64,000 bases of DNA from an uncultured Gammaproteobacteria bacterium. GTDB taxonomy: Bacteria > Pseudomonadota > Gammaproteobacteria > UBA9214. Where the stretch lies: the NCBI GenBank assembly GCA_963748215.1, contig CAVVHS010000007.1, positions 416,001-480,000 of the forward strand, given 5' to 3'. The notes beneath the pieces are model-generated. The model saw only the letters and a list, made by a program, of their open reading frames with translations. It was not told where the DNA came from and did not search any database. Position numbers and translations under genes: made by a program. Each line of letters starts with the position of its first letter. The stretch's first letter is position 1. Below, one piece after another: positions 1 through 64,000 of the stretch.

Positions 1-2
1 CC

Positions 3-1394
3 GTGCTCGGCGTGGACCGCAGGGACACCGACGACGATGGCTACCGCGCACATATCGACATGAACGGCAGGGAATTCATCGGCGAAGACATCGACGATGC
101 ACTCTGGCAGCGCCTGCTGGGTTGTCTGCAGTTCGAGTCGGGGGATTTTTCCGATCCGGACCTGTACCCGCGCCTGGCCGGGCGGCTTGGCAAACTGGTG
201 GCCGAACGCGATATTGCACCGAATTACCTGTTCTATTTCGCGACCCCGCCGCGCTTCTTCGATGTGATAGCCGGCCTGCTCGGCAGTGCCGGGTTGTTGC
301 AGGAAGAGGCCGGACACTGGCGGCGCGTGGTGATCGAGAAACCATTCGGGCATGACCTGGCCTCGGCGCGGGAAATGAACCGCGCGCTGCACACGGTGAT
401 GGCCGAGCACCAGATCTACCGCATCGATCACTATCTCGGCAAGGAATCGGTACAGAATATCCTCGCCTACCGTTTCGCCAACGCTACCGTCGAGCCGATC
501 TGGAACCGGCGCTATGTCGACCACGTGCAGATCACGGTGTCTGAATCCATTGGTGTCGAGACGCGCGGCAACTATTACGACCAGGCCGGTGCGCTGCGCG
601 ACATGGTGCCGAATCACCTGCTGGCACTGCTCTCGGTGATTGCGATGGAACCGTCCAACTCTTTCGATGCTGATGCCATTCGCGACGAGCAGGTCAAGGT
701 GCTGCGCGCCATCCAGCCGTTCGAGCCGGACGATGTGCTGACCCACGCCGTGCGCGGCCAGTATGCGGCAGGCCGCCTGCCCGACGGGCGTATGGTGCCG
801 GCCTATCGTGAAGAGCCCAGGGTCGTGCCGCGTTCGAACACCGAGACCTATGCCGCGCTCAAGCTGAATATCGATTCCTGGCGCTGGGCCGGTGTGCCGT
901 TCTACCTGCGTACCGGCAAATGCATGCCGGGCCGCTTCACCGAGGTGGTGATCCAGTTCCGCCACGCGCCGAACGTGATGTTCCGTGACTCACTGCTGAC
1001 GCGCGAGAATGTGCCGGCCAACTGCCTGGTGCTGCGTATCCAGCCGAACGAGGGCATCGGCATGAGCTTCAATGCCAAGATCCCGGGACACAGCACGCAC
1101 CTGGGCACGGTGGACATGAATTTCCGCTACGAGGACCACTTCGAGAACAAGCCCAGCAACGGTTACGAAACGCTGATCCACGATGTCATGACCGGCGACT
1201 CGACACTGTTCAAGCGCGCCGATCACATCGAGGCGAGCTGGGCACTGGTGGAGCCGGTGCTCGACGTGTGGTCGGCGCTGCCGCCACGCGATTTCCCCAA
1301 CTATGCCGCAGGTAGCTGGGGCCCGGTCGCGGCGGAAGAGCTGCTGAGACGCGACGGCCGTGCCTGGCGGCCCTGCAAGCGATGTCAACAGTGA
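3..1394 (+). CDS. zwf: glucose-6-phosphate 1-dehydrogenase (5' end outside window)
   Basis: Motifs IEKPFG, RIDHYLGKE, GALRDMVPNH, GVPFYLRTGK. Confidence 0.97.
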   Translation: MLGVDRRDTDDDGYRAHIDMNGREFIGEDIDDALWQRLLGCLQFESGDFSDPDLYPRLAGRLGKLVAERDIAPNYLFYFATPPRFFDVIAGLLGSAGLLQEEAGHWRRVVIEKPFGHDLASAREMNRALHTVMAEHQIYRIDHYLGKESVQNILAYRFANATVEPIWNRRYVDHVQITVSESIGVETRGNYYDQAGALRDMVPNHLLALLSVIAMEPSNSFDADAIRDEQVKVLRAIQPFEPDDVLTHAVRGQYAAGRLPDGRMVPAYREEPRVVPRSNTETYAALKLNIDSWRWAGVPFYLRTGKCMPGRFTEVVIQFRHAPNVMFRDSLLTRENVPANCLVLRIQPNEGIGMSFNAKIPGHSTHLGTVDMNFRYEDHFENKPSNGYETLIHDVMTGDSTLFKRADHIEASWALVEPVLDVWSALPPRDFPNYAAGSWGPVAAEELLRRDGRAWRPCKRCQQ

Positions 1395-2098
1395 GTCTCA
1401 AGTTGCCAGGCAGGACTGCGGCGAACTGGCACGTGCTGCCGAATATCGACCAGCTGGAAGAGGTGGTTACGCAACGCATCCTGGCACGGGCCGCGGCGTC
1501 GATCGCCGACCACGGCAGATTCCGCGTCGTGCTGGCTGGCGGACGTACGCCGGCCGCCGTGTACCGGCGCCTGGCGGCCGCCGACGCCGACTGGGCACAC
1601 TGGCTGGTGTATTTCGGCGACGAACGCTGCCTGCCTGCGGACAGCCCGGAGCGCAACAGCGTAATGGCAGCGCAAGCCTGGCTTGCGCAGGTACCGATCC
1701 CGCCCGGCAATATCCATCCCATCCCGGCGGAGCAGGGCGCCGTGGTTGCGGCCGAGGCCTACCGCGCGCCGGTGCGTGCCGCGTTGCCGTTCGACCTGGT
1801 ATTGCTCGGCATGGGCGAGGACGGCCACACGGCCAGCCTGTTTCCGGGCCAGACATATTCGCAAGGTGAGCTGGTGCACGCGGTGCATGACGCACCCAAG
1901 CCACCGCCGGACCGGGTCAGCCTGGGCCTGGCGGCGCTGAACGACGCCGAGGCCGTACTGGTGCTCGTGACCGGCGGTGGCAAGTGCGCTGCCGTCGAGC
2001 GCTGGCGCCGTGGCGAGGACCTGCCGGTGGCGCATTTGCACGGGCGGCACGGTGTGGATGTCTACCTCGATGCAGTGGCCGCTGGCATGGAGGACTGA
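1382..2098 (+). CDS. pgl: 6-phosphogluconolactonase
   Basis: LAGGRTP, FGDERC, LGMGEDGHTASLFP; overlaps the zwf stop. Confidence 0.96.
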   Translation: MSTVSLKLPGRTAANWHVLPNIDQLEEVVTQRILARAAASIADHGRFRVVLAGGRTPAAVYRRLAAADADWAHWLVYFGDERCLPADSPERNSVMAAQAWLAQVPIPPGNIHPIPAEQGAVVAAEAYRAPVRAALPFDLVLLGMGEDGHTASLFPGQTYSQGELVHAVHDAPKPPPDRVSLGLAALNDAEAVLVLVTGGGKCAAVERWRRGEDLPVAHLHGRHGVDVYLDAVAAGMED

Positions 2099-2120
2099 GT
2101 GCCGCCGGTGACACGATTCC

Positions 2121-2375
2121 TGCAGGAGCGGATGCCACCCGCGATCATTTTAAATATCGCATCGCGCATGAGATGCGCTCCTACCCTCAATAGAGGTGTA
2201 GGGTGCACTTTGTGCACCATACCCGGTGCGTAAAACGCACCCTACGCCCGGCTTTTATTTTTCCGTGTTGTTCCGTGGATTCCGTGGCCATTATCTATCG
2301 CGCATGAGATGCGCTCCTGCATCAATAGGTGTTCTCACGGCATGTGCAGGATGCGGTGAGCCTGCGAGCCGCTTC
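2121..2375. repeat. composite REP/BIME-like cluster
   Basis: ATCGCGCATGAGATGCGCTCCTAC, GTAGGGTGCAC...GGTGCGTAAAACGCACCCTAC and TTCCGTG...TTCCGTGG...TTCCGTGGCC units; the same units recur at 11202, 13860 and 15221. Confidence 0.85.
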
Positions 2376-2436
2376 AATCGAAGCACGCCACCTGCAGGCG
2401 CGTGCTTTCCGGCTTGCAAGGCGAGGCGTTTGTGAA

Positions 2437-2781
2437 TCAACTTTTTACGCCGAATTCATTTATATTCAATGAAAACCCTTTGCCATCGGTCGCTATCAGG
2501 CCAATGCCTTGCGTATATTTGTAAGTCACTTTGTCCAGAATGATATTCTGATCGATGATATTCACGACGTACCCGCTCTCGGCCAGATCGATTATCGTGA
2601 TACATTTTTCATCCCGTCGTAAAAACATCGTAGACTTCTGGTCGTAAATAAAGACAAATCCTTCAAGACGGCATACGGAACCTTCCGCTTCCTGCACCTC
2701 GCCCAGAAAATGACGTCGGGTCGAGTTCTCGAAAAGTGCCCTGTAAATTACATGTAGCTTGTTTCCCTTTTCAATAATCAT
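2437..2781 (-). CDS. hypothetical protein (AT-rich)
   Basis: Open ORF MIIEKGNKLHVIY in a visibly low-GC segment; no family recognised. Confidence 0.7.
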   Translation of the reverse strand: MIIEKGNKLHVIYRALFENSTRRHFLGEVQEAEGSVCRLEGFVFIYDQKSTMFLRRDEKCITIIDLAESGYVVNIIDQNIILDKVTYKYTQGIGLIATDGKGFSLNINEFGVKS

Positions 2782-2883
2782 GGTTGCCCCGCTTTGGAAT
2801 GTGCAGTATGTCTTGGATAATACCATCGCATGATTTGTCTTACCCCTGCTGGCAGTTATGCTGCCGACCCTGTTCGAACGGGT

Positions 2884-3231
2884 TCACTCGTCCTCGGCCA
2901 GTGCGATCGTCGCCTCGCCCGTTGTTTTGTCGATGTCGACGTGCACCACGCAATACTCGGCCTGTTCCTCGACCGGGGTGGGATCGTCGGCGCAGCTGCA
3001 GCCGGCGATGATGCCGCTGTAGAAAATTCCCGCCTTGATGCGTATTCCGCGTTGGCTTTCCGATGAACTGATAATCATCACCTGCGGCGGTCGGTCGGTG
3101 GCGTAACTGCTGCCGCCGAGACCCTGCTGCAGCGGGAGTTGTTCAATACCGAGCCCGGCAAGCTCCTGTCTGATTACTGCCTCGAAGTCGGGGGTTCCCC
3201 ACGCTACCAGGGATTTTTGAAGCCTGATCAT
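2884..3231 (-). CDS. hypothetical protein
   Basis: 115 aa ORF with a GCSCADDP motif, tightly linked downstream of the FKBP gene. Confidence 0.75.
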   Translation of the reverse strand: MIRLQKSLVAWGTPDFEAVIRQELAGLGIEQLPLQQGLGGSSYATDRPPQVMIISSSESQRGIRIKAGIFYSGIIAGCSCADDPTPVEEQAEYCVVHVDIDKTTGEATIALAEDE

Positions 3232-3247
3232 GATGGTGCCGTTGTGT

Positions 3248-3693
3248 CTATTTACCCGCCGCGCCCGGCTGGACGTCGAGCAATTCGATCATGAACATCA
3301 GGCTGGCGTTGGCGGGTATGACCTTGTCCACGGCGCGCGCGCCGTAGCCGAGAGCAGGCGGCAGCAGCACCAGCCTCCTGCCGCCCGGCTGCATGCCCGT
3401 CACGCCCTCGCTCCAGCCAGGCATGACCCGGTCGGTGCCGACCACGAAGCTGACCGTGCGGCCCTCGCGGCGCGAGTTGTACAGTTCCTTGCCCTGGCGG
3501 CCCCGGTCATCCAGCCAGCCGGTGAAGTGTATGGTGACCACGTCGCCTGGCGCGGCAATGGCGCCGCTGCCCGGCTGCAGGTCCTGGTAACGTGCCCCCG
3601 CGGGGTGGTGTGGAACGGTCCGGCCGCCGCAGCACTGGTGCACAGCAGGCAGGCAAACAGCAGGGCCACTACCTTGTCAGTGCAGGTTTGCAT
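3248..3693 (-). CDS. FKBP-type peptidyl-prolyl cis-trans isomerase with signal peptide (frameshift near 3598)
   Basis: VTIHFTGWL, VMPGWSEG, PPALGYG, IPANASLMFMIELL; the signal peptide is in another frame and joins if one G is added to a G5 run. Confidence 0.88.
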
Positions 3694-3757
3694 CAGTATC
3701 TCCAGCAACTGCCTGTAATGTCTGCAGGGCCGCTCGTGGTCGGTGTTCCGCCACGGG

Positions 3758-4920
3758 TCATGGCTGCCCCCAGGGTGTCCTGAGCCATTCCTCTTGCGCC
3801 AGCAGCGCGTGTCCTGCCACGCTGGGATGGAAGCAATCGCCGCTGTTCACGTGAACGGCATCGAACCGCACATCATACACATCGGTATAGGCGGCGTTGG
3901 GCAGGGCGCCGGCCAGCCGGTATTCCTCCAGCACATCGCGCAGGACGGTGTTGTAGTCATCGCGGACTATCCTGTGGAATGCCTTCCGGCGCTGGCAATT
4001 CGCTCCGTCACCGGGGTACACGGTGTCCGGGTCCTGCCGGGATACCGCGTGCACGCAGTCGTCGCCGGGGTTGTCGAGCAGGTTCTCGCAGGGGACGAAT
4101 GGCCACACGAAAACCCGGCACCAGAAGTTGCTGAACCTGGCATTCCACAGCCAGTAGATGGCCGGGATGCCGGAGACGTGGATGCGGGCATGGCGGGTCG
4201 CGTCGCTGGCGGCCAGCACATCGAGGCCGGCACGGTATTGCGCCTCGAACAGCGCGGGGGCGGTCATGTTCGCCATGCTGGATGCGCACACATCATTGTT
4301 TCCGAGCAGGACGGTCACCATGCCGGCGTCGGCCGTGGGGGTCTGTGCCGCGGCCGTGACCACGCCCTGGGCCTGTGCCGCGAAATCGGCCATGACCGCG
4401 CCGCTCAGCGCGCGGTTGAAGACCGCATCGCGCGCCGGCAGTGTTTTCGTAGTAATAGGCGGATACCACGGCCTCGATGCGTTCATTCAGGCTTGCGACG
4501 CTGTCGCCCGCGTCATAGCCGGTCGACCAGACGGTCTCATGGTTCGACGTTGCCAATGTCGTTATACGCCGCCTCGCCCTCGCCGATGGAATCGCCGATG
4601 TTGAACTGGTTGCCCGGCCAGGCGGGCTTCAGCAGACCCAGGTCACCGAGTGCGATGCGCAGGATGACCGAGAGGTCACCCGTATTGAACGTGCCGTCCG
4701 GCGCCGGTATGCCGGCCACCAGCGGCGCTACATCAGCATGCAATGTCTGCGCCGGATCCAGGGCGCGGCTACCGAGCAGTGTCTGCTGTGCCCATAACAG
4801 GTCGACGACATTGACCGTGCCGTCGATGTTGATATCGCCGTCGTGGTCACCGGATGCTTTACCGGCCTGCAGCAGGCAGTACAGGCCCAGCAGCATTGCG
4901 ATGAAGGATTGGCCTGTCAT
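3758..4920 (-). CDS. secreted dockerin-like domain + SGNH/GDSL hydrolase (two frameshifts, near 4545 and 4440)
   Basis: Signal peptide; GDINIDGTVNVVDL and DGTFNTGDL repeats; IGDS, LLGNND and DCFHP blocks spread over three consecutive frames. Confidence 0.8.
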
Positions 4921-4991
4921 TGATTTCAAAACGGGGCGGTACCCTGTTGGGCTGATACGTCAGAGTATAATGTGCCCGCACAGAAAAGGGT

Positions 4992-5436
4992 GGCTCTTCC
5001 CCAGATCGAGTGGGTAGATTACCGTTGTAGGGCCGAATTCATTCGGCCAACAGCCTGTTGCCATTGGAGACAAGGAGGTCACCCTGTCCTGTGACGCATT
5101 GCGCAGGAGGCGTCATTCCCTGCACCATCAAGTCTATTGCATCACCACGGTTACCCGCGGTCGTCATCCTTTGTTCACGGATATCACCGCAGCATGCCTG
5201 CTGGTTCGTGAATGGTCGAATGAATTCGACCCTACAGGGCTGATTCAATGACGATGAAACACCGCTGGTCGAATGAATTCGACCCTACAGGGCTGATTCA
5301 ATGACGATGAAACTCCGCTGGTCGAATGAATTCGACCCTACTGTAGGGCCGAATTCATTCGGCCAACAACCTTGCCATCAGAAGGAATGCGTCTCGTCTA
5401 AATTGATGTGTTACCCACTCAATCAGGGGAAGATCC
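4992..5436. mobile_element. MITE-like element, copy 1, with internal REP hairpins
   Basis: Terminal inverted repeats GGCTCTTCCCCAGATCGAGTGGGTA / GGATCTTCCCCTGATTGAGTGGGTA (22/25); an inverted homologous copy lies at 42734-43085. Confidence 0.8.
5214..5341. repeat. 53-bp tandem repeat (about 2.4 copies) containing REP GTAGGGTCGAATTCATTCGACC
   Basis: Units start at 5214, 5267 and 5320. Confidence 0.9.
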
Positions 5437-5495
5437 TCATTATAGGTTGCGAGCGCCCGGGTCAGCGGAACTTTCCATTATCGGGCAGGGGGATT

Positions 5496-6056
5496 TCAGT
5501 GAACATACCGGTTGAAGTGCCGGTCCCTGATCCCGAACTCGATATGCATCACGCCGTCCTGCAAGGATGTCTCGAGGGTGAAGCTGCTGCGTCTGAGGAT
5601 GTCGAGCATAGTCCTGTTGCCGGGCAGTACGTCCGCCTGCAATCGCGTGATACCGTTTTGCTGTGCAAGGGTGACGATGTGCTCGAACAGTAGCGTGCCG
5701 ACGCCGATGTGCTGATATTCGTCGGCCACGGCAAACGCGATCTCGGCGATACGTTCCGCGGAATCGTCTTTCAGCTCAATATACCTGCCGACGCCGACCG
5801 GCCGTTCTGTTGTATTGCCTGTTATGGCGACAACCAGTGCGACGTGATGCACGAAGTCGATTTCCGTGAAATACCTTAATTCCCGTTCCGTCAGTTCCGG
5901 CCTGGCACCGAGGAAGCGGTAATACACCGACTTGCCGGTCAGGTGATGGAACCCCTCAAGCAGGCGGTGCTTGTCATCCGGCCGGATGGCACGGATCAGG
6001 ACTGCGCTACCATCGCGCAGCGTGGCGTCTTGCGGATACTGGCTCAGTTCCGCCAT
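5496..6056 (-). CDS. GNAT family N-acetyltransferase
   Basis: LRDGSAVLIRAIRPDD, AEIAFAVADEYQHIGVGTLL, N-x-x-M; resembles the GNAT domain of Pat-type acetyltransferases. Confidence 0.9.
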   Translation of the reverse strand: MAELSQYPQDATLRDGSAVLIRAIRPDDKHRLLEGFHHLTGKSVYYRFLGARPELTERELRYFTEIDFVHHVALVVAITGNTTERPVGVGRYIELKDDSAERIAEIAFAVADEYQHIGVGTLLFEHIVTLAQQNGITRLQADVLPGNRTMLDILRRSSFTLETSLQDGVMHIEFGIRDRHFNRYVH

Positions 6057-6119
6057 GAGATTGTGGCTTTTTTATGCATTTGCCTGCCGATTGCATGCGA
6101 CAGGCTGCCGTGGCACAGG

Positions 6120-6356
6120 TCAGGGTTCACGGCGGATCGACCTGCCAGGCGTGTACGCCTCGACAATATACCGGATCGGGCCAGGCTGCTGTCGGCGCTG
6201 AACGCGCTTGACGGTCGTAGGCCATGTGCGGCCATGCGCGGCCAGGTGTGCCAGGCTCACAGCCGGTTCCGCGGGCGAGGTCAGGGAGTCGGGCAGGGCG
6301 CCGACCTGTTCCGGTGTCGCGTCAAGCGCGCGTTCGTGGATATTGAAAACGTTCAT
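6120..6356 (-). pseudogene. degenerate remnant of an SRPBCC-like gene
   Basis: NIHERALDATPEQVGAL...GPIRYIVEAYTPGRSIR is recognisable, with a scrambled middle and an early stop. Confidence 0.5.
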
Positions 6357-6390
6357 GTGCAGCTATCCTGTCGCTGTGTCGTGGCGTTTC

Positions 6391-7905
6391 TCAGAACTTG
6401 TATACCGTCAGCGTCATGTAGAAATTATCCGGTTTGTCCAGCGGGTAGGATAAAACCGCACGTTCGCCGGTATCGGTCAAATACTCGATATCGGTGACCT
6501 GCACCGTTGACTCATCCAGTCCTTCCTCGGATAACACGGTGTCCTGGCCGGTCCCCCGGTAGCCGAGCTTCAGCAGCCGGGCATTGATTTCGTTGAGGGT
6601 AAAGCCGGCCTCGGCCTCGCCATCGGGCTGTAGCAGGACATCGGTCGTGCAGCCGATGTCCTGCGGGCTGACGGCATAGCTGACGCCATGCGCCATGGTT
6701 TCGAATATATCCCCGAACTCCGTCGAGGCGGTCAGCCTCGCGTCCTGTTCGAGTGCCCTGGCCAGCGAAGCCCTGTCTGGATAGGGTTGCGCGCAATGCC
6801 AGCCGTGCACATCGAGAAAGCTGGCCAGGGAGTCATTGTCAGTGCCACTGCACTGTGAAGTATCGGGGACGCGAGTACAGGGCGAGACCTGCGGGGTGCC
6901 GCCCAGCCGTACGATCCGCTCTCCGGTCGCGGGATGGCTGCCGAGATAGTCGCGGAACGGATTACTGTCTGTCCCGTAGGCACAGTCGGTTTCCGCCTGC
7001 ATGCGCGCCAGTATGTCTGCCAGTGCCGCGGGCGGCAGGTCGTTCGCCTTCAGCATGCCCAGTGCGTAGTCGTCGGCCTCGCGTTCGAAGTCGCGCGAGT
7101 AGCGCGCCTGCAGCAGGGCGCTGGGCAGGCCGGCGGCGACACTGCTCACGTCGCCCAGGTACCAGCTCACCATGAAGCCGACGATGGAGCCCTGGATCAA
7201 CATGCGCAGGCTGTGGCGCCGGTCGAGGTGGCCGAGTTCGTGCGCGAGCACGCCGAGGATCTCGTCGTCCTGTTCAGACAGCGCCACCAGCTGGTCGGTG
7301 ACCACGATGGTGCCGTCGGGCAGGGCAAAGGCGTTGGCGCCGATCGGGCCGCCGTCTCGGAACACGATGCGGTGCGCGGGCGTGGTGTCGGTCGGCGGTG
7401 TCAGCCGGGCAAAGCCGGTGCTGAGCTGTGCCTGACGGTCCTCCGGCAGCCTGCTGGCCTCGAATACGTGTTCGTCGAAGAATGCCAGGGTCGATTCGCC
7501 CATGCCGGCCAGCAGGCGTTCCGGCAGGCGTTCGGCGACCCAGCCGGCGGTGGCCGGCAGTCCCCAGTGATAGCCGGCGAGTGCCGCGGCGACCGTCAGT
7601 ACCACGGCGGCCAGTGCCCAGTGCCAGCGCGCCTGCAGGCGCACCGCCAGGCCGTCCTCGATGCCGGCCGTGCGCAGCAGCTGCTCGAACGCGGCATGCT
7701 CGCGTACCTCGCAATGCGCACCGTCGCTAAAGCGCACCACGCGTGGTGCGGCGCCCAGTGGTTCGGAAATCTCCAGGCCGGCGAGCGGCTCGTCGCGCGC
7801 TGCCTGCTCGCCGTCCACGATCAGGCGGTCGCCGTGCAGGTAGATCGTTACCGGCTGCGGCTGTGCCGTGTGTCCATCGTAGAAGATTGCCGGTATCGGT
7901 TGCAT
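6391..7905 (-). CDS. M48 family metallopeptidase with C-terminal extension
   Basis: NAFALPDG, HELGH, YSRDFEREAD, SHPATGERI; start MQPIPAIFYDG overlaps the yjgN stop. Confidence 0.92.
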   Translation of the reverse strand: MQPIPAIFYDGHTAQPQPVTIYLHGDRLIVDGEQAARDEPLAGLEISEPLGAAPRVVRFSDGAHCEVREHAAFEQLLRTAGIEDGLAVRLQARWHWALAAVVLTVAAALAGYHWGLPATAGWVAERLPERLLAGMGESTLAFFDEHVFEASRLPEDRQAQLSTGFARLTPPTDTTPAHRIVFRDGGPIGANAFALPDGTIVVTDQLVALSEQDDEILGVLAHELGHLDRRHSLRMLIQGSIVGFMVSWYLGDVSSVAAGLPSALLQARYSRDFEREADDYALGMLKANDLPPAALADILARMQAETDCAYGTDSNPFRDYLGSHPATGERIVRLGGTPQVSPCTRVPDTSQCSGTDNDSLASFLDVHGWHCAQPYPDRASLARALEQDARLTASTEFGDIFETMAHGVSYAVSPQDIGCTTDVLLQPDGEAEAGFTLNEINARLLKLGYRGTGQDTVLSEEGLDESTVQVTDIEYLTDTGERAVLSYPLDKPDNFYMTLTVYKF

Positions 7906-8969
7906 TAATACGAGATATCGAAGTCGAACAGGTCTGCCGCTTCCTCGCCGGTGGCGCTGGTCGCCTGCTGCTGGTCGGCCATGAAATCGTCGAGACTGCC
8001 GTCCGGCACCAGGCCGATGTGTTGCAGCCGGTAGCGCGCCAGGCGGATATCGGCGAACGGTTTGAACAGACCCAGCGTCGCCAGGATGCCGAGGAAGTTG
8101 GTCAGGTAGATCCAGAACAAGGCACGGGCCTGCACGTCGCTTACGAGATGGTGCGTGCCGAGCGTGGTGTGATTCCACACCAGGTTCTGCACGCGGGCGG
8201 AAAACCACGGGCCCAGCAGCAGGAACAGCATCAGGTAGACACCCGCCAGGCTCGCCAGGATGAAGGTGGCCATGTGTGCACGGGCTTCCTCGTCCAGCGC
8301 GTCCGGATTGGCGAGTTCGAAGGGAAACAGCAGCACCGCACCGCCCGTGACCAGCGCGATCACCAGCATGGCCAGGCCCAGCAGCTTCAGGTAGAGGGTG
8401 AAAAAGCGGCCGCTGCCGGCGCTGAAGTTGAACGGGGTGTTGGCGTACCAGCTGTTGCCATGCTGGAAGCGCTTGATGCGCTGGTGCGCCAGCGGTGACA
8501 TCAGGTAGAGGGTGACCAGCACCAGCAGCGGGTACAGCAGGAAGTTGACGTAACCCTGCCGGGTGCTGCCGCGGAACGAGAACCGCAGGCCGCGGTGACT
8601 GCTGTTATGCAGCTTGAAACACAGCGAGCGTACGATCAGCCAGGGGAAGACCAGCGCCAGCAGTGCCAGGGCGAGTAATGCCAGGCGCGGCGAGGTCGCG
8701 CTGGAGAACTGGTAGACGAGCAGCAACACCACCGCGATAATCCGGCCCTTCAGGATCGCCAGCGGGGCGCCGAGAAAATCGAAGCTGCTGCCCGCCAGGG
8801 CAGTATTCAGGTAGAAGTATTTCAGGCGCCGCACCTTGGCCCAGGCGGAATAGACGCCGAGGGTGAGGATGCTCAGCGCGATATTGACGATCCAGATACG
8901 GAAATATTCAGGGCCCTGGCCGGTGAAGGTCAGGCGTTGTGCGTCTGCGGTGACCGTGTCGAGCGGCAT
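7905..8969 (-). CDS. YjgN (DUF898) family membrane protein
   Basis: FTGQGPEYFRIWIVNIALSILTLGVYSAWAKVR signature; usual partner of M48. Confidence 0.93.
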   Translation of the reverse strand: MPLDTVTADAQRLTFTGQGPEYFRIWIVNIALSILTLGVYSAWAKVRRLKYFYLNTALAGSSFDFLGAPLAILKGRIIAVVLLLVYQFSSATSPRLALLALALLALVFPWLIVRSLCFKLHNSSHRGLRFSFRGSTRQGYVNFLLYPLLVLVTLYLMSPLAHQRIKRFQHGNSWYANTPFNFSAGSGRFFTLYLKLLGLAMLVIALVTGGAVLLFPFELANPDALDEEARAHMATFILASLAGVYLMLFLLLGPWFSARVQNLVWNHTTLGTHHLVSDVQARALFWIYLTNFLGILATLGLFKPFADIRLARYRLQHIGLVPDGSLDDFMADQQQATSATGEEAADLFDFDISY

Positions 8970-9223
8970 GCTGGCTCCCTGATGTAACCGGATGGGCGTT
9001 GCTGCAGGCCATTGTGCCGGTCAGGCGCGCCGGGTGCCAGTGCTGCCTTGCGCCTGTTGCTAGTACGAAGGTATTAGTGTCGGCTCTGGTTTGCCGGCCG
9101 TTCCCGGCCCTGCAGCGGCCGGGACGGCTTTCCTGGTCTGCGTGCTTGCATGGGATGCAGTCCCGGGCTAGGGTGGGCGCATATTTGCAGTCAGATCATG
9201 GAAGTACAACAAGGAGAAACCTC

Positions 9224-10297
9224 ATGAAAATCATCCCTGCCGTACTGGCGAACCTGTTCACGCTGTTGCTGCTCACGGCCTGTGGCGGCGGCGGAGGTGG
9301 CGTTGCCGGCATCACCGGGAATTCCGGGCTGGGCGGGACCGTCACCAACGGCATAAACATTACCGCACTGAATGCCCCCAATGTGGCGGCCGCAGTGTTG
9401 AATGGCATGACCGCCGTCACCGGCAGCTCCGACGGTGCCGCCTCGGCCCCGCCGCTGATCACCGGCGTCGCTGTCAACGCCACATCGGGTAACTTCGGTC
9501 TGCCAGGGGTGCTGCTCGATCAACTCGCCCGTGTGCCCGGTCTGCAGAATGCACCGAATAACACCGGTATCGTCGGTGCCGCCGTGAGCCTGAATGTCGG
9601 CTGCTCGGTCAGCGGCTCCGCCTCGCTGTTCGCCAATATCGCCGACCCGGCCTTCATGGTATTGACTGTCGCGGACAGCCTGTCGGTATCCTTTTTCCTC
9701 TGCAACGAGATCGGCGTGGTACTGGATGGCGATCTTGACATGACGGTTGCCGCGATCCAGGGGGGAACCTTCGACGGCATCCCGCCCTTCAATATCCAGC
9801 TGGACACGGTGTTCAGCGCACTGCGGGCGCTCGATGGCAGCGACTACTATTATTCTAATGGCGACATGCAGCTGGTGCTCGATGATGATGGCGCCGGCAA
9901 TCTCAACGCGATGATCTCCGGCACCGCGCTGGATACCTCGTACAATGACCATGATCAGGCGCTGACCGCGTACCTGTTCGATGTGTCCGGCAATGAAAAC
10001 ACCGGTGACTACGCCATTGACCTGGATGGCACCGTGGAGAGTCGTGACATCGACGGCACCATCACCTTCACCACCACGCAGCCCGGTACGGCCGCGTTCG
10101 TGGGCAACGAGTTTGTGGGCAACGGCGATCCCACCTCGGGCACACTGCTGGCGGTGAGCGACCTGGACGGTTCGCAGCTGAAGCTGATCGCGGATGTGAA
10201 TGGTGTCGATGTGGAGCTGCAGGTCGATGCCGACGGCGACGACATCTTTGAAACGACTGGCATCATGACGACCTGGGCCGCGCTGGAGCTGCTCTAG
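9224..10297 (+). CDS. putative surface lipoprotein
   Basis: AAGGAG RBS; lipobox LTAC followed by GGGGGG; Gly/Asn/Asp/Thr-rich, beta-prone. Confidence 0.85.
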   Translation: MKIIPAVLANLFTLLLLTACGGGGGGVAGITGNSGLGGTVTNGINITALNAPNVAAAVLNGMTAVTGSSDGAASAPPLITGVAVNATSGNFGLPGVLLDQLARVPGLQNAPNNTGIVGAAVSLNVGCSVSGSASLFANIADPAFMVLTVADSLSVSFFLCNEIGVVLDGDLDMTVAAIQGGTFDGIPPFNIQLDTVFSALRALDGSDYYYSNGDMQLVLDDDGAGNLNAMISGTALDTSYNDHDQALTAYLFDVSGNENTGDYAIDLDGTVESRDIDGTITFTTTQPGTAAFVGNEFVGNGDPTSGTLLAVSDLDGSQLKLIADVNGVDVELQVDADGDDIFETTGIMTTWAALELL

Positions 10298-10318
10298 TCG
10301 TTAGTGAATCAACCGCTG

Positions 10319-10349
10319 CACGGTGCGGGTCGCCCGGCCCGCACTGTTT
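10319..10349 (+). terminator. hairpin, possible intrinsic terminator
   Basis: GTGCGGG...CCCGCAC stem followed by TGTTT. Confidence 0.4.
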
Positions 10350-10356
10350 GCATTGC

Positions 10357-11190
10357 ATGAATCGCTTGCCCCGGCACAACAGCCCATTAAGCCTGGCGGT
10401 GGCCGCCTGGCTGCTGGTTTTGATGCCCGCGCTCACCCGCGCCGGTGATGACGGCGCAATGCACCTGGATGCCTGGCTGGGTGCCGGCGTTTTGGACTTC
10501 GACTATGAGGAGTTCGACCAGGGCGTCAGCCTCGACCGCGAGGAGGGCTACCTGCCGGGTGTCAGCGCGGGCCTGCGGCTGGCGCGAGGCAGACTGTTTG
10601 CCGAGACAGCGCTGGAGGCCTGGACGGGCGGTATCGATTACGCATCGGCGACCGTAATCACGACGACGGACGAGGACATCCTCGACTGGAACGTGATCGC
10701 CGGGCGTGACCTGTTCGTACAGGCGGACCAGCGCCTCGGGCTCTATGCCGGGCTCGGCTACCGGCACTGGCAGCGCGATATCCAGTCAACATCCACAGCA
10801 TTCGGCCTGGACGAGACCTACCGCTGGTGGTACGCCAGCGTGGGGTTGCGCGCCGAAAGTGCTGTCACGCCGCGGGTCAGTTTCCGGGCCGACCTGCAGC
10901 TGCGGCGCACGCTGGACCCTCAAATCGATATCCGTTTCAAGAGCGGCCAGGATGACATCACGCTCGACCTCGGTGAAGCCAACGGCGCGCGCGCGGCCTT
11001 CACCCTCGCGGGCCGCGCCGATCATGGCATGACCCTGTTCGTGACACCCTGGTTCGAATACTGGCGACTGGGCCGCAGTGCCAATGCCCTATTGACGCAG
11101 AACGGCGTGCCGGCGGGCACGGTGTTCGAGCCGCGCAGCCGGACGCACAACCTGGGCATCAACGCCGGTCTGCGCTGGCGGCTGTTCTAG
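10357..11190 (+). CDS. putative outer-membrane beta-barrel protein
   Basis: Signal peptide, alternating amphipathic strands, C-terminal ...GLRWRLF. Confidence 0.8.
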   Translation: MNRLPRHNSPLSLAVAAWLLVLMPALTRAGDDGAMHLDAWLGAGVLDFDYEEFDQGVSLDREEGYLPGVSAGLRLARGRLFAETALEAWTGGIDYASATVITTTDEDILDWNVIAGRDLFVQADQRLGLYAGLGYRHWQRDIQSTSTAFGLDETYRWWYASVGLRAESAVTPRVSFRADLQLRRTLDPQIDIRFKSGQDDITLDLGEANGARAAFTLAGRADHGMTLFVTPWFEYWRLGRSANALLTQNGVPAGTVFEPRSRTHNLGINAGLRWRLF

Positions 11191-11201
11191 TCGGCGGAAA
11201 A

Positions 11202-11290
11202 GGTAGGGTGCACTTTGTGCACCATTTCCGGTGCGTAAAACGCACCCTACATCTGATCGTTGCAGGAGCGCTTCGCAAGGCTGCTTCGGG
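11202..11290. repeat. REP doublet between convergent genes
   Basis: GTAGGGTGCACTTTGTGCACC...GGTGCGTAAAACGCACCCTAC. Confidence 0.85.
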
Positions 11291-11340
11291 CCTCCTGCCC
11301 TCACGCGGCACTCGTACTTCCATGTACATCGCGCGATCTT

Positions 11341-12153
11341 TTACTGACGCACCGCCAGTTTCTTCAGCACGTAGGCGGCGGCTGCCAGGCCGAAGCTGGC
11401 GGTGACCGGCATCGCCGAACCCAGGCCGCCGGCGCAGGTCAGCCCGCCGAGGCGCTGGTGGTCCGGCCGGGCCGGGCTGACGCAGCCGTCCGCGGCTGGG
11501 AATACCGGGTTTTCCTCCGAGTACACGCAGGGCACGTCGAAGCGTCGCTTGAGATTCTTCGGGAAGCCGTAGTCGGTGCGCAGCAGCCGGCGGGTCTTGG
11601 CAAACAGTGCATCGTGCTCGGTGCGGCTCAGGTCGACCACGCGGATGCGGGTCGGATCGGTCTGGCCGCCGGCGCCGCCGACGGTGATGATGCGGATCCT
11701 GTTGCGCCGGCAGTGCGCGATCAGGTGTGCCTTGGTGCGAAAGCCGTCGATGCAGTCGATGACGTAGTCGAAGCCGGGCGCGACCAGGGTCGCTATGTTG
11801 TCGAGCGTGACGAACTCCTCGATGCCGTACACCGTGCAGTGCGGATTGATCGCCCGCATGCGTTCAGTCATCGCCCGCGCCTTGGCCATACCGAGCGTGC
11901 TGTCGAGCGCGGGCAGCTGGCGGTTGATGTTCGACTCGGCAACGTGGTCCGGATCGATCAGCGTAATGCGGCCGATCGCCGAACGCGTCAGTGCCTCGGC
12001 CGCCCAGGAGCCGACACCGCCGATGCCCAGTACGCACACATGGGCATTGCGGAACGTCTCCAGCGCGGCCGCGCCGTACAGGCGTTGAATACCGCCGAAG
12101 CGGCGCTCGAAGTCCACGTTCCCGTCCCTGTGCAGTAAATCCGTACCGGTCAT
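11341..12153 (-). CDS. tcdA: tRNA threonylcarbamoyladenosine dehydratase (ThiF/E1-like)
   Basis: RRFGGIQRLYG, GIGGVGSWAAEAL, SNINRQ, GGAGGQTDPT. Confidence 0.92.
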   Translation of the reverse strand: MTGTDLLHRDGNVDFERRFGGIQRLYGAAALETFRNAHVCVLGIGGVGSWAAEALTRSAIGRITLIDPDHVAESNINRQLPALDSTLGMAKARAMTERMRAINPHCTVYGIEEFVTLDNIATLVAPGFDYVIDCIDGFRTKAHLIAHCRRNRIRIITVGGAGGQTDPTRIRVVDLSRTEHDALFAKTRRLLRTDYGFPKNLKRRFDVPCVYSEENPVFPAADGCVSPARPDHQRLGGLTCAGGLGSAMPVTASFGLAAAAYVLKKLAVRQ

Positions 12154-12215
12154 GCAGGCAACATACCAGAAAACGGCTGCGCGACAATGCGCGTCCGGCT
12201 TACAATGATCTGTAC

Positions 12216-12989
12216 ATGGAACTGATCGATACCCATTGCCATCTCGACGTGGAGGCGTTCGACGCCGACCGCGCCGCGGTGCTGGCCCGGGCGCGTGCCG
12301 CCGGGGTGGGCGGTATCGTGGTGCCCGGCGTGCTGGCCCGGACCTGGGACAGCCTGTGGGCGTTCTGCGCCGGCGATCCCGGCCTCTATCCGGCACTGGG
12401 CATGCACCCGGTCTACCTCGAGCGGCATACCGCTGCCGACACGGCGGAACTGGAGGCATGGATTGCCGCGCGGCGACCGGTCGCGATCGGCGAAATCGGG
12501 CTCGACTACTACGTCGACGGTCTCGACCGCGACCGGCAGCAGCAGCTGTTCGAGGCGCAGTTAAAGATCGCGCGCGCGGCGGACCTGCCGGTGATCCTGC
12601 ACGTGCGCAAGGCACACGATGACGTGCTGTCCACACTGAAGCGGGTGCGCGTGTGCGGCGGTATCTGCCATGCTTTCAACGGCAGCCTGCAGCAGGCCGG
12701 CCAGTATATGGAACTGGGTTTCCGGCTGGGTTTCGGCGGCATGTTGACCTATGAGCGCTCCAGCAAGCTGCGCGGCCTGGCCGGGGCGCTGCCGCTGGAG
12801 ATGCTGGTGCTGGAGACCGATGCGCCGGACATGACCGTCGCCCGGCACCACGGCGAGCGCAACAGCCCGGAGTACCTGCCGGACTGCCTGGCCGCGCTGG
12901 CCGCGGTGCGCGGGGAACCGGAACAACATGTGGCGAATGTGACGACGGCCAATGCGCGTGCCGTCCTCAGGCTGGATGATTATGTATGA
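12216..12989 (+). CDS. TatD family hydrolase
   Basis: IDTHCHLD, GMHP, IGEIGLDY, HAFNGS, LETDAPD. Confidence 0.95.
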   Translation: MELIDTHCHLDVEAFDADRAAVLARARAAGVGGIVVPGVLARTWDSLWAFCAGDPGLYPALGMHPVYLERHTAADTAELEAWIAARRPVAIGEIGLDYYVDGLDRDRQQQLFEAQLKIARAADLPVILHVRKAHDDVLSTLKRVRVCGGICHAFNGSLQQAGQYMELGFRLGFGGMLTYERSSKLRGLAGALPLEMLVLETDAPDMTVARHHGERNSPEYLPDCLAALAAVRGEPEQHVANVTTANARAVLRLDDYV

Positions 12990-13040
12990 CAAGGGCGCGC
13001 CAGGTGGATGCGTGGCCGCTACTGAAGGAGGGACAGGGCG

Positions 13041-13439
13041 ATGCGGCTGTTTTGCTACGGGACATTGCAATACCCGGAAATCATGCAACAGGTAAGCGGC
13101 ACTCACTATGCCGGCCTGCCGGTGGTGCTGGAGAACTACGCCTGCTACACAGTGCGCGGTGAGGTCTTTCCCGGCATCATCCCCGAACCGGGTGCACATA
13201 CCCGCGGCATGGTTTACAACGGCATGGGTACGGCGCAGCTGGAACGGCTGGATGCCTTCGAAAACGATTTCTACGTGCGCCGGCGTGTGGTGGTTAGCGG
13301 TGCGGACGAACGGCCGCTCCAGGCGTGGGCCTACGTGGTGCGTTCCGAAGACCGTGCGCTACTCACGGACGAGCACTGGGACCGCGGCCTGTTCGAGTTG
13401 CTGCACCTGCCGGCGTTTCTGCACAAAGTCACGGGCTGA
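13041..13439 (+). CDS. gamma-glutamylcyclotransferase (GGACT/AIG2-like)
   Basis: LFCYGTL, LDAFE...Y-x-R. Confidence 0.9.
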   Translation: MRLFCYGTLQYPEIMQQVSGTHYAGLPVVLENYACYTVRGEVFPGIIPEPGAHTRGMVYNGMGTAQLERLDAFENDFYVRRRVVVSGADERPLQAWAYVVRSEDRALLTDEHWDRGLFELLHLPAFLHKVTG

Positions 13440-13443
13440 CGCG

Positions 13444-13659
13444 ATGGGCGCCGGCAAGCTGCTGATATCCATTGGCGTGATGCTGGTCGTGCTGGGCCTG
13501 GTACTCAGCTACGCGCCCGGCCTGTTCGGCTGGTTCGGACACCTGCCCGGCGATATCCGCCGGGAAGGGGCGCACGGTACCGTGTTCATCCCGATCACCT
13601 CGATGATTGTGATCAGCATCGTGCTGAGCATCCTCCTCAATCTGTTTTTTCGACGCTGA
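13444..13659 (+). CDS. DUF2905 small membrane protein
   Basis: GHLPGDIR...FIPITSMIVISIVLS. Confidence 0.9.
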   Translation: MGAGKLLISIGVMLVVLGLVLSYAPGLFGWFGHLPGDIRREGAHGTVFIPITSMIVISIVLSILLNLFFRR

Positions 13660-13859
13660 AACGCCGGCAGACAGGCATTACCTGGAACATCGCCATGGAA
13701 GCACAGGGAATTACACGAATGGCTTTGGTTTCATTCCGTGTCCATTATCTATCGCGCGATGTTCAGGATGTACAAGTGCCGTGAAGCACATGGAGAAGGT
13801 GAGACCATTTTTACGGGCATAGCCCGGGTCGAGAAGCTGGCCTGGGCCATGTGCGGGAA

Positions 13860-13985
13860 CGGCCATGAGATGCGCTCCTGCCTCAACAGGCGGTGCACGG
13901 GCGTTCACGGTGCGTAAAACGCACCCTACGCCTGCATTTGTTATTTTTCCGTGTTCTTCCGTGGATTCCGTGGCCATTATCCTCT
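13860..13985. repeat. composite REP cluster
   Basis: CATGAGATGCGCTCCTGC, GGTGCGTAAAACGCACCCTACG, TTCCGTGTTCTTCCGTGGATTCCGTGGCC. Confidence 0.85.
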
Positions 13986-14285
13986 CGCAGACCGCGACGA
14001 ATACGCTTCCTACCCCCATGGACGCTGACAGGGTGGCAGCGCTGGCGAGCTTCGTGACCTTTGCCGCGGGGCTCGACTGCGTCCGGAACATAACCGTTCC
14101 GGTACGCAAGCACTCTTCGTTCAATATATGAGAAGTATTATATAAGTATACTGAATATTAATATTATAAATTTGTCGGGCATGTGCGCGATGCGCGTCTG
14201 GCATGTGCGGCGCATTCCCTCTAATATGGGGGCGTCCCGGGACACGCGTTCGCCTGCATTCCCGGTAACCGGACAGGAACATACA

Positions 14286-15072
14286 ATGACCTATTGCGTG
14301 GCAATTGCAACCGAAGATGGCCTGGTATTCTGCTCGGACTCGCGCACCAGCGCCGGTCCCGATATGCTCTCGTCCTACAGCAAGATGCACGTGTTCAGCG
14401 CCGGCGCCGGACCGGCTGTTCGTGCTGCTGACGGCGGGAAACCTCGCCACCACGCAGGCCATCGTCAGCCGCATCGAACACGAACTGAACGAGCCCGACA
14501 TGGCCAACCTGCGCAACTGCAAACGAATGGTCGATGCCGCCAAGTACGTCGGCATGGTGAGCCGGCAGGAACAGACGGATGCGCAGTCCTCCACGGCCAA
14601 AACCGGTGTCGATACCTCGGCCTCGCTGCTGCTGGGCGGCCAGATTCGCGGTGGCGAGATGGCCATCTTTTTGATCTACCCGGCCGGCAATTTCATCACC
14701 GACTCGGACGAGAACCCGTTCCTGCAGATCGGTGAAAGCAAGTACGGCAAGCCGATCCTGGACCGCATCCTGACCCGCAAGACCTCGCTGGAAGATGCCG
14801 CGCGCTGCGCCGTCGTGTCCATGGACTCCACAATCCGTTCCAATGCGACGGTGGGACCGCCGATCGAGCTGCTGGTATACGAGGACAATACCTTCGAAAG
14901 CGATCATTACCTGCGCTTCGAAGAGGATGACGATTACCTCCGTGCCGTCCGCCAGAGCTGGAATGAATCGCTCAAGGAGGCATTTTCCGGGTTGCCGCTG
15001 CTGGATTGGGAACAGCGCACCACGCATGCCAACGTCCTGCCGCTGCCACAGGAGACCAAGCGCAAGCGTTGA
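14286..15072 (+). CDS. Anbu proteasome-type Ntn peptidase (frameshift near 14405)
   Basis: M-T1-YCVAI, SDSRTSAG, K-M-H, then AGNLATTQ, QIGESKYGKPILDR and SMDSTIRSNATVGPP in the shifted frame. Confidence 0.93.
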
Positions 15073-15220
15073 CCGGTTTTCTTCCCGGAGTTGCCGTGGC
15101 CATGCCCGCAGCGGCCAGGCCTCGGCAACCGCTCCTGCATCAATCAGACACACCCGCAATGGTGCGGTTGATGCGGTTCGCGAAGCTCACCGCATCCTGC
15201 GGACTGCAATCATCGGTTAT

Positions 15221-15665
15221 TCCGTGTCCTTCCGTGTAGTTCCGTGGCCATTATCATCGCGCATGAGATGCGCTCCTACATCCAATAGACGGTGTAGGGC
15301 GGCACCCGTCGCACGGTTGCCGGTGCGTAAAACGCACCCTACGCCTGCATTTATTTTTCCGTGTCCTTCCGTGTGGTTCCGTGGCCATTATCATCGCGCA
15401 TGAGATGCGCTCCTACATCAATAGACGGTGTAGGGCGGCACCCGCCGCATGGTTGCCGGTGCGTAAAACGCACCCTACGCCTGCATTTATTTTTCCGTGT
15501 CCTTCCGTGTGGTTCCGTGGCCATTATCATCGCGCATGAGATGCGCTCCTACATCAATAGACGGTGTAGGGTGCACCCGCCGCAGGGTTGCCGGTGCGTA
15601 AAACGCACCCTACGCCTGCATTTATTTTTCCGTGTCCTTCCGTGGATTCCGTGGCCATTATCATT
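15221..15665. repeat. BIME-like tandem array, about 136-bp unit x about 3.3
   Basis: Units start at 15221, 15358, 15494 and 15629; each carries GTAG-footed hairpins. Confidence 0.92.
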
Positions 15666-15744
15666 TGCAGGAGCGGATCGCGTCCGCGATCATTTTATGG
15701 CCGTAAAATTTTCGCGTGCCGGGAGCGGCATGCGCGGCAATGCT

Positions 15745-16680
15745 TTATTTGCCGGCCTCGGGATCGAACCAGGTGTGGTTGATGGCGTTGTGTATGTCGT
15801 CCAGCATGAGCTGCATGTCATCGATGAAGGTGTGCAGCGTGGCGTTTTTGAGCATGGCCGGGTCGGCCTCGTCCAGCGCCTGTTTGACGCTGGCGATGGC
15901 CGCGAGCGGTTCCTTGTTGCGTGGCAGCAGGCCGAGACTGGTGTCTATCTCGTTGAGCGTGTGCGCCAGCGCGCGCGGAAATATCTTGCTGTCGAGCAGG
16001 AAATGCAGCACATCCTCCGGGTTGACATTGCGGCGCACGCTGAGCCGGTACATCTGGTAGGCGCTGAGCGACTTGAGCACGCTGACCCACAGCACATTGC
16101 GATAGGGCAGTATTTCCTCCCTGTCGCCCATCAGCCGGGCCGAGGCGGTATCGATGATGCGCGTACTCATGTCGGCGCGCTCCAGGTTGCGGCCGATACG
16201 GATGAACTGGTAGGCGGCGTCGTTGTTCATGCTGCCGGCCAGCATGCCCGTGATCTGCTGACAGCGCTGCACGATGTCATTCAGCACCTTGTGTCGGATA
16301 CTCCCCGGCAGCCCGCGCGTGCCGCGCTGGGCAACGCTCAGGTAGAGGCTGTTGATGCGTTCCCAGGTTTCGGTCGGCAGGACCTCGCGCGTGGTGCGGA
16401 TATTTTCACGCGCCGCCGCGAGTGAGCTGAGCAGGGAGCTTGGGTTGTCACGGCTGCCGAACAGGAAGGCGATGATGTTTTTTTCCGTGGGCTTCATGCC
16501 CAGTGTATCGAATGCCACCCGCGCACCCAGTACCTCGATCATCAGGTCCCAGCCGGGCCTGATGGATGCCGGAAGGTCGAGCACCATGTGATGCTGGACC
16601 AGCATCAGGCGTGCCGTGTTTTCGGTGCGCTCGATCTGGCGCGCCATCCAGTACAGCCGTTTGGCGACACGCGACAGCAT
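15745..16680 (-). CDS. alpha-E domain protein (DUF403)
   Basis: MLSRVAKRLYWMARQIERTENTAR, ARENIR, GRNLERAD, FPRAL. Confidence 0.93.
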   Translation of the reverse strand: MLSRVAKRLYWMARQIERTENTARLMLVQHHMVLDLPASIRPGWDLMIEVLGARVAFDTLGMKPTEKNIIAFLFGSRDNPSSLLSSLAAARENIRTTREVLPTETWERINSLYLSVAQRGTRGLPGSIRHKVLNDIVQRCQQITGMLAGSMNNDAAYQFIRIGRNLERADMSTRIIDTASARLMGDREEILPYRNVLWVSVLKSLSAYQMYRLSVRRNVNPEDVLHFLLDSKIFPRALAHTLNEIDTSLGLLPRNKEPLAAIASVKQALDEADPAMLKNATLHTFIDDMQLMLDDIHNAINHTWFDPEAGK

Positions 16681-18152
16681 TATTTCGCCTCCGTATCGAC
16701 GACCCAGGTGTCCTTGCTGCCGCCGCCCTGGGAGGAGTTCACTACCAGCGAACCCTTGCGCAGGGCGACCCGGGTCAGGCCGCCGGCGGTGACGTAATGG
16801 TGCTTGCCCTGCAGGATGAAGGGCCGCAGGTCGAGGTGGCGCGGTTCGATACGGCCGTTGCACAGGGTCGGCGCGGTGGACAGGTTGAGCGCCGGCTGTG
16901 CCATGTAGTTGCGCGGGTTTTTCTCGATGAGTTCGGCAAATTTCGCGCGCTCCGCCTTGGTCGCGACCGGGCCGACCAGCATGCCGTAGCCGCCGGATTC
17001 GTTGGCCGGCTTGACCACCATCTTGTCGAGGTTGGCCAGCACGTGCTTGCGCTGTTTCTCGTCAACGCACAGGAAGGACGGCACGTTGGGTATGATCGGG
17101 TCTTCGTCGAGGTAGTACTTGATGATGGCCGGCACGAAGGTGTAGACCACCTTGTCGTCGGCGACACCGGCACCCGGTGCGTTCGCCAGGCCGACCTTGC
17201 CGGCGCGCCAGGCGCGCATCAGGCCGGGCGTGCCCAGGCAGGAATCGGGCCGGAACGCCTCCGGGTCGATGAAGTCGTCGTTGACGCGGCGGTAGATGAC
17301 GTCGACCCGTTCCAGACCCTTGATGGTCTTCATGTACACGCAGTCATCATCACCAACCACCAGGTCAGATCCCATCACCAGTTCCGCGCCCATGCGCTGC
17401 GCCAGGTAGGAATGCTCGAAATAGGCGGAGTTATAGATGCCCGGTGTCATGACCACGACCTCGGGACTGCGCGAATGGCGCGGCGACAGCGAGGTGAGCA
17501 TGTCGAACAGCTGCGACGGGTAGTCGTCTACCGGCAGGATGCTGTGCTTGCGGAACAGCTGCGGCAGCACGCGCTTGGTGACGGCGCGGTTCTCCAGCAT
17601 GTAGGACACGCCGGACGGCACGCGCAGGTTGTCTTCCAGCACGTACACGGTGCCGTCGCTGTCGCGTACCAGGTCGGAGCCGCAGATATGCGCCCATACG
17701 CCATACTTCGGCTTGGCGTCGACGCACTGCTTGAAGAAATCCTTCGAGCTATTGATGATCTCCGCGGGAAAGACCTTGTCCTTGATGATGCGCTGCCTGT
17801 GATAGACATCATCGATGAACATGTTGAGCGCCGTCAGGCGCTGGACCAGGCCGGCCTCCAGGCGCCGCCACTCCGTAATGGGGATGACACGCGGAATGAT
17901 GTCCATGGGCCAGGAACGGTCGATGTTCTCGCCCTCGCTGTAGACGGTGAAGCTGATGCCCATTTCCTTGATGGCCAGGTCGGCCGCCTGCTGGCGGTTC
18001 TGCAGGTGTTTTTCGGTCAGGGTCTGCAGGTAGGAAACGATGCCGCGCGCAACGGCGCGGGCATGGCCCGGCGAACTGATCAGTTCGTCGTAAAATTTAC
18101 CTGGATCGTACTGCTTCCAGTCGATTGCCTCTTTGCGGACAACGCGGGTCAT
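16680..18152 (-). CDS. circularly permuted type 2 ATP-grasp protein, copy 1
   Basis: HICGSDLVRD, LEDNLRVPSGVSYMLENR, KPANESGGYG, NSSQGGGSKDTWV; an alternative GTG start lies at 18185. Confidence 0.95.
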   Translation of the reverse strand: MTRVVRKEAIDWKQYDPGKFYDELISSPGHARAVARGIVSYLQTLTEKHLQNRQQAADLAIKEMGISFTVYSEGENIDRSWPMDIIPRVIPITEWRRLEAGLVQRLTALNMFIDDVYHRQRIIKDKVFPAEIINSSKDFFKQCVDAKPKYGVWAHICGSDLVRDSDGTVYVLEDNLRVPSGVSYMLENRAVTKRVLPQLFRKHSILPVDDYPSQLFDMLTSLSPRHSRSPEVVVMTPGIYNSAYFEHSYLAQRMGAELVMGSDLVVGDDDCVYMKTIKGLERVDVIYRRVNDDFIDPEAFRPDSCLGTPGLMRAWRAGKVGLANAPGAGVADDKVVYTFVPAIIKYYLDEDPIIPNVPSFLCVDEKQRKHVLANLDKMVVKPANESGGYGMLVGPVATKAERAKFAELIEKNPRNYMAQPALNLSTAPTLCNGRIEPRHLDLRPFILQGKHHYVTAGGLTRVALRKGSLVVNSSQGGGSKDTWVVDTEAK

Positions 18153-18239
18153 GTTGCCTGTATTCCTGTTCCGGTCATGGGTCACCGAGTGAGTAAGCAG
18201 CTTGTGTCAGTTACCTGTCTGCATCCTGCTCCAGACTGA

Positions 18240-18255
18240 AGCAAGACGCATGCCA
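18240..18255 (-). promoter_or_regulatory. sigma54 -24/-12 promoter
   Basis: TGGCATGCGTCTTGCT on the minus strand (GG-N10-GC), upstream of ATP-grasp copy 1. Confidence 0.75.
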
Positions 18256-18387
18256 TTATGGGGTATATGGCTAACTGCCCGCAATGGTTATCTATTTACC
18301 GGGATAAAATTTCGCGATGGGTCAAGCCGTGGGCGATTCTGGTGCTGGGCGATCCCGTCTGGCGCGTGACAGGTGTAAAGTACCGGC

Positions 18388-20337
18388 ATGAAAGCTGTGT
18401 TGCGCAACGCGACCCGATACGGTGTCGGGGGGATGGTCATACTGCTGTGCTGCGCCGCCGCGTTGTCGTCGGGTGCGGACGAACAACGGACGGGCGGCTG
18501 GCGGCTGGCGAAGGAGTCGAGCCCCTACCTGCAGTTGCACGCGGACAATCCGGTGGCGTGGTACCCGTGGGGCGCGGCAGCGCTGGAGCGGGCGCGTGCG
18601 GAGAACAAGCCGCTGTTCATCTCGATCGGGTATTTCACCTGCCACTGGTGTCACGTGATGGCGCGCGAGTCGTTCAGCGACCCGGCCATCGCGGCCTTGC
18701 TCAACGAACACTTTATCGCCATCAAGATAGACCGCGAGCAGCGTCCTGACCTTGACGATGCCTACATGGAATATGTGACAGTGACCAGCGGGCAGGGCGG
18801 CTGGCCGATGTCGGTGTGGGCGACGCCGCAGGGCGAACCGTTTTTCGGCGGCACCTATTTCCCGCCGCGGGCGTCGCTGGGCCGCAGCGGTTTCCTGGAG
18901 CTGCTGGAGCGGATCGATGCCGCCTGGCGCGAGGACGAGGCAGGGGTGCGCGCGATAGCGCAACATGCGGTGGCGACGCTGCGTGAGCGCGGCCGCTCCG
19001 CGGCGCCCGTGCCACGCCTGACGGACAAGCCGCTGCAAGCTGCACGGCGCGAGTATGCCGCCCGCTACGACGCGCTGCAGGGTGGTTTTAGCCCGGCGCC
19101 GAAGTTTCCGCAACCGGCGCGGCTGCTGTTTCTGCTGGAAGACAGCGACCCGGCCAGCGCGCCCATGGCGCTGGCCACGCTCGACCACATGCTGGCAGGT
19201 GGCATCTATGACCGGCTGGACGGCGGTTTTCACCGCTACTCGACCGACTACGAATGGCGCATACCGCATTTCGAGAAAATGCTCTACGACCAGGCGCTGA
19301 TGGCGCGTGTCTGCCTTAACGCCTGGCGCAACACCGCTAAGACGCGTTATGCCGACTGCGTGCGCGGCGTTCTCGACTTCACCCTGAACGGCATGCGCGA
19401 TCCCCGCGGCGGTTTTTATGCGGCGCTCTCCGCGGACAGCCTCGTGGCGGACAGCCCGGACAGCCATGCCGAGGAGGGCGCCTACTACACCTGGGACTGG
19501 CCGCAACTGGCCGCGGCACTGCCGGACAAGGTATTGCGCGAGTGGGCGGTGCTGCGCTACGGGCTGGAGGAGTCGGGCAATGCCCTGAGCGACCCGCTGG
19601 GTGATATGGCCGGGCGCAATGTGTTGCTGCTGGTGCTGGACGACGATGCGCTGGCCAAACGGTTTGCGCTCGACCCGAAGACCGTACGGCAACGCAATGC
19701 GCGGATCGAGGACGGCCTGCGCGCGGCGCGGCATGCACGGCCGCCGGTGCCGGTCGACGACAAGATCGTCACGGCCTGGAACGGATACCAGATCGTCACG
19801 CTGGCACTGGCCGGCCTGCTGCTGGAGGAGCCACGCTACAGCGATGCCGCACGGCAGGCGGCACAATTCCTCCTGGACGAGTTGTTCGATGCCGGGCGCG
19901 GCGTGCTGTACCGTGACTGGCGCGACGGCGTGCGTGGCGTGCCGGGTTTCCAGGAAGACTACGCGGCGCTGGCGCAGGGACTGCTGACACTGTACCGGAC
20001 CAGCGGGGAACGGCGCTGGCTGAACAGTGCGCGGCGCCTGGTGGACATCATGCGCGAGCGTTTCGAGGACAGGACACACGGCGGTTTCTTCAGTACCGGT
20101 GCCGATACGGAACTCTGGTTGCGTGACAAGCCGGCGGATGACGGCGCCGCGCTGTCCGGTAACGGTATTGCCGTGCATGTGCTGCTGGAACTGGGCCGGT
20201 TGACCGATAACCAGGCTTACCTCGACAGCGCCAGGCGTGTTGCGGCCTGGGCCGCCGCGCAGCTGGACGATTACCCGGCGGCCATGCCGCAGATCCTGCA
20301 GGCCTGGCCGCTGCTGATGGCCATCAAGACGCCATAG
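18388..20337 (+). CDS. thioredoxin-domain YyaL/SSP411 family protein
   Basis: [36 protein letters not shown]; N-terminal signal-like segment. Confidence 0.94.
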
Positions 20338-20529
20338 GCGGTCAGGCCGCGGGGAAGGGATTTGCTCCCGCGCAGTCCCGGAAGGGGGTGAACCGGTTGT
20401 CTGCCGGCAGGCGCCGGGCATTACACCGCAACCCCGTGACCGGTTTCCCGACAGTCACCGGCAGGCATGCACCGCCCGGGTGCAGTGCCGCTGCTGTGCG
20501 TGACAGCACTGCGACACGAGCGTTTGACA

Positions 20530-22686
20530 ATGCAGCGAAACTCGAAAACACTCCACGCCGTGGATTCCGACGACGACAGTTTTGATGCAGCAATCCGCGC
20601 CCACGATGCAGCAGTGGAGGCCAGCGACCTCGATGTCTGGATAGGTGCCGAGCCGACCTTTACCAACCGCCTCTCCGAGTCGCCGGAATGGCTGACCGAC
20701 GCCCTTGGCGCAAGCAAGCTGGGCTACGCCTGCCACATTATCGAACAGCTCCGCGATAGCTATCCCGGCTCGATCATACTGCGCACCCTGGGACGCCAGT
20801 ATCCCGGGGAAGAGCGACCCCGCTGGAGCCTGGGCCTGTACCAGCGCCGTGACGGTCGCGCGCTGGCCGATGACCTGCCGGCTGATCCGCTGGGGATGGC
20901 GTGTTCCTGCGAAGCGGGACGCCTGACGGCGTTCTGGCAGGCCCTGGCCGCGGCCCTCGGCCGGGATGGCTGGGATGCAGCGGGTTTTCGGGTCGATGGG
21001 GAGATGGGTCTGCGCGTGGTGTTCCGCTGCGACAGGCAGCAGTCGCTGGCCGATCCGGCCACGGATGCGCGCCTCGGGCGGGCGTCACTGCATACGCAGG
21101 CCGTACCGACGGATGGCCTGGCGGATGACCTTGCCGGCGAGGGACTGTATCTGGTCGCGGTTGGCTGCGTGGCCACGGGTCCGGATGACAGCCAGCAGCC
21201 CTGCATCGAGTTGCCGGCGTTTGCGAAGGTCGCGTTGTTCATGGCTTTCATACAGCGTGTCGCGCAGGCGGCGCGTGAGGCGGGACTGACTGCGCTGGTG
21301 TGGCGCGGATTCCCGCCGCCGGTGGACAGGACCGTCGCCTGGACTACACTGACACCGGATCCGGCAGTACTTGAAATCAATGAAGCGCCCGCGTCCTCTG
21401 TTGCCGAGTTTCTGGAGCGGAGCCGCCGGCTGTACGCCCTGGTGGAGGCGCAGGGCCTGGCACCTTACCGGTTGCAATACGACGGCACCGTGTCGGACAG
21501 CGGTGGCGGCGGTCAATTCACACTCGGTGGGCCCACACCGGCGCACAGCCCGTTTTTCGTGGCACCCCGGCTGATGAGTCGCATGGTCGTCTATTTCAAT
21601 CGTCATCCGGCGCTGTCCTACTGGTTTGCACCGCTTTATGTCGGCAGCTTCAGCCAGTCGCCACGCGCGGACGAGAACGTGCTCGAATCGTTCAGCGAAC
21701 TGCAGGTGGCGTTGCAGCATCTGGACGCCACACCCGAACCGGAGCCCGAATACATCTGGCGCAGTCTCAGTCCGTTTCTGGTCGATACCTCGGGCAATGC
21801 CCACCGCAGCGAACTCAACATCGAAAAACTCTGGAATCCCTTACTGCCCGGACGCGGCTGTCTCGGACTGGTCGAGTTGCGTGCGTTTCGCATGGCCATC
21901 GATGCGGAAAGCGCGGCTGCCATTGCCGCCATGCTGCGTGCGCTGGCGGCGATGCTGAGTCGCCAGGCGAGCAGCCGGCAGCTGATCGAGTGGGGCAGCC
22001 GCCTGCACGACCGTTTTGCACTGCCGTTCTACCTGCGCCAGGATCTGGGTGCGGTATTCAGTGACCTGACCGCGGCCGGACTGGGACTTGGTGCACCTGT
22101 CATCGAGCGTCTGCTTGCCGATCACTGGCGGCATATCGGTGATGCCGAGTGCGCCGGTTGCCGGCTCGATGTCGACCAGGCCATCGAATTCTGGCCGCTG
22201 CTGGGCGATGCCGCCACGCAATCGGGCGGTTCGCGCCTGGTGGATGCCAGCACGACACGCCTGCAGATCATGCTGCGGCCCGCGTCCGGTCATGCAGCGG
22301 ATCTCGATGGCTGGCAGCTGCTGGCGGGCCGCTACCGGGTGCCGTTGCGCCGTGACCAGGACGCCTTCGGGGCGGTGCTCATCATGGGCCTGCGTTACCG
22401 TGCCTTTGTACCCTGGGCAGGCCTGCATCCGGGACTCGGTGCGCAGGGGCCGATCGTGCTCACGCTCCTGCCGCCCGGGGGTGAGCGCGGGCTGCGCATC
22501 ACACTGCACGTCTGGCAACCTCAGGGGGAGGCCTATGCGGGTCTGCCTGGATCACTCGACGACGCGCGCAGGCGCATACGCGAGCGGTTCGCCGTGGAGG
22601 TGATCACGGCGGACAGCGCGCCCGAAGGCATCGCGCCGCCGGCCGAAGCGATGTCGGACTACTGTTTCGACCTGCGGCGCACCTGA
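20530..22686 (+). CDS. stand-alone DUF2126 putative amidoligase (no transglutaminase domain)
   Basis: [54 protein letters not shown], all paralleling the protein at 28158-31544. Confidence 0.88.
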
Positions 22687-22891
22687 GGACAGACGTCGCG
22701 CCCGGTCGGATGTGCCCCGCAGCAGATAGACTTCAGCGTGAAAATGCGCCGCATACATTTCTGCCTGATCAAGCCCGAATACCCTGACCGAAAAATGTAT
22801 CCGGCCTTTTTTCAATTTCCCGATCCGGGCGGTTTCGCGTACAGTGTGCAGGCTCTGAATACCCGATCCCATTACTTACGGAGATGAACTC

Positions 22892-23359
22892 ATGTCGACT
22901 GATACAATCAAATCGAGAAAATCCGGTGCACTGGTGTTGATTCCCGCACTGGCCCTGATGCTGCTGGGTGCCGGCTGCTCGGATAAGGAAACCACGTCCT
23001 CCCAGCAAGTTACACCGGCGGAGGCACCCGCCCCGCAGACTGCGAAACCGGAAGCAATGCCGCCTGTCAAGGCACCCGAACCTGCCGCCGAGGCGCCGGC
23101 CGGGACCGGGATGGCCGCTGCGGGCGGGGAGAAGATCTATCAGTCAAGCTGCCATGCCTGCCACGCGGCCGGTGTTGCGGGTGCGCCGAAACTGGGTGAT
23201 AAAGCGGCCTGGGCACCGCGAATTGCGAAGGGAAATGATGCCCTGCTGTCTTCGGTCAAGAACGGTCTCAACGCCATGCCCCCGAAAGGTGCCTGCATGA
23301 GTTGCAGTGATGACGATCTGCGTTCAGCCGTAGACTACATGGTCGGGCAGGGCTCCTGA
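22892..23359 (+). CDS. cytochrome c5 family lipoprotein
   Basis: Lipobox GAGC, Pro/Ala linker, CHACH, MPPKGACMSC. Confidence 0.93.
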   Translation: MSTDTIKSRKSGALVLIPALALMLLGAGCSDKETTSSQQVTPAEAPAPQTAKPEAMPPVKAPEPAAEAPAGTGMAAAGGEKIYQSSCHACHAAGVAGAPKLGDKAAWAPRIAKGNDALLSSVKNGLNAMPPKGACMSCSDDDLRSAVDYMVGQGS

Positions 23360-23365
23360 CGGTCT

Positions 23366-23434
23366 AAAGGGGCCGGATACTTTTTCGTATAAGGATATAC
23401 CTCGGCCGAAAAATGTATCCGCCCCGTTTTTTTT
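23366..23434. repeat. inverted repeat between convergent genes (possible bidirectional terminator); third copy at 22788-22812
   Basis: AAAGGGGCCGGATACTTTTTCG / CCGAAAAATGTATCCGCCCCGTTTT. Confidence 0.55.
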
Positions 23435-23471
23435 CTTTGCCCTGCCGGGCGTGTCCTGCCGGCAGCCTACC

Positions 23472-24656
23472 TCAGACCCGGTACGGTGCAAGCCGATCGA
23501 CCAGGTATCCGGCGATCTGTTGCAGCAAGGAAGCGCCGCTACCGGGGCGGTCGACGTCCTGGTCCAGCACATAACCGGCATCAAATTCGCGGTGTGCCCT
23601 GACGATCCCGTGCACGAATGCGAGTTTCCGCACCGCCGGATCGGGCAGTGTAAACGGGTACAGGTCCGGAAGCCCCATGCTTCGGTTGAGGCTGTTCAGG
23701 GCATGCGTCAGCGGTATCCAGTGACTGATGATGGTGTCGAAATCCTCGATACGATAGGCATTGAAGCGGGGGTCGGCATGGTGAATGGTGCCGTCCGGCA
23801 GCTCGCGTCTGACCTGCACGCCGTAGTGCCCGGCAGTTTCCAGTGTGTCAATGATATGCAGGTAGTGCGCCCAGGACTCGGCCCAGTCCTCCCATGGGTG
23901 TGAGCTGGCGTAGCGGGAGATATAGCGGCTCTGCCAGTCCCCCGGTGCGCCGGCCTGGTAATGGTTGTCGAGGGCCTGCGGATAGTTGATCCGTTCGTCA
24001 CCGAACAGCTCGCGGAAGGGGGCCAGCGAAGGCGTGTTCCGGATCAGTCGATTCCAGTAATAGTGTCCGCTTTCATGTCTGAAGTGCCCCAGCAGCGTCC
24101 GGTATTTTTCGTTCAGGTCGACGCGGGACCGTTCGCGCAGGGCCGGATCCGCCTCATCGAGGCTGATGATGATATGGCCGTTATCATGCCCGGTGATCAC
24201 GTGTGACCCGGGCGGTGAATCGATATCGGACATAAAGGAAAAGGCCAGTCCCCGTGCGGGGTCTTCCGCACTGGTGTGCAGGGGCAACCCGAGTTTCAGC
24301 AGGCTGTAGATCAGGCGCCGCTTGCTGCGCTCCAGTCGATACCAGCGTTCCGCGAAGCCGGGCCGGGAAAGATTGGGGATGGTCTGGTTGAACTTGCAGG
24401 CGATACAGACACGCTGGCCGGAGTCGACCGGGACCATCCAGTTGCAGACGTTGTGAACCGCGTAGTTTTCGCACTTGCGGTAGCGGTTACCCGCCGCCAT
24501 GTCGGTGAGTGCCTTCCAGGTCCCGTCCGTAGCGGGTTCCAGCGCCGACACGCGCAGAATCTGCGGCAGCACGCCGAGTGCGTGGTTGCAGCGGGTGCAA
24601 ACGCTATTGTCGAAATAGACCGGATTTTTACAGTGTTCGCAGTGAAAGGTTCGCAT
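23472..24656 (-). CDS. putative zinc-binding metallopeptidase (zinc ribbon + DUF2248)
   Basis: CEHC...CTRC, YRTLLGHFRHESGHYYW, HPWEDWAESWAHYLH. Confidence 0.92.
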   Translation of the reverse strand: MRTFHCEHCKNPVYFDNSVCTRCNHALGVLPQILRVSALEPATDGTWKALTDMAAGNRYRKCENYAVHNVCNWMVPVDSGQRVCIACKFNQTIPNLSRPGFAERWYRLERSKRRLIYSLLKLGLPLHTSAEDPARGLAFSFMSDIDSPPGSHVITGHDNGHIIISLDEADPALRERSRVDLNEKYRTLLGHFRHESGHYYWNRLIRNTPSLAPFRELFGDERINYPQALDNHYQAGAPGDWQSRYISRYASSHPWEDWAESWAHYLHIIDTLETAGHYGVQVRRELPDGTIHHADPRFNAYRIEDFDTIISHWIPLTHALNSLNRSMGLPDLYPFTLPDPAVRKLAFVHGIVRAHREFDAGYVLDQDVDRPGSGASLLQQIAGYLVDRLAPYRV

Positions 24657-24686
24657 CTGTCGACCGCTGTTTCCAGGGGGAGGATT

Positions 24687-25607
24687 TCAGCCGCCGGGTG
24701 CCGGTTGAGCCGCCGGTGCATCGGGTTCCGGCAGGCGCTCCATGTCCACCGACACCTGCGGCCGGTGTCCCGGGTCGCCGCCGAACAGTACGCCCTTGAG
24801 TGGCGTGACATCGGCATAGTCCCGTCCCCAGGCCGTGGTGATGTGCTGGTCCAGCGGCACCCGGTTGTTGGTGGGGTCGAAGTCATGCCAGCCGACATCG
24901 GGCAGGTATACCGAGAACCAGGCATGCGATTCGTCGGCCCCGCGCTGCTTGGCCTGGCCCGGTGGCGGCAGGGTTTCCAGGTAGCCGCTCACATAGCGCG
25001 CCGCCAGCCCGAGACTGCGCAGGCAGGCGATCGCCAGGTGGGCGAAGTCCTGGCATACGCCCCGCCGACTGGAGAGGACCTCGGTCAGGGGGGTGGAGAC
25101 GGTGGAAAATCCCGGGTCGTAGGTGAACTCGTGGTGGACGCGCGCCATCAGGTCGCGCACCGACTCCAGCAGCGGCCGGCCGGGCGGGAACGACGGCGCC
25201 GCGTAATCGGCCAGTTCCTGCCCGGTGGGCACCAGCGATGAATCGAGCACGAACTGCCGGTTCTCGCGTGACATGTCCGTGGCGGGTTCCGCCAGGCGCC
25301 TGCGCGCCTCGTCCCAGGGGATGTCAGCTTCAAGTGCCAGCTGGCCGGTCCCGGGATTCAGCTCGATTTCGCTGGTGGCGATGACCGTGAGGGTCTGGTG
25401 CGGTTGCTGAATGGAAAAATAGCTGACATGGTTGCCGAAGTAATCCGCGTGTTCGGCAAGATCCATCGGCAGCGGGTCGATCTGCAGGCGATGTCCCAGG
25501 CACTGCTGGGTGACCAGATTGCGCGGCCGCAGGTGGGCCAGGTTGTGGCACAGGCTGACGGTCATCCCGTAACGGTACTCTGTCTTGTGCACGACACGGT
25601 ATTTCAT
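24687..25607 (-). CDS. transglutaminase family protein
   Basis: Bact_transglu_N-like start; GVCQDFAH, SHAW, DFDPTN triad. Confidence 0.95.
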   Translation of the reverse strand: MKYRVVHKTEYRYGMTVSLCHNLAHLRPRNLVTQQCLGHRLQIDPLPMDLAEHADYFGNHVSYFSIQQPHQTLTVIATSEIELNPGTGQLALEADIPWDEARRRLAEPATDMSRENRQFVLDSSLVPTGQELADYAAPSFPPGRPLLESVRDLMARVHHEFTYDPGFSTVSTPLTEVLSSRRGVCQDFAHLAIACLRSLGLAARYVSGYLETLPPPGQAKQRGADESHAWFSVYLPDVGWHDFDPTNNRVPLDQHITTAWGRDYADVTPLKGVLFGGDPGHRPQVSVDMERLPEPDAPAAQPAPGG

Positions 25608-28165
25608 GACTGTTCTGATTCTTCATCGACCAGCTGGTAGGGCCGCTCGGCATGGGTGAAATAGGTTGACGTCAGGGCATTGGAGGTGTCACCCAGGTGC
25701 TGGCCGAGCCCGGCGAGCAGGTTTTCGAGTCGCGGCCTGATACCGCCGTCCGCCTGCGCCAGTTCCTCCGCATTCGCCAGTTCGAGCTGGGTGGTGGCTT
25801 CGAGCACGAGTCGCATTTCCCGCTTGTAGGGACGTCGGTCCTGTCCCGGTAACACGGCGAGATGCTGCCGCGCCGCGTGCAACTGGTAGACGAGGGAGCG
25901 GCTGTTGGTTTCATCCAGCAGCAGCAGGTCCAGCGTGGCTTCCAGCTGCGGCCGGTTGCGAAAACGGCGTCGATAGAGGGTGAAGCTCTCGGTAACGGCC
26001 AGCACCGACTCCAGCAGCAGGACCTCGATTTCCGGCGCCACGCGGCTGGTCAGCACGGCGCGCAGCAGCGCGATCAGCAGCAAGGCGCGCTCGATGCGTC
26101 TGCCCAGGTTGAAGAAGTGCCAGCCCAGGTCCCGGCTCATGCTTTCGCTGGCGGCGCCGGCGATGGCCATCAGGGCGGTGATGATGCGGTCCTGTGTGTC
26201 CTGCAGGAACTGCAGATCGGTGTGACCGCCTTGCGCAAGGCCGTCCAGTTCGTCACCGATGTCATTGAATACCCGCCGCGCGTCGCTGCTCACCAGGTTG
26301 CGAACGGCGTAGGCCGCGTTGAGGCAGTCCGACAGGTTGGCGGCCAGGGTTCCGGTGCGCCGCCGGTTGCAGATCAGGTCGATAAGCTCCGCCTGCGGCT
26401 CGGCCAGGCGTTGCTCGGCGCCGACCCCCGTGAAGCCGGGGTAGGTCATGCTCATGTGGGTCAGACCCCGCAGCAGCATGTCCAGGGTCGTCTGGTAGAC
26501 CGGGTCCGTCAGCTGCAGGGTTTCGTTGCGGCGTGTGTGGATGTTGCGGATCAGCCGGATCATGTCCTCGGCACGCTCGGCGTAGCGTGCCAGCCAGAAC
26601 AGGTTTTCGGCGGCCAGGCCGGGCAGGGTCTCCTGCGATTGCGGGAAGATGCCCTTGCCCTGGGGCAGCAGTGTCACGATCTGCTCGGGTTCGGAGGCCA
26701 GCACCCAGGTGTCCTTGCTGACGGCGCCGGCCTGGTTGGACACTAACCGGCTTTCCGGTGTCTCGCCGACGCGGGTCAGTCCGCCCGGCATGACCGTGAA
26801 ACTGTCCTGGCCGGCGGCCAGGAAGGTGCGCAGCACGCTATGGCGCGGTTCCAGCCGGCCCGCGTTCAGCGTCGGCGCCGATGACGGTATCAGTCGTTCC
26901 TGACCGATGTACTGGTGGGGCTGCGCCTTGATGCGCTCGCGCCATTCTGCCAGTCCTGTGGCATCGAGCTGGTCGCCGAACACCGGCTGGCCGCCCCGCT
27001 TGACCGGTCGCAGTACCAGGGTGGCGAGGTTGGCCAGCACGTAGTCACGCTCCCGCGGCTGTCCGCACCACCAGGTGGCGACCGAGGGCAGCCGCAGTTC
27101 CTGTCCCAGCAAATGCCTCGCCAGCCGGGGCAGGAAGGCCATCAGGCCGGGACTCTCCAGGATGCCCGCGCCGATCGAATTGGCGATGGCAACCCGTCCG
27201 CGACGCATCACTTCCACCAGCCCGGGGACACCGAGCAGGGAGTCGGGGCGCAGTTCCAGCGGGTCACAGTAGTGATCGTCGACGCGCCTGAGAATGACAT
27301 CCACCGGGGCCAGCCCGCTGACGGACTTGAGCCAGACCCGACCGTCGCGCACGGTCAGGTTGGCGCCCTCGATCAGGGTGTAATCGAGGTAGTTGGCAAG
27401 GTACAGGTGTTCGAAATAGGTTTCGTTGTGCGGCCCGGGGGTCATGATCACCACCCGCGGGTCCTCGCGCGCCGGTTCCGGCGCCAGGTTTGCCAGCGAC
27501 TCGCGCAGGCGGCGGAAGAAGGGGGCCAGCCGGTGCGGGTGGGAATCGCGGAACAGGCTGGGAATCAGGCGCGACATGACGGTGCGGTTTTCCAGCGCAT
27601 AGCCCATGCCCGAGGGGGCCTGGGTGCGGTCCTTGAGGACCCGGAACCGGCCGTCATTGCCGCGCACCAGGTCCGCGGCAAACAGGCTCAGTCCCGGCGG
27701 CCTGGCGGGCGGAGCGACCACGCAGGAACGCTGGAAGCCGGGATCGCCATACACCAGGTCCGGCGGGATCAGGCCCTTCCTGATCAGGCTGCAGGGACCG
27801 TAGAGATCCTGCAGGATCAGGTTGAGCAGCTCCGCCCGCTGCATCAGGCCGGACTCGATGCCGGCCCATTCGCTGCTGCTGATCAGCAGCGGTACCGGGT
27901 CGAGCTGCCAGGCCCGGTTGAGGCCGTCCTGAGCGCCGTAGACATTGTAGGTGGCGCCGTCGCTGCGCAGCATGCGGACTGTGTCACGCTGCCGCTGCTG
28001 CAGCACCTCGGGACCCATGGCATCCAGCGCGCTGATCAGGTACTGCCAGTGTTTGCGCACCGTGCCGTCTCCGGTGCACATCTCGTCATAGCCTGACGGC
28101 GACCGCGCGTAGGCCGGACAGGCTGCGCTGCGGTCGGGGGTGTTCATGGTTGGCGTATCAGTCAC
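25604..28165 (-). CDS. circularly permuted ATP-grasp + alpha-E fusion
   Basis: APSGMGYALENR, VILRRVDD and SKDTWV, followed by FWLARYAERAE and GRRIERA. Confidence 0.93.
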   Translation of the reverse strand: MTDTPTMNTPDRSAACPAYARSPSGYDEMCTGDGTVRKHWQYLISALDAMGPEVLQQRQRDTVRMLRSDGATYNVYGAQDGLNRAWQLDPVPLLISSSEWAGIESGLMQRAELLNLILQDLYGPCSLIRKGLIPPDLVYGDPGFQRSCVVAPPARPPGLSLFAADLVRGNDGRFRVLKDRTQAPSGMGYALENRTVMSRLIPSLFRDSHPHRLAPFFRRLRESLANLAPEPAREDPRVVIMTPGPHNETYFEHLYLANYLDYTLIEGANLTVRDGRVWLKSVSGLAPVDVILRRVDDHYCDPLELRPDSLLGVPGLVEVMRRGRVAIANSIGAGILESPGLMAFLPRLARHLLGQELRLPSVATWWCGQPRERDYVLANLATLVLRPVKRGGQPVFGDQLDATGLAEWRERIKAQPHQYIGQERLIPSSAPTLNAGRLEPRHSVLRTFLAAGQDSFTVMPGGLTRVGETPESRLVSNQAGAVSKDTWVLASEPEQIVTLLPQGKGIFPQSQETLPGLAAENLFWLARYAERAEDMIRLIRNIHTRRNETLQLTDPVYQTTLDMLLRGLTHMSMTYPGFTGVGAEQRLAEPQAELIDLICNRRRTGTLAANLSDCLNAAYAVRNLVSSDARRVFNDIGDELDGLAQGGHTDLQFLQDTQDRIITALMAIAGAASESMSRDLGWHFFNLGRRIERALLLIALLRAVLTSRVAPEIEVLLLESVLAVTESFTLYRRRFRNRPQLEATLDLLLLDETNSRSLVYQLHAARQHLAVLPGQDRRPYKREMRLVLEATTQLELANAEELAQADGGIRPRLENLLAGLGQHLGDTSNALTSTYFTHAERPYQLVDEESEQS

Positions 28166-31100
28166 ATCTGCCGCTGTGTCTCAGGTCCAGGGTATAAGGA
28201 TACTCCGGATTGATCTCCTCCACAGGGGGTGCCATGGGTCCCGGGGCATGGCCTTCGGGGAAAAACTTCGCCAGGGGTGCAAGCTCCGGCGGCGGGCGCA
28301 GCGGGCCCGTGCTGTGGCCATGGCCCCAGAAACGGCTGATGCGGCGCGATTCGGCCTCGTAGGCATTGACCGGGAAAACGTCGTAGTGCCGCCCGCCGGG
28401 ATGTGCCACGTGGTAGGTGCAGCCACCGATGGAACGGCCGTTCCAGGTGTCGATGATATCGAAGACCAGCGGCGAATGAACGCCGATGGTGGGGTGCAGC
28501 GCCGAGGGTGGCTGCCAGGCGCGGAAGCGTACGCCCGCCACGTACTCGCCATGGGTGCCGGTGCTTCGCAGCGGGATCCGGCGGCCGTTGCAGGCAACCA
28601 CGTAGCGGCTTTCCGTCAGCCCGCTGACCTTGACCTGCAGCCGCTCCACCGAGGAGTCGACGAAGCGTGCCGTGCCCAGGTTGCTCATTTCCTCGCCCAG
28701 CACGTGCCAGGGCTCGAGCGCGGCATGGAGGTCGAGGCGGATGTCCTGCACGCTGAGCGATCCGCAATGCGGGAAACGGAATTCCAGGAACGGCGCCAGC
28801 CATTCCAGCTGGAACGGGTAGCCGGCGCGCTGCAATTCGCACGCCACGTCCTTGATGTCGGCCCATACGTAATGGGGCAGCATGAAGCGGTCATGCAGCT
28901 GCGGTGCCCCAGCGCACCAGCCGGTGCCGGTAGGGCTGGTCCCAGAAGCGTGCGACCAGGGTGCGCAACAGCAGCATCTGCACCAGGCTCATCTGTGCAT
29001 GCGGCGGCATTTCGAAGGCACGGAATTCCACCAGCCCCAGGCGTCCGGTCGACGAATTGGGCGAGTACAGCTTGTCGATACAGAACTCGGCGCGATGGGT
29101 GTTGCCGGTGATATCCACCAGCAGGTTGCGCAGCAGCCGGTCCACCAGCCAGGGTTCGGCCACTTCACCGTCGGGCATTTGCTGGAAGGCGATTTCCAGC
29201 TCGTACAGGTTCTCGTCCCGGGCCTCGTCCACCCGCGGTGCCTGGCTGGTCGGGCCGATGAACATGCCGGAGAACAGGTGGACAGGCCGGGGTGATGCTG
29301 CCAGTAGGTCAGCAGGCTGCGCAGCAGGTCGGGACGCCGCAGGAACGGACTGTCGGCCGGGGTGGCGCCGCCGAGGGTGACATGGTTGCCGCCGCCGGTG
29401 CCGGTATGGCGGCCGTCCAGCATGAACTTCTCCGTCCCCAGCCGGGACAGGCGCGCCTCGGCGTAGAGGGTCTCGGTATTCTCCACCAGTTCCTGCCAGT
29501 CGTGCGCCGGGTGAATGTTGACCTCGATCACGCCCGGATCGGGGGTCACGGCCAGCTTGCGGATACGCCAGTCCCGCGGTGGCTCGTAGCCTTCGATGCG
29601 TATCGGCATCTCCAGTTCGGCCGCCGTCAGTTCCACCGCGGCGAGCAGGTCCAGGTAATGTTCGAGGTGGGTAAGCGGCGGCAGGAACAGGCGCAGCATG
29701 CCTTCGCGGGCCTCGACACACAGGGCGGTATGAATCACCTCGATCCGCCGCCGCGCCTGCGCGCCGTTGTCCGCCGGTTCCTGCTGCATGATTTCCGGGT
29801 GGGATTCCGGTGCCGCCTCGATGCGGCTGAAGCGGCGGGTTACCTCGCCGTAGTAATCACCCAGTGCCGGTCGCGGTTCGAACAGGTCGCGATCCGGTTC
29901 GATGTCGCGTTCCTCCTCGGCTATCCAGGGCAGGGCGTCGAGTGGCAGGCGCAGTCCCATGGGGGAATCGCCGGGCGCGAGGCACATATGCCCGCGGCGA
30001 AAGTGCCAGCTGCAGCTTTGCCAGCCGCTGCGGGAATCATCCCAGCGCAGCGGCAGGGCGAAGCCGGCGGGTTTGCCGAGGTCGCCGGCGAGCAGTTCCA
30101 CCAGCCGGCGCCGTTCGTCCGGCTTCTTCAGGTCGGTGCCGAGCAGGTCCACGTTGACCGGCTGGTCGCCTTCCTTCCACAGGTAGTAGAGGGTGTCTTC
30201 GTAGGCGGGGAGCAGGTAATGCCCGGGTACGCCGAGCTTGCGGGTCAGTGCCGCAGCGAACTGCTCCGCCTCGTCCGGCCCGCAGCCGTAATCGACGCCG
30301 TCCCGCGCCAGCAGTTTCGGGTCGCGCCACACCGGCTTGCCATCGACACGCCAGAAACAGTTCAGCGACCAGCGCGGCACGGGTTCGCCCGGGTACCACT
30401 TGCCCTGTCCGTAGTGCAGCAGGCCGCCGGGTGCGAAGCGCCCTTGCAGTCGCTGCAACAGATCACCGGCCAGCTCGCGCTTCTGTTTCCCGAGCGCGGC
30501 ATCATTCCACTGCGCAGATTCCATGTCATCGATGGAGACGAAAGTCGGTTCGCCACCGAGGGTGAGCCGCACATCACCCGCCGCCAGGTCGGCATCCACC
30601 TTGCGTCCCAGGGCCTGGATGGTCTCCCACTGTGACGCGGTGTACGGCTTGGTGACCCGCGGATCCTCGTGGATGCGCTGCACCTCGTTATGGAAGCGGA
30701 ATTCCACCTTGCATTTGCCGGTCGTGCCGGTTATGGGCGCGGCACTGACGGGGTGGGGCGTGCAGGCGAGCGGGATATGGCCTTCGCCCGCGAACAGGCC
30801 CGAGGTCGGATCCAGTCCCAGCCAGCCGGCGCCCGGTATAAACACCTCGGCCCAGGCATGCAGGTCGGTGAAGTCATGGTCGGTGCCGGCAGGACCCTCC
30901 AGCGGTTTTTCATCCGGTGTCAGCTGCAGCAGGTAGCCGGAAACAAAGCGCGCCGCAAGGCCGAGATGGCGCAGGATCTGCACCATCAACCAGGCGCTGT
31001 CGCGACAGGAACCCAGTGCCTTGTCGAGGGTTGTCTCACAGCTCTGGATGCCCGGTTCCATGCGGATGGTGTAGTCGATGTCACGCTGCAGCCGCTGGTT

Positions 31101-31544
31101 GATAGCCACCAGGAAATTATTGATCTCCTGCTTCGAACGATCGGCACCGGACAGCCACTTCAGCAACCGCGGGCCGTCCTCGGTGATCTCCAGATAAGGC
31201 GCCAGTTCCTTGCGCAAGCCGGGCGTGTATTCGAAGGGGTAGTGCTCCGCATATTTTTCGACGAAAAAATCGAACGGGTTGATGACCACGATATCGGCCA
31301 CCAGGTCCACCTCGAAGGACAATGTCCGCACCGGTTCCGGGAACACCAGGCGGGCGAGGTAGTTGCCGAAGGGATCCTGCTGCCAGTTGATGAAATGTTT
31401 TTCGGGCAGCACCTTGAGCGAATAGGACTCGATCGGGCTGCGTGTATGCGGGGCCGGGCGCAGCCGTACGATATGCGGGGAGACCTCGACCGGCCGGTCA
31501 AAGCGGTACTCCGTCAAGTGATTGATAGCAACTCGAATAGCCAT
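28158..31544 (-). CDS. transglutaminase + DUF2126 fusion (two compensating frameshifts, near 29282 and 28905)
   Basis: [23 protein letters not shown]; [55 protein letters not shown]. Confidence 0.93.
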
Positions 31545-31608
31545 TTCAAGGAAACCTGGTCAGTAGTAAACAGGGGTCACCATAGCACGGATCGCGTCAA
31601 CGGCAGCT

Positions 31609-32457
31609 TCAGCTGTCCGTCCGGATGCTGAGATCAAAGTGCATTTCGGAATTCTCAACAGCGCCGTAACAGGACCCCTCTATCGGCAGGGTCCCGGCCG
31701 GGCTGCAGGCCGCGGCCAGCGCCACGTGCGCATCCGCCACGGCGGTACCGTGGCCGGGGTCGTAACCGCGCCAGCCACCACCGGGGATGTAGACCTCCGG
31801 CCAGGCGTGCAGGTAACGGCGTTTCCCGCGGGTTTCCGAACGGGCCTGGTAGCCGCTGACGAAACGCGCCGCGATGCCCTGTTCCCGGCAGAGTGCGATA
31901 AACAGCAGCGTCAGGTCGCGGCATGCGCCCCGGCGCTGTGCCAGTGTTAGTTCGGGGCTTTGCGGTGCACCCTGGTCCCGAATCGTCTTTTCGCATGTGG
32001 TGTGCAGGAAGCGGCTCAGGGTGTCGAGAAAAGCCAGCGTGTTGTTGCCCGCCTGTCTGGCCAGGTCGGCGGCCAGCTCGATGACCGCGGGTGCGGCTGT
32101 GCCGCAGGCACGACAGGCTGCCAGCGCCGGGACCTCGTGCTGGCTGTACCGAACGGGCAGAGCGGTTGCCGGAGTATTCACGATGTAGTCGAAGGGATTG
32201 TCCCGCAGCGTGACGACGCGAGCGGTGCTGTCAATACGCAGTTCGTTCGTCGTGCCGGTAAACCACAGGCGCGTGACCAGGTTGCCTTCGGCATCGATGA
32301 CGTTCGATTGCAGCACAGGTTTCGGGGTGATCGTACAGTCATGGTCGAGCACCCGCTGGCTGCCGTCGGTACGCGGCAGCAGGCGTACGATATGCGGGCC
32401 GAGCTGGACCGGACTGTGGTAACGGTACGTGGTGATATGCCGGATTTCAAATTGCAC
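31609..32457 (-). CDS. transglutaminase family protein
   Basis: GACRDL, LHAWPEVY, GYDP. Confidence 0.93.
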   Translation of the reverse strand: MQFEIRHITTYRYHSPVQLGPHIVRLLPRTDGSQRVLDHDCTITPKPVLQSNVIDAEGNLVTRLWFTGTTNELRIDSTARVVTLRDNPFDYIVNTPATALPVRYSQHEVPALAACRACGTAAPAVIELAADLARQAGNNTLAFLDTLSRFLHTTCEKTIRDQGAPQSPELTLAQRRGACRDLTLLFIALCREQGIAARFVSGYQARSETRGKRRYLHAWPEVYIPGGGWRGYDPGHGTAVADAHVALAAACSPAGTLPIEGSCYGAVENSEMHFDLSIRTDS

Positions 32458-32495
32458 GAGCGAAGGTCTTCATCTGCAGTCCCTGGTATCGGTAA

Positions 32496-32511
32496 GGCAA
32501 GAAGTACGCCA
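32496..32511 (-). promoter_or_regulatory. sigma54 -24/-12 promoter for the leftward transglutaminase operon
   Basis: TGGCGTACTTCTTGCC on the minus strand. Confidence 0.6.
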
Positions 32512-32679
32512 TTTCTGCTGTTCCTGTCCTTCCCGCGCCGCCGGACGGGATATCGGGAGATTGCAGGCCGGCTGTGGCTGTGTTTCATGCCCTGCTGCCG
32601 GTTGGTGCCGCTGACCGGGAACCTGCCAGGCAGGTTCAGGTGCAAGTCTGGTGCGTAAAACGGGGTTTTTTATGACCCG

Positions 32680-32696
32680 TGCGTTATGTTGGTGCA
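32680..32696. promoter_or_regulatory. NtrC-like enhancer box
   Basis: TGCGTTATGTTGGTGCA vs consensus TGCACCA-N3-TGGTGCA; lies between two divergent sigma54 motifs. Confidence 0.5.
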
Positions 32697-32893
32697 TGTC
32701 AGGCGCCGCAGGCATCCCTGCTGCAGGCGGCGGCCACCGTACGCCGCTTGACCCGAGGTCAGTGCCGGCAGCGGTGCGCGTCCGCCAAGATGCTGTATTT
32801 CAATGATGGCCGGTTCCGCCTGGCATGATTCCGTGCGCCATGGCGAAACGAATGGTGCGACAGCGGCTGCACCGGCCGGCCGGCTCGCCCGGG

Positions 32894-32909
32894 TGGCACG
32901 TTGTTTGCT
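32894..32909 (+). promoter_or_regulatory. sigma54 -24/-12 promoter
   Basis: TGGCACGTTGTTTGCT, a full consensus match. Confidence 0.85.
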
Positions 32910-33030
32910 TTTATGTGAGGTATACGGTGGCAGCGATACCGACGACCTGATCATCCGGTAGCCATGACCAGCGGTTCGCTATACACCATTCCGTGACACG
33001 GCAGGCGCGATCAGGCGGGACATCGGTGAT

Positions 33031-34482
33031 ATGACAATTCGGTGGCAAGACTATTCAAGCGGCGACTCCTACGACGAACTGATTACGCCGGCCGGGCATG
33101 CGCGCAAGGCGGCCCGGCAAGCGATACGGTATATCAGTGCGCTGAGCGATGCGGAATGGACCGAGCGCCGGGATGCCGCGGAACTGGCCATGCGCGTCAT
33201 GGGTATTACCTTCACCGTCTATACCAACGAAAGCGGTATCGACCGGGTCTGGCCGTTCGATATCATTCCACGCATCATTCCCGCCCGCGAGTGGCGTACC
33301 ACCGAGGCCGGCCTGATCCAGCGTGCGACCGCATTGAACAAATTCATCGCCGATATTTACGGCGAACAGCGCATCATCAGGGACAGGATCTTTCCGGGTG
33401 AACTGCTCGCGGAGTCGGTCAATTTTCGCAAGCAGTGCGTCGGTATCAGGCCGCCACTCGATGTCTGGGCACATATCTGTGGCAGTGACCTGGTACGCGA
33501 CAGCGACGGAAAATTCTACGTCCTGGAAGACAACCTGCGTGTCCCGTCGGGTGTTTCCTATATGCTGGAGAATCGCCTGGTCATGAAGCGTGTCTTTCCC
33601 GAGTTGTTCGAGGAGGTCAGCATCCTGCCGGTAGACGGCTATCCTACCCGCCTGTTCGATACCCTGGCCTCGCTGTCGCCGCGCCCGGCCGACTACCCGA
33701 CGGTCGTTGTCCTGTCACCGGGCATCTATAACTCCGCCTATTTCGAGCATTCCTACCTGGCACAGCAAATGGGTGTGGAACTGGTGGTCGGCAGGGACCT
33801 GGTGGTGATGGATGACGACTGTGTCTACCTGCGCACCGTCGGCGGGCTGGAGCGGGTCGATGTCATTTACCGCCGGGTCGACGACATGTTCCTCGATCCC
33901 GAAGTCTTCCGTCCGGACTCCATGCTCGGCGTGCCCGGCCTGATGCGGGCCTGGCGTGCGGGCAATGTGGGCATTGCCAATGCCCCCGGTGCCGGCGTTG
34001 CCGATGACAAGGTTGTCTATGCCTTTGTGCCGGACATGATCCGCTACTACCTGGACGAAGAGCCGATCCTGCCCAATGTCGAGACCTACCTGTGCATGGA
34101 CGACAGGCAGCGCGACTACGTGCTTGCCAACCTCGACAAGCTGGTGGTCAAGCCCGCCAACGAATCGGGCGGCTACGGCATGCTGGTCGGACCGTTTTCC
34201 AGCAAGGCGGAACGGCAGAAGTTCGCGGAACTCATCAAGGCGAAACCCCGTAATTATATCGCCCAGCCGACACTGGCGCTGTCAACAACACCGACGCTGT
34301 GTGACGGTCACATCGAGTCGCGTCATATCGACCTGCGGCCGTTTATCCTGTCCGGGCAGACCAGCCATGTCACGCGAGGCGGCCTGACGCGGGTTGCACT
34401 CAAGAAGGGCTCGCTGGTGGTGAATTCATCACAGGGTGGTGGCAGCAAGGATACCTGGGTTGTGGACATGGAGAGAACCTGA
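33031..34482 (+). CDS. circularly permuted type 2 ATP-grasp protein, copy 2
   Basis: Same motifs as copy 1 (LEDNLRVPSGVSYMLENR, SSQGGGSKDTWV). Confidence 0.95.
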   Translation: MTIRWQDYSSGDSYDELITPAGHARKAARQAIRYISALSDAEWTERRDAAELAMRVMGITFTVYTNESGIDRVWPFDIIPRIIPAREWRTTEAGLIQRATALNKFIADIYGEQRIIRDRIFPGELLAESVNFRKQCVGIRPPLDVWAHICGSDLVRDSDGKFYVLEDNLRVPSGVSYMLENRLVMKRVFPELFEEVSILPVDGYPTRLFDTLASLSPRPADYPTVVVLSPGIYNSAYFEHSYLAQQMGVELVVGRDLVVMDDDCVYLRTVGGLERVDVIYRRVDDMFLDPEVFRPDSMLGVPGLMRAWRAGNVGIANAPGAGVADDKVVYAFVPDMIRYYLDEEPILPNVETYLCMDDRQRDYVLANLDKLVVKPANESGGYGMLVGPFSSKAERQKFAELIKAKPRNYIAQPTLALSTTPTLCDGHIESRHIDLRPFILSGQTSHVTRGGLTRVALKKGSLVVNSSQGGGSKDTWVVDMERT

Positions 34483-34484
34483 TC

Positions 34485-35465
34485 ATGTTGCTTTCAAGTG
34501 TTGCCGAGCATATCTACTGGATGTCCCGTTATATCGAACGGGCCGAGAACACCGCGCGCATCATCCTCGTGCACAACAACCTGATGCTCGATATGCCGCA
34601 CAGGATTGCCATCGGCTGGGACCCGCTGGTCTATATCATGGGCTCCATGGAACCGTTCCGTGAGCGCTACGAGGAAGCCAGTGAGCGCAACGTGGTGCGT
34701 TTCCTGGTCTCCGACAGGAACAATTCCAGCTGCATCACCCGCTCGCTGGGCCAGGCGCGCGAGAACCTGCGGACCATTCGGGCCATTGTGCCGCGTGCGG
34801 CCTGGGAGACCCTGAACGACCTGAATGAATACACCCGGGAAAATGCCGCCAGCGGCATCAACCGCCGCGGCCGTTACGCCTATATGAAACGGGTCGTTGA
34901 TTCCTGCCAGCTGCTGGCCGGCAAGCTGTCCGGCACCATGAGCCATGACATGGCCTACGAGTTCCTGCGCGTCGGCCGTTTCATGGAACGCGCCGACATG
35001 ACCAGTCGCGTTATCGATGTGCGGGCCACCAACCTGCTGCCGCAACAGACCGATGAACTCAAACCCTTTGACGATATCCAGTGGAAAAGCGTGCTGGACC
35101 TGCTGATGGCTTACCAGATGTACCGGCGTCGGGTGCATGTGGGCGTGCGGGGCAGGGAGGCATTGCGTTTCCTGCTGCAGGAGGAGGAGTTTCCGCGTTC
35201 GATACATTTCTGCCTGGCCGAGGTCGGCCACTGTCTGCGCCGTCTGCCCGGCAACGAGTCGGTGCTCCGCGTGCTCGGCCGCGCGCAGCGCATGGCGCAG
35301 GATTTCAGGGTCGGTGACAACGTTACCGCCGGTTTGAATGATTTCATCAACGAACTACAATTGGTACATACCGAGTTGCATGAACAGCTCGTCGCAAGCT
35401 ACTTCGATGTGCCGCAGGAAGCCGCATCACTGCATGCGTCCACCAATCTCGCTGCAACCGGTTGA
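34485..35465 (+). CDS. alpha-E domain protein, copy 2
   Basis: YWMSRYIERAENTAR, GRFMERADM, FPRSI. Confidence 0.94.
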   Translation: MLLSSVAEHIYWMSRYIERAENTARIILVHNNLMLDMPHRIAIGWDPLVYIMGSMEPFRERYEEASERNVVRFLVSDRNNSSCITRSLGQARENLRTIRAIVPRAAWETLNDLNEYTRENAASGINRRGRYAYMKRVVDSCQLLAGKLSGTMSHDMAYEFLRVGRFMERADMTSRVIDVRATNLLPQQTDELKPFDDIQWKSVLDLLMAYQMYRRRVHVGVRGREALRFLLQEEEFPRSIHFCLAEVGHCLRRLPGNESVLRVLGRAQRMAQDFRVGDNVTAGLNDFINELQLVHTELHEQLVASYFDVPQEAASLHASTNLAATG

Positions 35466-35538
35466 TTGTCTCCAGATCTCTTTCAAGGCGCCGGCACCGG
35501 TGACCTTTCTGCAAGGGCTGCGGTACACATGAACTGAC

Positions 35539-38500
35539 ATGGCCATGATCACGCATGACGGCAGCGGTCTGTATCAACCGGGATTCGAGCATGACGGTTG
35601 CGGCTTCGGCCTGATTGCGCAAATGGACGGCAAGCCGGGGCATGCGCTGGTGCACCGGGCGATCCGCGCGCTGTCACGCCTGACCCACCGCGGGGCGGTT
35701 GCGGCGGATGGCAAGAGCGGTGACGGCTGCGGACTGCTGATGAAGCTGCCGCATGATTTTCTGCATGCCTTGGCACTCGCCGATGGTATCAACCTGTCAT
35801 CCCGTTATGCCGTGGGGATGCTGTTTCTCAACCGGGACCCGGAACGTGCCGGGGCGGCGCGCTGGAGACTGGAGTTCGAACTCGAGGCGCAGGACCTGGT
35901 AGTGGCCGGCTGGCGTACCGTGCCCGTCGAGCCGGATGCCTGCGGAGCGCGTGCACTGGAGAGCCTGCCTCTGATCGAACAGGTGTTCGTCAATGCACCG
36001 CCCGGGCTGCCCGGGGACGAGCTGGAACGACGCCTGTACATCGCCCGGCGTCGCGCCAGGAAGGCCATCAAGGACGAGGACAGGACGTTTTACGTCGCCA
36101 GTCTCTCCAGCCAGGTGATCTGCTACAAGGGCCTGGTCATGCCGCATAACCTGCCGGTGTTCTACCCCGACCTGTGTGATGAACGCCTGGAGTCCTCGCT
36201 GTGCGTGTTTCACCAGCGGTTTTCCACCAACACCTGGCCGGAATGGCGGCTGGCACAACCGTTCCGCTACCTCGCGCACAATGGTGAAATCAATACCATC
36301 CAGGGCAATCGCAACTGGGCCCGCGCACGCAGCCACAAGTTCGAATCGCCGCTGATCCCCGACATGGACGCGATTCGTCCCTGGGTGTCGATGTCGGGCT
36401 CCGATTCCTGCAGCCTGGACAATATGCTGGAGGCGCTGCTGGCCGGCGGCATGGATATCTTTCTGGCCATGCGCCTGCTGATCCCGCGCGCCTGGCAGAA
36501 CATCGAGACCATGGATCCCGACCTGCGGGCATTTTACGAATACCACTCCATGCACATGGAACCGTGGGACGGACCGGCGGGGATCGTGCTGACCGATGGC
36601 CGCTATGCCGCCTGCGTGATGGATCGCAACGGCCTGCGCCCGGCGCGCTACGTGATCACCCGTGACCGCTGTATCACCCTGGCATCGGAGATCGGGGTGA
36701 CCGAACACGAACCGCAGGACGTCGTTGCCAGGGGGCGCCTGTCGCCCGGCGACATGATGGCGGTGGACACCCGGACCGGCCGCTTACTGACGCCGGACAT
36801 GATCGAGGATGACCTGAAAGGCCGCTGGCCCTGCCGCAAGTGGCTGCAGCAGCATGCCGTGCGCCTCGAGTCACGCCGCGAAGAGGAAGCGCGCTACTGC
36901 CGGCAGTCGGCACCCGGACAACTCAGGATCCGGCAGAAGCAGTACCAGGTAACGCTGGAGGAACTCGACCAGGTGCTGCGTGTGCTGGCCGAGGGCGGGC
37001 AGGAGGCGATCGGCTCCATGGGAGACGATACCCCCATGCCGGTGCTGTCACGGCAGGTCCGCTCGCTGTTCGACTATTTCCGGCAGCAGTTCGCACAGGT
37101 CACCAATCCGCCCATCGATCCCCTGCGCGAGCAGATCGTCATGTCACTGGAAACCTGTTTCGGTGTTGAACGCAACCTGTTTGTCGAGGACCCGCAGCAT
37201 GCCGCACGCCTGATGGTCAACAGCCCGGTCCTGTCGGGAAGCAAGTTCAACCAGCTGCTGGAACAGTCGGATCCGCGCTACCGGCATGCCCGCATCGACC
37301 TGAACTACGACCGCACGCTGGACCTGCGCAGCGCCATCGATGCACTGGCCGAACGGGCCGTCGAACAGGTGCGAAGCGGCAAGTGCATCCTGGTCCTGTC
37401 GGACCGGGACATCGCGCAGGACCGCCTGCCCGTGCACGCGCTGCTGGCCACCGGGGCGATACATCACCGGCTGATCGAAGCCGGCCTGCGCTGCGATGCC
37501 AACCTGGTGGTCGATACCGGCACCGCGCGCAATCCGCACGAATTCGCCGTGCTGATCGGCTTCGGCGCAACGGCCATCCATCCCTGGCTGGCCTACCAGT
37601 GTATCGCCGACCTGTTTCGCGGCGGCCAGGCGGACGCCGCTGGCGACACCGTGACCGGGGCACTCCATTCCTACCGGCGCGGTATCAACAAGGGCCTGTA
37701 CAAGATCCTTTCCAAGATGGGGATCTCCACCATCACGAGCTACCGGGGCGCGCAACTCTTCGAGTCCATCGGCCTGCATCGCGATGTCGTCGATCAGTGT
37801 TTCAGCGGTACGCCGTGCCGCCTGCAGGGCGCCGGTTTCGAGGAACTCGAGGCGGACCAGCGGCGCCTGGCGGACGCGGCCTGGGACGGACGCCGGGACA
37901 TCGAGCCGGGCGGGCGGCTGAAATTCATCGCCGGCGGGGAGTTCCATGCCTTCAACCCGGATGTCGTCACGACCCTGCACCAGGCCGTGGCCAGCGGCGA
38001 GTACCGGGACTACCGGCGCTACGCGGCGCTGATCAACCAGCGGCCGCCGCTCGTGCTGCGGGACCTGCTGGGGGTGCGTGACGATCTCGAGCCGGTGCCG
38101 ATCGAGGCGGTCGAACCGGTCGAGGACATTGTCAGGCGTTTCGAGACCGGCGCGATGTCACTGGGCGCCCTGTCGCCGGAGGCGCATGAGACCCTGGCGA
38201 TCGCCATGAATCGACTCGGCGGCCGCTCCAACTCGGGTGAGGGTGGCGAGGACGCGCAACGCTTCGGCACCGAGCGTGTTTCCAGGATCAAGCAGGTGGC
38301 ATCCGGCCGCTTCGGCGTGACGCCGCATTACCTGGTCAATGCGGACGTGCTGCAGATCAAGATTGCGCAGGGTGCCAAGCCCGGTGAAGGCGGTCAACTG
38401 GCCGGCCAGAAGGTGAACGAACTGATTGCCCGCCTGCGGCATGCCGAGGTCGGTACGCCGCTGATATCCCCGCCGCCGCATCACGATATCTATTCCATCG

Positions 38501-40014
38501 AGGACCTGGCGCAGCTCATCTTCGATCTCAAGCAGGTCAACCCGGCGGCGATGGTATCCGTCAAGCTGGTTTCCGAGGCCGGCGTCGGTACCATCGCCGC
38601 CGGTGTCGCCAAGGCCTATGCGGACCAGATCACCGTCTCCGGCTACGATGGCGGTACCGGTGCCAGTCCGCTGTCGTCGGTGAAATACGCCGGCAGTCCC
38701 TGGGAGCTGGGTCTGCGCGAGACGCACCAGATACTGCGTGCCAACGATCTGCGCCAGCGCGTGCGGCTGCAGGTGGACGGCGGCATCAAGACCGGCCTCG
38801 ATGTCATCAAGGCGGCGCTGCTGGGTGCAGAGAGTTTCGGCTTCGGCACGACGCCGCTGATCGTGCTGGGCTGCAAGTATCTGCGCATCTGCCACCTGAA
38901 CAATTGTGCGACCGGTGTGGCGACCCAGGACCCCGTGTTGCGCAGTCAGCACTACCGCGGCGAGGCGGAGAAGGTGATGACCTTTTTCCGCTGGGTAGCG
39001 CAGGAAGTGCGTGAATGGATGGCGGGGCTTGGTGTGCACCGATTCGATGAGCTCATCGGCCGCACGGACCTGCTGCGCCTGCTGCCCGGGGTAACCGGCA
39101 AGCAGCGCCGGCTCGACCTGCAGCCGCTGCTGTACGATGCTGACGTCGCCGCAGACAAACCGCGCTATTGCCTGCAGGCGCGCAACGCATCATTCGACAA
39201 GGGGGCGATGGCCGAACAGATGGTCAACGACATGCTGCCCCTGATCGAGGCGGGTAAGGGCGGTGAATTCAGTTACCGTATTCGCAACGACAACCGCTCC
39301 ATCGGCGCGCGCGTGTCCGGTGAAATCGCGCGACGCCATGGCAATAACGGCTTCGGGGAGCAGCCACTGGTGGTGCGCCTGCAGGGAACCGCCGGCCAGA
39401 GCCTCGGGGTGTGGAATGCCGGCGGTCTGCACCTGTACCTGGAAGGGGATGCCAACGATTATGTCGGCAAGGGCATGGCCGGCGGAAAGATCGTCGTTTA
39501 TCCGCCTTACGCCAGCGAATATCCAAGCCAGGACAATGTCATCCTGGGCAATACCTGTCTGTACGGCGCCACCGGCGGGTACCTGTATGCAGCGGGCCAG
39601 GCAGGGGAGCGTTTCGCCGTGCGCAATTCAGGAGCGGTTGCCGTGGTCGAGGGTGCCGGCGATCACTGCTGCGAATACATGACCGGCGGGATCGTTGCGG
39701 TGCTTGGCGATACCGGCTTCAACTTCGGCGCGGGAATGACCGGCGGCTTCGCGTTCGTGTTCGATCGCAACAATGTGTTCGTCGATCACTACAACCATGA
39801 ACTGGTGGACATCCACCACATCGACACCGAGCAGACCGAGAATCACCGTAACCTGCTGTGCCGGATGATCGGCGATTATGTCGCGGATACCGGCAGTCGA
39901 TGGGGGCAGACCTTGCTCGACGGGTTCCCGGACCATGTCAGGCATTTCTGGCTGGTGAAGCCAAGGACCGCGAAAATGGATGCCCTGGCGGATGCCATGG
40001 TGCAGGTGGCGTAG
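35539..40014 (+). CDS. gltB: glutamate synthase large subunit
   Basis: HDGCGFG Ntn Cys, HQRFSTNT, QGAKPGEGGQL, CHLNNCATG, GXGXG domain. Confidence 0.98.
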   Translation: MAMITHDGSGLYQPGFEHDGCGFGLIAQMDGKPGHALVHRAIRALSRLTHRGAVAADGKSGDGCGLLMKLPHDFLHALALADGINLSSRYAVGMLFLNRDPERAGAARWRLEFELEAQDLVVAGWRTVPVEPDACGARALESLPLIEQVFVNAPPGLPGDELERRLYIARRRARKAIKDEDRTFYVASLSSQVICYKGLVMPHNLPVFYPDLCDERLESSLCVFHQRFSTNTWPEWRLAQPFRYLAHNGEINTIQGNRNWARARSHKFESPLIPDMDAIRPWVSMSGSDSCSLDNMLEALLAGGMDIFLAMRLLIPRAWQNIETMDPDLRAFYEYHSMHMEPWDGPAGIVLTDGRYAACVMDRNGLRPARYVITRDRCITLASEIGVTEHEPQDVVARGRLSPGDMMAVDTRTGRLLTPDMIEDDLKGRWPCRKWLQQHAVRLESRREEEARYCRQSAPGQLRIRQKQYQVTLEELDQVLRVLAEGGQEAIGSMGDDTPMPVLSRQVRSLFDYFRQQFAQVTNPPIDPLREQIVMSLETCFGVERNLFVEDPQHAARLMVNSPVLSGSKFNQLLEQSDPRYRHARIDLNYDRTLDLRSAIDALAERAVEQVRSGKCILVLSDRDIAQDRLPVHALLATGAIHHRLIEAGLRCDANLVVDTGTARNPHEFAVLIGFGATAIHPWLAYQCIADLFRGGQADAAGDTVTGALHSYRRGINKGLYKILSKMGISTITSYRGAQLFESIGLHRDVVDQCFSGTPCRLQGAGFEELEADQRRLADAAWDGRRDIEPGGRLKFIAGGEFHAFNPDVVTTLHQAVASGEYRDYRRYAALINQRPPLVLRDLLGVRDDLEPVPIEAVEPVEDIVRRFETGAMSLGALSPEAHETLAIAMNRLGGRSNSGEGGEDAQRFGTERVSRIKQVASGRFGVTPHYLVNADVLQIKIAQGAKPGEGGQLAGQKVNELIARLRHAEVGTPLISPPPHHDIYSIEDLAQLIFDLKQVNPAAMVSVKLVSEAGVGTIAAGVAKAYADQITVSGYDGGTGASPLSSVKYAGSPWELGLRETHQILRANDLRQRVRLQVDGGIKTGLDVIKAALLGAESFGFGTTPLIVLGCKYLRICHLNNCATGVATQDPVLRSQHYRGEAEKVMTFFRWVAQEVREWMAGLGVHRFDELIGRTDLLRLLPGVTGKQRRLDLQPLLYDADVAADKPRYCLQARNASFDKGAMAEQMVNDMLPLIEAGKGGEFSYRIRNDNRSIGARVSGEIARRHGNNGFGEQPLVVRLQGTAGQSLGVWNAGGLHLYLEGDANDYVGKGMAGGKIVVYPPYASEYPSQDNVILGNTCLYGATGGYLYAAGQAGERFAVRNSGAVAVVEGAGDHCCEYMTGGIVAVLGDTGFNFGAGMTGGFAFVFDRNNVFVDHYNHELVDIHHIDTEQTENHRNLLCRMIGDYVADTGSRWGQTLLDGFPDHVRHFWLVKPRTAKMDALADAMVQVA

Positions 40015-40354
40015 GGCAGCGCTGCGCCCGGATCGGGCAGGGGGCGTGTCGCCGGGATCTTTCCCTGCGAGACACCAGTCCTCGACCGCTATCGAATGAA
40101 CGGGTCGGCCGGCTGCTGAGTGGCGCAAGAACAACGCATGGTGGACTTCAGCAGTGGAACGTCGGCCAGCTCCACGCGTTCACCAAATCAGGCTATATTC
40201 CCGAAGGCACTGTGCTTGCGACCGGTGCAGCGGACATCATGCCGTGTCTCCCGTAAACGCATCATCCGCAGAGTGCGTATAATGGCGACGACGCGCAGGA
40301 CGATGTCCTGACAGCCAATGTAGACAATCGTTATTCCTGTTCGAGGTGATACAG

Positions 40355-40633
40355 ATGCCGAGAATCCTGTTGCTGTTATCCCTCGGTCTGCTGCTGGGCG
40401 GCTGTACGGAAGAACAGCAGAACCGCCTGAGCCGGCTCGGGGTAACCTGGCTCGAGGGTAATTACCGGGTGACCTATGCCGACGGGGAGCATGTCAAGAG
40501 CTGGGTGGTGCGTGACAGCAAGGTTACGTCTGAACCGGAGAAGGGCTATTATTACTTCTGGGTCAAGCAGGGCGATAAACGTTACTACGTGCAGACACCG
40601 ATTGCGCGCTCCTATATCGAGGAAATACCGTAG
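40355..40633 (+). CDS. small hypothetical lipoprotein
   Basis: LLLGGC lipobox, GAGG RBS. Confidence 0.75.
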   Translation: MPRILLLLSLGLLLGGCTEEQQNRLSRLGVTWLEGNYRVTYADGEHVKSWVVRDSKVTSEPEKGYYYFWVKQGDKRYYVQTPIARSYIEEIP

Positions 40634-40770
40634 CTCGCCAGCGGGCGCCGCCGACAAATAGCTGCACCAGGGCGGGGATGCGGCCGTCATTCACCGCCTG
40701 TTTCAACGCATTCAGAGGGTTGGCAGGTCCGACGCCTGCGAATCCCTTGTTTTCGTGCAGCAGTCCCGGG

Positions 40771-41193
40771 TCAGTTTTCAACGGCACCATTATCGATCCA
40801 GACCCGGATGGTCTCGATCTCTTCGGCACTGAGGGGTGCCTTGCCGTGCGGCATGGAGATTGTCAGGTTGTCTTTGGAGGAAATCAGGATATACAGCGAA
40901 CTGGTCCTGGCCGAGCCCGGATGGATGACCGGTCCGTATCGGTCGTCTTTCATCAGCGATGCATAGGAATCCAGCAGCAGGCCGGTTGCCTCGGCACCCG
41001 GCTTTCCGGCGACATGACATTCAGCACAATGCTTTTGCAGGATGGGGGCCACATCATCCGCATAGCTCACCTGCCGTGACTGTGGTGGCTCTGCCTTTTG
41101 TGACTGCAGCTGCCCTGCCTTGTCGTCATCGCAGGCCGCCAGGCTCGCGGCGATTGCCAGTAACGCGGCGAGCGGCATGGCTCGAATGTTCAT
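40771..41193 (-). CDS. planctomycete-type c-cytochrome domain lipoprotein
   Basis: LAAC lipobox; VAPILQKHCAECH...MPH...WIDNGA. Confidence 0.85.
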   Translation of the reverse strand: MNIRAMPLAALLAIAASLAACDDDKAGQLQSQKAEPPQSRQVSYADDVAPILQKHCAECHVAGKPGAEATGLLLDSYASLMKDDRYGPVIHPGSARTSSLYILISSKDNLTISMPHGKAPLSAEEIETIRVWIDNGAVEN

Positions 41194-41535
41194 TGGGGTA
41201 CCCCTTCGGGACTGTTGGCCAGCCGGCATCTTAGCATTCTTCAGGGTCGGACCTCTCTAACTCACTGAGATCACATGGTACTTATCACTGATAACGACTC
41301 TATTCGGGCTTAAAACACCTGTTTCGACCCCAATTAGGTACCTGCAAGACGTCAGGATGTGCTCGTAACGCGTCGGTATTTTCCCATGCGATGAAAGCGT
41401 CGCATTTCGATTTCTTAACTGCTTGCTTTTGACCCTGAAATGGCCACGCCAAGGCGGCATTTCGGCCTTCATACGCAGCAAGTCTAAACAAATTCAATTG
41501 TCTGGCGAGGTCCGACCCCTGTGACCCCGGGACAG

Positions 41536-42585
41536 TCAAGCGATGCTTACGTCGGGTGACAGGTACACGTCCTGGATCGCGTTCAGCAGGTTGATGCCTT
41601 CATCCATCGGACGCTGAAATGCCTTGCGTCCGGATATCAGACCCGTTCCGCCGGCACGTTTGTTGATGACCGCCGTGCGGACTGCCTGGTGCAGGTCGTC
41701 CTTGCCCGAGGGGCCTCCGGAATTGATCATGCCGACGCGTCCCATGTAACAGTTGGCTACCTGGTAGCGCACGAGATCCACCGGGTGGTCACTGGTCAGC
41801 TCCTCGTACACCCGGGGGTGGGTTTTACCGAACTTGATAGCGTTGTAGCCGCCATTTGTTTCCGCCTGTTTCTGCTTGACGATATCGGCTTCGATTGTCA
41901 CCGCCAGGTGGTTGGCCTGCCCGGTCAGATCGGCCGCCGTGTGATAGTCAACGCCTTCCTTCTTGAATTCCGGGTTGCGCAGATAGGCCCACAGGAATGT
42001 CACCATCCCAAGCTCGTGGGCATGGGCGAATGCCTCGCTCACTTCGAGAATCTGCCGGCGCGATTCCATGGAGCCATAAAAGACCGTAGCACCCACGGCG
42101 ACCGCGCCCAGTTCAAATGCCTGGTCGACGCTGGCGAACAGTGTCTGGTCAAAGTGATTGGGGTAGGTCAGCAACTCGTTGTGGTTGAGCTTGACCAGGA
42201 AGGGGATTTTATGGGCATATTTCCGACTCACCGAGCCGAGCACGCCGAGTGTCGATGCGACCGCATTACAGCCCCCCTCGATGGCCAGTTTGACGATGTT
42301 CTCCGGATCGAAATAGAGCGGGTTCGGCGCGAAGGAGGCGCCTGCGGAATGTTCGACGCCCTGGTCCACCGGCAGGATAGACATATACCCACTGCCCCCG
42401 AGACGGCCGTGGTCATGCAAGGCCTGCAGGTTGCGCAGTACCCGCGGACCCCGGTCGCTGTGTGACGTCACGCGGTCGACAAAATCCGGTCCCGGCACAT
42501 GCAGCAACTCTTGCGGAATACCCTTGCAGACATGCCCCAGCAGGTACTCGCTCTCGTCGCCCAGCAATTTCTGGATATCGGTCAT
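41536..42585 (-). CDS. fbaB: class I fructose-bisphosphate aldolase
   Basis: [33 protein letters not shown]. Confidence 0.97.
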
Positions 42586-42733
42586 GGTCAGTCCTCTCTC
42601 CTGGAATCTGTTACAGGGTGTGCACGGGTAAAATCAATCAAGGTGCAATTTCAGGAATCTATCATTGACGTTACAGGACCCGCCTTGATCGTGATCAACC
42701 GTTGCCGTTTGCATTATTGAGACTTGCATAAAT

Positions 42734-43085
42734 GGGTCTTCCTTGGTTGAGTGGGTAACACATCAATTCAGACGAGACGCATTGCTTCTGATGACAAGGT
42801 TGTTGGCCGAATGAATTCGGCCCTGCTCAATCAGACCTGTAGGGTCGAATTCATTCGACCAGCGGTGTTTCATTCGAGCAGACGTCCTGCAGTGATATCC
42901 GTAGATAAGGGATGACGACCGGGTAAACGTGGTGATGCAATAGACTAGATGGTACAGGGAATGACGCTCTCCTGCGCAATGCGTCACAGGACAGGGCGAC
43001 CTCCTTGTCTCCAATGGCAACAGGCTGTTGGCCGAGTGAATTCGGCCCACAACGGTAATCTATCCACTCGATTTGGGAAAGAGCC
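42734..43085. mobile_element. MITE-like element, copy 2 (inverted relative to 4992-5436)
   Basis: Ends GGGTCTTCCTTGGTTGAGTGGGTA and TATCCACTCGATTTGGGAAAGAGCC; internal sequence matches copy 1. Confidence 0.8.
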
Positions 43086-43107
43086 AAACAGGCAGGCACG
43101 GTGCACC

Positions 43108-44556
<1,449 letters not shown>

Positions 44557-44770
44557 TCAGGACGGGCACATCCGCCAGCTGCCGTTAGCCGGGTGCTGTC
44601 GCCGGGCGATCCGTCTTCGCAACGCTGCAATCACGGGGCATGGCCGGATCCATTCTTTCCTGTTTTGATACAGAAACTATTCGCATCCGGCCACCAGTTC
44701 CGGGTCGTGTTACTCAACCGGCCGCAGGTGGCCGCCGTCTGTTAAAAGCATAGACCATCAATGCCGGCCA

Positions 44771-46384
44771 TCAACCCTGCGGACCCGCCGCGGCGATTTC
44801 CGGCGAGACGTCGAAACGCGCGATGTTGTCGCGGAAGCGCCCGATGAGTTCGCGGGTATTACGGTCATAGGCGGCCTTGTCATTCCAGGTTTCGCGCGGG
44901 TTCAGTATTCGTTCGTCGATACCGTGGAGCTGCAGCGGTATACGCAGGTTGAATCCCGGCAGTATCCGTGTTTTGGCCACCTCCAGGTCGCCGCGCAGCA
45001 CGGCGTGCACGATGGCGCGTGTCGTGGCGATGCTGAAGCGCCGGCCCTCGCCATAGGGGCCGCCGGTCCAGCCGGTGTTGACGAGATAGACGGGCACACT
45101 GTAACGCGCGATCTTGTCCATGAGCAGTTCGGCATAGACGCTGGCGCGGCGCGGAAAGAAGGGTGCGCCGAAGCAGGCACTGAAGGTCGGTGTTATCCCT
45201 TCCATTTGCCCCACCTCGGTGCTGCCGACCAGGGCGGTATAGCCGCTCAGAAAATGATAGGCCGCCTGTTCGCGCGTCAGCATGGCAACCGGTGGCAGTA
45301 CACCGTACAGGTCACAGGTGAGAAAGATCACCGCATGCGGCTGCCCGCCCTGGTTGCCCGGCATCCGCTTGTCGACGAACTCGCGAGGGTAGGCGACCCG
45401 GGTATTCTCTGTCATGCTGCCGTCATCGAAGACGGGCGCGTGGCTGTCACCGGCAAGCACCACGTTTTCCATCGCCGCCCCGAAACGGATCGCATTCCAG
45501 ATCACCGGTTCCCGCTCGGGGTTCAGGTTGATGCATTTCGCATAGCAGCCGCCCTCGAAGTTGAAAATACCCTCGTCGTCCCAGCCGTGCTCGTCGTCAC
45601 CGATGAGGAAGCGCATGGGGTCGGCCGACAGTGTGGTCTTGCCCGTGCCGGACAAGCCGAAAAACAGTGCTACATCGCCGCCTTCGCCGACGTTGGCAGC
45701 ACAGTGCATGGGCAGCACGTCGTGTTCAGGGGCCAGGTAGTTCAGGGCGGAAAACACGGCCTTCTTCATTTCGCCGGCGTAGCGCATGCCCAGCAGCAGG
45801 ATGCGGCGATGGGTGAAATCCAGGATCACTGCACCGTCGCTGTGCGTGCCGTCACGGGCGGGATCGGTCACGAGTGACGGCAGGTTGAGGATGGTCCACT
45901 CGGGTCCGGCCGCCTCGGGGGTGGCGGGGTCAGGGCGCACGAACAACTGGTGTGCAAACAGGTTATGCCAGGCGTATTCTGTCACGACGAACAGGGGCAG
46001 GGCATGGCGTGCATGGCTTCCGGCCTGCAGTTGTGCCGTGAACAGTTCGCGACCGCGCAGCCAGTCACAGGCGCGCCCCCAGAGCGCATCGAAGGCCGCG
46101 GGGTCAAAGGGATGGTTGACCTTGCCCCAGTCAATCTCGGCGTCCACGAGCGGGTCATCCACGATGTACCGGTCCATGGGCGAACGGCCGGTGCGCGTGC
46201 CGGTGCGAACACAGAGGGCGCCGTTATCGGCCAGCACACCCTCGCCGCGCTGCAGCGCCATCTCGACCAGTTTCGGGATCGGCAGATCCATGTGCAGCCG
46301 GGCATGGCGCAGGCTCTCGCCCAGCAACCCGTTGCCGGGCTTTGCATAGCCGTGCTGTATGATTTTCGCTGCGTTGCTGTTCAT
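44771..46384 (-). CDS. pckA: phosphoenolpyruvate carboxykinase (ATP)
   Basis: [41 protein letters not shown]. Confidence 0.97.
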
Positions 46385-46587
46385 CTTCAAGCACTCCTGT
46401 TTATCGAGGCATGCCGTGCCCCTGCCGCCCGCTGCGCGGGATGCCGTCACCTGCAGCGTGCTGTAACCCGGCTTATGCCGCGGCACTGGCCAGCTTGCAT
46501 ACGCCATCGGGCACTGGACCTTCGTGCGTCGAGCGGCGTGTGTCCCTCCCGGGCAGGCATGGATTGCCGGGGCCTGTCTTATATCTT

Positions 46588-46603
46588 AGCAACATATGTG
46601 CCA
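46588..46603 (-). promoter_or_regulatory. sigma54 -24/-12 promoter of pckA
   Basis: TGGCACATATGTTGCT on the minus strand; TGCACCA half-sites at 46666 and 46707-46713. Confidence 0.75.
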
Positions 46604-46935
46604 TGCGCTGCCGGTGAAAACAGGTTTGCACAACAGTGGCTTGCCGGATGTCGGTCAGGGCCTTCTGCACCAGAATCCGCCGCACTGCCCTGCGTCCGCC
46701 TTGTTATGGTGCAGGAACCGGGCACTCCGTCTGCGCCGTGCCTGTACACGGTCCGCGTGGTCCGGCAGGCCTGAAGTGCAGTGCGCCGGGTCTGGTCCGC
46801 CCTGAGCTGAAACCGGTCGGGACCATGGCGTGCTGGCAAGGTGTCTGGCAAGGAGATGCCGGGTGCGCCGGATACCGGCGTCTGATGCGGGAGAAGGTGT
46901 GACTGGACGGGGCGGCAGGGCGTATTGCCTGCGCG

Positions 46936-47418
46936 TCATGCGTGGCCTTGATCAGCGCCACTCGGCACCCGTGGGTGCGGGGTCGCGGCTAAACGTGCAA
47001 CCAGCATCTGCAGTGCCGCCGTGAGGTTCTCGGCAGCGGCGTCACTCAGGGATGCACCAAGTTCGAAGTCGTAACCGCGCACAGCGAGTACGAATGCGGC
47101 AGGCAAGGGTGCATCGGCGACACGCACAAATGCCTCCAGCACGGCCGCCGGTGTCAGGGCGTGAGAGATCGCGCCGGCATGCGCCGCCGGGCTCACTGGC
47201 GTGAATTCGAAGGGTTCGGGCCCGGTGGCGGCAGCGTCGATGAATACCACCTCGCGGCGCCCGACCAGGTCGAGCGCATGTTCGACCTGCAGCTGGAAAT
47301 CGGTCAGCAGCTCGGTATCGGGCAAACCGTGTGCCTCCAGGTGCTCGATAGCGAGTGGTCCGATGGCGTCGTCGCCGCGGCTCGGGTTGCCGATGCCGAT
47401 GACGAGGACCGGCGCCAT
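46936..47418 (-). CDS. hoxW: hydrogenase maturation protease
   Basis: GIGNPSRGDDAIG, FIDA, SH; follows hoxH. Confidence 0.88.
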   Translation of the reverse strand: MAPVLVIGIGNPSRGDDAIGPLAIEHLEAHGLPDTELLTDFQLQVEHALDLVGRREVVFIDAAATGPEPFEFTPVSPAAHAGAISHALTPAAVLEAFVRVADAPLPAAFVLAVRGYDFELGASLSDAAAENLTAALQMLVARLAATPHPRVPSGADQGHA

Positions 47419-47438
47419 GCCGTCCGTTGGTCCGGGGC

Positions 47439-48920
47439 TCAGGGACACCGCTCGATCGAGCTCTTGACCAGGGTGTCGATGCACTGGCCCTCGGCGTCGA
47501 TCAGCTCCACGTTGAACGGCATCCTGCCCAGCGCGTGGGTGGCGCAGGACAGGCAGGGATCGAAGGCACGGATCGCCACCTCGATGTGGTTCAAAAGGCC
47601 CTCGGTCAACCGGCGGCCGTCGAGGTAGCGTTTCGCCACTTGACGGATCGCCTCGTTCATCGCCTGGTTGTTATGCGTCGTCGAGACGATCAGATTGGCG
47701 CGCACCGCCTGGTCGTTCTCGTCCACCCGGTAGTGGTGAATCAGGGTGCCGCGCGGCGCCTCGATGACACCCACCCCGCGTTCACGGCGTTCGCCGGTGA
47801 CCACCAGGTCATCGCCCGAGATATCCTCGTCGTGCAGCAGGTCCTTGATTGATTCTGCGGCGAACAGCAGCTCGATCATCCGCGTCCAGTGATAGGCCAG
47901 CGTGGCGTGCACCGGCTGGCCGCCGCCGAAATCGACGAACTCGCGACGTTCCGCTTCCGCAAACGGCGTCGGTATATGATCGCAGTTCTGCACCCGCGCC
48001 AGCGGCCCTACCTTGTACCAGCCGGCCTCGGCACCCAGTGACCGGATGTAGGGGAACTTCATGTAGGACCAGGGCCTGACCTCTTCCGTGATGTGGTCCC
48101 AGTAGCGGTCATAGTCGACGGTATCGAAAATGATCTTGCCGTTGCTGTCGCGTGCCCGCAGCACGCCATGATAGAGGTCCATCCCTCCGTCAGGTGCGAC
48201 CAGGCTCATCAGGTTGGAACGAAAGGCACCGAAGCTGTTGTAGAGGCCCGCATTGGCCAGGTGCAGGCGCTTCGCCAGCTGCACGGCGGCGCGGCACCAG
48301 CCGATGATCTGGTAGATATCCTTGAGCAGCTCGGCGCGTTCTTCACGAGTCACGGCCTTGTTGACGCCACCGGGAATCGCCCCGGTGCCGTGTATGCGCT
48401 TGCCGGCAGTGACGCGGATCACCTCCTGGCCGAAGCGGCGCAGCAGCACGCCTTGCCTGGCGATATCCGGATACTCGGCCGCAACACCGACGATGTTGCG
48501 TCGCGCGACGTCCGAATCGAATCCGAACAGCAGGTCAGGCGAGGACAGGTGAAAGAAGTGCAGCGCATGTGACTGCAGTATCTGTCCGTAATGCATGAGC
48601 CGCCGGATCTTGTCGGCGGTCGGGGTCAGGTGGTCGACACCGACCACCTGGTCCAGCGCCTTGGCCGCCGCCAGGTGATGGCTGACCGGGCAGATCCCGC
48701 ACAGGCGCTGCACCATGACCGGGATTTCCCAGTACGGCCGGCCCTGGATGAACTTCTCGAAACCGCGAAACTCGACGATATGCAGCCGGACCTGCTGTAC
48801 GTGATCATCGCCATCGAGCAGGATGGTTACCTTGCCATGCCCCTCCACGCGGGAGAGCGGCTCGATGACCACGCGCTTCAGTCTGGCGGGATTGGCGGCG
48901 GTTTCCAGTTCAAAGCTCAT
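47439..48920 (-). CDS. hoxH: NAD-reducing [NiFe] hydrogenase large subunit (group 3d)
   Basis: [21 protein letters not shown] plus C-terminal extension. Confidence 0.95.
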
Positions 48921-48942
48921 TGGGCAGGACTCCGGTGTGTAC

Positions 48943-49494
48943 TCAGTCGTAATGGATCAGGCCGTGGCCGAGATGCGGTGTGCGCCCTGCCAGCAGGTCG
49001 GTGAGGAATTTCCAGATCGCGTCCGCGGTCGGCGGGCAACCGGGCAGGAAATAGTCGATTTTCACCACCTCGTGCAGGGCGTGTACCTTGTCCAGCGGCA
49101 GCGGCAGCTCGGGGTCGTTGGGGATGCAGCCCTTCGCCAGGCTGACCTCGGTGACGTAGACCTCCTGCAGACAGTCGCCGAGGTCGAGGTGATTGCGCTG
49201 CGCCGGCAGTCCGCCGTTTACCGCGCAGGCGCCCACCGCGACCAGGATCTTGCACTGCTTGCGAAACTCGCGCAGCACGTGAACGTTGTCCGCGTTGCAG
49301 ATGCCGCCCTCGATGAGGCCGACATCGCAGGGGCCGCAGTGCTTGATGTCGGTGAACGGCGAGCGGTCGAACTCGATACGATCGAGCAGCTCGAACAGCC
49401 GCTCGTCGATGTCGAGAAATGACATGTGGCAGCCGAAACAGCCGGCGAGCGAAGTGGTCGCGACACGCAGTTTGGGCTGGGCGGGTTCGCTCAT
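48943..49494 (-). CDS. hoxY: NAD-reducing hydrogenase small subunit
   Basis: LAGCFGCHMS, GACA, PGCPP. Confidence 0.94.
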   Translation of the reverse strand: MSEPAQPKLRVATTSLAGCFGCHMSFLDIDERLFELLDRIEFDRSPFTDIKHCGPCDVGLIEGGICNADNVHVLREFRKQCKILVAVGACAVNGGLPAQRNHLDLGDCLQEVYVTEVSLAKGCIPNDPELPLPLDKVHALHEVVKIDYFLPGCPPTADAIWKFLTDLLAGRTPHLGHGLIHYD

Positions 49495-50243
49495 GTCGAA
49501 TCCTTGCGCCGGGTCGTCGGCTGGCGCGGTGCGTCCCCGAGGGCCTGGGCGCTGACCGGCTGCCGGTCGAAGCGCCGTTCGCCGATGGGCACCCTGAACC
49601 CGACGCGCTTGTGCAGGATCACCCCGACGGGGCATACCTCCATGGCCTTGTCGGTGACGGCGATATCGGTGTCGGCCAGCCGCCTGGATTCGGCATTGAC
49701 AATCAGATGCTTGGTAATGCCGCGGCCCGACAGGGCGAACACGCACTTGTGGTCGACCTCTCTCGAGGCGCGCACGCAGAGTTCGCACAGGATGCAGCGG
49801 TTGAATTCGAGCAGGATATCGGGATGCGAGGCATCGACCGGCCGGTTCGGAAACAGGTAGTCGAACTCGGTCGACATGATATCGAGATCGTAGGCCACCG
49901 CCTGCAGCAGGCAGTTGCCGCTTGCCTCGCAGGACGGACAGAAGTGGTTGCCCTCGATAAACAGCATCTGTACCACTGTCTGGTGTTCCTTTTTGAGTCG
50001 CTCGGTCTGGCTCGCCACTTCCATGCCGGCCTGTGCCCGCAGGGTGCAGGACGCCGTGGTCCGGCCGTTCACCTCCACCGTGCAGACCTTGCAGCTGCCA
50101 TGCGGCTTGAACTCGGGGTGATAACAGAGGTGCGGGATGTAATGGCCTGCGGCAAGCGCGGCCTGGATCACCGTCTGCCCGGGTTCGAACGGCACCTCTT
50201 CCCCGTCGAGCAGAAACGTCGCGGTATTCGCTTCGGCGTTCAT
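49491..50243 (-). CDS. hoxU: diaphorase Fe-S subunit
   Basis: IPHLC...CKVC, HFCPSC, CILCELC. Confidence 0.94.
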   Translation of the reverse strand: MNAEANTATFLLDGEEVPFEPGQTVIQAALAAGHYIPHLCYHPEFKPHGSCKVCTVEVNGRTTASCTLRAQAGMEVASQTERLKKEHQTVVQMLFIEGNHFCPSCEASGNCLLQAVAYDLDIMSTEFDYLFPNRPVDASHPDILLEFNRCILCELCVRASREVDHKCVFALSGRGITKHLIVNAESRRLADTDIAVTDKAMEVCPVGVILHKRVGFRVPIGERRFDRQPVSAQALGDAPRQPTTRRKDST

Positions 50244-52024
50244 TCATCGGCCCCCAGGTGTGCGCCGGCGTCAGTCCGGCCGGTCATCGCCCGGGCCCGT
50301 TCCAGCGCCCCGTCCAGGTCGAAGGCGGGCTCGAATTCGAGCGACTCCAGGTGGCGCTCGTAGGCCGGGCGAAAGCGCTTGATGGTATCGAGGAGCGGAT
50401 TGCAGGCCGTGTGACCGAGCCCGCAGTGACTCGCGGACTGCAACAGCCGGCTGAGCCGGAAGATCTGGTTGAGATCATACAGGGAGCCCTTGCCTCCCTG
50501 CAGCTTGTCCATCACGTTGCACAGCAGCGTGGTGCCGACCCGGCAGGGTGTGCAGAAGCCGCAACTCTCGTGCGCGAAGAAATGCGTGAAATTACGCGCC
50601 ACCTCGAACATGTCGCGCGATTCGTCAAACACCATGAAGGCGCCGGCGGTCGGCAGGTCCTCGAAGGCGATGTGCCGCTCGAACTCGGTTGCGTCGATGC
50701 AGGTTCCCGAGGGGCCGCTGACCTGAACCGCCTGGGTGCGTTCCGCCCCGCAGTCCTCCAGCACCTGGCGCACCGTCACGCCGAACGGATACTCGTAAAT
50801 GCCGGGGCGTGCGCAGTCACCGGATACCGACAGGATCTTGCTGCCCGTGGACTTGCCGGTACCGATGCTGCCATACCATTCGTTGCCGTGCAGCGCGATC
50901 AGTGCCGCCGCGCAGAAGGTCTCGACATTATTCACCGTGGTCGGCTGCTGGAGGTAGCCGTGGGTGACCGGGTAGGGCGGACGGTTGCGCGGAATGCCCC
51001 GCTTGCCTTCCAGCGATTCGATGAGCGCGGACTCTTCACCGCAGATATAGGCGCCGGCACCGAGGTGAATCTCGATATCGAAGCCGAAACCGGCCTGGCC
51101 GCAGATGTCAGTGCCCAGCAGGCCCTCGGCACGCCGGCGCGCCAGCACCTCCTGCAAGGGCGGGAGCAGATGCCGGTACTCCCCGCGCAGGTAGAGGAAG
51201 CCCTGGCGTGCGCCGATCACGTGAGCGCAAACGGTCATGCCCTCGAACATCAGGTCAGCGTAGCGCGTCAGCAGCACCCGGTCCTTGAAGGTCCCCGGCT
51301 CGCCCTCGTCCGCATTGCAGACGACGTAGTGACTGTCACCCGCCGCGTTCCGGCAGGACTGCCACTTGAGCCCGGTGGCGAAGCCCGCACCGCCCCGGCC
51401 ACGCAGGTTGGAACGTTGTATTGCCTCCAGCGTCGCCAGCGGTCCCCGGGTGATCGCGCTGCGGATGGCGGTGCCCGGTTCGAGCGAGGCGTCGAGCAGG
51501 ATGTCCTTGCGGTGTATGTTGTCCTCGATCCGGAACAGCCCGGCCGGCCAGTCCTCGACCGGCGTGCGCGAGCGTATCAGTTCGGCAATCTCGTCGACCC
51601 GTGCCGTGGTGAGTTGCGGGATGGCCCAGCCGTTCACCAGCATGGCAGGGCCCTGGTCGCACATGCCGGTGCATGACGTGGTATCGACGCTTACCAGGCC
51701 GTCCTCGGATGTCTTGCCGCGCTCCAGCCAGAGACTGTTGCACAGGTGTTCCAGCAACGCCAGGTTGCCCGCCATGCGGTCGGTGATGTTGTCGGAGAAC
51801 AGCACCCGGTAGCTGCCGGCAGGCTCGAGGTGCAGGAAGCTGTAGAAACCGGCCACGCCTTCGACACGGCCGCGTGGCAGCTTGAGCAATCGCGCCAGGC
51901 AGGTCAGTGTGGCCGGCGGCAGCCAGCCCTCGATCTCCTCGGCCTCCCGCAGGATCTGCAGCAGCGCGGTCTGCTCGCTGCCGTAGCGGTCAACGATAGT
52001 TTCCAGTTCGGTCTGTGCTTCCAT
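50240..52024 (-). CDS. hoxF: diaphorase flavoprotein subunit
   Basis: NuoE-like N-terminus; GRGGAGF, NADEGEPG, YICGEESAL, ESCGFCTPCRVG. Confidence 0.95.
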   Translation of the reverse strand: MEAQTELETIVDRYGSEQTALLQILREAEEIEGWLPPATLTCLARLLKLPRGRVEGVAGFYSFLHLEPAGSYRVLFSDNITDRMAGNLALLEHLCNSLWLERGKTSEDGLVSVDTTSCTGMCDQGPAMLVNGWAIPQLTTARVDEIAELIRSRTPVEDWPAGLFRIEDNIHRKDILLDASLEPGTAIRSAITRGPLATLEAIQRSNLRGRGGAGFATGLKWQSCRNAAGDSHYVVCNADEGEPGTFKDRVLLTRYADLMFEGMTVCAHVIGARQGFLYLRGEYRHLLPPLQEVLARRRAEGLLGTDICGQAGFGFDIEIHLGAGAYICGEESALIESLEGKRGIPRNRPPYPVTHGYLQQPTTVNNVETFCAAALIALHGNEWYGSIGTGKSTGSKILSVSGDCARPGIYEYPFGVTVRQVLEDCGAERTQAVQVSGPSGTCIDATEFERHIAFEDLPTAGAFMVFDESRDMFEVARNFTHFFAHESCGFCTPCRVGTTLLCNVMDKLQGGKGSLYDLNQIFRLSRLLQSASHCGLGHTACNPLLDTIKRFRPAYERHLESLEFEPAFDLDGALERARAMTGRTDAGAHLGADE

Positions 52025-52310
52025 CAGTCGTGTACCACCGGGTTATGGAGGGGCGCGGTATGGCGGGCTGGAGAAACACCATCCTCAGGCGGCCGCCTGT
52101 CAACTTCAGTATACGGCATCAGCTGCACGTCATGCGGGCCGCAGTGAACGGGATGTCGTAACGGCAGCTGGTGATGTGCCGGGCATTACCGGGCAAGTCG
52201 AAGGTTACCCTGCAGACAGGTTTTGCCTTGAGAAGCCGCTTTTTCATCTTGCGTGACCTCCTGCACATGTCGTGCGGGTCGCCGGGATGCGAGTGGCGGC
52301 AGGCAGGCGC

Positions 52311-54986
52311 CTACTCGCGACCCATGTCGCTCGAAACGCCGCCCGCTGCCGGCAGATAGCAATTGACAACATAATCCTTGACCATGCGGTCGGCATTGAA
52401 GCGCCAGCCCAGGGTGCGGATGGAGCGTTTCATGCGCGCGATCCAGGCATGCGGCAAGCCATCCGGGTCGCGCTGGTAGTAAAGCGGTATCACCTCATCC
52501 TGCAGTACACGGTACAGGGCCGCGGCATCGCGCTGGTCCTGCAGTGCCTGGTTGCTGTGGGTTTCACCGTTGCTGATGGTAAATCCGTTGCGGCCGTCGT
52601 AGGCCTCCGCCCACCAGCCGTCCAGCACCGAGAGGTTGAGTCCGCCGTTGAGCACGACCTTCTGCCCGCTGGTGCCCGAGGCTTCCAGTGGCCGTCGCGG
52701 GTTGTTCAGCCACACATCGACGCCCTGCACCAGGTGGCGCGCGGTGTTCATGTCGTAGTTTTCGACAAACACGATCTTGCCGGCAAAGCGCGGATCGCGG
52801 CTGAGCTGGTCGATGTCCTGCAGGATGCCCTTGCCGACGCTGTCCTGGGGATGCGCCTTGCCCGCGAACAGGACCTGTACCGGGGCCTGCGGATTGTTGA
52901 CCAGGCGATCCAGTGCCTCCAGGTCATCGAGCAGCAGGTGACTGCGCTTGTATTCGGCGAAGCGGCGCGCGAAGCCGATGGTGAGCGTGTCGAGGTTGAG
53001 CGAGCGGCGCAGCTCCTCCATCACCGCGGCTGTCGCCCCGCGGCGCTGCTCCTGGCCGGTGACGCGGTGCCGGACGAAATCGAGCAGGCGTGCCTTCAGG
53101 ATCTGGTGCGTTTCCCACAGTTCGCCGTCATCCAGCCGGTCGATGCCGGTCCATACCCCGGGCTCGGCGCTGTGCTGCGCCCAGTCCGGGCCGAAATGGC
53201 GTTCGTACAGGGTGCGCATCTGCGGTGCCAGCCAGGACAGGACATGCACGCCGTTGGTGATATGACCGATAGGCGGCGACCGGCCGGGCCACAGATCGCG
53301 CCACATGGAACGCGACACCCGGCCGTGCAGGGCGGACACGCCGTTGGTACGGCGTGACATCTTCAGCGCCAGCACGGTCATGCAGAAGGTTTCCCCGGGG
53401 TTGTGCGGATTCACCCGGCCCAGTCCCATGAACTCGTCATAGCTGATGCCGAGCGCATCGCGCAGCGGGCCCAGGTGTTCTTCCACCATATCGGTATGGA
53501 AGCGGTCGTGGCCGGCCGGTACCGGGGTATGGGTGGTGAAGACATTGCGGCGCGCCACACGCAGCATGGCGTCCCAGAAATGAATGCCCTCCAGTTGCAT
53601 GCGGGTACGCGCGATTTCCAGGGACGCAAAGGCGCTGTGGCCCTCGTTCATGTGCAGCACGCCCGGTGTGATGCCCAGGGCGTCCAGGGCGCGCACGCCA
53701 CCGACGCCCAGCAGGAGCTCGTGGCGGATGCGGGTGCGGGCATCACCACCGTAGAGGCGCGCGGTCAGGGCCCGGTCCTCCTCGTTGTTCCCGGGTACAT
53801 CCGAATCCAGCAGCAGCAGGGTGCAGCGGCCGACGGCGAGTTTCCAGACGCGTGCGGACAGCGTGCCGTTGCGGGTCTGGATATGGATCATCAGGGGCTG
53901 CCCGTCAGCGCCGGTGGCCGGCTCCATGGGCAGCTGCCAGGCATCGACGTCGAGGTAGTCCTCGTGCTGCCAGCCGTCCTGGTCCAGGTGCTGGCGGAAA
54001 TAACCCTGGCTGTAATAGAGCCCGACGCCGATCAACGGTACGCCGAGATCGGAGGCGCTCTTGACGTGGTCGCCGGCCAGGATGCCCAGGCCGCCGGAGT
54101 AGATGGGCACGGATTCATGCAGGCCGAACTCGGCGGAAAAATACGCCACCGGGCGGGCGCCGAGCACGCCGGCATGGGTGTCGCCCCAGGAATCCCGATT
54201 GCCGAGATATTCCTGCAGGCGCCGGCAGGTTTGATTGATGCCGCCGCTCAGCACGTGGCGGTCGATGTTTTCCTCCAGCTCGAGCAGCGGGATTTCGGCA
54301 ATCAGGGCCACGGGATTGTGGTCCAGCTCCTGCCAGCGCAGCGGGTTGAGGGCGTGGAACAGCCCTTCGGCCACCATGTCCCAGCACCACCACAGGTTGC
54401 GGGCCAGGCCGTAAAGACGCTCGTAGTCCGGCGCGATCAGTTGTTCGATCTTGCGTACCTCGCCGACGATGGGACCCAGCGGCGCGGTTGCGCTAACCAG
54501 CTGCTGGATTTCGTTCGGGGAGAAGGTGCGCGGCTCGGTGGTCTGTACCACCAGGACACCCTGCAGCAGCCCGCGGTCCAGCAGCGGCAGGCCGAGGAAG
54601 GAATGGTAGGGCTCCTCGCCGGTTTCCGGAAAGTACTTGAAGCGTGCATGCTGACTGGCGTCTTCCACCATGATGGGCCGGGATTCCTGGGCCACCAGGC
54701 CGGCCAGTCCTTCGTGCAGGCTCATGCGCACCTTGCGCACGCTTTCCTGGCGCAGGCCCAGGGTCGCGGCCAGCACCAGGTGGCTGCGGTCGGGTTCGAG
54801 CAGGTACACCGAGCAGACATTGGTATGGAAGTGCGCCTGGATCAGCTGGATCACGGAATTGAGCGTCACCGCCGGATCGCCGCGCTCGGCGACCATCGTG
54901 CGCAGCGCCTCCACGTTGAGGTGCTGTTCCACGACCGGCTGCAGCGATGGGGTCGAAGGCGCCGCTGCTGGATCGTTCAAATTCAT
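52311..54986 (-). CDS. glgP: GAF domain - alpha-glucan phosphorylase fusion
   Basis: N-terminal GAF (VCSVYLL...EGLAGLVA...FKYFPETGEE...FLGLP...GVLVVQ); YSGGLG, NEGH, ARRFAEYKR, EASGTSGQK. Confidence 0.95.
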   Translation of the reverse strand: MNLNDPAAAPSTPSLQPVVEQHLNVEALRTMVAERGDPAVTLNSVIQLIQAHFHTNVCSVYLLEPDRSHLVLAATLGLRQESVRKVRMSLHEGLAGLVAQESRPIMVEDASQHARFKYFPETGEEPYHSFLGLPLLDRGLLQGVLVVQTTEPRTFSPNEIQQLVSATAPLGPIVGEVRKIEQLIAPDYERLYGLARNLWWCWDMVAEGLFHALNPLRWQELDHNPVALIAEIPLLELEENIDRHVLSGGINQTCRRLQEYLGNRDSWGDTHAGVLGARPVAYFSAEFGLHESVPIYSGGLGILAGDHVKSASDLGVPLIGVGLYYSQGYFRQHLDQDGWQHEDYLDVDAWQLPMEPATGADGQPLMIHIQTRNGTLSARVWKLAVGRCTLLLLDSDVPGNNEEDRALTARLYGGDARTRIRHELLLGVGGVRALDALGITPGVLHMNEGHSAFASLEIARTRMQLEGIHFWDAMLRVARRNVFTTHTPVPAGHDRFHTDMVEEHLGPLRDALGISYDEFMGLGRVNPHNPGETFCMTVLALKMSRRTNGVSALHGRVSRSMWRDLWPGRSPPIGHITNGVHVLSWLAPQMRTLYERHFGPDWAQHSAEPGVWTGIDRLDDGELWETHQILKARLLDFVRHRVTGQEQRRGATAAVMEELRRSLNLDTLTIGFARRFAEYKRSHLLLDDLEALDRLVNNPQAPVQVLFAGKAHPQDSVGKGILQDIDQLSRDPRFAGKIVFVENYDMNTARHLVQGVDVWLNNPRRPLEASGTSGQKVVLNGGLNLSVLDGWWAEAYDGRNGFTISNGETHSNQALQDQRDAAALYRVLQDEVIPLYYQRDPDGLPHAWIARMKRSIRTLGWRFNADRMVKDYVVNCYLPAAGGVSSDMGRE

Positions 54987-55029
54987 GGTCGTTCTCGTGT
55001 GAGCCGGATCGTGTCGGGTCGGGCGCAGC

Positions 55030-56283
55030 CTAGGCGGATTTGCTGCGGCTGTTGCCGGACTGTGCCTGCAATTCGAGCAGTTCTTCCTCGACCCCGGCGG
55101 CATGCGTCAGCTGGGCCACGTTCTCCTTGGTGAAGAAGCCCTGGAAATCACCGAAGCGCTGTACGTACTCGATGATCAGCGAGGAATGTTCCGAGGCGCT
55201 GGAGAAGATCTGTTTCAGGCCCTGGTCCCTGGAGCCAATGACGTCGAGCAGGAAGTCACGACCCTGGGCGGCGATTCGGCTGACGACGTGTTCGATGTTT
55301 TCCACGCCATCAGTCTCGCCGTCACGCACGGCCAGGGCGATATGATGCAGCCGCGGACCGTAGTTGCGCACGAAGGTCTCGGTGGGCGAGGGCAGCTGTT
55401 CGAGATGGTTGACGAAGTAGGGCGTGTTGTTGGCGGTGAACACCTTGGCCGGACTGTGTATTTCGCTGCCGGGGTGCGCGTTCTTGGTGACATTGGTCGA
55501 GGAATTCTGGTCGTGGATGTCGTAGGAGCCCCAGTAGTAGTAGCTGGAAAGCGACAGCCATTCCAGGATGGCGACCTCCCGGTTCTGGCTGTAGATGCGC
55601 GTGGCCAGATGGTCGATGGGCAGGATCAGGTCGTCGATGTGCAGCGTCTTCTGCAGTTCCTTGGCAGCCAGGTAGACATCCTGCACCTCCGGATTGATGC
55701 TGCTGATACCCAACGCGTAGACCCGGATCTGCTCGGGCGTCCGCTCCATGTAGCCGACGATGTTGTGGGTGTAGGGCGACGGCTTGACGATAGCGAGGTT
55801 GCCGGGCAGTTCCAGCTTGCGGGCGTCGTCCTGGGAGAAGAAGCGGAATTCCCGCGCCTGCTGGGTTTCGACCACGCCGTGCAGGTCGCTGACCCGCAGG
55901 ATTTCACCCATGTAACGGCTGTTGGGTTTGCGCGCGCCGATGGGGTAGACCTCGTTGAGGCTGCGGAAGATGCCGCGCGTACGCCGGTCCTTGACCTCGC
56001 GTACCAGGAAGTCCGGCGAGTTCATGTCGATGCGCAGGACATGCGTCCAGTGGCTCTTGCTCTCCAGCGTCACCAGGTAGTGGTAAGGCGTCATCAGCGC
56101 CAGTTCGCCGATGTAGCGTATGGAATTGCCGGGATCGACGGTGATCATGATGGCCTCGATCTGGTCGATCATGTCGGTCAGGCCGCTGCGGTCGCGCTCT
56201 TCCAGCAGGCGCAACAGGTACTCCTCGAAGAACGGTGAATTCTGCTTGTCGCCGTGGCGGGCGAATGTGGTCGAGCTGGTCAT
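55030..56283 (-). CDS. divergent HPPD-like VOC-superfamily metalloprotein
   Basis: IDHLA, RLHHIALAV, LKQIFS, IIEYVQR, GFF parallel the HPPD C-terminal motifs. Confidence 0.7.
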   Translation of the reverse strand: MTSSTTFARHGDKQNSPFFEEYLLRLLEERDRSGLTDMIDQIEAIMITVDPGNSIRYIGELALMTPYHYLVTLESKSHWTHVLRIDMNSPDFLVREVKDRRTRGIFRSLNEVYPIGARKPNSRYMGEILRVSDLHGVVETQQAREFRFFSQDDARKLELPGNLAIVKPSPYTHNIVGYMERTPEQIRVYALGISSINPEVQDVYLAAKELQKTLHIDDLILPIDHLATRIYSQNREVAILEWLSLSSYYYWGSYDIHDQNSSTNVTKNAHPGSEIHSPAKVFTANNTPYFVNHLEQLPSPTETFVRNYGPRLHHIALAVRDGETDGVENIEHVVSRIAAQGRDFLLDVIGSRDQGLKQIFSSASEHSSLIIEYVQRFGDFQGFFTKENVAQLTHAAGVEEELLELQAQSGNSRSKSA

Positions 56284-56325
56284 GTCTGGCTATCCAATCC
56301 TGTCGATGTTTGCTGTCGATAGCTT

Positions 56326-56341
56326 TGCAATATTTACGCCA
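56326..56341 (-). promoter_or_regulatory. sigma54 -24/-12 promoter
   Basis: TGGCGTAAATATTGCA on the minus strand, 42 bp from the VOC start. Confidence 0.65.
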
Positions 56342-56706
56342 TATGCTCGCCACCGGGCTGCATTGCCCGTTTGCAGCCAGAATTGCGTCCCTGGCCACCC
56401 GCCGCGTCCCTTCAGGCGCGCCGGCACGAGGGTGTCATGCACACCTATGCAGCACGGCAGACTGTCGGTTGCACCAGAATTGACCGATGGGCGGGCGTCC
56501 GCCGGACGGCATCAACATTCCAGGCGGCGGGGAATGCTTGCGTTGTCCGGATAGCGGGGGGAATGCTGTTGCGCGACTTTACCCCGGTGTCGGCACAAGG
56601 CAGGTTGGCGGGCGATGCCCGGGCCAATCACCCGGTTCGCGGCGGGAGAGGCGGTGTTGCGCAATATTCCGCGCCCGCTGCCGGATGACGGGGAGAAATG
56701 TCCGGG

Positions 56707-56875
56707 CTAGGAGCCTGTCGGACTTGGGCGATCGTAGCGAGCCGGGTGGGAGAACGAGGTCATTTTTTCGATCGTTCGAGGAGAATAGCCGTAGCTATTT
56801 GACGAGGAGGATCGGAAAAATGGGCCGCTGTCCCGCCGGCGCAGGAGATCAGTCCTAAGTCCGACAGACTCCTAG
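56707..56875. mobile_element. 169-bp MITE with CTAG ends
   Basis: CTAGGAGCCTGTCGGACTT ... AAGTCCGACAGACTCCTAG (18/19 inverted). Confidence 0.8.
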
Positions 56876-57180
56876 ACCACGACCACGGAGTTATCCGAGG
56901 TACCGAAGGGATTCGGCACATACTTGTCGGCGTCCCAGTCGTTTTCCCAGGTGTCGGCATCGATCAGGTAGCGGAACTGGTATTCGTGGTTGGTCTCGAG
57001 TTCGAGCGTGACCTTGAATGTGCCGTCCTTGAGTTTCTTCAGCGGAATGGCGTAGAGATTCCACTCGTTGAATTCACCGACGATATGAACGTTGCTGGCA
57101 TCTTTCGCCGCCTCGGGCGGCAGCCGAAACGTCACCTTGCAGACCGGCTTGGATTTCAGATACTGCTTAGTAAGGCTCAT
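56872..57180 (-). CDS. isoamylase early-set / CBM48 glycogen-binding protein
   Basis: CKVTFRLP, IVGEFNEW, YQFRYLID...WENDW...NSV; AGGAGG RBS. Confidence 0.92.
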   Translation of the reverse strand: MSLTKQYLKSKPVCKVTFRLPPEAAKDASNVHIVGEFNEWNLYAIPLKKLKDGTFKVTLELETNHEYQFRYLIDADTWENDWDADKYVPNPFGTSDNSVVVV

Positions 57181-57357
57181 CGCCTCCTCCTGAACGCTGT
57201 TGTGATGGTCGCTGCGTGTACAACACAAGGCAAGGATACATCTAGTTGAGCGGACCGTGCAAAGCAAGCGTTTTTTTCCGGGACCGACAGAGATCTACTA
57301 GCAGAGATCTACTATCAGTCGATCGACATCAACCGGGCTGGCATGCGGCCATCGTCC

Positions 57358-58059
57358 TCACGGCGCCGGTGACGGCGGCATGACGCCAGCGGTCGATGCC
57401 CAGTCGTCATCCCAGAGCCGGAAGCCGCCGGCAAAGGCATTGGCGTTGTCGCCGCGGAACACGTGTTCCGGCAACTCGTCATCCTTGAATTTCCAGACAT
57501 TGCCGCCGCCCAGCACCACGTAGTCCGGATAAAGCGCATACCGGAACAGTGCAATGGCCTCCAGCACCTGTGCCTTCCAGCCGGCCAGTCCGGTGCGGTC
57601 GAGGCCCGCCTTGCCGAGCGCGTACTCGAAGGTCTGGCCATCACGAAACGGCAGGTGGGCCATTTCCATGGGCACGATGTGACCATCGTGAATGATGGCG
57701 GAGCCCAGCCCCGTGCCGAGTCCCAGGAACAGCATGTGGCCGCCCCGGTAACTGCCCAGGGCCTGCATGGCGGCGTCGTTGATGAGCCGGACAGGGCTGC
57801 CGAATGCGGCCGCGTAGTCGAAATCCACCCAGCCGCCACCCAGGTTGACCGGCTCGCGCAACGGACGGTTGGCGCGGATGGGGCCGGGAAAGCCGATGGA
57901 GGCGCGCTCGTAGTGCCAGTCGCCGGCGGTTTCGTCCAGCGCCTGCATCAGTTGCTGCGGTGTCATGTGCGACGGGGTGGGAAAACTGCGCGGTACGGTC
58001 TCGCCCGTCAATGCCAGCTTGACGCTGAGACCACCGATGTCCACCACGAGTATGTTCAT
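57358..58059 (-). CDS. ROK family sugar kinase (polyphosphate glucokinase-like)
   Basis: VDIGG, GFPG, INDAAMQALG, GLGTGLGSA, LGGGN. Confidence 0.9.
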   Translation of the reverse strand: MNILVVDIGGLSVKLALTGETVPRSFPTPSHMTPQQLMQALDETAGDWHYERASIGFPGPIRANRPLREPVNLGGGWVDFDYAAAFGSPVRLINDAAMQALGSYRGGHMLFLGLGTGLGSAIIHDGHIVPMEMAHLPFRDGQTFEYALGKAGLDRTGLAGWKAQVLEAIALFRYALYPDYVVLGGGNVWKFKDDELPEHVFRGDNANAFAGGFRLWDDDWASTAGVMPPSPAP

Positions 58060-58437
58060 GAGCTGTCCCTTTGGCAGGTGAGCGGATCGGAGTTGGCTGC
58101 AGGTTATCATGTCCGGCAACGCGGGCAATGACCGGCGTGCCGTAGTACACGGCGTATGCCGTGCGCAACTGGTTCTGCGCACGGGAATATTGATTTGTGT
58201 CAACAGCCTGCGTAGTTTTCTGTATTCAATTATACTGCGGGTATGAGGCGCCATGGGCCTGTTGACGGGCCGGGTCACACCGGCCGGGCGATAGTCGGCA
58301 GTGTTCATTTCCCATGCGCCGCACCATGCGTCCGTGTATCCTTGTGCGCCGCAGGTCAAGCGTGGCGTGGATGGCCCCCTGCACTGGTGCCGGCGCGGAT
58401 GTGCCGGAGGCGTCCCGTTTGCCAGGGATTCGACAAT

Positions 58438-60114
58438 ATGAATGCTTCATCACCCAGCACCTCACTGAATCGCCTGCCGGTGATCGCCCGGCTGTGGCAG
58501 CATCACGCCGATATCGGTAGCCAGCACCTGCGTGCCATGTTCGCCGACGATCCGGGGCGCGCGCAGCGCTATACACTCGAATTCGGCGGCCTGTCGCTGG
58601 ACTATTCGAAGAACCGTATCAACGACGAAACCCTGCAGCTGCTGTGCATGCTGGCCGGGGACGCCGGTCTGGACAGGGCTCGCGAGCAGATGTTTTCCGG
58701 CGCGCGCATCAATAACACCGAGGGCAGGGCGGTGCTGCACACGGCACTGCGCAACCGCAGCGAGCATGCGGTGTATGTCGACGGCGACGACGTCATGCCG
58801 GCGGTGCGCGCGGAACTCGACCACATGGCTGCATTCTGCCGGCAGGTGCGCAGCGGCGAGTGGCTGGGCCATACCGGCAAGCCCGTAACCGATATCGTCA
58901 ATATCGGCATCGGCGGTTCAGACCTCGGTCCGCGCATGGTGTGCGAGGCATTGCGTCCGCTCTGGCACGAACGTCTGAACATGCATTTCATTTCCAATAT
59001 CGACGGCATGCACATCGAACAGTGCCTGGCCAGGCTGGACCCCGAGACCACGCTGTTCATTGTTGCGTCCAAGACCTTTACCACCCAGGAAACACTCACC
59101 AACGCCACTGCTGCCCGTGACTGGTTCCTGACGGCGGCTGGCGACACGGCGCATATCGCGCGCCACTTCGTCGCGGTCTCCACCAATCGCGAGGCCGTCG
59201 AGGCCTTTGGCATCGATCCCGCCAACATGTTCGTCTTCTGGAACTGGGTCGGTGGCCGCTACTCGCTGTGGTCCGCCATCGGCCTGTCCATCATGCTGGC
59301 CACAGGGCCGGGGGCATTCGACGAACTGCTGGCCGGCGCCCACGCCATGGACGAACATTTCCGTGCCGCGCCCTTTGCACAGAACATGCCGGTTATCCTC
59401 GCCCTGCTGGGTTTCTGGTACCGGCACTATTTCGGGGCATCCACGCAGGTGGTGCTGCCCTACGATCACCTGCTGCGGTTGCTGCCGCTGTACCTGCAGC
59501 AGGCCGACATGGAAAGCAACGGCAAGTCGGTCGACCGCGAGGGCAAGCCCGTGGACTACCCGACCGGGCCGGTGCTCTGGGGGGAGAGCGGCATCAACGG
59601 CCAGCACTCCTTCTACCAGCTGCTGCACCAGGGCACGCACCTGATCCCGGCGGACATCATCGCCAGCATGCATACGCAGGCACACAGCAAGCGGCAACAT
59701 GACATCATGATCTCCAATGTCATCGCCCAGACCGAGGCGCTGATGATCGGCCGCGACAGCGCCGAGACCGCGCAGGTGCTGGCCGACAGCGGCGTCGACA
59801 CGGCCACGGCCGGTCTGCGCCTGCCGCACATGGTGTTTCCGGGCAACCGGCCGAGCAACACGCTATTCATCGACCGCATCACGCCGCGCCGCCTGGGTGC
59901 GCTGATCGCGCTGTACGAGCACAAGATCTTCGTCCAGGGTGTGCTGTGGAATATCAACTCGTTTGACCAGTGGGGCGTGGAACTGGGCAAGCAGCTGGCG
60001 AAAAAGGTGCTCGAACAGCTGCATGCACCGGAAGCCGTCAGCGATCACGATGCGTCGACCAACCGGCTGATCAACCATTACCGGCAGCATGGCCAGCAGC
60101 ACAGAGAGGACTGA
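58438..60114 (+). CDS. pgi: glucose-6-phosphate isomerase
   Basis: [44 protein letters not shown]. Confidence 0.98.
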
Positions 60115-60115
60115 G

Positions 60116-61435
60116 ATGGCAAACGTTACACCGGAAGAACAGGCCAGGAAATACAAGTATTACATCGAGCCCAAGCAGGTCAGCGACCTGACCCGCGGTA
60201 CGCTGGTGCTGATCCTGGCCGGGGGCGAAGGCTCGCGCCTGTACGATCTGACCCGCTGGCGTGCCAAGCCCGCGGTACCGTTCGGCGGCAAGTTCCGCAT
60301 CATCGACTTCGCGCTGTCCAACTGCATCAATTCCGGCCTGCGGCGCATCGGCGTGCTTACCCAGTACCGCGCACATTCCCTGATTCGCCACCTGCAGCGC
60401 GCCTGGAGTTTCCTGCGCAACGAAATCGGCGAGTTCGTCGAGATCCTGCCGGCACAGCAGCGCACCTCCGAGAAACAGTGGTACAAGGGCACGGCCGATG
60501 CGCTGTTCCAGAACATCGACATCATCCGCCGCCACCAGCCCGAGTACGTCATGGTGCTGGGCGGTGATCATATCTACACCATGGATTACTCGAAGATGCT
60601 GCTGCACCACGTCGAGCACAACGCCGACTGCACCGTGGGCTGCATCGAGGTGCCGCTCGACCAGGCCACCTCTTTCGGCGTCATGACTGTCGATGAAAAC
60701 CTGCGTGTCACCCGTTTCACCGAGAAACCGGAGCATCCCGAGAGTATGCCGGGCAAGGCGGATAACGCGCTGGTCTCCATGGGTATCTATGTTTTCTCCA
60801 CCAGCGGGCTCTACGACATCCTGCGCAACGACGCCGGCAACCTGAGTTCCTCGCATGACTTCGGCCGGGATATCCTGCCGGCCCGCATCCATGACCTGAA
60901 CGTGGTCGCCTACCCGTTCCGCGACGAGGACGGCGAACCGGCCTACTGGCGCGACGTCGGCACCGTGGATTCCTACTGGTCGGCGAATATCGAGCTGTGC
61001 GACGTCGAACCCGAGCTGAATCTCTACGACCGCTACTGGCCGATCTGGACCTACCAGACCCAGCACCCGCCGGCCAAGTTCGTGTTCGACGATGATACGC
61101 GGCGCGGCATTGCCATCGACTCGCTGATCTCGGGGGGCTGCATCATTTCCGGCGCGGAGGTCAGGCGTTCGGTGATCTTCTTTGCCACCACGATCGGCAG
61201 CTACAGCGTGATACAGAACAGCGTCGTGCTGCCCAAGGTCACCATTGGTGATCACTGCCGCATTATCAACACCATCATCGACAAGGGCTGCGTGATACCC
61301 GATGGCACGGTGATCGGCGAGAACCTGGAAGAGGACGCGAAAAAATTTCACATCACGCCCACGGGTATACGCCTGGTCACCCCGGCCATGCTGGGACAGA
61401 ACCTGTATGATATCGTCGATCTGCGTGCCGACTGA
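60116..61435 (+). CDS. glgC: glucose-1-phosphate adenylyltransferase
   Basis: [36 protein letters not shown]. Confidence 0.97.
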
Positions 61436-61459
61436 CGCGGACTCCCGCGAGGAATATCG

Positions 61460-63166
61460 ATGAAATTCGCGCTCTGCTGGCATATGCACCAGCCCTATTA
61501 CCGCGACGAGCTGCACGGTGAATACCACCTGCCGTGGGTGTATCTGCACGCCATGAAGGACTACTCCGACATGGCATGGCACCTGGAGCAACACCCGGGC
61601 ATGCGCCTGGTGGTGAATTTTGCGCCGGTGCTGCTGGAACAGCTGCTCGACTACACCGCCCAGATCGGCAAATTCCTCGACAGCGGCAAGCCGATGAGTG
61701 ATCCCCTGCTGAACCTGCTGGCGGGCGTGACACCGGTTCCGCCGGACAACAAGGCGCGCCACCGCATCATCCGGCATTGCCAGCGCTGCAATGCGTCGAC
61801 CATGATCGACCCCTGGCCCGCCTACAAGGCGCTCATCGAGTATCAGCGACGCCTGCTGGAACCCGAGACCACGCCAGCGAGGGAGCCGATGGCGCTGGGC
61901 TACCTGAACGAACAGTATTTCCATGACCTGTTGACCTGGTACCACCTGACCTGGCTGGGTCACGCCTACAAGCAGCAACATAAAGTTCGCGCACTGCTGG
62001 ACAAGGGCGCTGGCTATACCCAGGAAGACCGCCTCGGCCTGCTGGGCATGATTCACAAATGCATCGGCGACATCATTCCTCGCTACCGGAGTCTGGCCGG
62101 GCGTGGGCAGATCGAGCTGTCCATGACGCCGTGGGGCCACCCGATTGTGCCGCTGCTGAATGATTTCGCGAATGCCAACTGCGCCGTACCGGAGTCCCCG
62201 CGGCCGAGCGCCATCAGCTATCCCGGCGGACGGAGCCGCAGCCGCTGGCACCTGCGGCAGGGCATCGAGCTGTTCGAGCGCTGCTTCGGCCGACGGCCGC
62301 AGGGTGTGTGGTTGTCCGAGGGCAGTATCAGCAAGGACGCCATGGAGCTGCTGGATGAATTCGACATGCAGTGGACGGCCTCCGGAGAAAATGTCTGGCG
62401 CAACAGCGCGCGCCTGTCCAAGCTGCCGGAGCAGGATATCACCAGCAAGCACGGACTGTTCCGGTCGCACCGTGCGGCCGGCGGCAAGTGCAGGATATTT
62501 TTCCGTGACGACGGGCTGTCCGACCTGATCGGATTCGAGTACCGCAACTGGGATGCCGGGGATGCCGTCGCCAACTTCGTCAATCACATCCGCAACATCA
62601 GCAAGTTCCTCGGCGCAGAGGCCAGGGATAGCTGTATCAGTGTCATCATGGATGGCGAAAACGCCTGGGAGTACTACCCCGACAACGGCGTGCACTTCAT
62701 CGACCGGCTGTACCGGGCCCTGATCGAGGAACCCGGTGTCGAACTGGTCACCTTCTCCGAAGCCGCCACGCTGCCGGCCGCCGAGATGCCGGAAATCTGC
62801 CCGGGCAGCTGGGTGTTCGGGTCCTTTTCCACCTGGATCGGCGACGTCGAGAAGAACCGCGCCTGGGACCTGCTGGTCGAGGCCAAGCGCGACTACGACC
62901 GCTTCATGGACATGACCACGCTGGACGAGCAGCAGCGCACCCGCATCACGCGCCAGCTTGGGATCTGCGAGGGTTCCGACTGGTTCTGGTGGTTCGGTGA
63001 CTACAACCCGAGCGAGTCGGTACAGGATTTCGATAAGCTGTACCGCAGCCAGTTGCGCATGCTGTACCAGCTGATGGACGTGCCCGCACCGCCGTCGCTG
63101 GAAATTCCCATCTCGCATGGCATGAGCCAGGTGCGTGGCGGTTCCGGTACCATGCGTCGTAACTAG
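61460..63166 (+). CDS. glycoside hydrolase family 57 protein
   Basis: WHMHQP, WLSEG, MDGENAWEYY, EGSDWFWW. Confidence 0.95.
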   Translation: MKFALCWHMHQPYYRDELHGEYHLPWVYLHAMKDYSDMAWHLEQHPGMRLVVNFAPVLLEQLLDYTAQIGKFLDSGKPMSDPLLNLLAGVTPVPPDNKARHRIIRHCQRCNASTMIDPWPAYKALIEYQRRLLEPETTPAREPMALGYLNEQYFHDLLTWYHLTWLGHAYKQQHKVRALLDKGAGYTQEDRLGLLGMIHKCIGDIIPRYRSLAGRGQIELSMTPWGHPIVPLLNDFANANCAVPESPRPSAISYPGGRSRSRWHLRQGIELFERCFGRRPQGVWLSEGSISKDAMELLDEFDMQWTASGENVWRNSARLSKLPEQDITSKHGLFRSHRAAGGKCRIFFRDDGLSDLIGFEYRNWDAGDAVANFVNHIRNISKFLGAEARDSCISVIMDGENAWEYYPDNGVHFIDRLYRALIEEPGVELVTFSEAATLPAAEMPEICPGSWVFGSFSTWIGDVEKNRAWDLLVEAKRDYDRFMDMTTLDEQQRTRITRQLGICEGSDWFWWFGDYNPSESVQDFDKLYRSQLRMLYQLMDVPAPPSLEIPISHGMSQVRGGSGTMRRN

Positions 63167-63283
63167 CCCTAGGCCGAGGCCGGCGGGCTCCGTGACGGCG
63201 TACCGGGGTGCCGGCTCGCTGTCTGCCTGGCACCTTGCCTTCTTCCAGCCCCGTTGACACGGTAAACAACGAGCAGCCATGCC

Positions 63284-64000
63284 ATGACCAGCAATCCCTT
63301 GTTACGCAGACGCAGCGGCATCCTGTTGCACCCCACCAGCCTGCCGTCGCGGCGGCTCGATGACGACGCGCAGCGCTGGCTGGATTTTCTCGCCGCCGCC
63401 GGGCAGGGGGTCTGGCAGGTGTTGCCGCTTGGCATGCCGTGCCGCGGCTATTCACCCTACCAGTGCCTGTCGGCGTTCGCCGCCAACCCGGCGCTGCTGC
63501 CGCTGGACTCCGATCTCCAGCCGCGCCCGGATGACACGGGTTACCGGCAATGGCAGCAGCAGCAGGCGTTCTGGCTGGAGGATTTCGCCGACTTCCTGTT
63601 GCTCAAGCAGATGCACGACGGCAAGCCCTGGTACGAATGGCCGGACGTCTACCGCCATCGCCGGCCCGGCGTTCTGGAGACGCTGCGGCGCAAGCACGCC
63701 CACCGGCTCGAGCTGATCCGCTGGCAGCAATTCCAGATATTCCGCACCTGGAATGCGATCCGGGCTGCGGCCACCGAGCGCGACATCCAGCTGTTCGGCG
63801 ACATGCCGATTTTCGTCGCGCATGACAGCGCCGATGTGTGGGCCGCACCGGAACGCTTTCTGCTCGACGAGGAGGGGCAGCTGACCTCGGTGACCGGTGT
63901 GCCGCCGGACTATTTTTCGGCCACCGGCCAGCGCTGGGGCAACCCGCACTACAACTGGCAGGTGCTCGCTGACGAGGGCTTCGTCTGGTGGCTGAAACGC
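63284..64000 (+). CDS. malQ: 4-alpha-glucanotransferase (runs off the window)
   Basis: Translated by hand from 63284: RRSGILLHPTSLP, WQVLPLG, SPYQCLSAFAANP, GDMPIFV, GVPPDYFS, GQRWGNP. Confidence 0.95.
   Translation, partial: MTSNPLLRRRSGILLHPTSLPSRRLDDDAQRWLDFLAAAGQGVWQVLPLGMPCRGYSPYQCLSAFAANPALLPLDSDLQPRPDDTGYRQWQQQQAFWLEDFADFLLLKQMHDGKPWYEWPDVYRHRRPGVLETLRRKHAHRLELIRWQQFQIFRTWNAIRAAATERDIQLFGDMPIFVAHDSADVWAAPERFLLDEEGQLTSVTGVPPDYFSATGQRWGNPHYNWQVLADEGFVWWLKR

Follow-up and report, generated by a model that had tools for sequence, protein, structure and literature searches.

A PtsP-type GAF domain fused to a predicted alpha-glucan phosphorylase as a candidate sensor for glycogen breakdown

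The 64,000-nucleotide stretch of gammaproteobacterial DNA analysed here (the window) encodes a protein of 891 residues in which a GAF domain, of the PtsP (EI-Ntr) type as judged from its sequence, is joined to an alpha-glucan phosphorylase. The favoured reading, with a probability of roughly 0.6, is that of a PLP-dependent glucan phosphorylase tuned in its activity by the fused GAF domain of PtsP lineage, for which glutamine and/or 2-oxoglutarate are the likeliest ligands, and encoded by a horizontally acquired gene with a sigma-54-type promoter. The gene product would be a working alpha-glucan (glycogen or maltodextrin) phosphorylase of the TIGR02094 or 'clade 2' type, and a small-molecule-binding GAF domain, rigidly fused to its N-terminal helical region, would tune it in response to the ligands reported for PtsP. 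The mobilization of glycogen would in this way be tied to the nitrogen/carbon balance of the cell without a phosphorelay. The placement of the gene behind the putative promoter, in a presumed glycogen-catabolism cluster (glucokinase, CBM48 protein, and PGI) beside an NAD-linked hydrogenase, would fit the use of glycogen under energy-limited or anoxic conditions.

The control of glycogen breakdown in bacteria is much less understood than that of its synthesis, and the word GAF does not occur in the 300,000 characters of text available from a 2024 review of prokaryotic alpha-glucan enzymes. If the proposal is correct, a GAF domain on the phosphorylase would form a direct post-translational link from metabolite status to the mobilization of a carbon store, operating in two phyla that are prominent in metagenome-assembled genomes (MAGs) from soil and sediment. 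It would also provide an independent read-out of the ligands of PtsP-type GAF domains, which for PtsP itself have been validated in few species according to the available part of PMC13104625. Sensor and enzyme reside in a single soluble protein, which makes the proposal open to direct testing.

The longest frame at the locus (52311..55103, minus strand) encodes 930 residues; however, it begins with 39 codons that overlap with the upstream gene at the 3' end of the latter. Full-length homologues are 886–891 residues long, and the ATG at position 54986, which the sequence-only reading had taken as the start, is therefore the likely one. The features of the locus are listed in Table 1.

Table 1 Features of the fused gene and its surroundings, in window coordinates. 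G408 and G402 are two genomes of the same genus.
Feature	Position	Strand	Basis or remark
GAF-DUF3417-alpha-glucan phosphorylase, whole gene	52311..54986	-	891 residues; single uninterrupted frame; Pfam/NCBIfam domains
PtsP-type GAF sensor domain (predicted), residues 20-185	54432..54929	-	NF008283, solved PtsP GAFs, tree
Junction and DUF3417 helical N-terminal region of the phosphorylase, residues 186-300	54087..54431	-	Pfam DUF3417
Catalytic body of the phosphorylase, residues 301-891	52311..54086	-	TIGR02094; PLP lysine K776, codon 52659-52661
417-residue protein gene, first of a two-gene unit with the phosphorylase	55030..56283	-	43 nt ahead of the phosphorylase start
Sigma-54-type -24/-12 motif TGGCGT-N5-TTGC	56327..56341	-	43 nt upstream of the ATG of the 417-residue protein gene
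CBM48 glycogen-binding-module protein, upstream	56872..57267	-	Pfam CBM_48, AMPK1_CBM; kept in G408 and G402
ROK-family (glucokinase-like) gene, upstream	57358..58359	-	Pfam ROK; kept in G408 and G402
HoxF-, HoxU-, and [NiFe]-hydrogenase-like genes, directly downstream	47439..52024	-	Pfam Complex1_51K, 2Fe-2S_thioredx, NADH-G_4Fe-4S_3, NiFeSe_Hases

From the N- to the C-terminus, the protein is composed of the GAF domain (approximately residues 20–185), DUF3417, and a TIGR02094-type alpha-glucan phosphorylase. Pfam identifies GAF in residues 38–165 (E = 5.6e-14, 53 bits), DUF3417 in residues 189–292 (E = 4.2e-22), and Phosphorylase in residues 443–791 (E = 5e-31). Pfam finds no PEP-utilizer domains in the fused protein; therefore, the gene is not a PtsP and no phosphorelay is involved. 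The true PtsP of the same genome is encoded by a separate gene on contig C8 (805.7 bits). Nine fused proteins from several phyla align without gaps over residues 20–300 (281 columns for 281 residues), and in the predicted model of the fused protein the helices 170–182 and 186–196 are separated by three residues. The gap-free alignment of the junction and the helical connection suggest that the GAF domain is joined to the DUF3417 region without a flexible linker. Docking also predicts, weakly, that the GAF domain packs on the catalytic body: it gave a score of 0.60 (runs of 0.64, 0.46, and 0.60) compared with 0.00 for the best of three controls. Of solved complexes, 58 of 80 attain this mark, as do 2 of 110 mismatched pairs, and passes at or below 0.60 are weak.

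The assignment of the GAF domain to the PtsP type is based on profile matches, solved structures, phylogeny, and conserved alignment columns. The PtsP model NF008283 matches residues 39–179 to model positions 19–159 with 107 bits, compared with 31 bits for the NifA model. The closest solved domains in a sequence search of the PDB are PtsP GAFs (3ci6, E = 1.4e-27; 3trc, E = 1.9e-22), and the GAFs of cGMP-binding phosphodiesterases and the haem-binding GAF of DevS are far weaker matches (E = 4e-7 to 3e-5). The fused GAF is 41% identical to that of the genome's own PtsP (E = 5e-33), and a profile built from fused GAFs scores the latter at 148 bits but 14 NifA GAFs at only 3–29 bits. In the predicted model, the GAF domain has pLDDT values of 80–89. 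A tree of 76 GAFs, with few outgroups (NifA, multi-GAF proteins, and three GAFs from the same genome), unites those of PtsP, fused proteins, histidine kinases, and HD-GYP proteins in a clade of 51 rows with 99/97 support. The 14 NifA GAFs form a clade of their own (99/94) outside that of the PtsP and fused GAFs, and the PtsP kinship proposed from the sequence thus holds in a phylogeny of this sampling. The fused GAFs form a clade (100/98), which groups with eight metagenomic PtsP GAFs (100/99). Near-identical GAFs head a GAF-HAMP-HD-GYP protein and a GAF-histidine kinase; they are 55% and 49% identical to the fused GAF and lie inside the fused clade.

The same residue is conserved in fused and PtsP GAFs in 28 alignment columns, 19 of which are not conserved in the other sampled GAFs, and only three columns are conserved differently in the two groups. 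The shared residues include the polar S59, Y61, T75, H113, E124, Q148, and R153. The motifs VCSVYL, LAATLGL, EGLAGLVA, HARFKY, FLGLP, and GVLVVQ, from which the kinship had originally been recognized, are present in the translation and fall on columns conserved in PtsP and fused GAFs. According to the available part of PMC13104625, the GAF domain of PtsP is required for the binding of glutamine and alpha-ketoglutarate, two ligands of opposite effect, in a GAF-dependent model validated in some bacteria only. Since the fused GAF belongs to the PtsP sensor lineage and keeps its conserved residues, glutamine and/or 2-oxoglutarate are the most likely ligands. We infer this ligand identity and the nitrogen control of the enzyme from the sequence, and likewise infer the direction of regulation, the function of the promoter, and the physiology. 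The 'conserved pocket' of the fused GAF is a putative one, deduced from residue conservation alone.

The phosphorylase part looks catalytically whole by its sequence, and the earlier description of a complete phosphorylase with its PLP lysine in place is borne out. NCBIfam TIGR02094 matches residues 280–878 with 825.3 bits (cut-off 191.7), covering profile positions 1–599 of 600. The motifs EYKR and NEGH/NDTH, which we take to be the phosphate site and the active-site histidine motif of phosphorylases, respectively, align with those of the genome's own canonical GlgP, and K680, R681, and H450 are invariant among the aligned fused proteins. The PLP lysine, K776, is found in all 68 aligned fused proteins and corresponds to the lysine of the GNMK motif in the canonical GlgP and to Lys609 of Segatella copri glycogen phosphorylase (GP), which carries PLP according to the accessible text of PMC12912991. 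Foldseek with the whole predicted model returned phosphorylases only among its matches. Another phosphorylase copy in the same genome, on contig C6, is spread over three frames.

The sequence-only reading implied a singular find; however, the architecture is widespread and is already present in databases under a generic name. All 120 database homologues listed have the Pfam order GAF-DUF3417-phosphorylase, and both parts are covered in 80 of 80 returned genome loci; the hosts are mostly Acidobacteriota and Planctomycetota. The fusion is present in two of 24 genomes of the same genus (G408 and G402) and was found in none (0) of 400 further Pseudomonadota that were sampled. Copies from Gammaproteobacteria cluster with those of planctomycetes, which suggests horizontal transfer, and the gene was probably acquired in this way. 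Full-text literature searches found no paper treating a GAF-phosphorylase fusion, in line with the initial remark that none was known to be characterized. The fusion is common in soil bacteria, a widespread and apparently uncharacterized variant of a known enzyme.

The phosphorylase gene is preceded by that of a 417-residue protein in all four gammaproteobacterial loci. The 417-residue protein belongs to no Pfam family and has no sequence match in the PDB (best E = 0.26); a protein atlas gives only a remote VOC/glyoxalase lead. Its best 120 homologues are 80–99% identical. Its AlphaFold2 model, made with 35 aligned homologues, has a mean pLDDT of 35, probably because these homologues are 79–91% identical. 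A putative sigma-54-type promoter TGGCG(T/C)-N5-TTGC is located about 41–43 nt upstream of the ATG of this gene in four of four loci, as an island of identity within an otherwise diverged intergenic region. The motif in the window has two mismatches to TGGCAC-N5-TTGC, and such matches occur at chance frequency (100 found, 93 expected in the window). The sigma-54 and nitrogen theme previously noted for the region is supported to the extent of this motif with its two mismatches, retained ahead of the operon in four of four loci, and of GltB 12 kb away. The 64-kb window contains no enhancer-binding protein gene; the genome has 11, all elsewhere. A scan of positions 51900–57500 gave 0 sigma-70 promoter sites, and the terminator-like matches in the same segment lie inside genes. 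Ahead of the -24/-12 motif, conserved TGGTGCA/GTGCA elements were considered as an NtrC-type activator site and rejected, as their spacing departs from the consensus.

The two-gene unit is set among genes for glucokinase, CBM48 protein, PGI, and NAD-linked hydrogenase, and the genes around it belong to carbon and energy metabolism rather than to nitrogen metabolism. Downstream of the fused gene, the Hox/[NiFe]-hydrogenase-like genes are present in the window and G402 but absent in G408. None of the genes beside the fused gene in the window recurs in the 79 non-gammaproteobacterial loci, and each neighbour family is present in at most nine of the 80 loci. Therefore, gene context offers no general clue to function across phyla.

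As a class, GAF domains recognize a wide range of ligands, and the fused one could be a true sensor of a different signal, such as AMP or another nucleotide, a cyclic nucleotide, a glycolytic intermediate, or a redox signal, which would make the enzyme responsive to energy or carbon rather than nitrogen. The carbon and energy genes around the fused gene are in keeping with such a role, as are the phosphodiesterase and DevS domains among the weaker PDB matches. The fused GAF as a query (E <= 1e-8) detected no other PtsP-type GAF in five of five fusion-bearing Acidobacteriota and Planctomycetota genomes, which places the sensor outside a PTS-Ntr context in its main hosts and makes a different ligand possible. 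S. copri GP, the nearest catalytic relative with a solved structure, is controlled by AMP and oligomer state in the available text of PMC12912991, and nucleotide control is therefore a live alternative for the fused enzyme. Against it stand the nesting of the fused clade among PtsP GAFs, the lineage-specific columns that the two groups share, and the weakness of the cyclic-nucleotide and haem matches. A ligand other than those of PtsP is accordingly rated unlikely, although not negligible.

It is improbable, to a clearly greater degree, that the GAF domain has no sensing role and instead acts in oligomerization or scaffolding, determining the quaternary structure of the enzyme. GAF domains often dimerize, and the weakly predicted packing on the catalytic body is compatible with scaffolding. 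Oligomer state also governs the activity of clade 1 and clade 2 GPs, according to the part of PMC12912991 that was available. However, the columns conserved in PtsP, including the seven polar residues named above, are precisely those that the fused GAFs keep to a very high degree in different phyla, which is unexpected for a mere spacer. An origin of the fusion in faulty assembly or gene calling is close to excluded, as is its being a decaying pseudogene. The assembly has nine contigs and is probably derived from a metagenome, and the phosphorylase copy on contig C6 is broken up; the fused gene, by contrast, runs through 891 codons without interruption. The same fused frame is present in G408, G402, and one other MAG (L039), and a 2412-nt contig from a sequencing run of another study spans positions 53943–56354 in one piece, bridging the junction, which is therefore not an assembly chimera. 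The coverage of both parts in all returned loci also speaks against an artefact. An estuary metatranscriptome run yielded only short pieces, mostly less than 90% alike; the two closer ones map to the catalytic part and leave the GAF domain uncovered, which is too little to indicate transcription.

Tuning by glutamine and/or 2-oxoglutarate is retained as the preferred reading. A wider proposal is put forward tentatively, as somewhat unlikely in its entirety: as a portable sensor of glutamine/2-oxoglutarate, the PtsP-type GAF may form, on glycogen phosphorylase, a one-protein nitrogen/carbon switch that acts on the main carbon store of Acidobacteriota and Planctomycetota, and this switch may have been captured by a sulfur-cycle gammaproteobacterial lineage, with the gene of the conserved 417-residue protein under sigma-54 control in a glycogen-catabolism cluster beside a hydrogenase.

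The GAF domains of PtsP from E. coli and other Pseudomonadota (3ci6, 3trc) share the lineage and N-terminal position of the fused GAF. However, the output of PtsP is a PEP-dependent phosphotransferase, whereas that of the fused protein is a glycogen phosphorylase, and the fused GAFs form their own subclade. The GAF-HAMP-HD-GYP protein and the GAF-histidine kinase have the same GAF subtype, but with signalling domains rather than a metabolic enzyme as output. The S. copri clade 2 GP (PDB 9L6I) belongs to the same catalytic family (E = 3e-177, 39% identity, TM-scores of 0.73/0.77 with the predicted model), with the same PLP lysine and N-terminal helical region. It lacks a GAF and carries a beta-sheet domain at its C-terminus; by contrast, the fused protein has an N-terminal GAF and ends after the catalytic body. 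AMP inhibits the S. copri enzyme through pentamer-to-decamer assembly, as described in the accessible part of PMC12912991. In E. coli, GlgP is regulated by HPr (PDB 9S8K; PMC11046441, available in part), which likewise links a PTS component to glycogen phosphorylase. There, the clade 1 enzyme is bound by HPr as a protein of its own, whereas here a sensor of the type found in a PTS enzyme and a clade 2-type enzyme share one polypeptide. The alpha-amylase AMA2 of Chlamydomonas, which according to the available text of PMC11190351 has an N-terminal ACT domain and is activated by glutamine, follows the same proposed logic of an amino-acid sensor on an enzyme that degrades storage glucan. AMA2 is a eukaryotic hydrolase with an ACT fold and a measured glutamine effect, whereas the fused protein is a phosphorylase with a GAF domain whose proposed control is read from its sequence.

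The gene of the fused phosphorylase encodes a single 891-residue polypeptide, in which Pfam and NCBIfam profiles identify a GAF domain, a DUF3417 domain, and a phosphorylase body, confirming the fusion noticed in a sequence-only reading. The longest version of the open frame runs from 55103 to 52311 on the minus strand of the window; the start is likely at 54986, the position chosen in that reading, because the longer frame overlaps the preceding gene by 74 nucleotides and full-length homologues have 886–891 residues. Independent support for the fused sequence is provided by a 2412-nucleotide contig from a sequencing run of a different study, which corresponds to positions 53943–56354 with 67 differences and two gaps, and bridges the junction by spanning the 417-residue protein gene, the GAF domain, and the beginning of the catalytic part in one piece.

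Features of the fused protein, its surroundings, and related loci (window positions unless stated otherwise)
Feature	Position	Strand	Remark
Fused phosphorylase gene	52311–54986	−	
GAF	residues 38–165		Pfam; profile envelope 20–185
DUF3417	residues 189–292		Pfam
Phosphorylase	residues 443–791		Pfam; best matched stretch
417-residue protein gene	55030–56283	−	no known family; upstream, ends 43 nt before phosphorylase start
CBM48 glycogen-binding-module protein	upstream of fused gene	same as fused gene	
ROK-family kinase	upstream of fused gene	same as fused gene	
Glucose-6-phosphate isomerase	upstream of fused gene	divergent	
HoxF-, HoxU-, [NiFe]-hydrogenase-like genes, then PEP carboxykinase	downstream of fused gene		
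Class I fructose-bisphosphate aldolase	10 kb from fused gene		
Glutamate synthase large subunit	12 kb from fused gene		
42-codon frame	52119–52247	−	between phosphorylase stop and hoxF, behind AGGAGG
Second conserved island	56400–56480	−	about 110–150 nt upstream of the −24/−12 motif
Perfect TGGCAC-N5-TTGC site	46589–46603	−	upstream of PEP carboxykinase
Perfect TGGCAC-N5-TTGC site	32894–32908	+	upstream of circularly permuted ATP-grasp/Alpha-E gene pair
Circularly permuted ATP-grasp, Alpha-E, transglutaminase-like, DUF2126 amidoligase cluster	20467–35465		
Further TIGR02094-type phosphorylase copy	contig C6 of the same genome, 135455–137574		outside the window; in three frames
Unfused 867-residue TIGR02094 paralogue	contig C7 of the same genome, 392628–395228		C-terminal extension
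Canonical GlgP	4 kb past the window's end		

The body belongs to the NCBIfam family TIGR02094, 'alpha-glucan family phosphorylase' (825 bits, cut-off 191.7), and this part of the protein seems to be a functional enzyme. Among solved structures, that of the Segatella copri glycogen phosphorylase comes closest (9L6I; E 3e-177 by sequence, 39% identity); it superimposes with TM scores of 0.73/0.77 on the AlphaFold2 model of the fused protein (mean pLDDT 80.4, pTM 0.74). The PLP lysine is kept, as previously claimed: K776 aligns with Lys609 of the S. copri enzyme, which carries PLP according to the available text of PMC12912991. K776 and the EYKR and NEGH motifs also align with the canonical GlgP of the same genome, and are invariant in all 68 aligned fused proteins. 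The copy on contig C6 lies in three different frames and therefore contains two frameshifts, due to either gene decay (a pseudogene) or faulty assembly.

The assignment of the GAF domain to the PtsP type, rather than to that of NifA, is upheld by several lines of evidence. The PtsP model of NCBIfam (positions 19–159) matches the N-terminal 140 residues with 107 bits, against 31 bits for the NifA model. The best solved relatives are PtsP GAFs (3ci6, E 1.4e-27; 3trc, E 1.9e-22), cGMP- and haem-type GAFs matching far more weakly, and identity to the GAF of the genuine PtsP, whose gene lies elsewhere in the genome, is 41%. Residues 20–190, searched against 1.84 billion representative proteins, gave 13,669 matches at E ≤ 0.001, 141 of them at E ≤ 1e-30; the 20 single-GAF matches checked against Pfam comprised GAF-DUF3417(-phosphorylase) fragments, PtsP, a single GAF-HAMP-HD-GYP protein, a single GAF-histidine kinase, and fragments in which no further domain was recognizable behind the GAF. 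In a maximum-likelihood tree calculated with care from 76 GAFs, for which fused and proteobacterial PtsP rows were thinned and 29 fragments of unknown architecture dropped, all PtsP and fused GAFs form one clade (99/97), separate from that of 14 NifA GAFs (99/94). Within it, 21 fused rows together with the HD-GYP and kinase GAFs (100/98) nest with eight metagenomic PtsP GAFs (100/99), and proteobacterial PtsP GAFs, including that of the same genome, are placed elsewhere; a preceding quick tree with 131 rows agrees with this. At 28 columns, fused and PtsP GAFs conserve an identical residue; 19 of these columns lack conservation in the remaining GAFs of the sample, and no more than three columns differ in conservation between the two. 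The solved relatives, trees, and shared columns thus group the GAF with PtsP.

The domain combination is widespread. All of the best 120 database homologues of residues 1–260 contain GAF, DUF3417, and Phosphorylase, and are named solely 'starch/glycogen/alpha-glucan phosphorylase'. With one genome per species, there are at least 600 pattern matches, and 576 of the 600 listed encode a relative. GAF and DUF3417 are both covered in each of the 80 loci listed, which are mostly from Acidobacteriota, with about eight from Planctomycetota and one each labelled Bifidobacterium, Deltaproteobacteria, and Gammaproteobacteria. Among five acidobacterial or planctomycete genomes carrying the fusion, none had another PtsP-type GAF at E ≤ 1e-8 with the query used. 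The GAF and phosphorylase parts share a frame in none of 400 other sampled Pseudomonadota genomes; 206 of these have the PtsP-type GAF alone, and all 29 loci fetched from this sample are PtsP. The fusion occurs in two of 24 other genomes of the genus, several of which are incomplete, with 89% and 81% identity. Identity of the fused protein to planctomycete fused proteins is 66%, as against 41% to the unfused TIGR02094 paralogue of its own genome. A quick, unrooted FastTree of 70 complete fused proteins unites the four sequences from Gammaproteobacteria in one clade (100) adjoining Planctomycetaceae (98) and Pirellulales (88) sequences. Judging from this distribution, the identities, and the tree placement, the ready-made fusion was probably acquired by horizontal transfer.

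Nine fused proteins, 58–82% identical to that of the window, align without gaps over residues 20–300. In the AlphaFold2 model three residues separate the last GAF helix (170–182) from the first phosphorylase helix (186–196). Docking of the GAF (20–185) on the body (186–891) gave a median of 0.60 (0.64, 0.46, 0.60), which the tool's own calibration, rating a pass at 0.60 or below as weak, makes weak support; the best of three controls scored 0.00. A rigid, allosteric coupling of GAF and phosphorylase would fit these results.

The 417-residue protein has no Pfam family or PDB match, and its AlphaFold2 model has a pLDDT of 35; a protein atlas offers VOC/glyoxalase kinship as a remote lead. Its conservation is very strong: of 2846 matches, the best 120 are 80–99% identical, some named from Thiogranum and Sulfurirhabdus. 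Its gene directly precedes the fused gene in all four gammaproteobacterial loci and is not beside it in 79 others. The order ROK kinase, CBM48 protein, 417-residue protein, fused phosphorylase is the same in the two congeneric genomes, G408 and G402; in L039, another metagenome-assembled genome, only the last two are retained. Hydrogenase genes follow only in the window and G402. By eye, the start of the 42-codon frame, KAKPVCRVTFDLP, is similar to that of the CBM48 protein, KSKPVCKVTFRLP, and the frame may be a remnant or small paralogue. Homologues of the ATP-grasp/amidoligase cluster occur no more than 10 kb from the fused gene in eight of the 80 loci listed, from three phyla (L039, L043, L047, L065, L068, L072, L097, L116). 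In L039 they occupy 3066–16976, on both sides of the gene pair; the ATP-grasp gene of L043, like that of L097, is oriented divergently, with roughly 200 bp between it and the start of the phosphorylase.

The fused gene may stand behind a sigma-54-type promoter. The sequence TGGCG(T/C)-N5-TTGC, with the GG/GC spacing of such promoters, occurs about 41–43 nucleotides upstream of the ATG of the 417-residue protein in all four gammaproteobacterial loci, distinct within a poorly conserved intergenic region. The case for this candidate rests on position and conservation, because two-mismatch matches to the consensus occur in the window at least as often as expected by chance. Two perfect sites occur there, against a chance expectation of 0.37, and G408 and G402 share the one before PEP carboxykinase, which is thus conserved. 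All 11 sigma-54 activator genes of the genome lie outside the window. The second conserved island contains TGGTGCA and GTGCA elements, with matching parts in the loci L039, L124, and L125; it is a candidate site for the binding of an activator.

The sequence-only reading knew of no characterization of such a protein, and a literature search, with subscription journals and supplements outside its reach, agrees: no paper dealing with a glycogen phosphorylase that carries a GAF came to light, none among those listed combined DUF3417 with GAF, or glycogen phosphorylase with GAF domain and Planctomycetes, and there was nothing for GAF domain, phosphorylase, glycogen, and Acidobacteria or for GAF-domain and GlgP. 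Three papers that mention both a GAF domain and a glucan phosphorylase seem to be unrelated, two of them as judged by title and opening of the abstract. The sole paper found for DUF3417 concerns archaeal reserves. GAF does not occur in 300,000 characters of a 2024 Chem Rev review on alpha-glucan enzymes or in a 2026 PNAS paper on gut glycogen phosphorylases. The fused phosphorylase is a widespread, seemingly unstudied variant of a known enzyme. According to the available text of a 2026 review (PMC13104625), the GAF domain of E. coli PtsP binds glutamine, which is inhibitory, and alpha-ketoglutarate, which is stimulatory, in a model validated only in some bacteria. By analogy with PtsP, it is reasonable to infer that the fused phosphorylase could act as the nitrogen-status switch on glycogen breakdown that the initial reading proposed.
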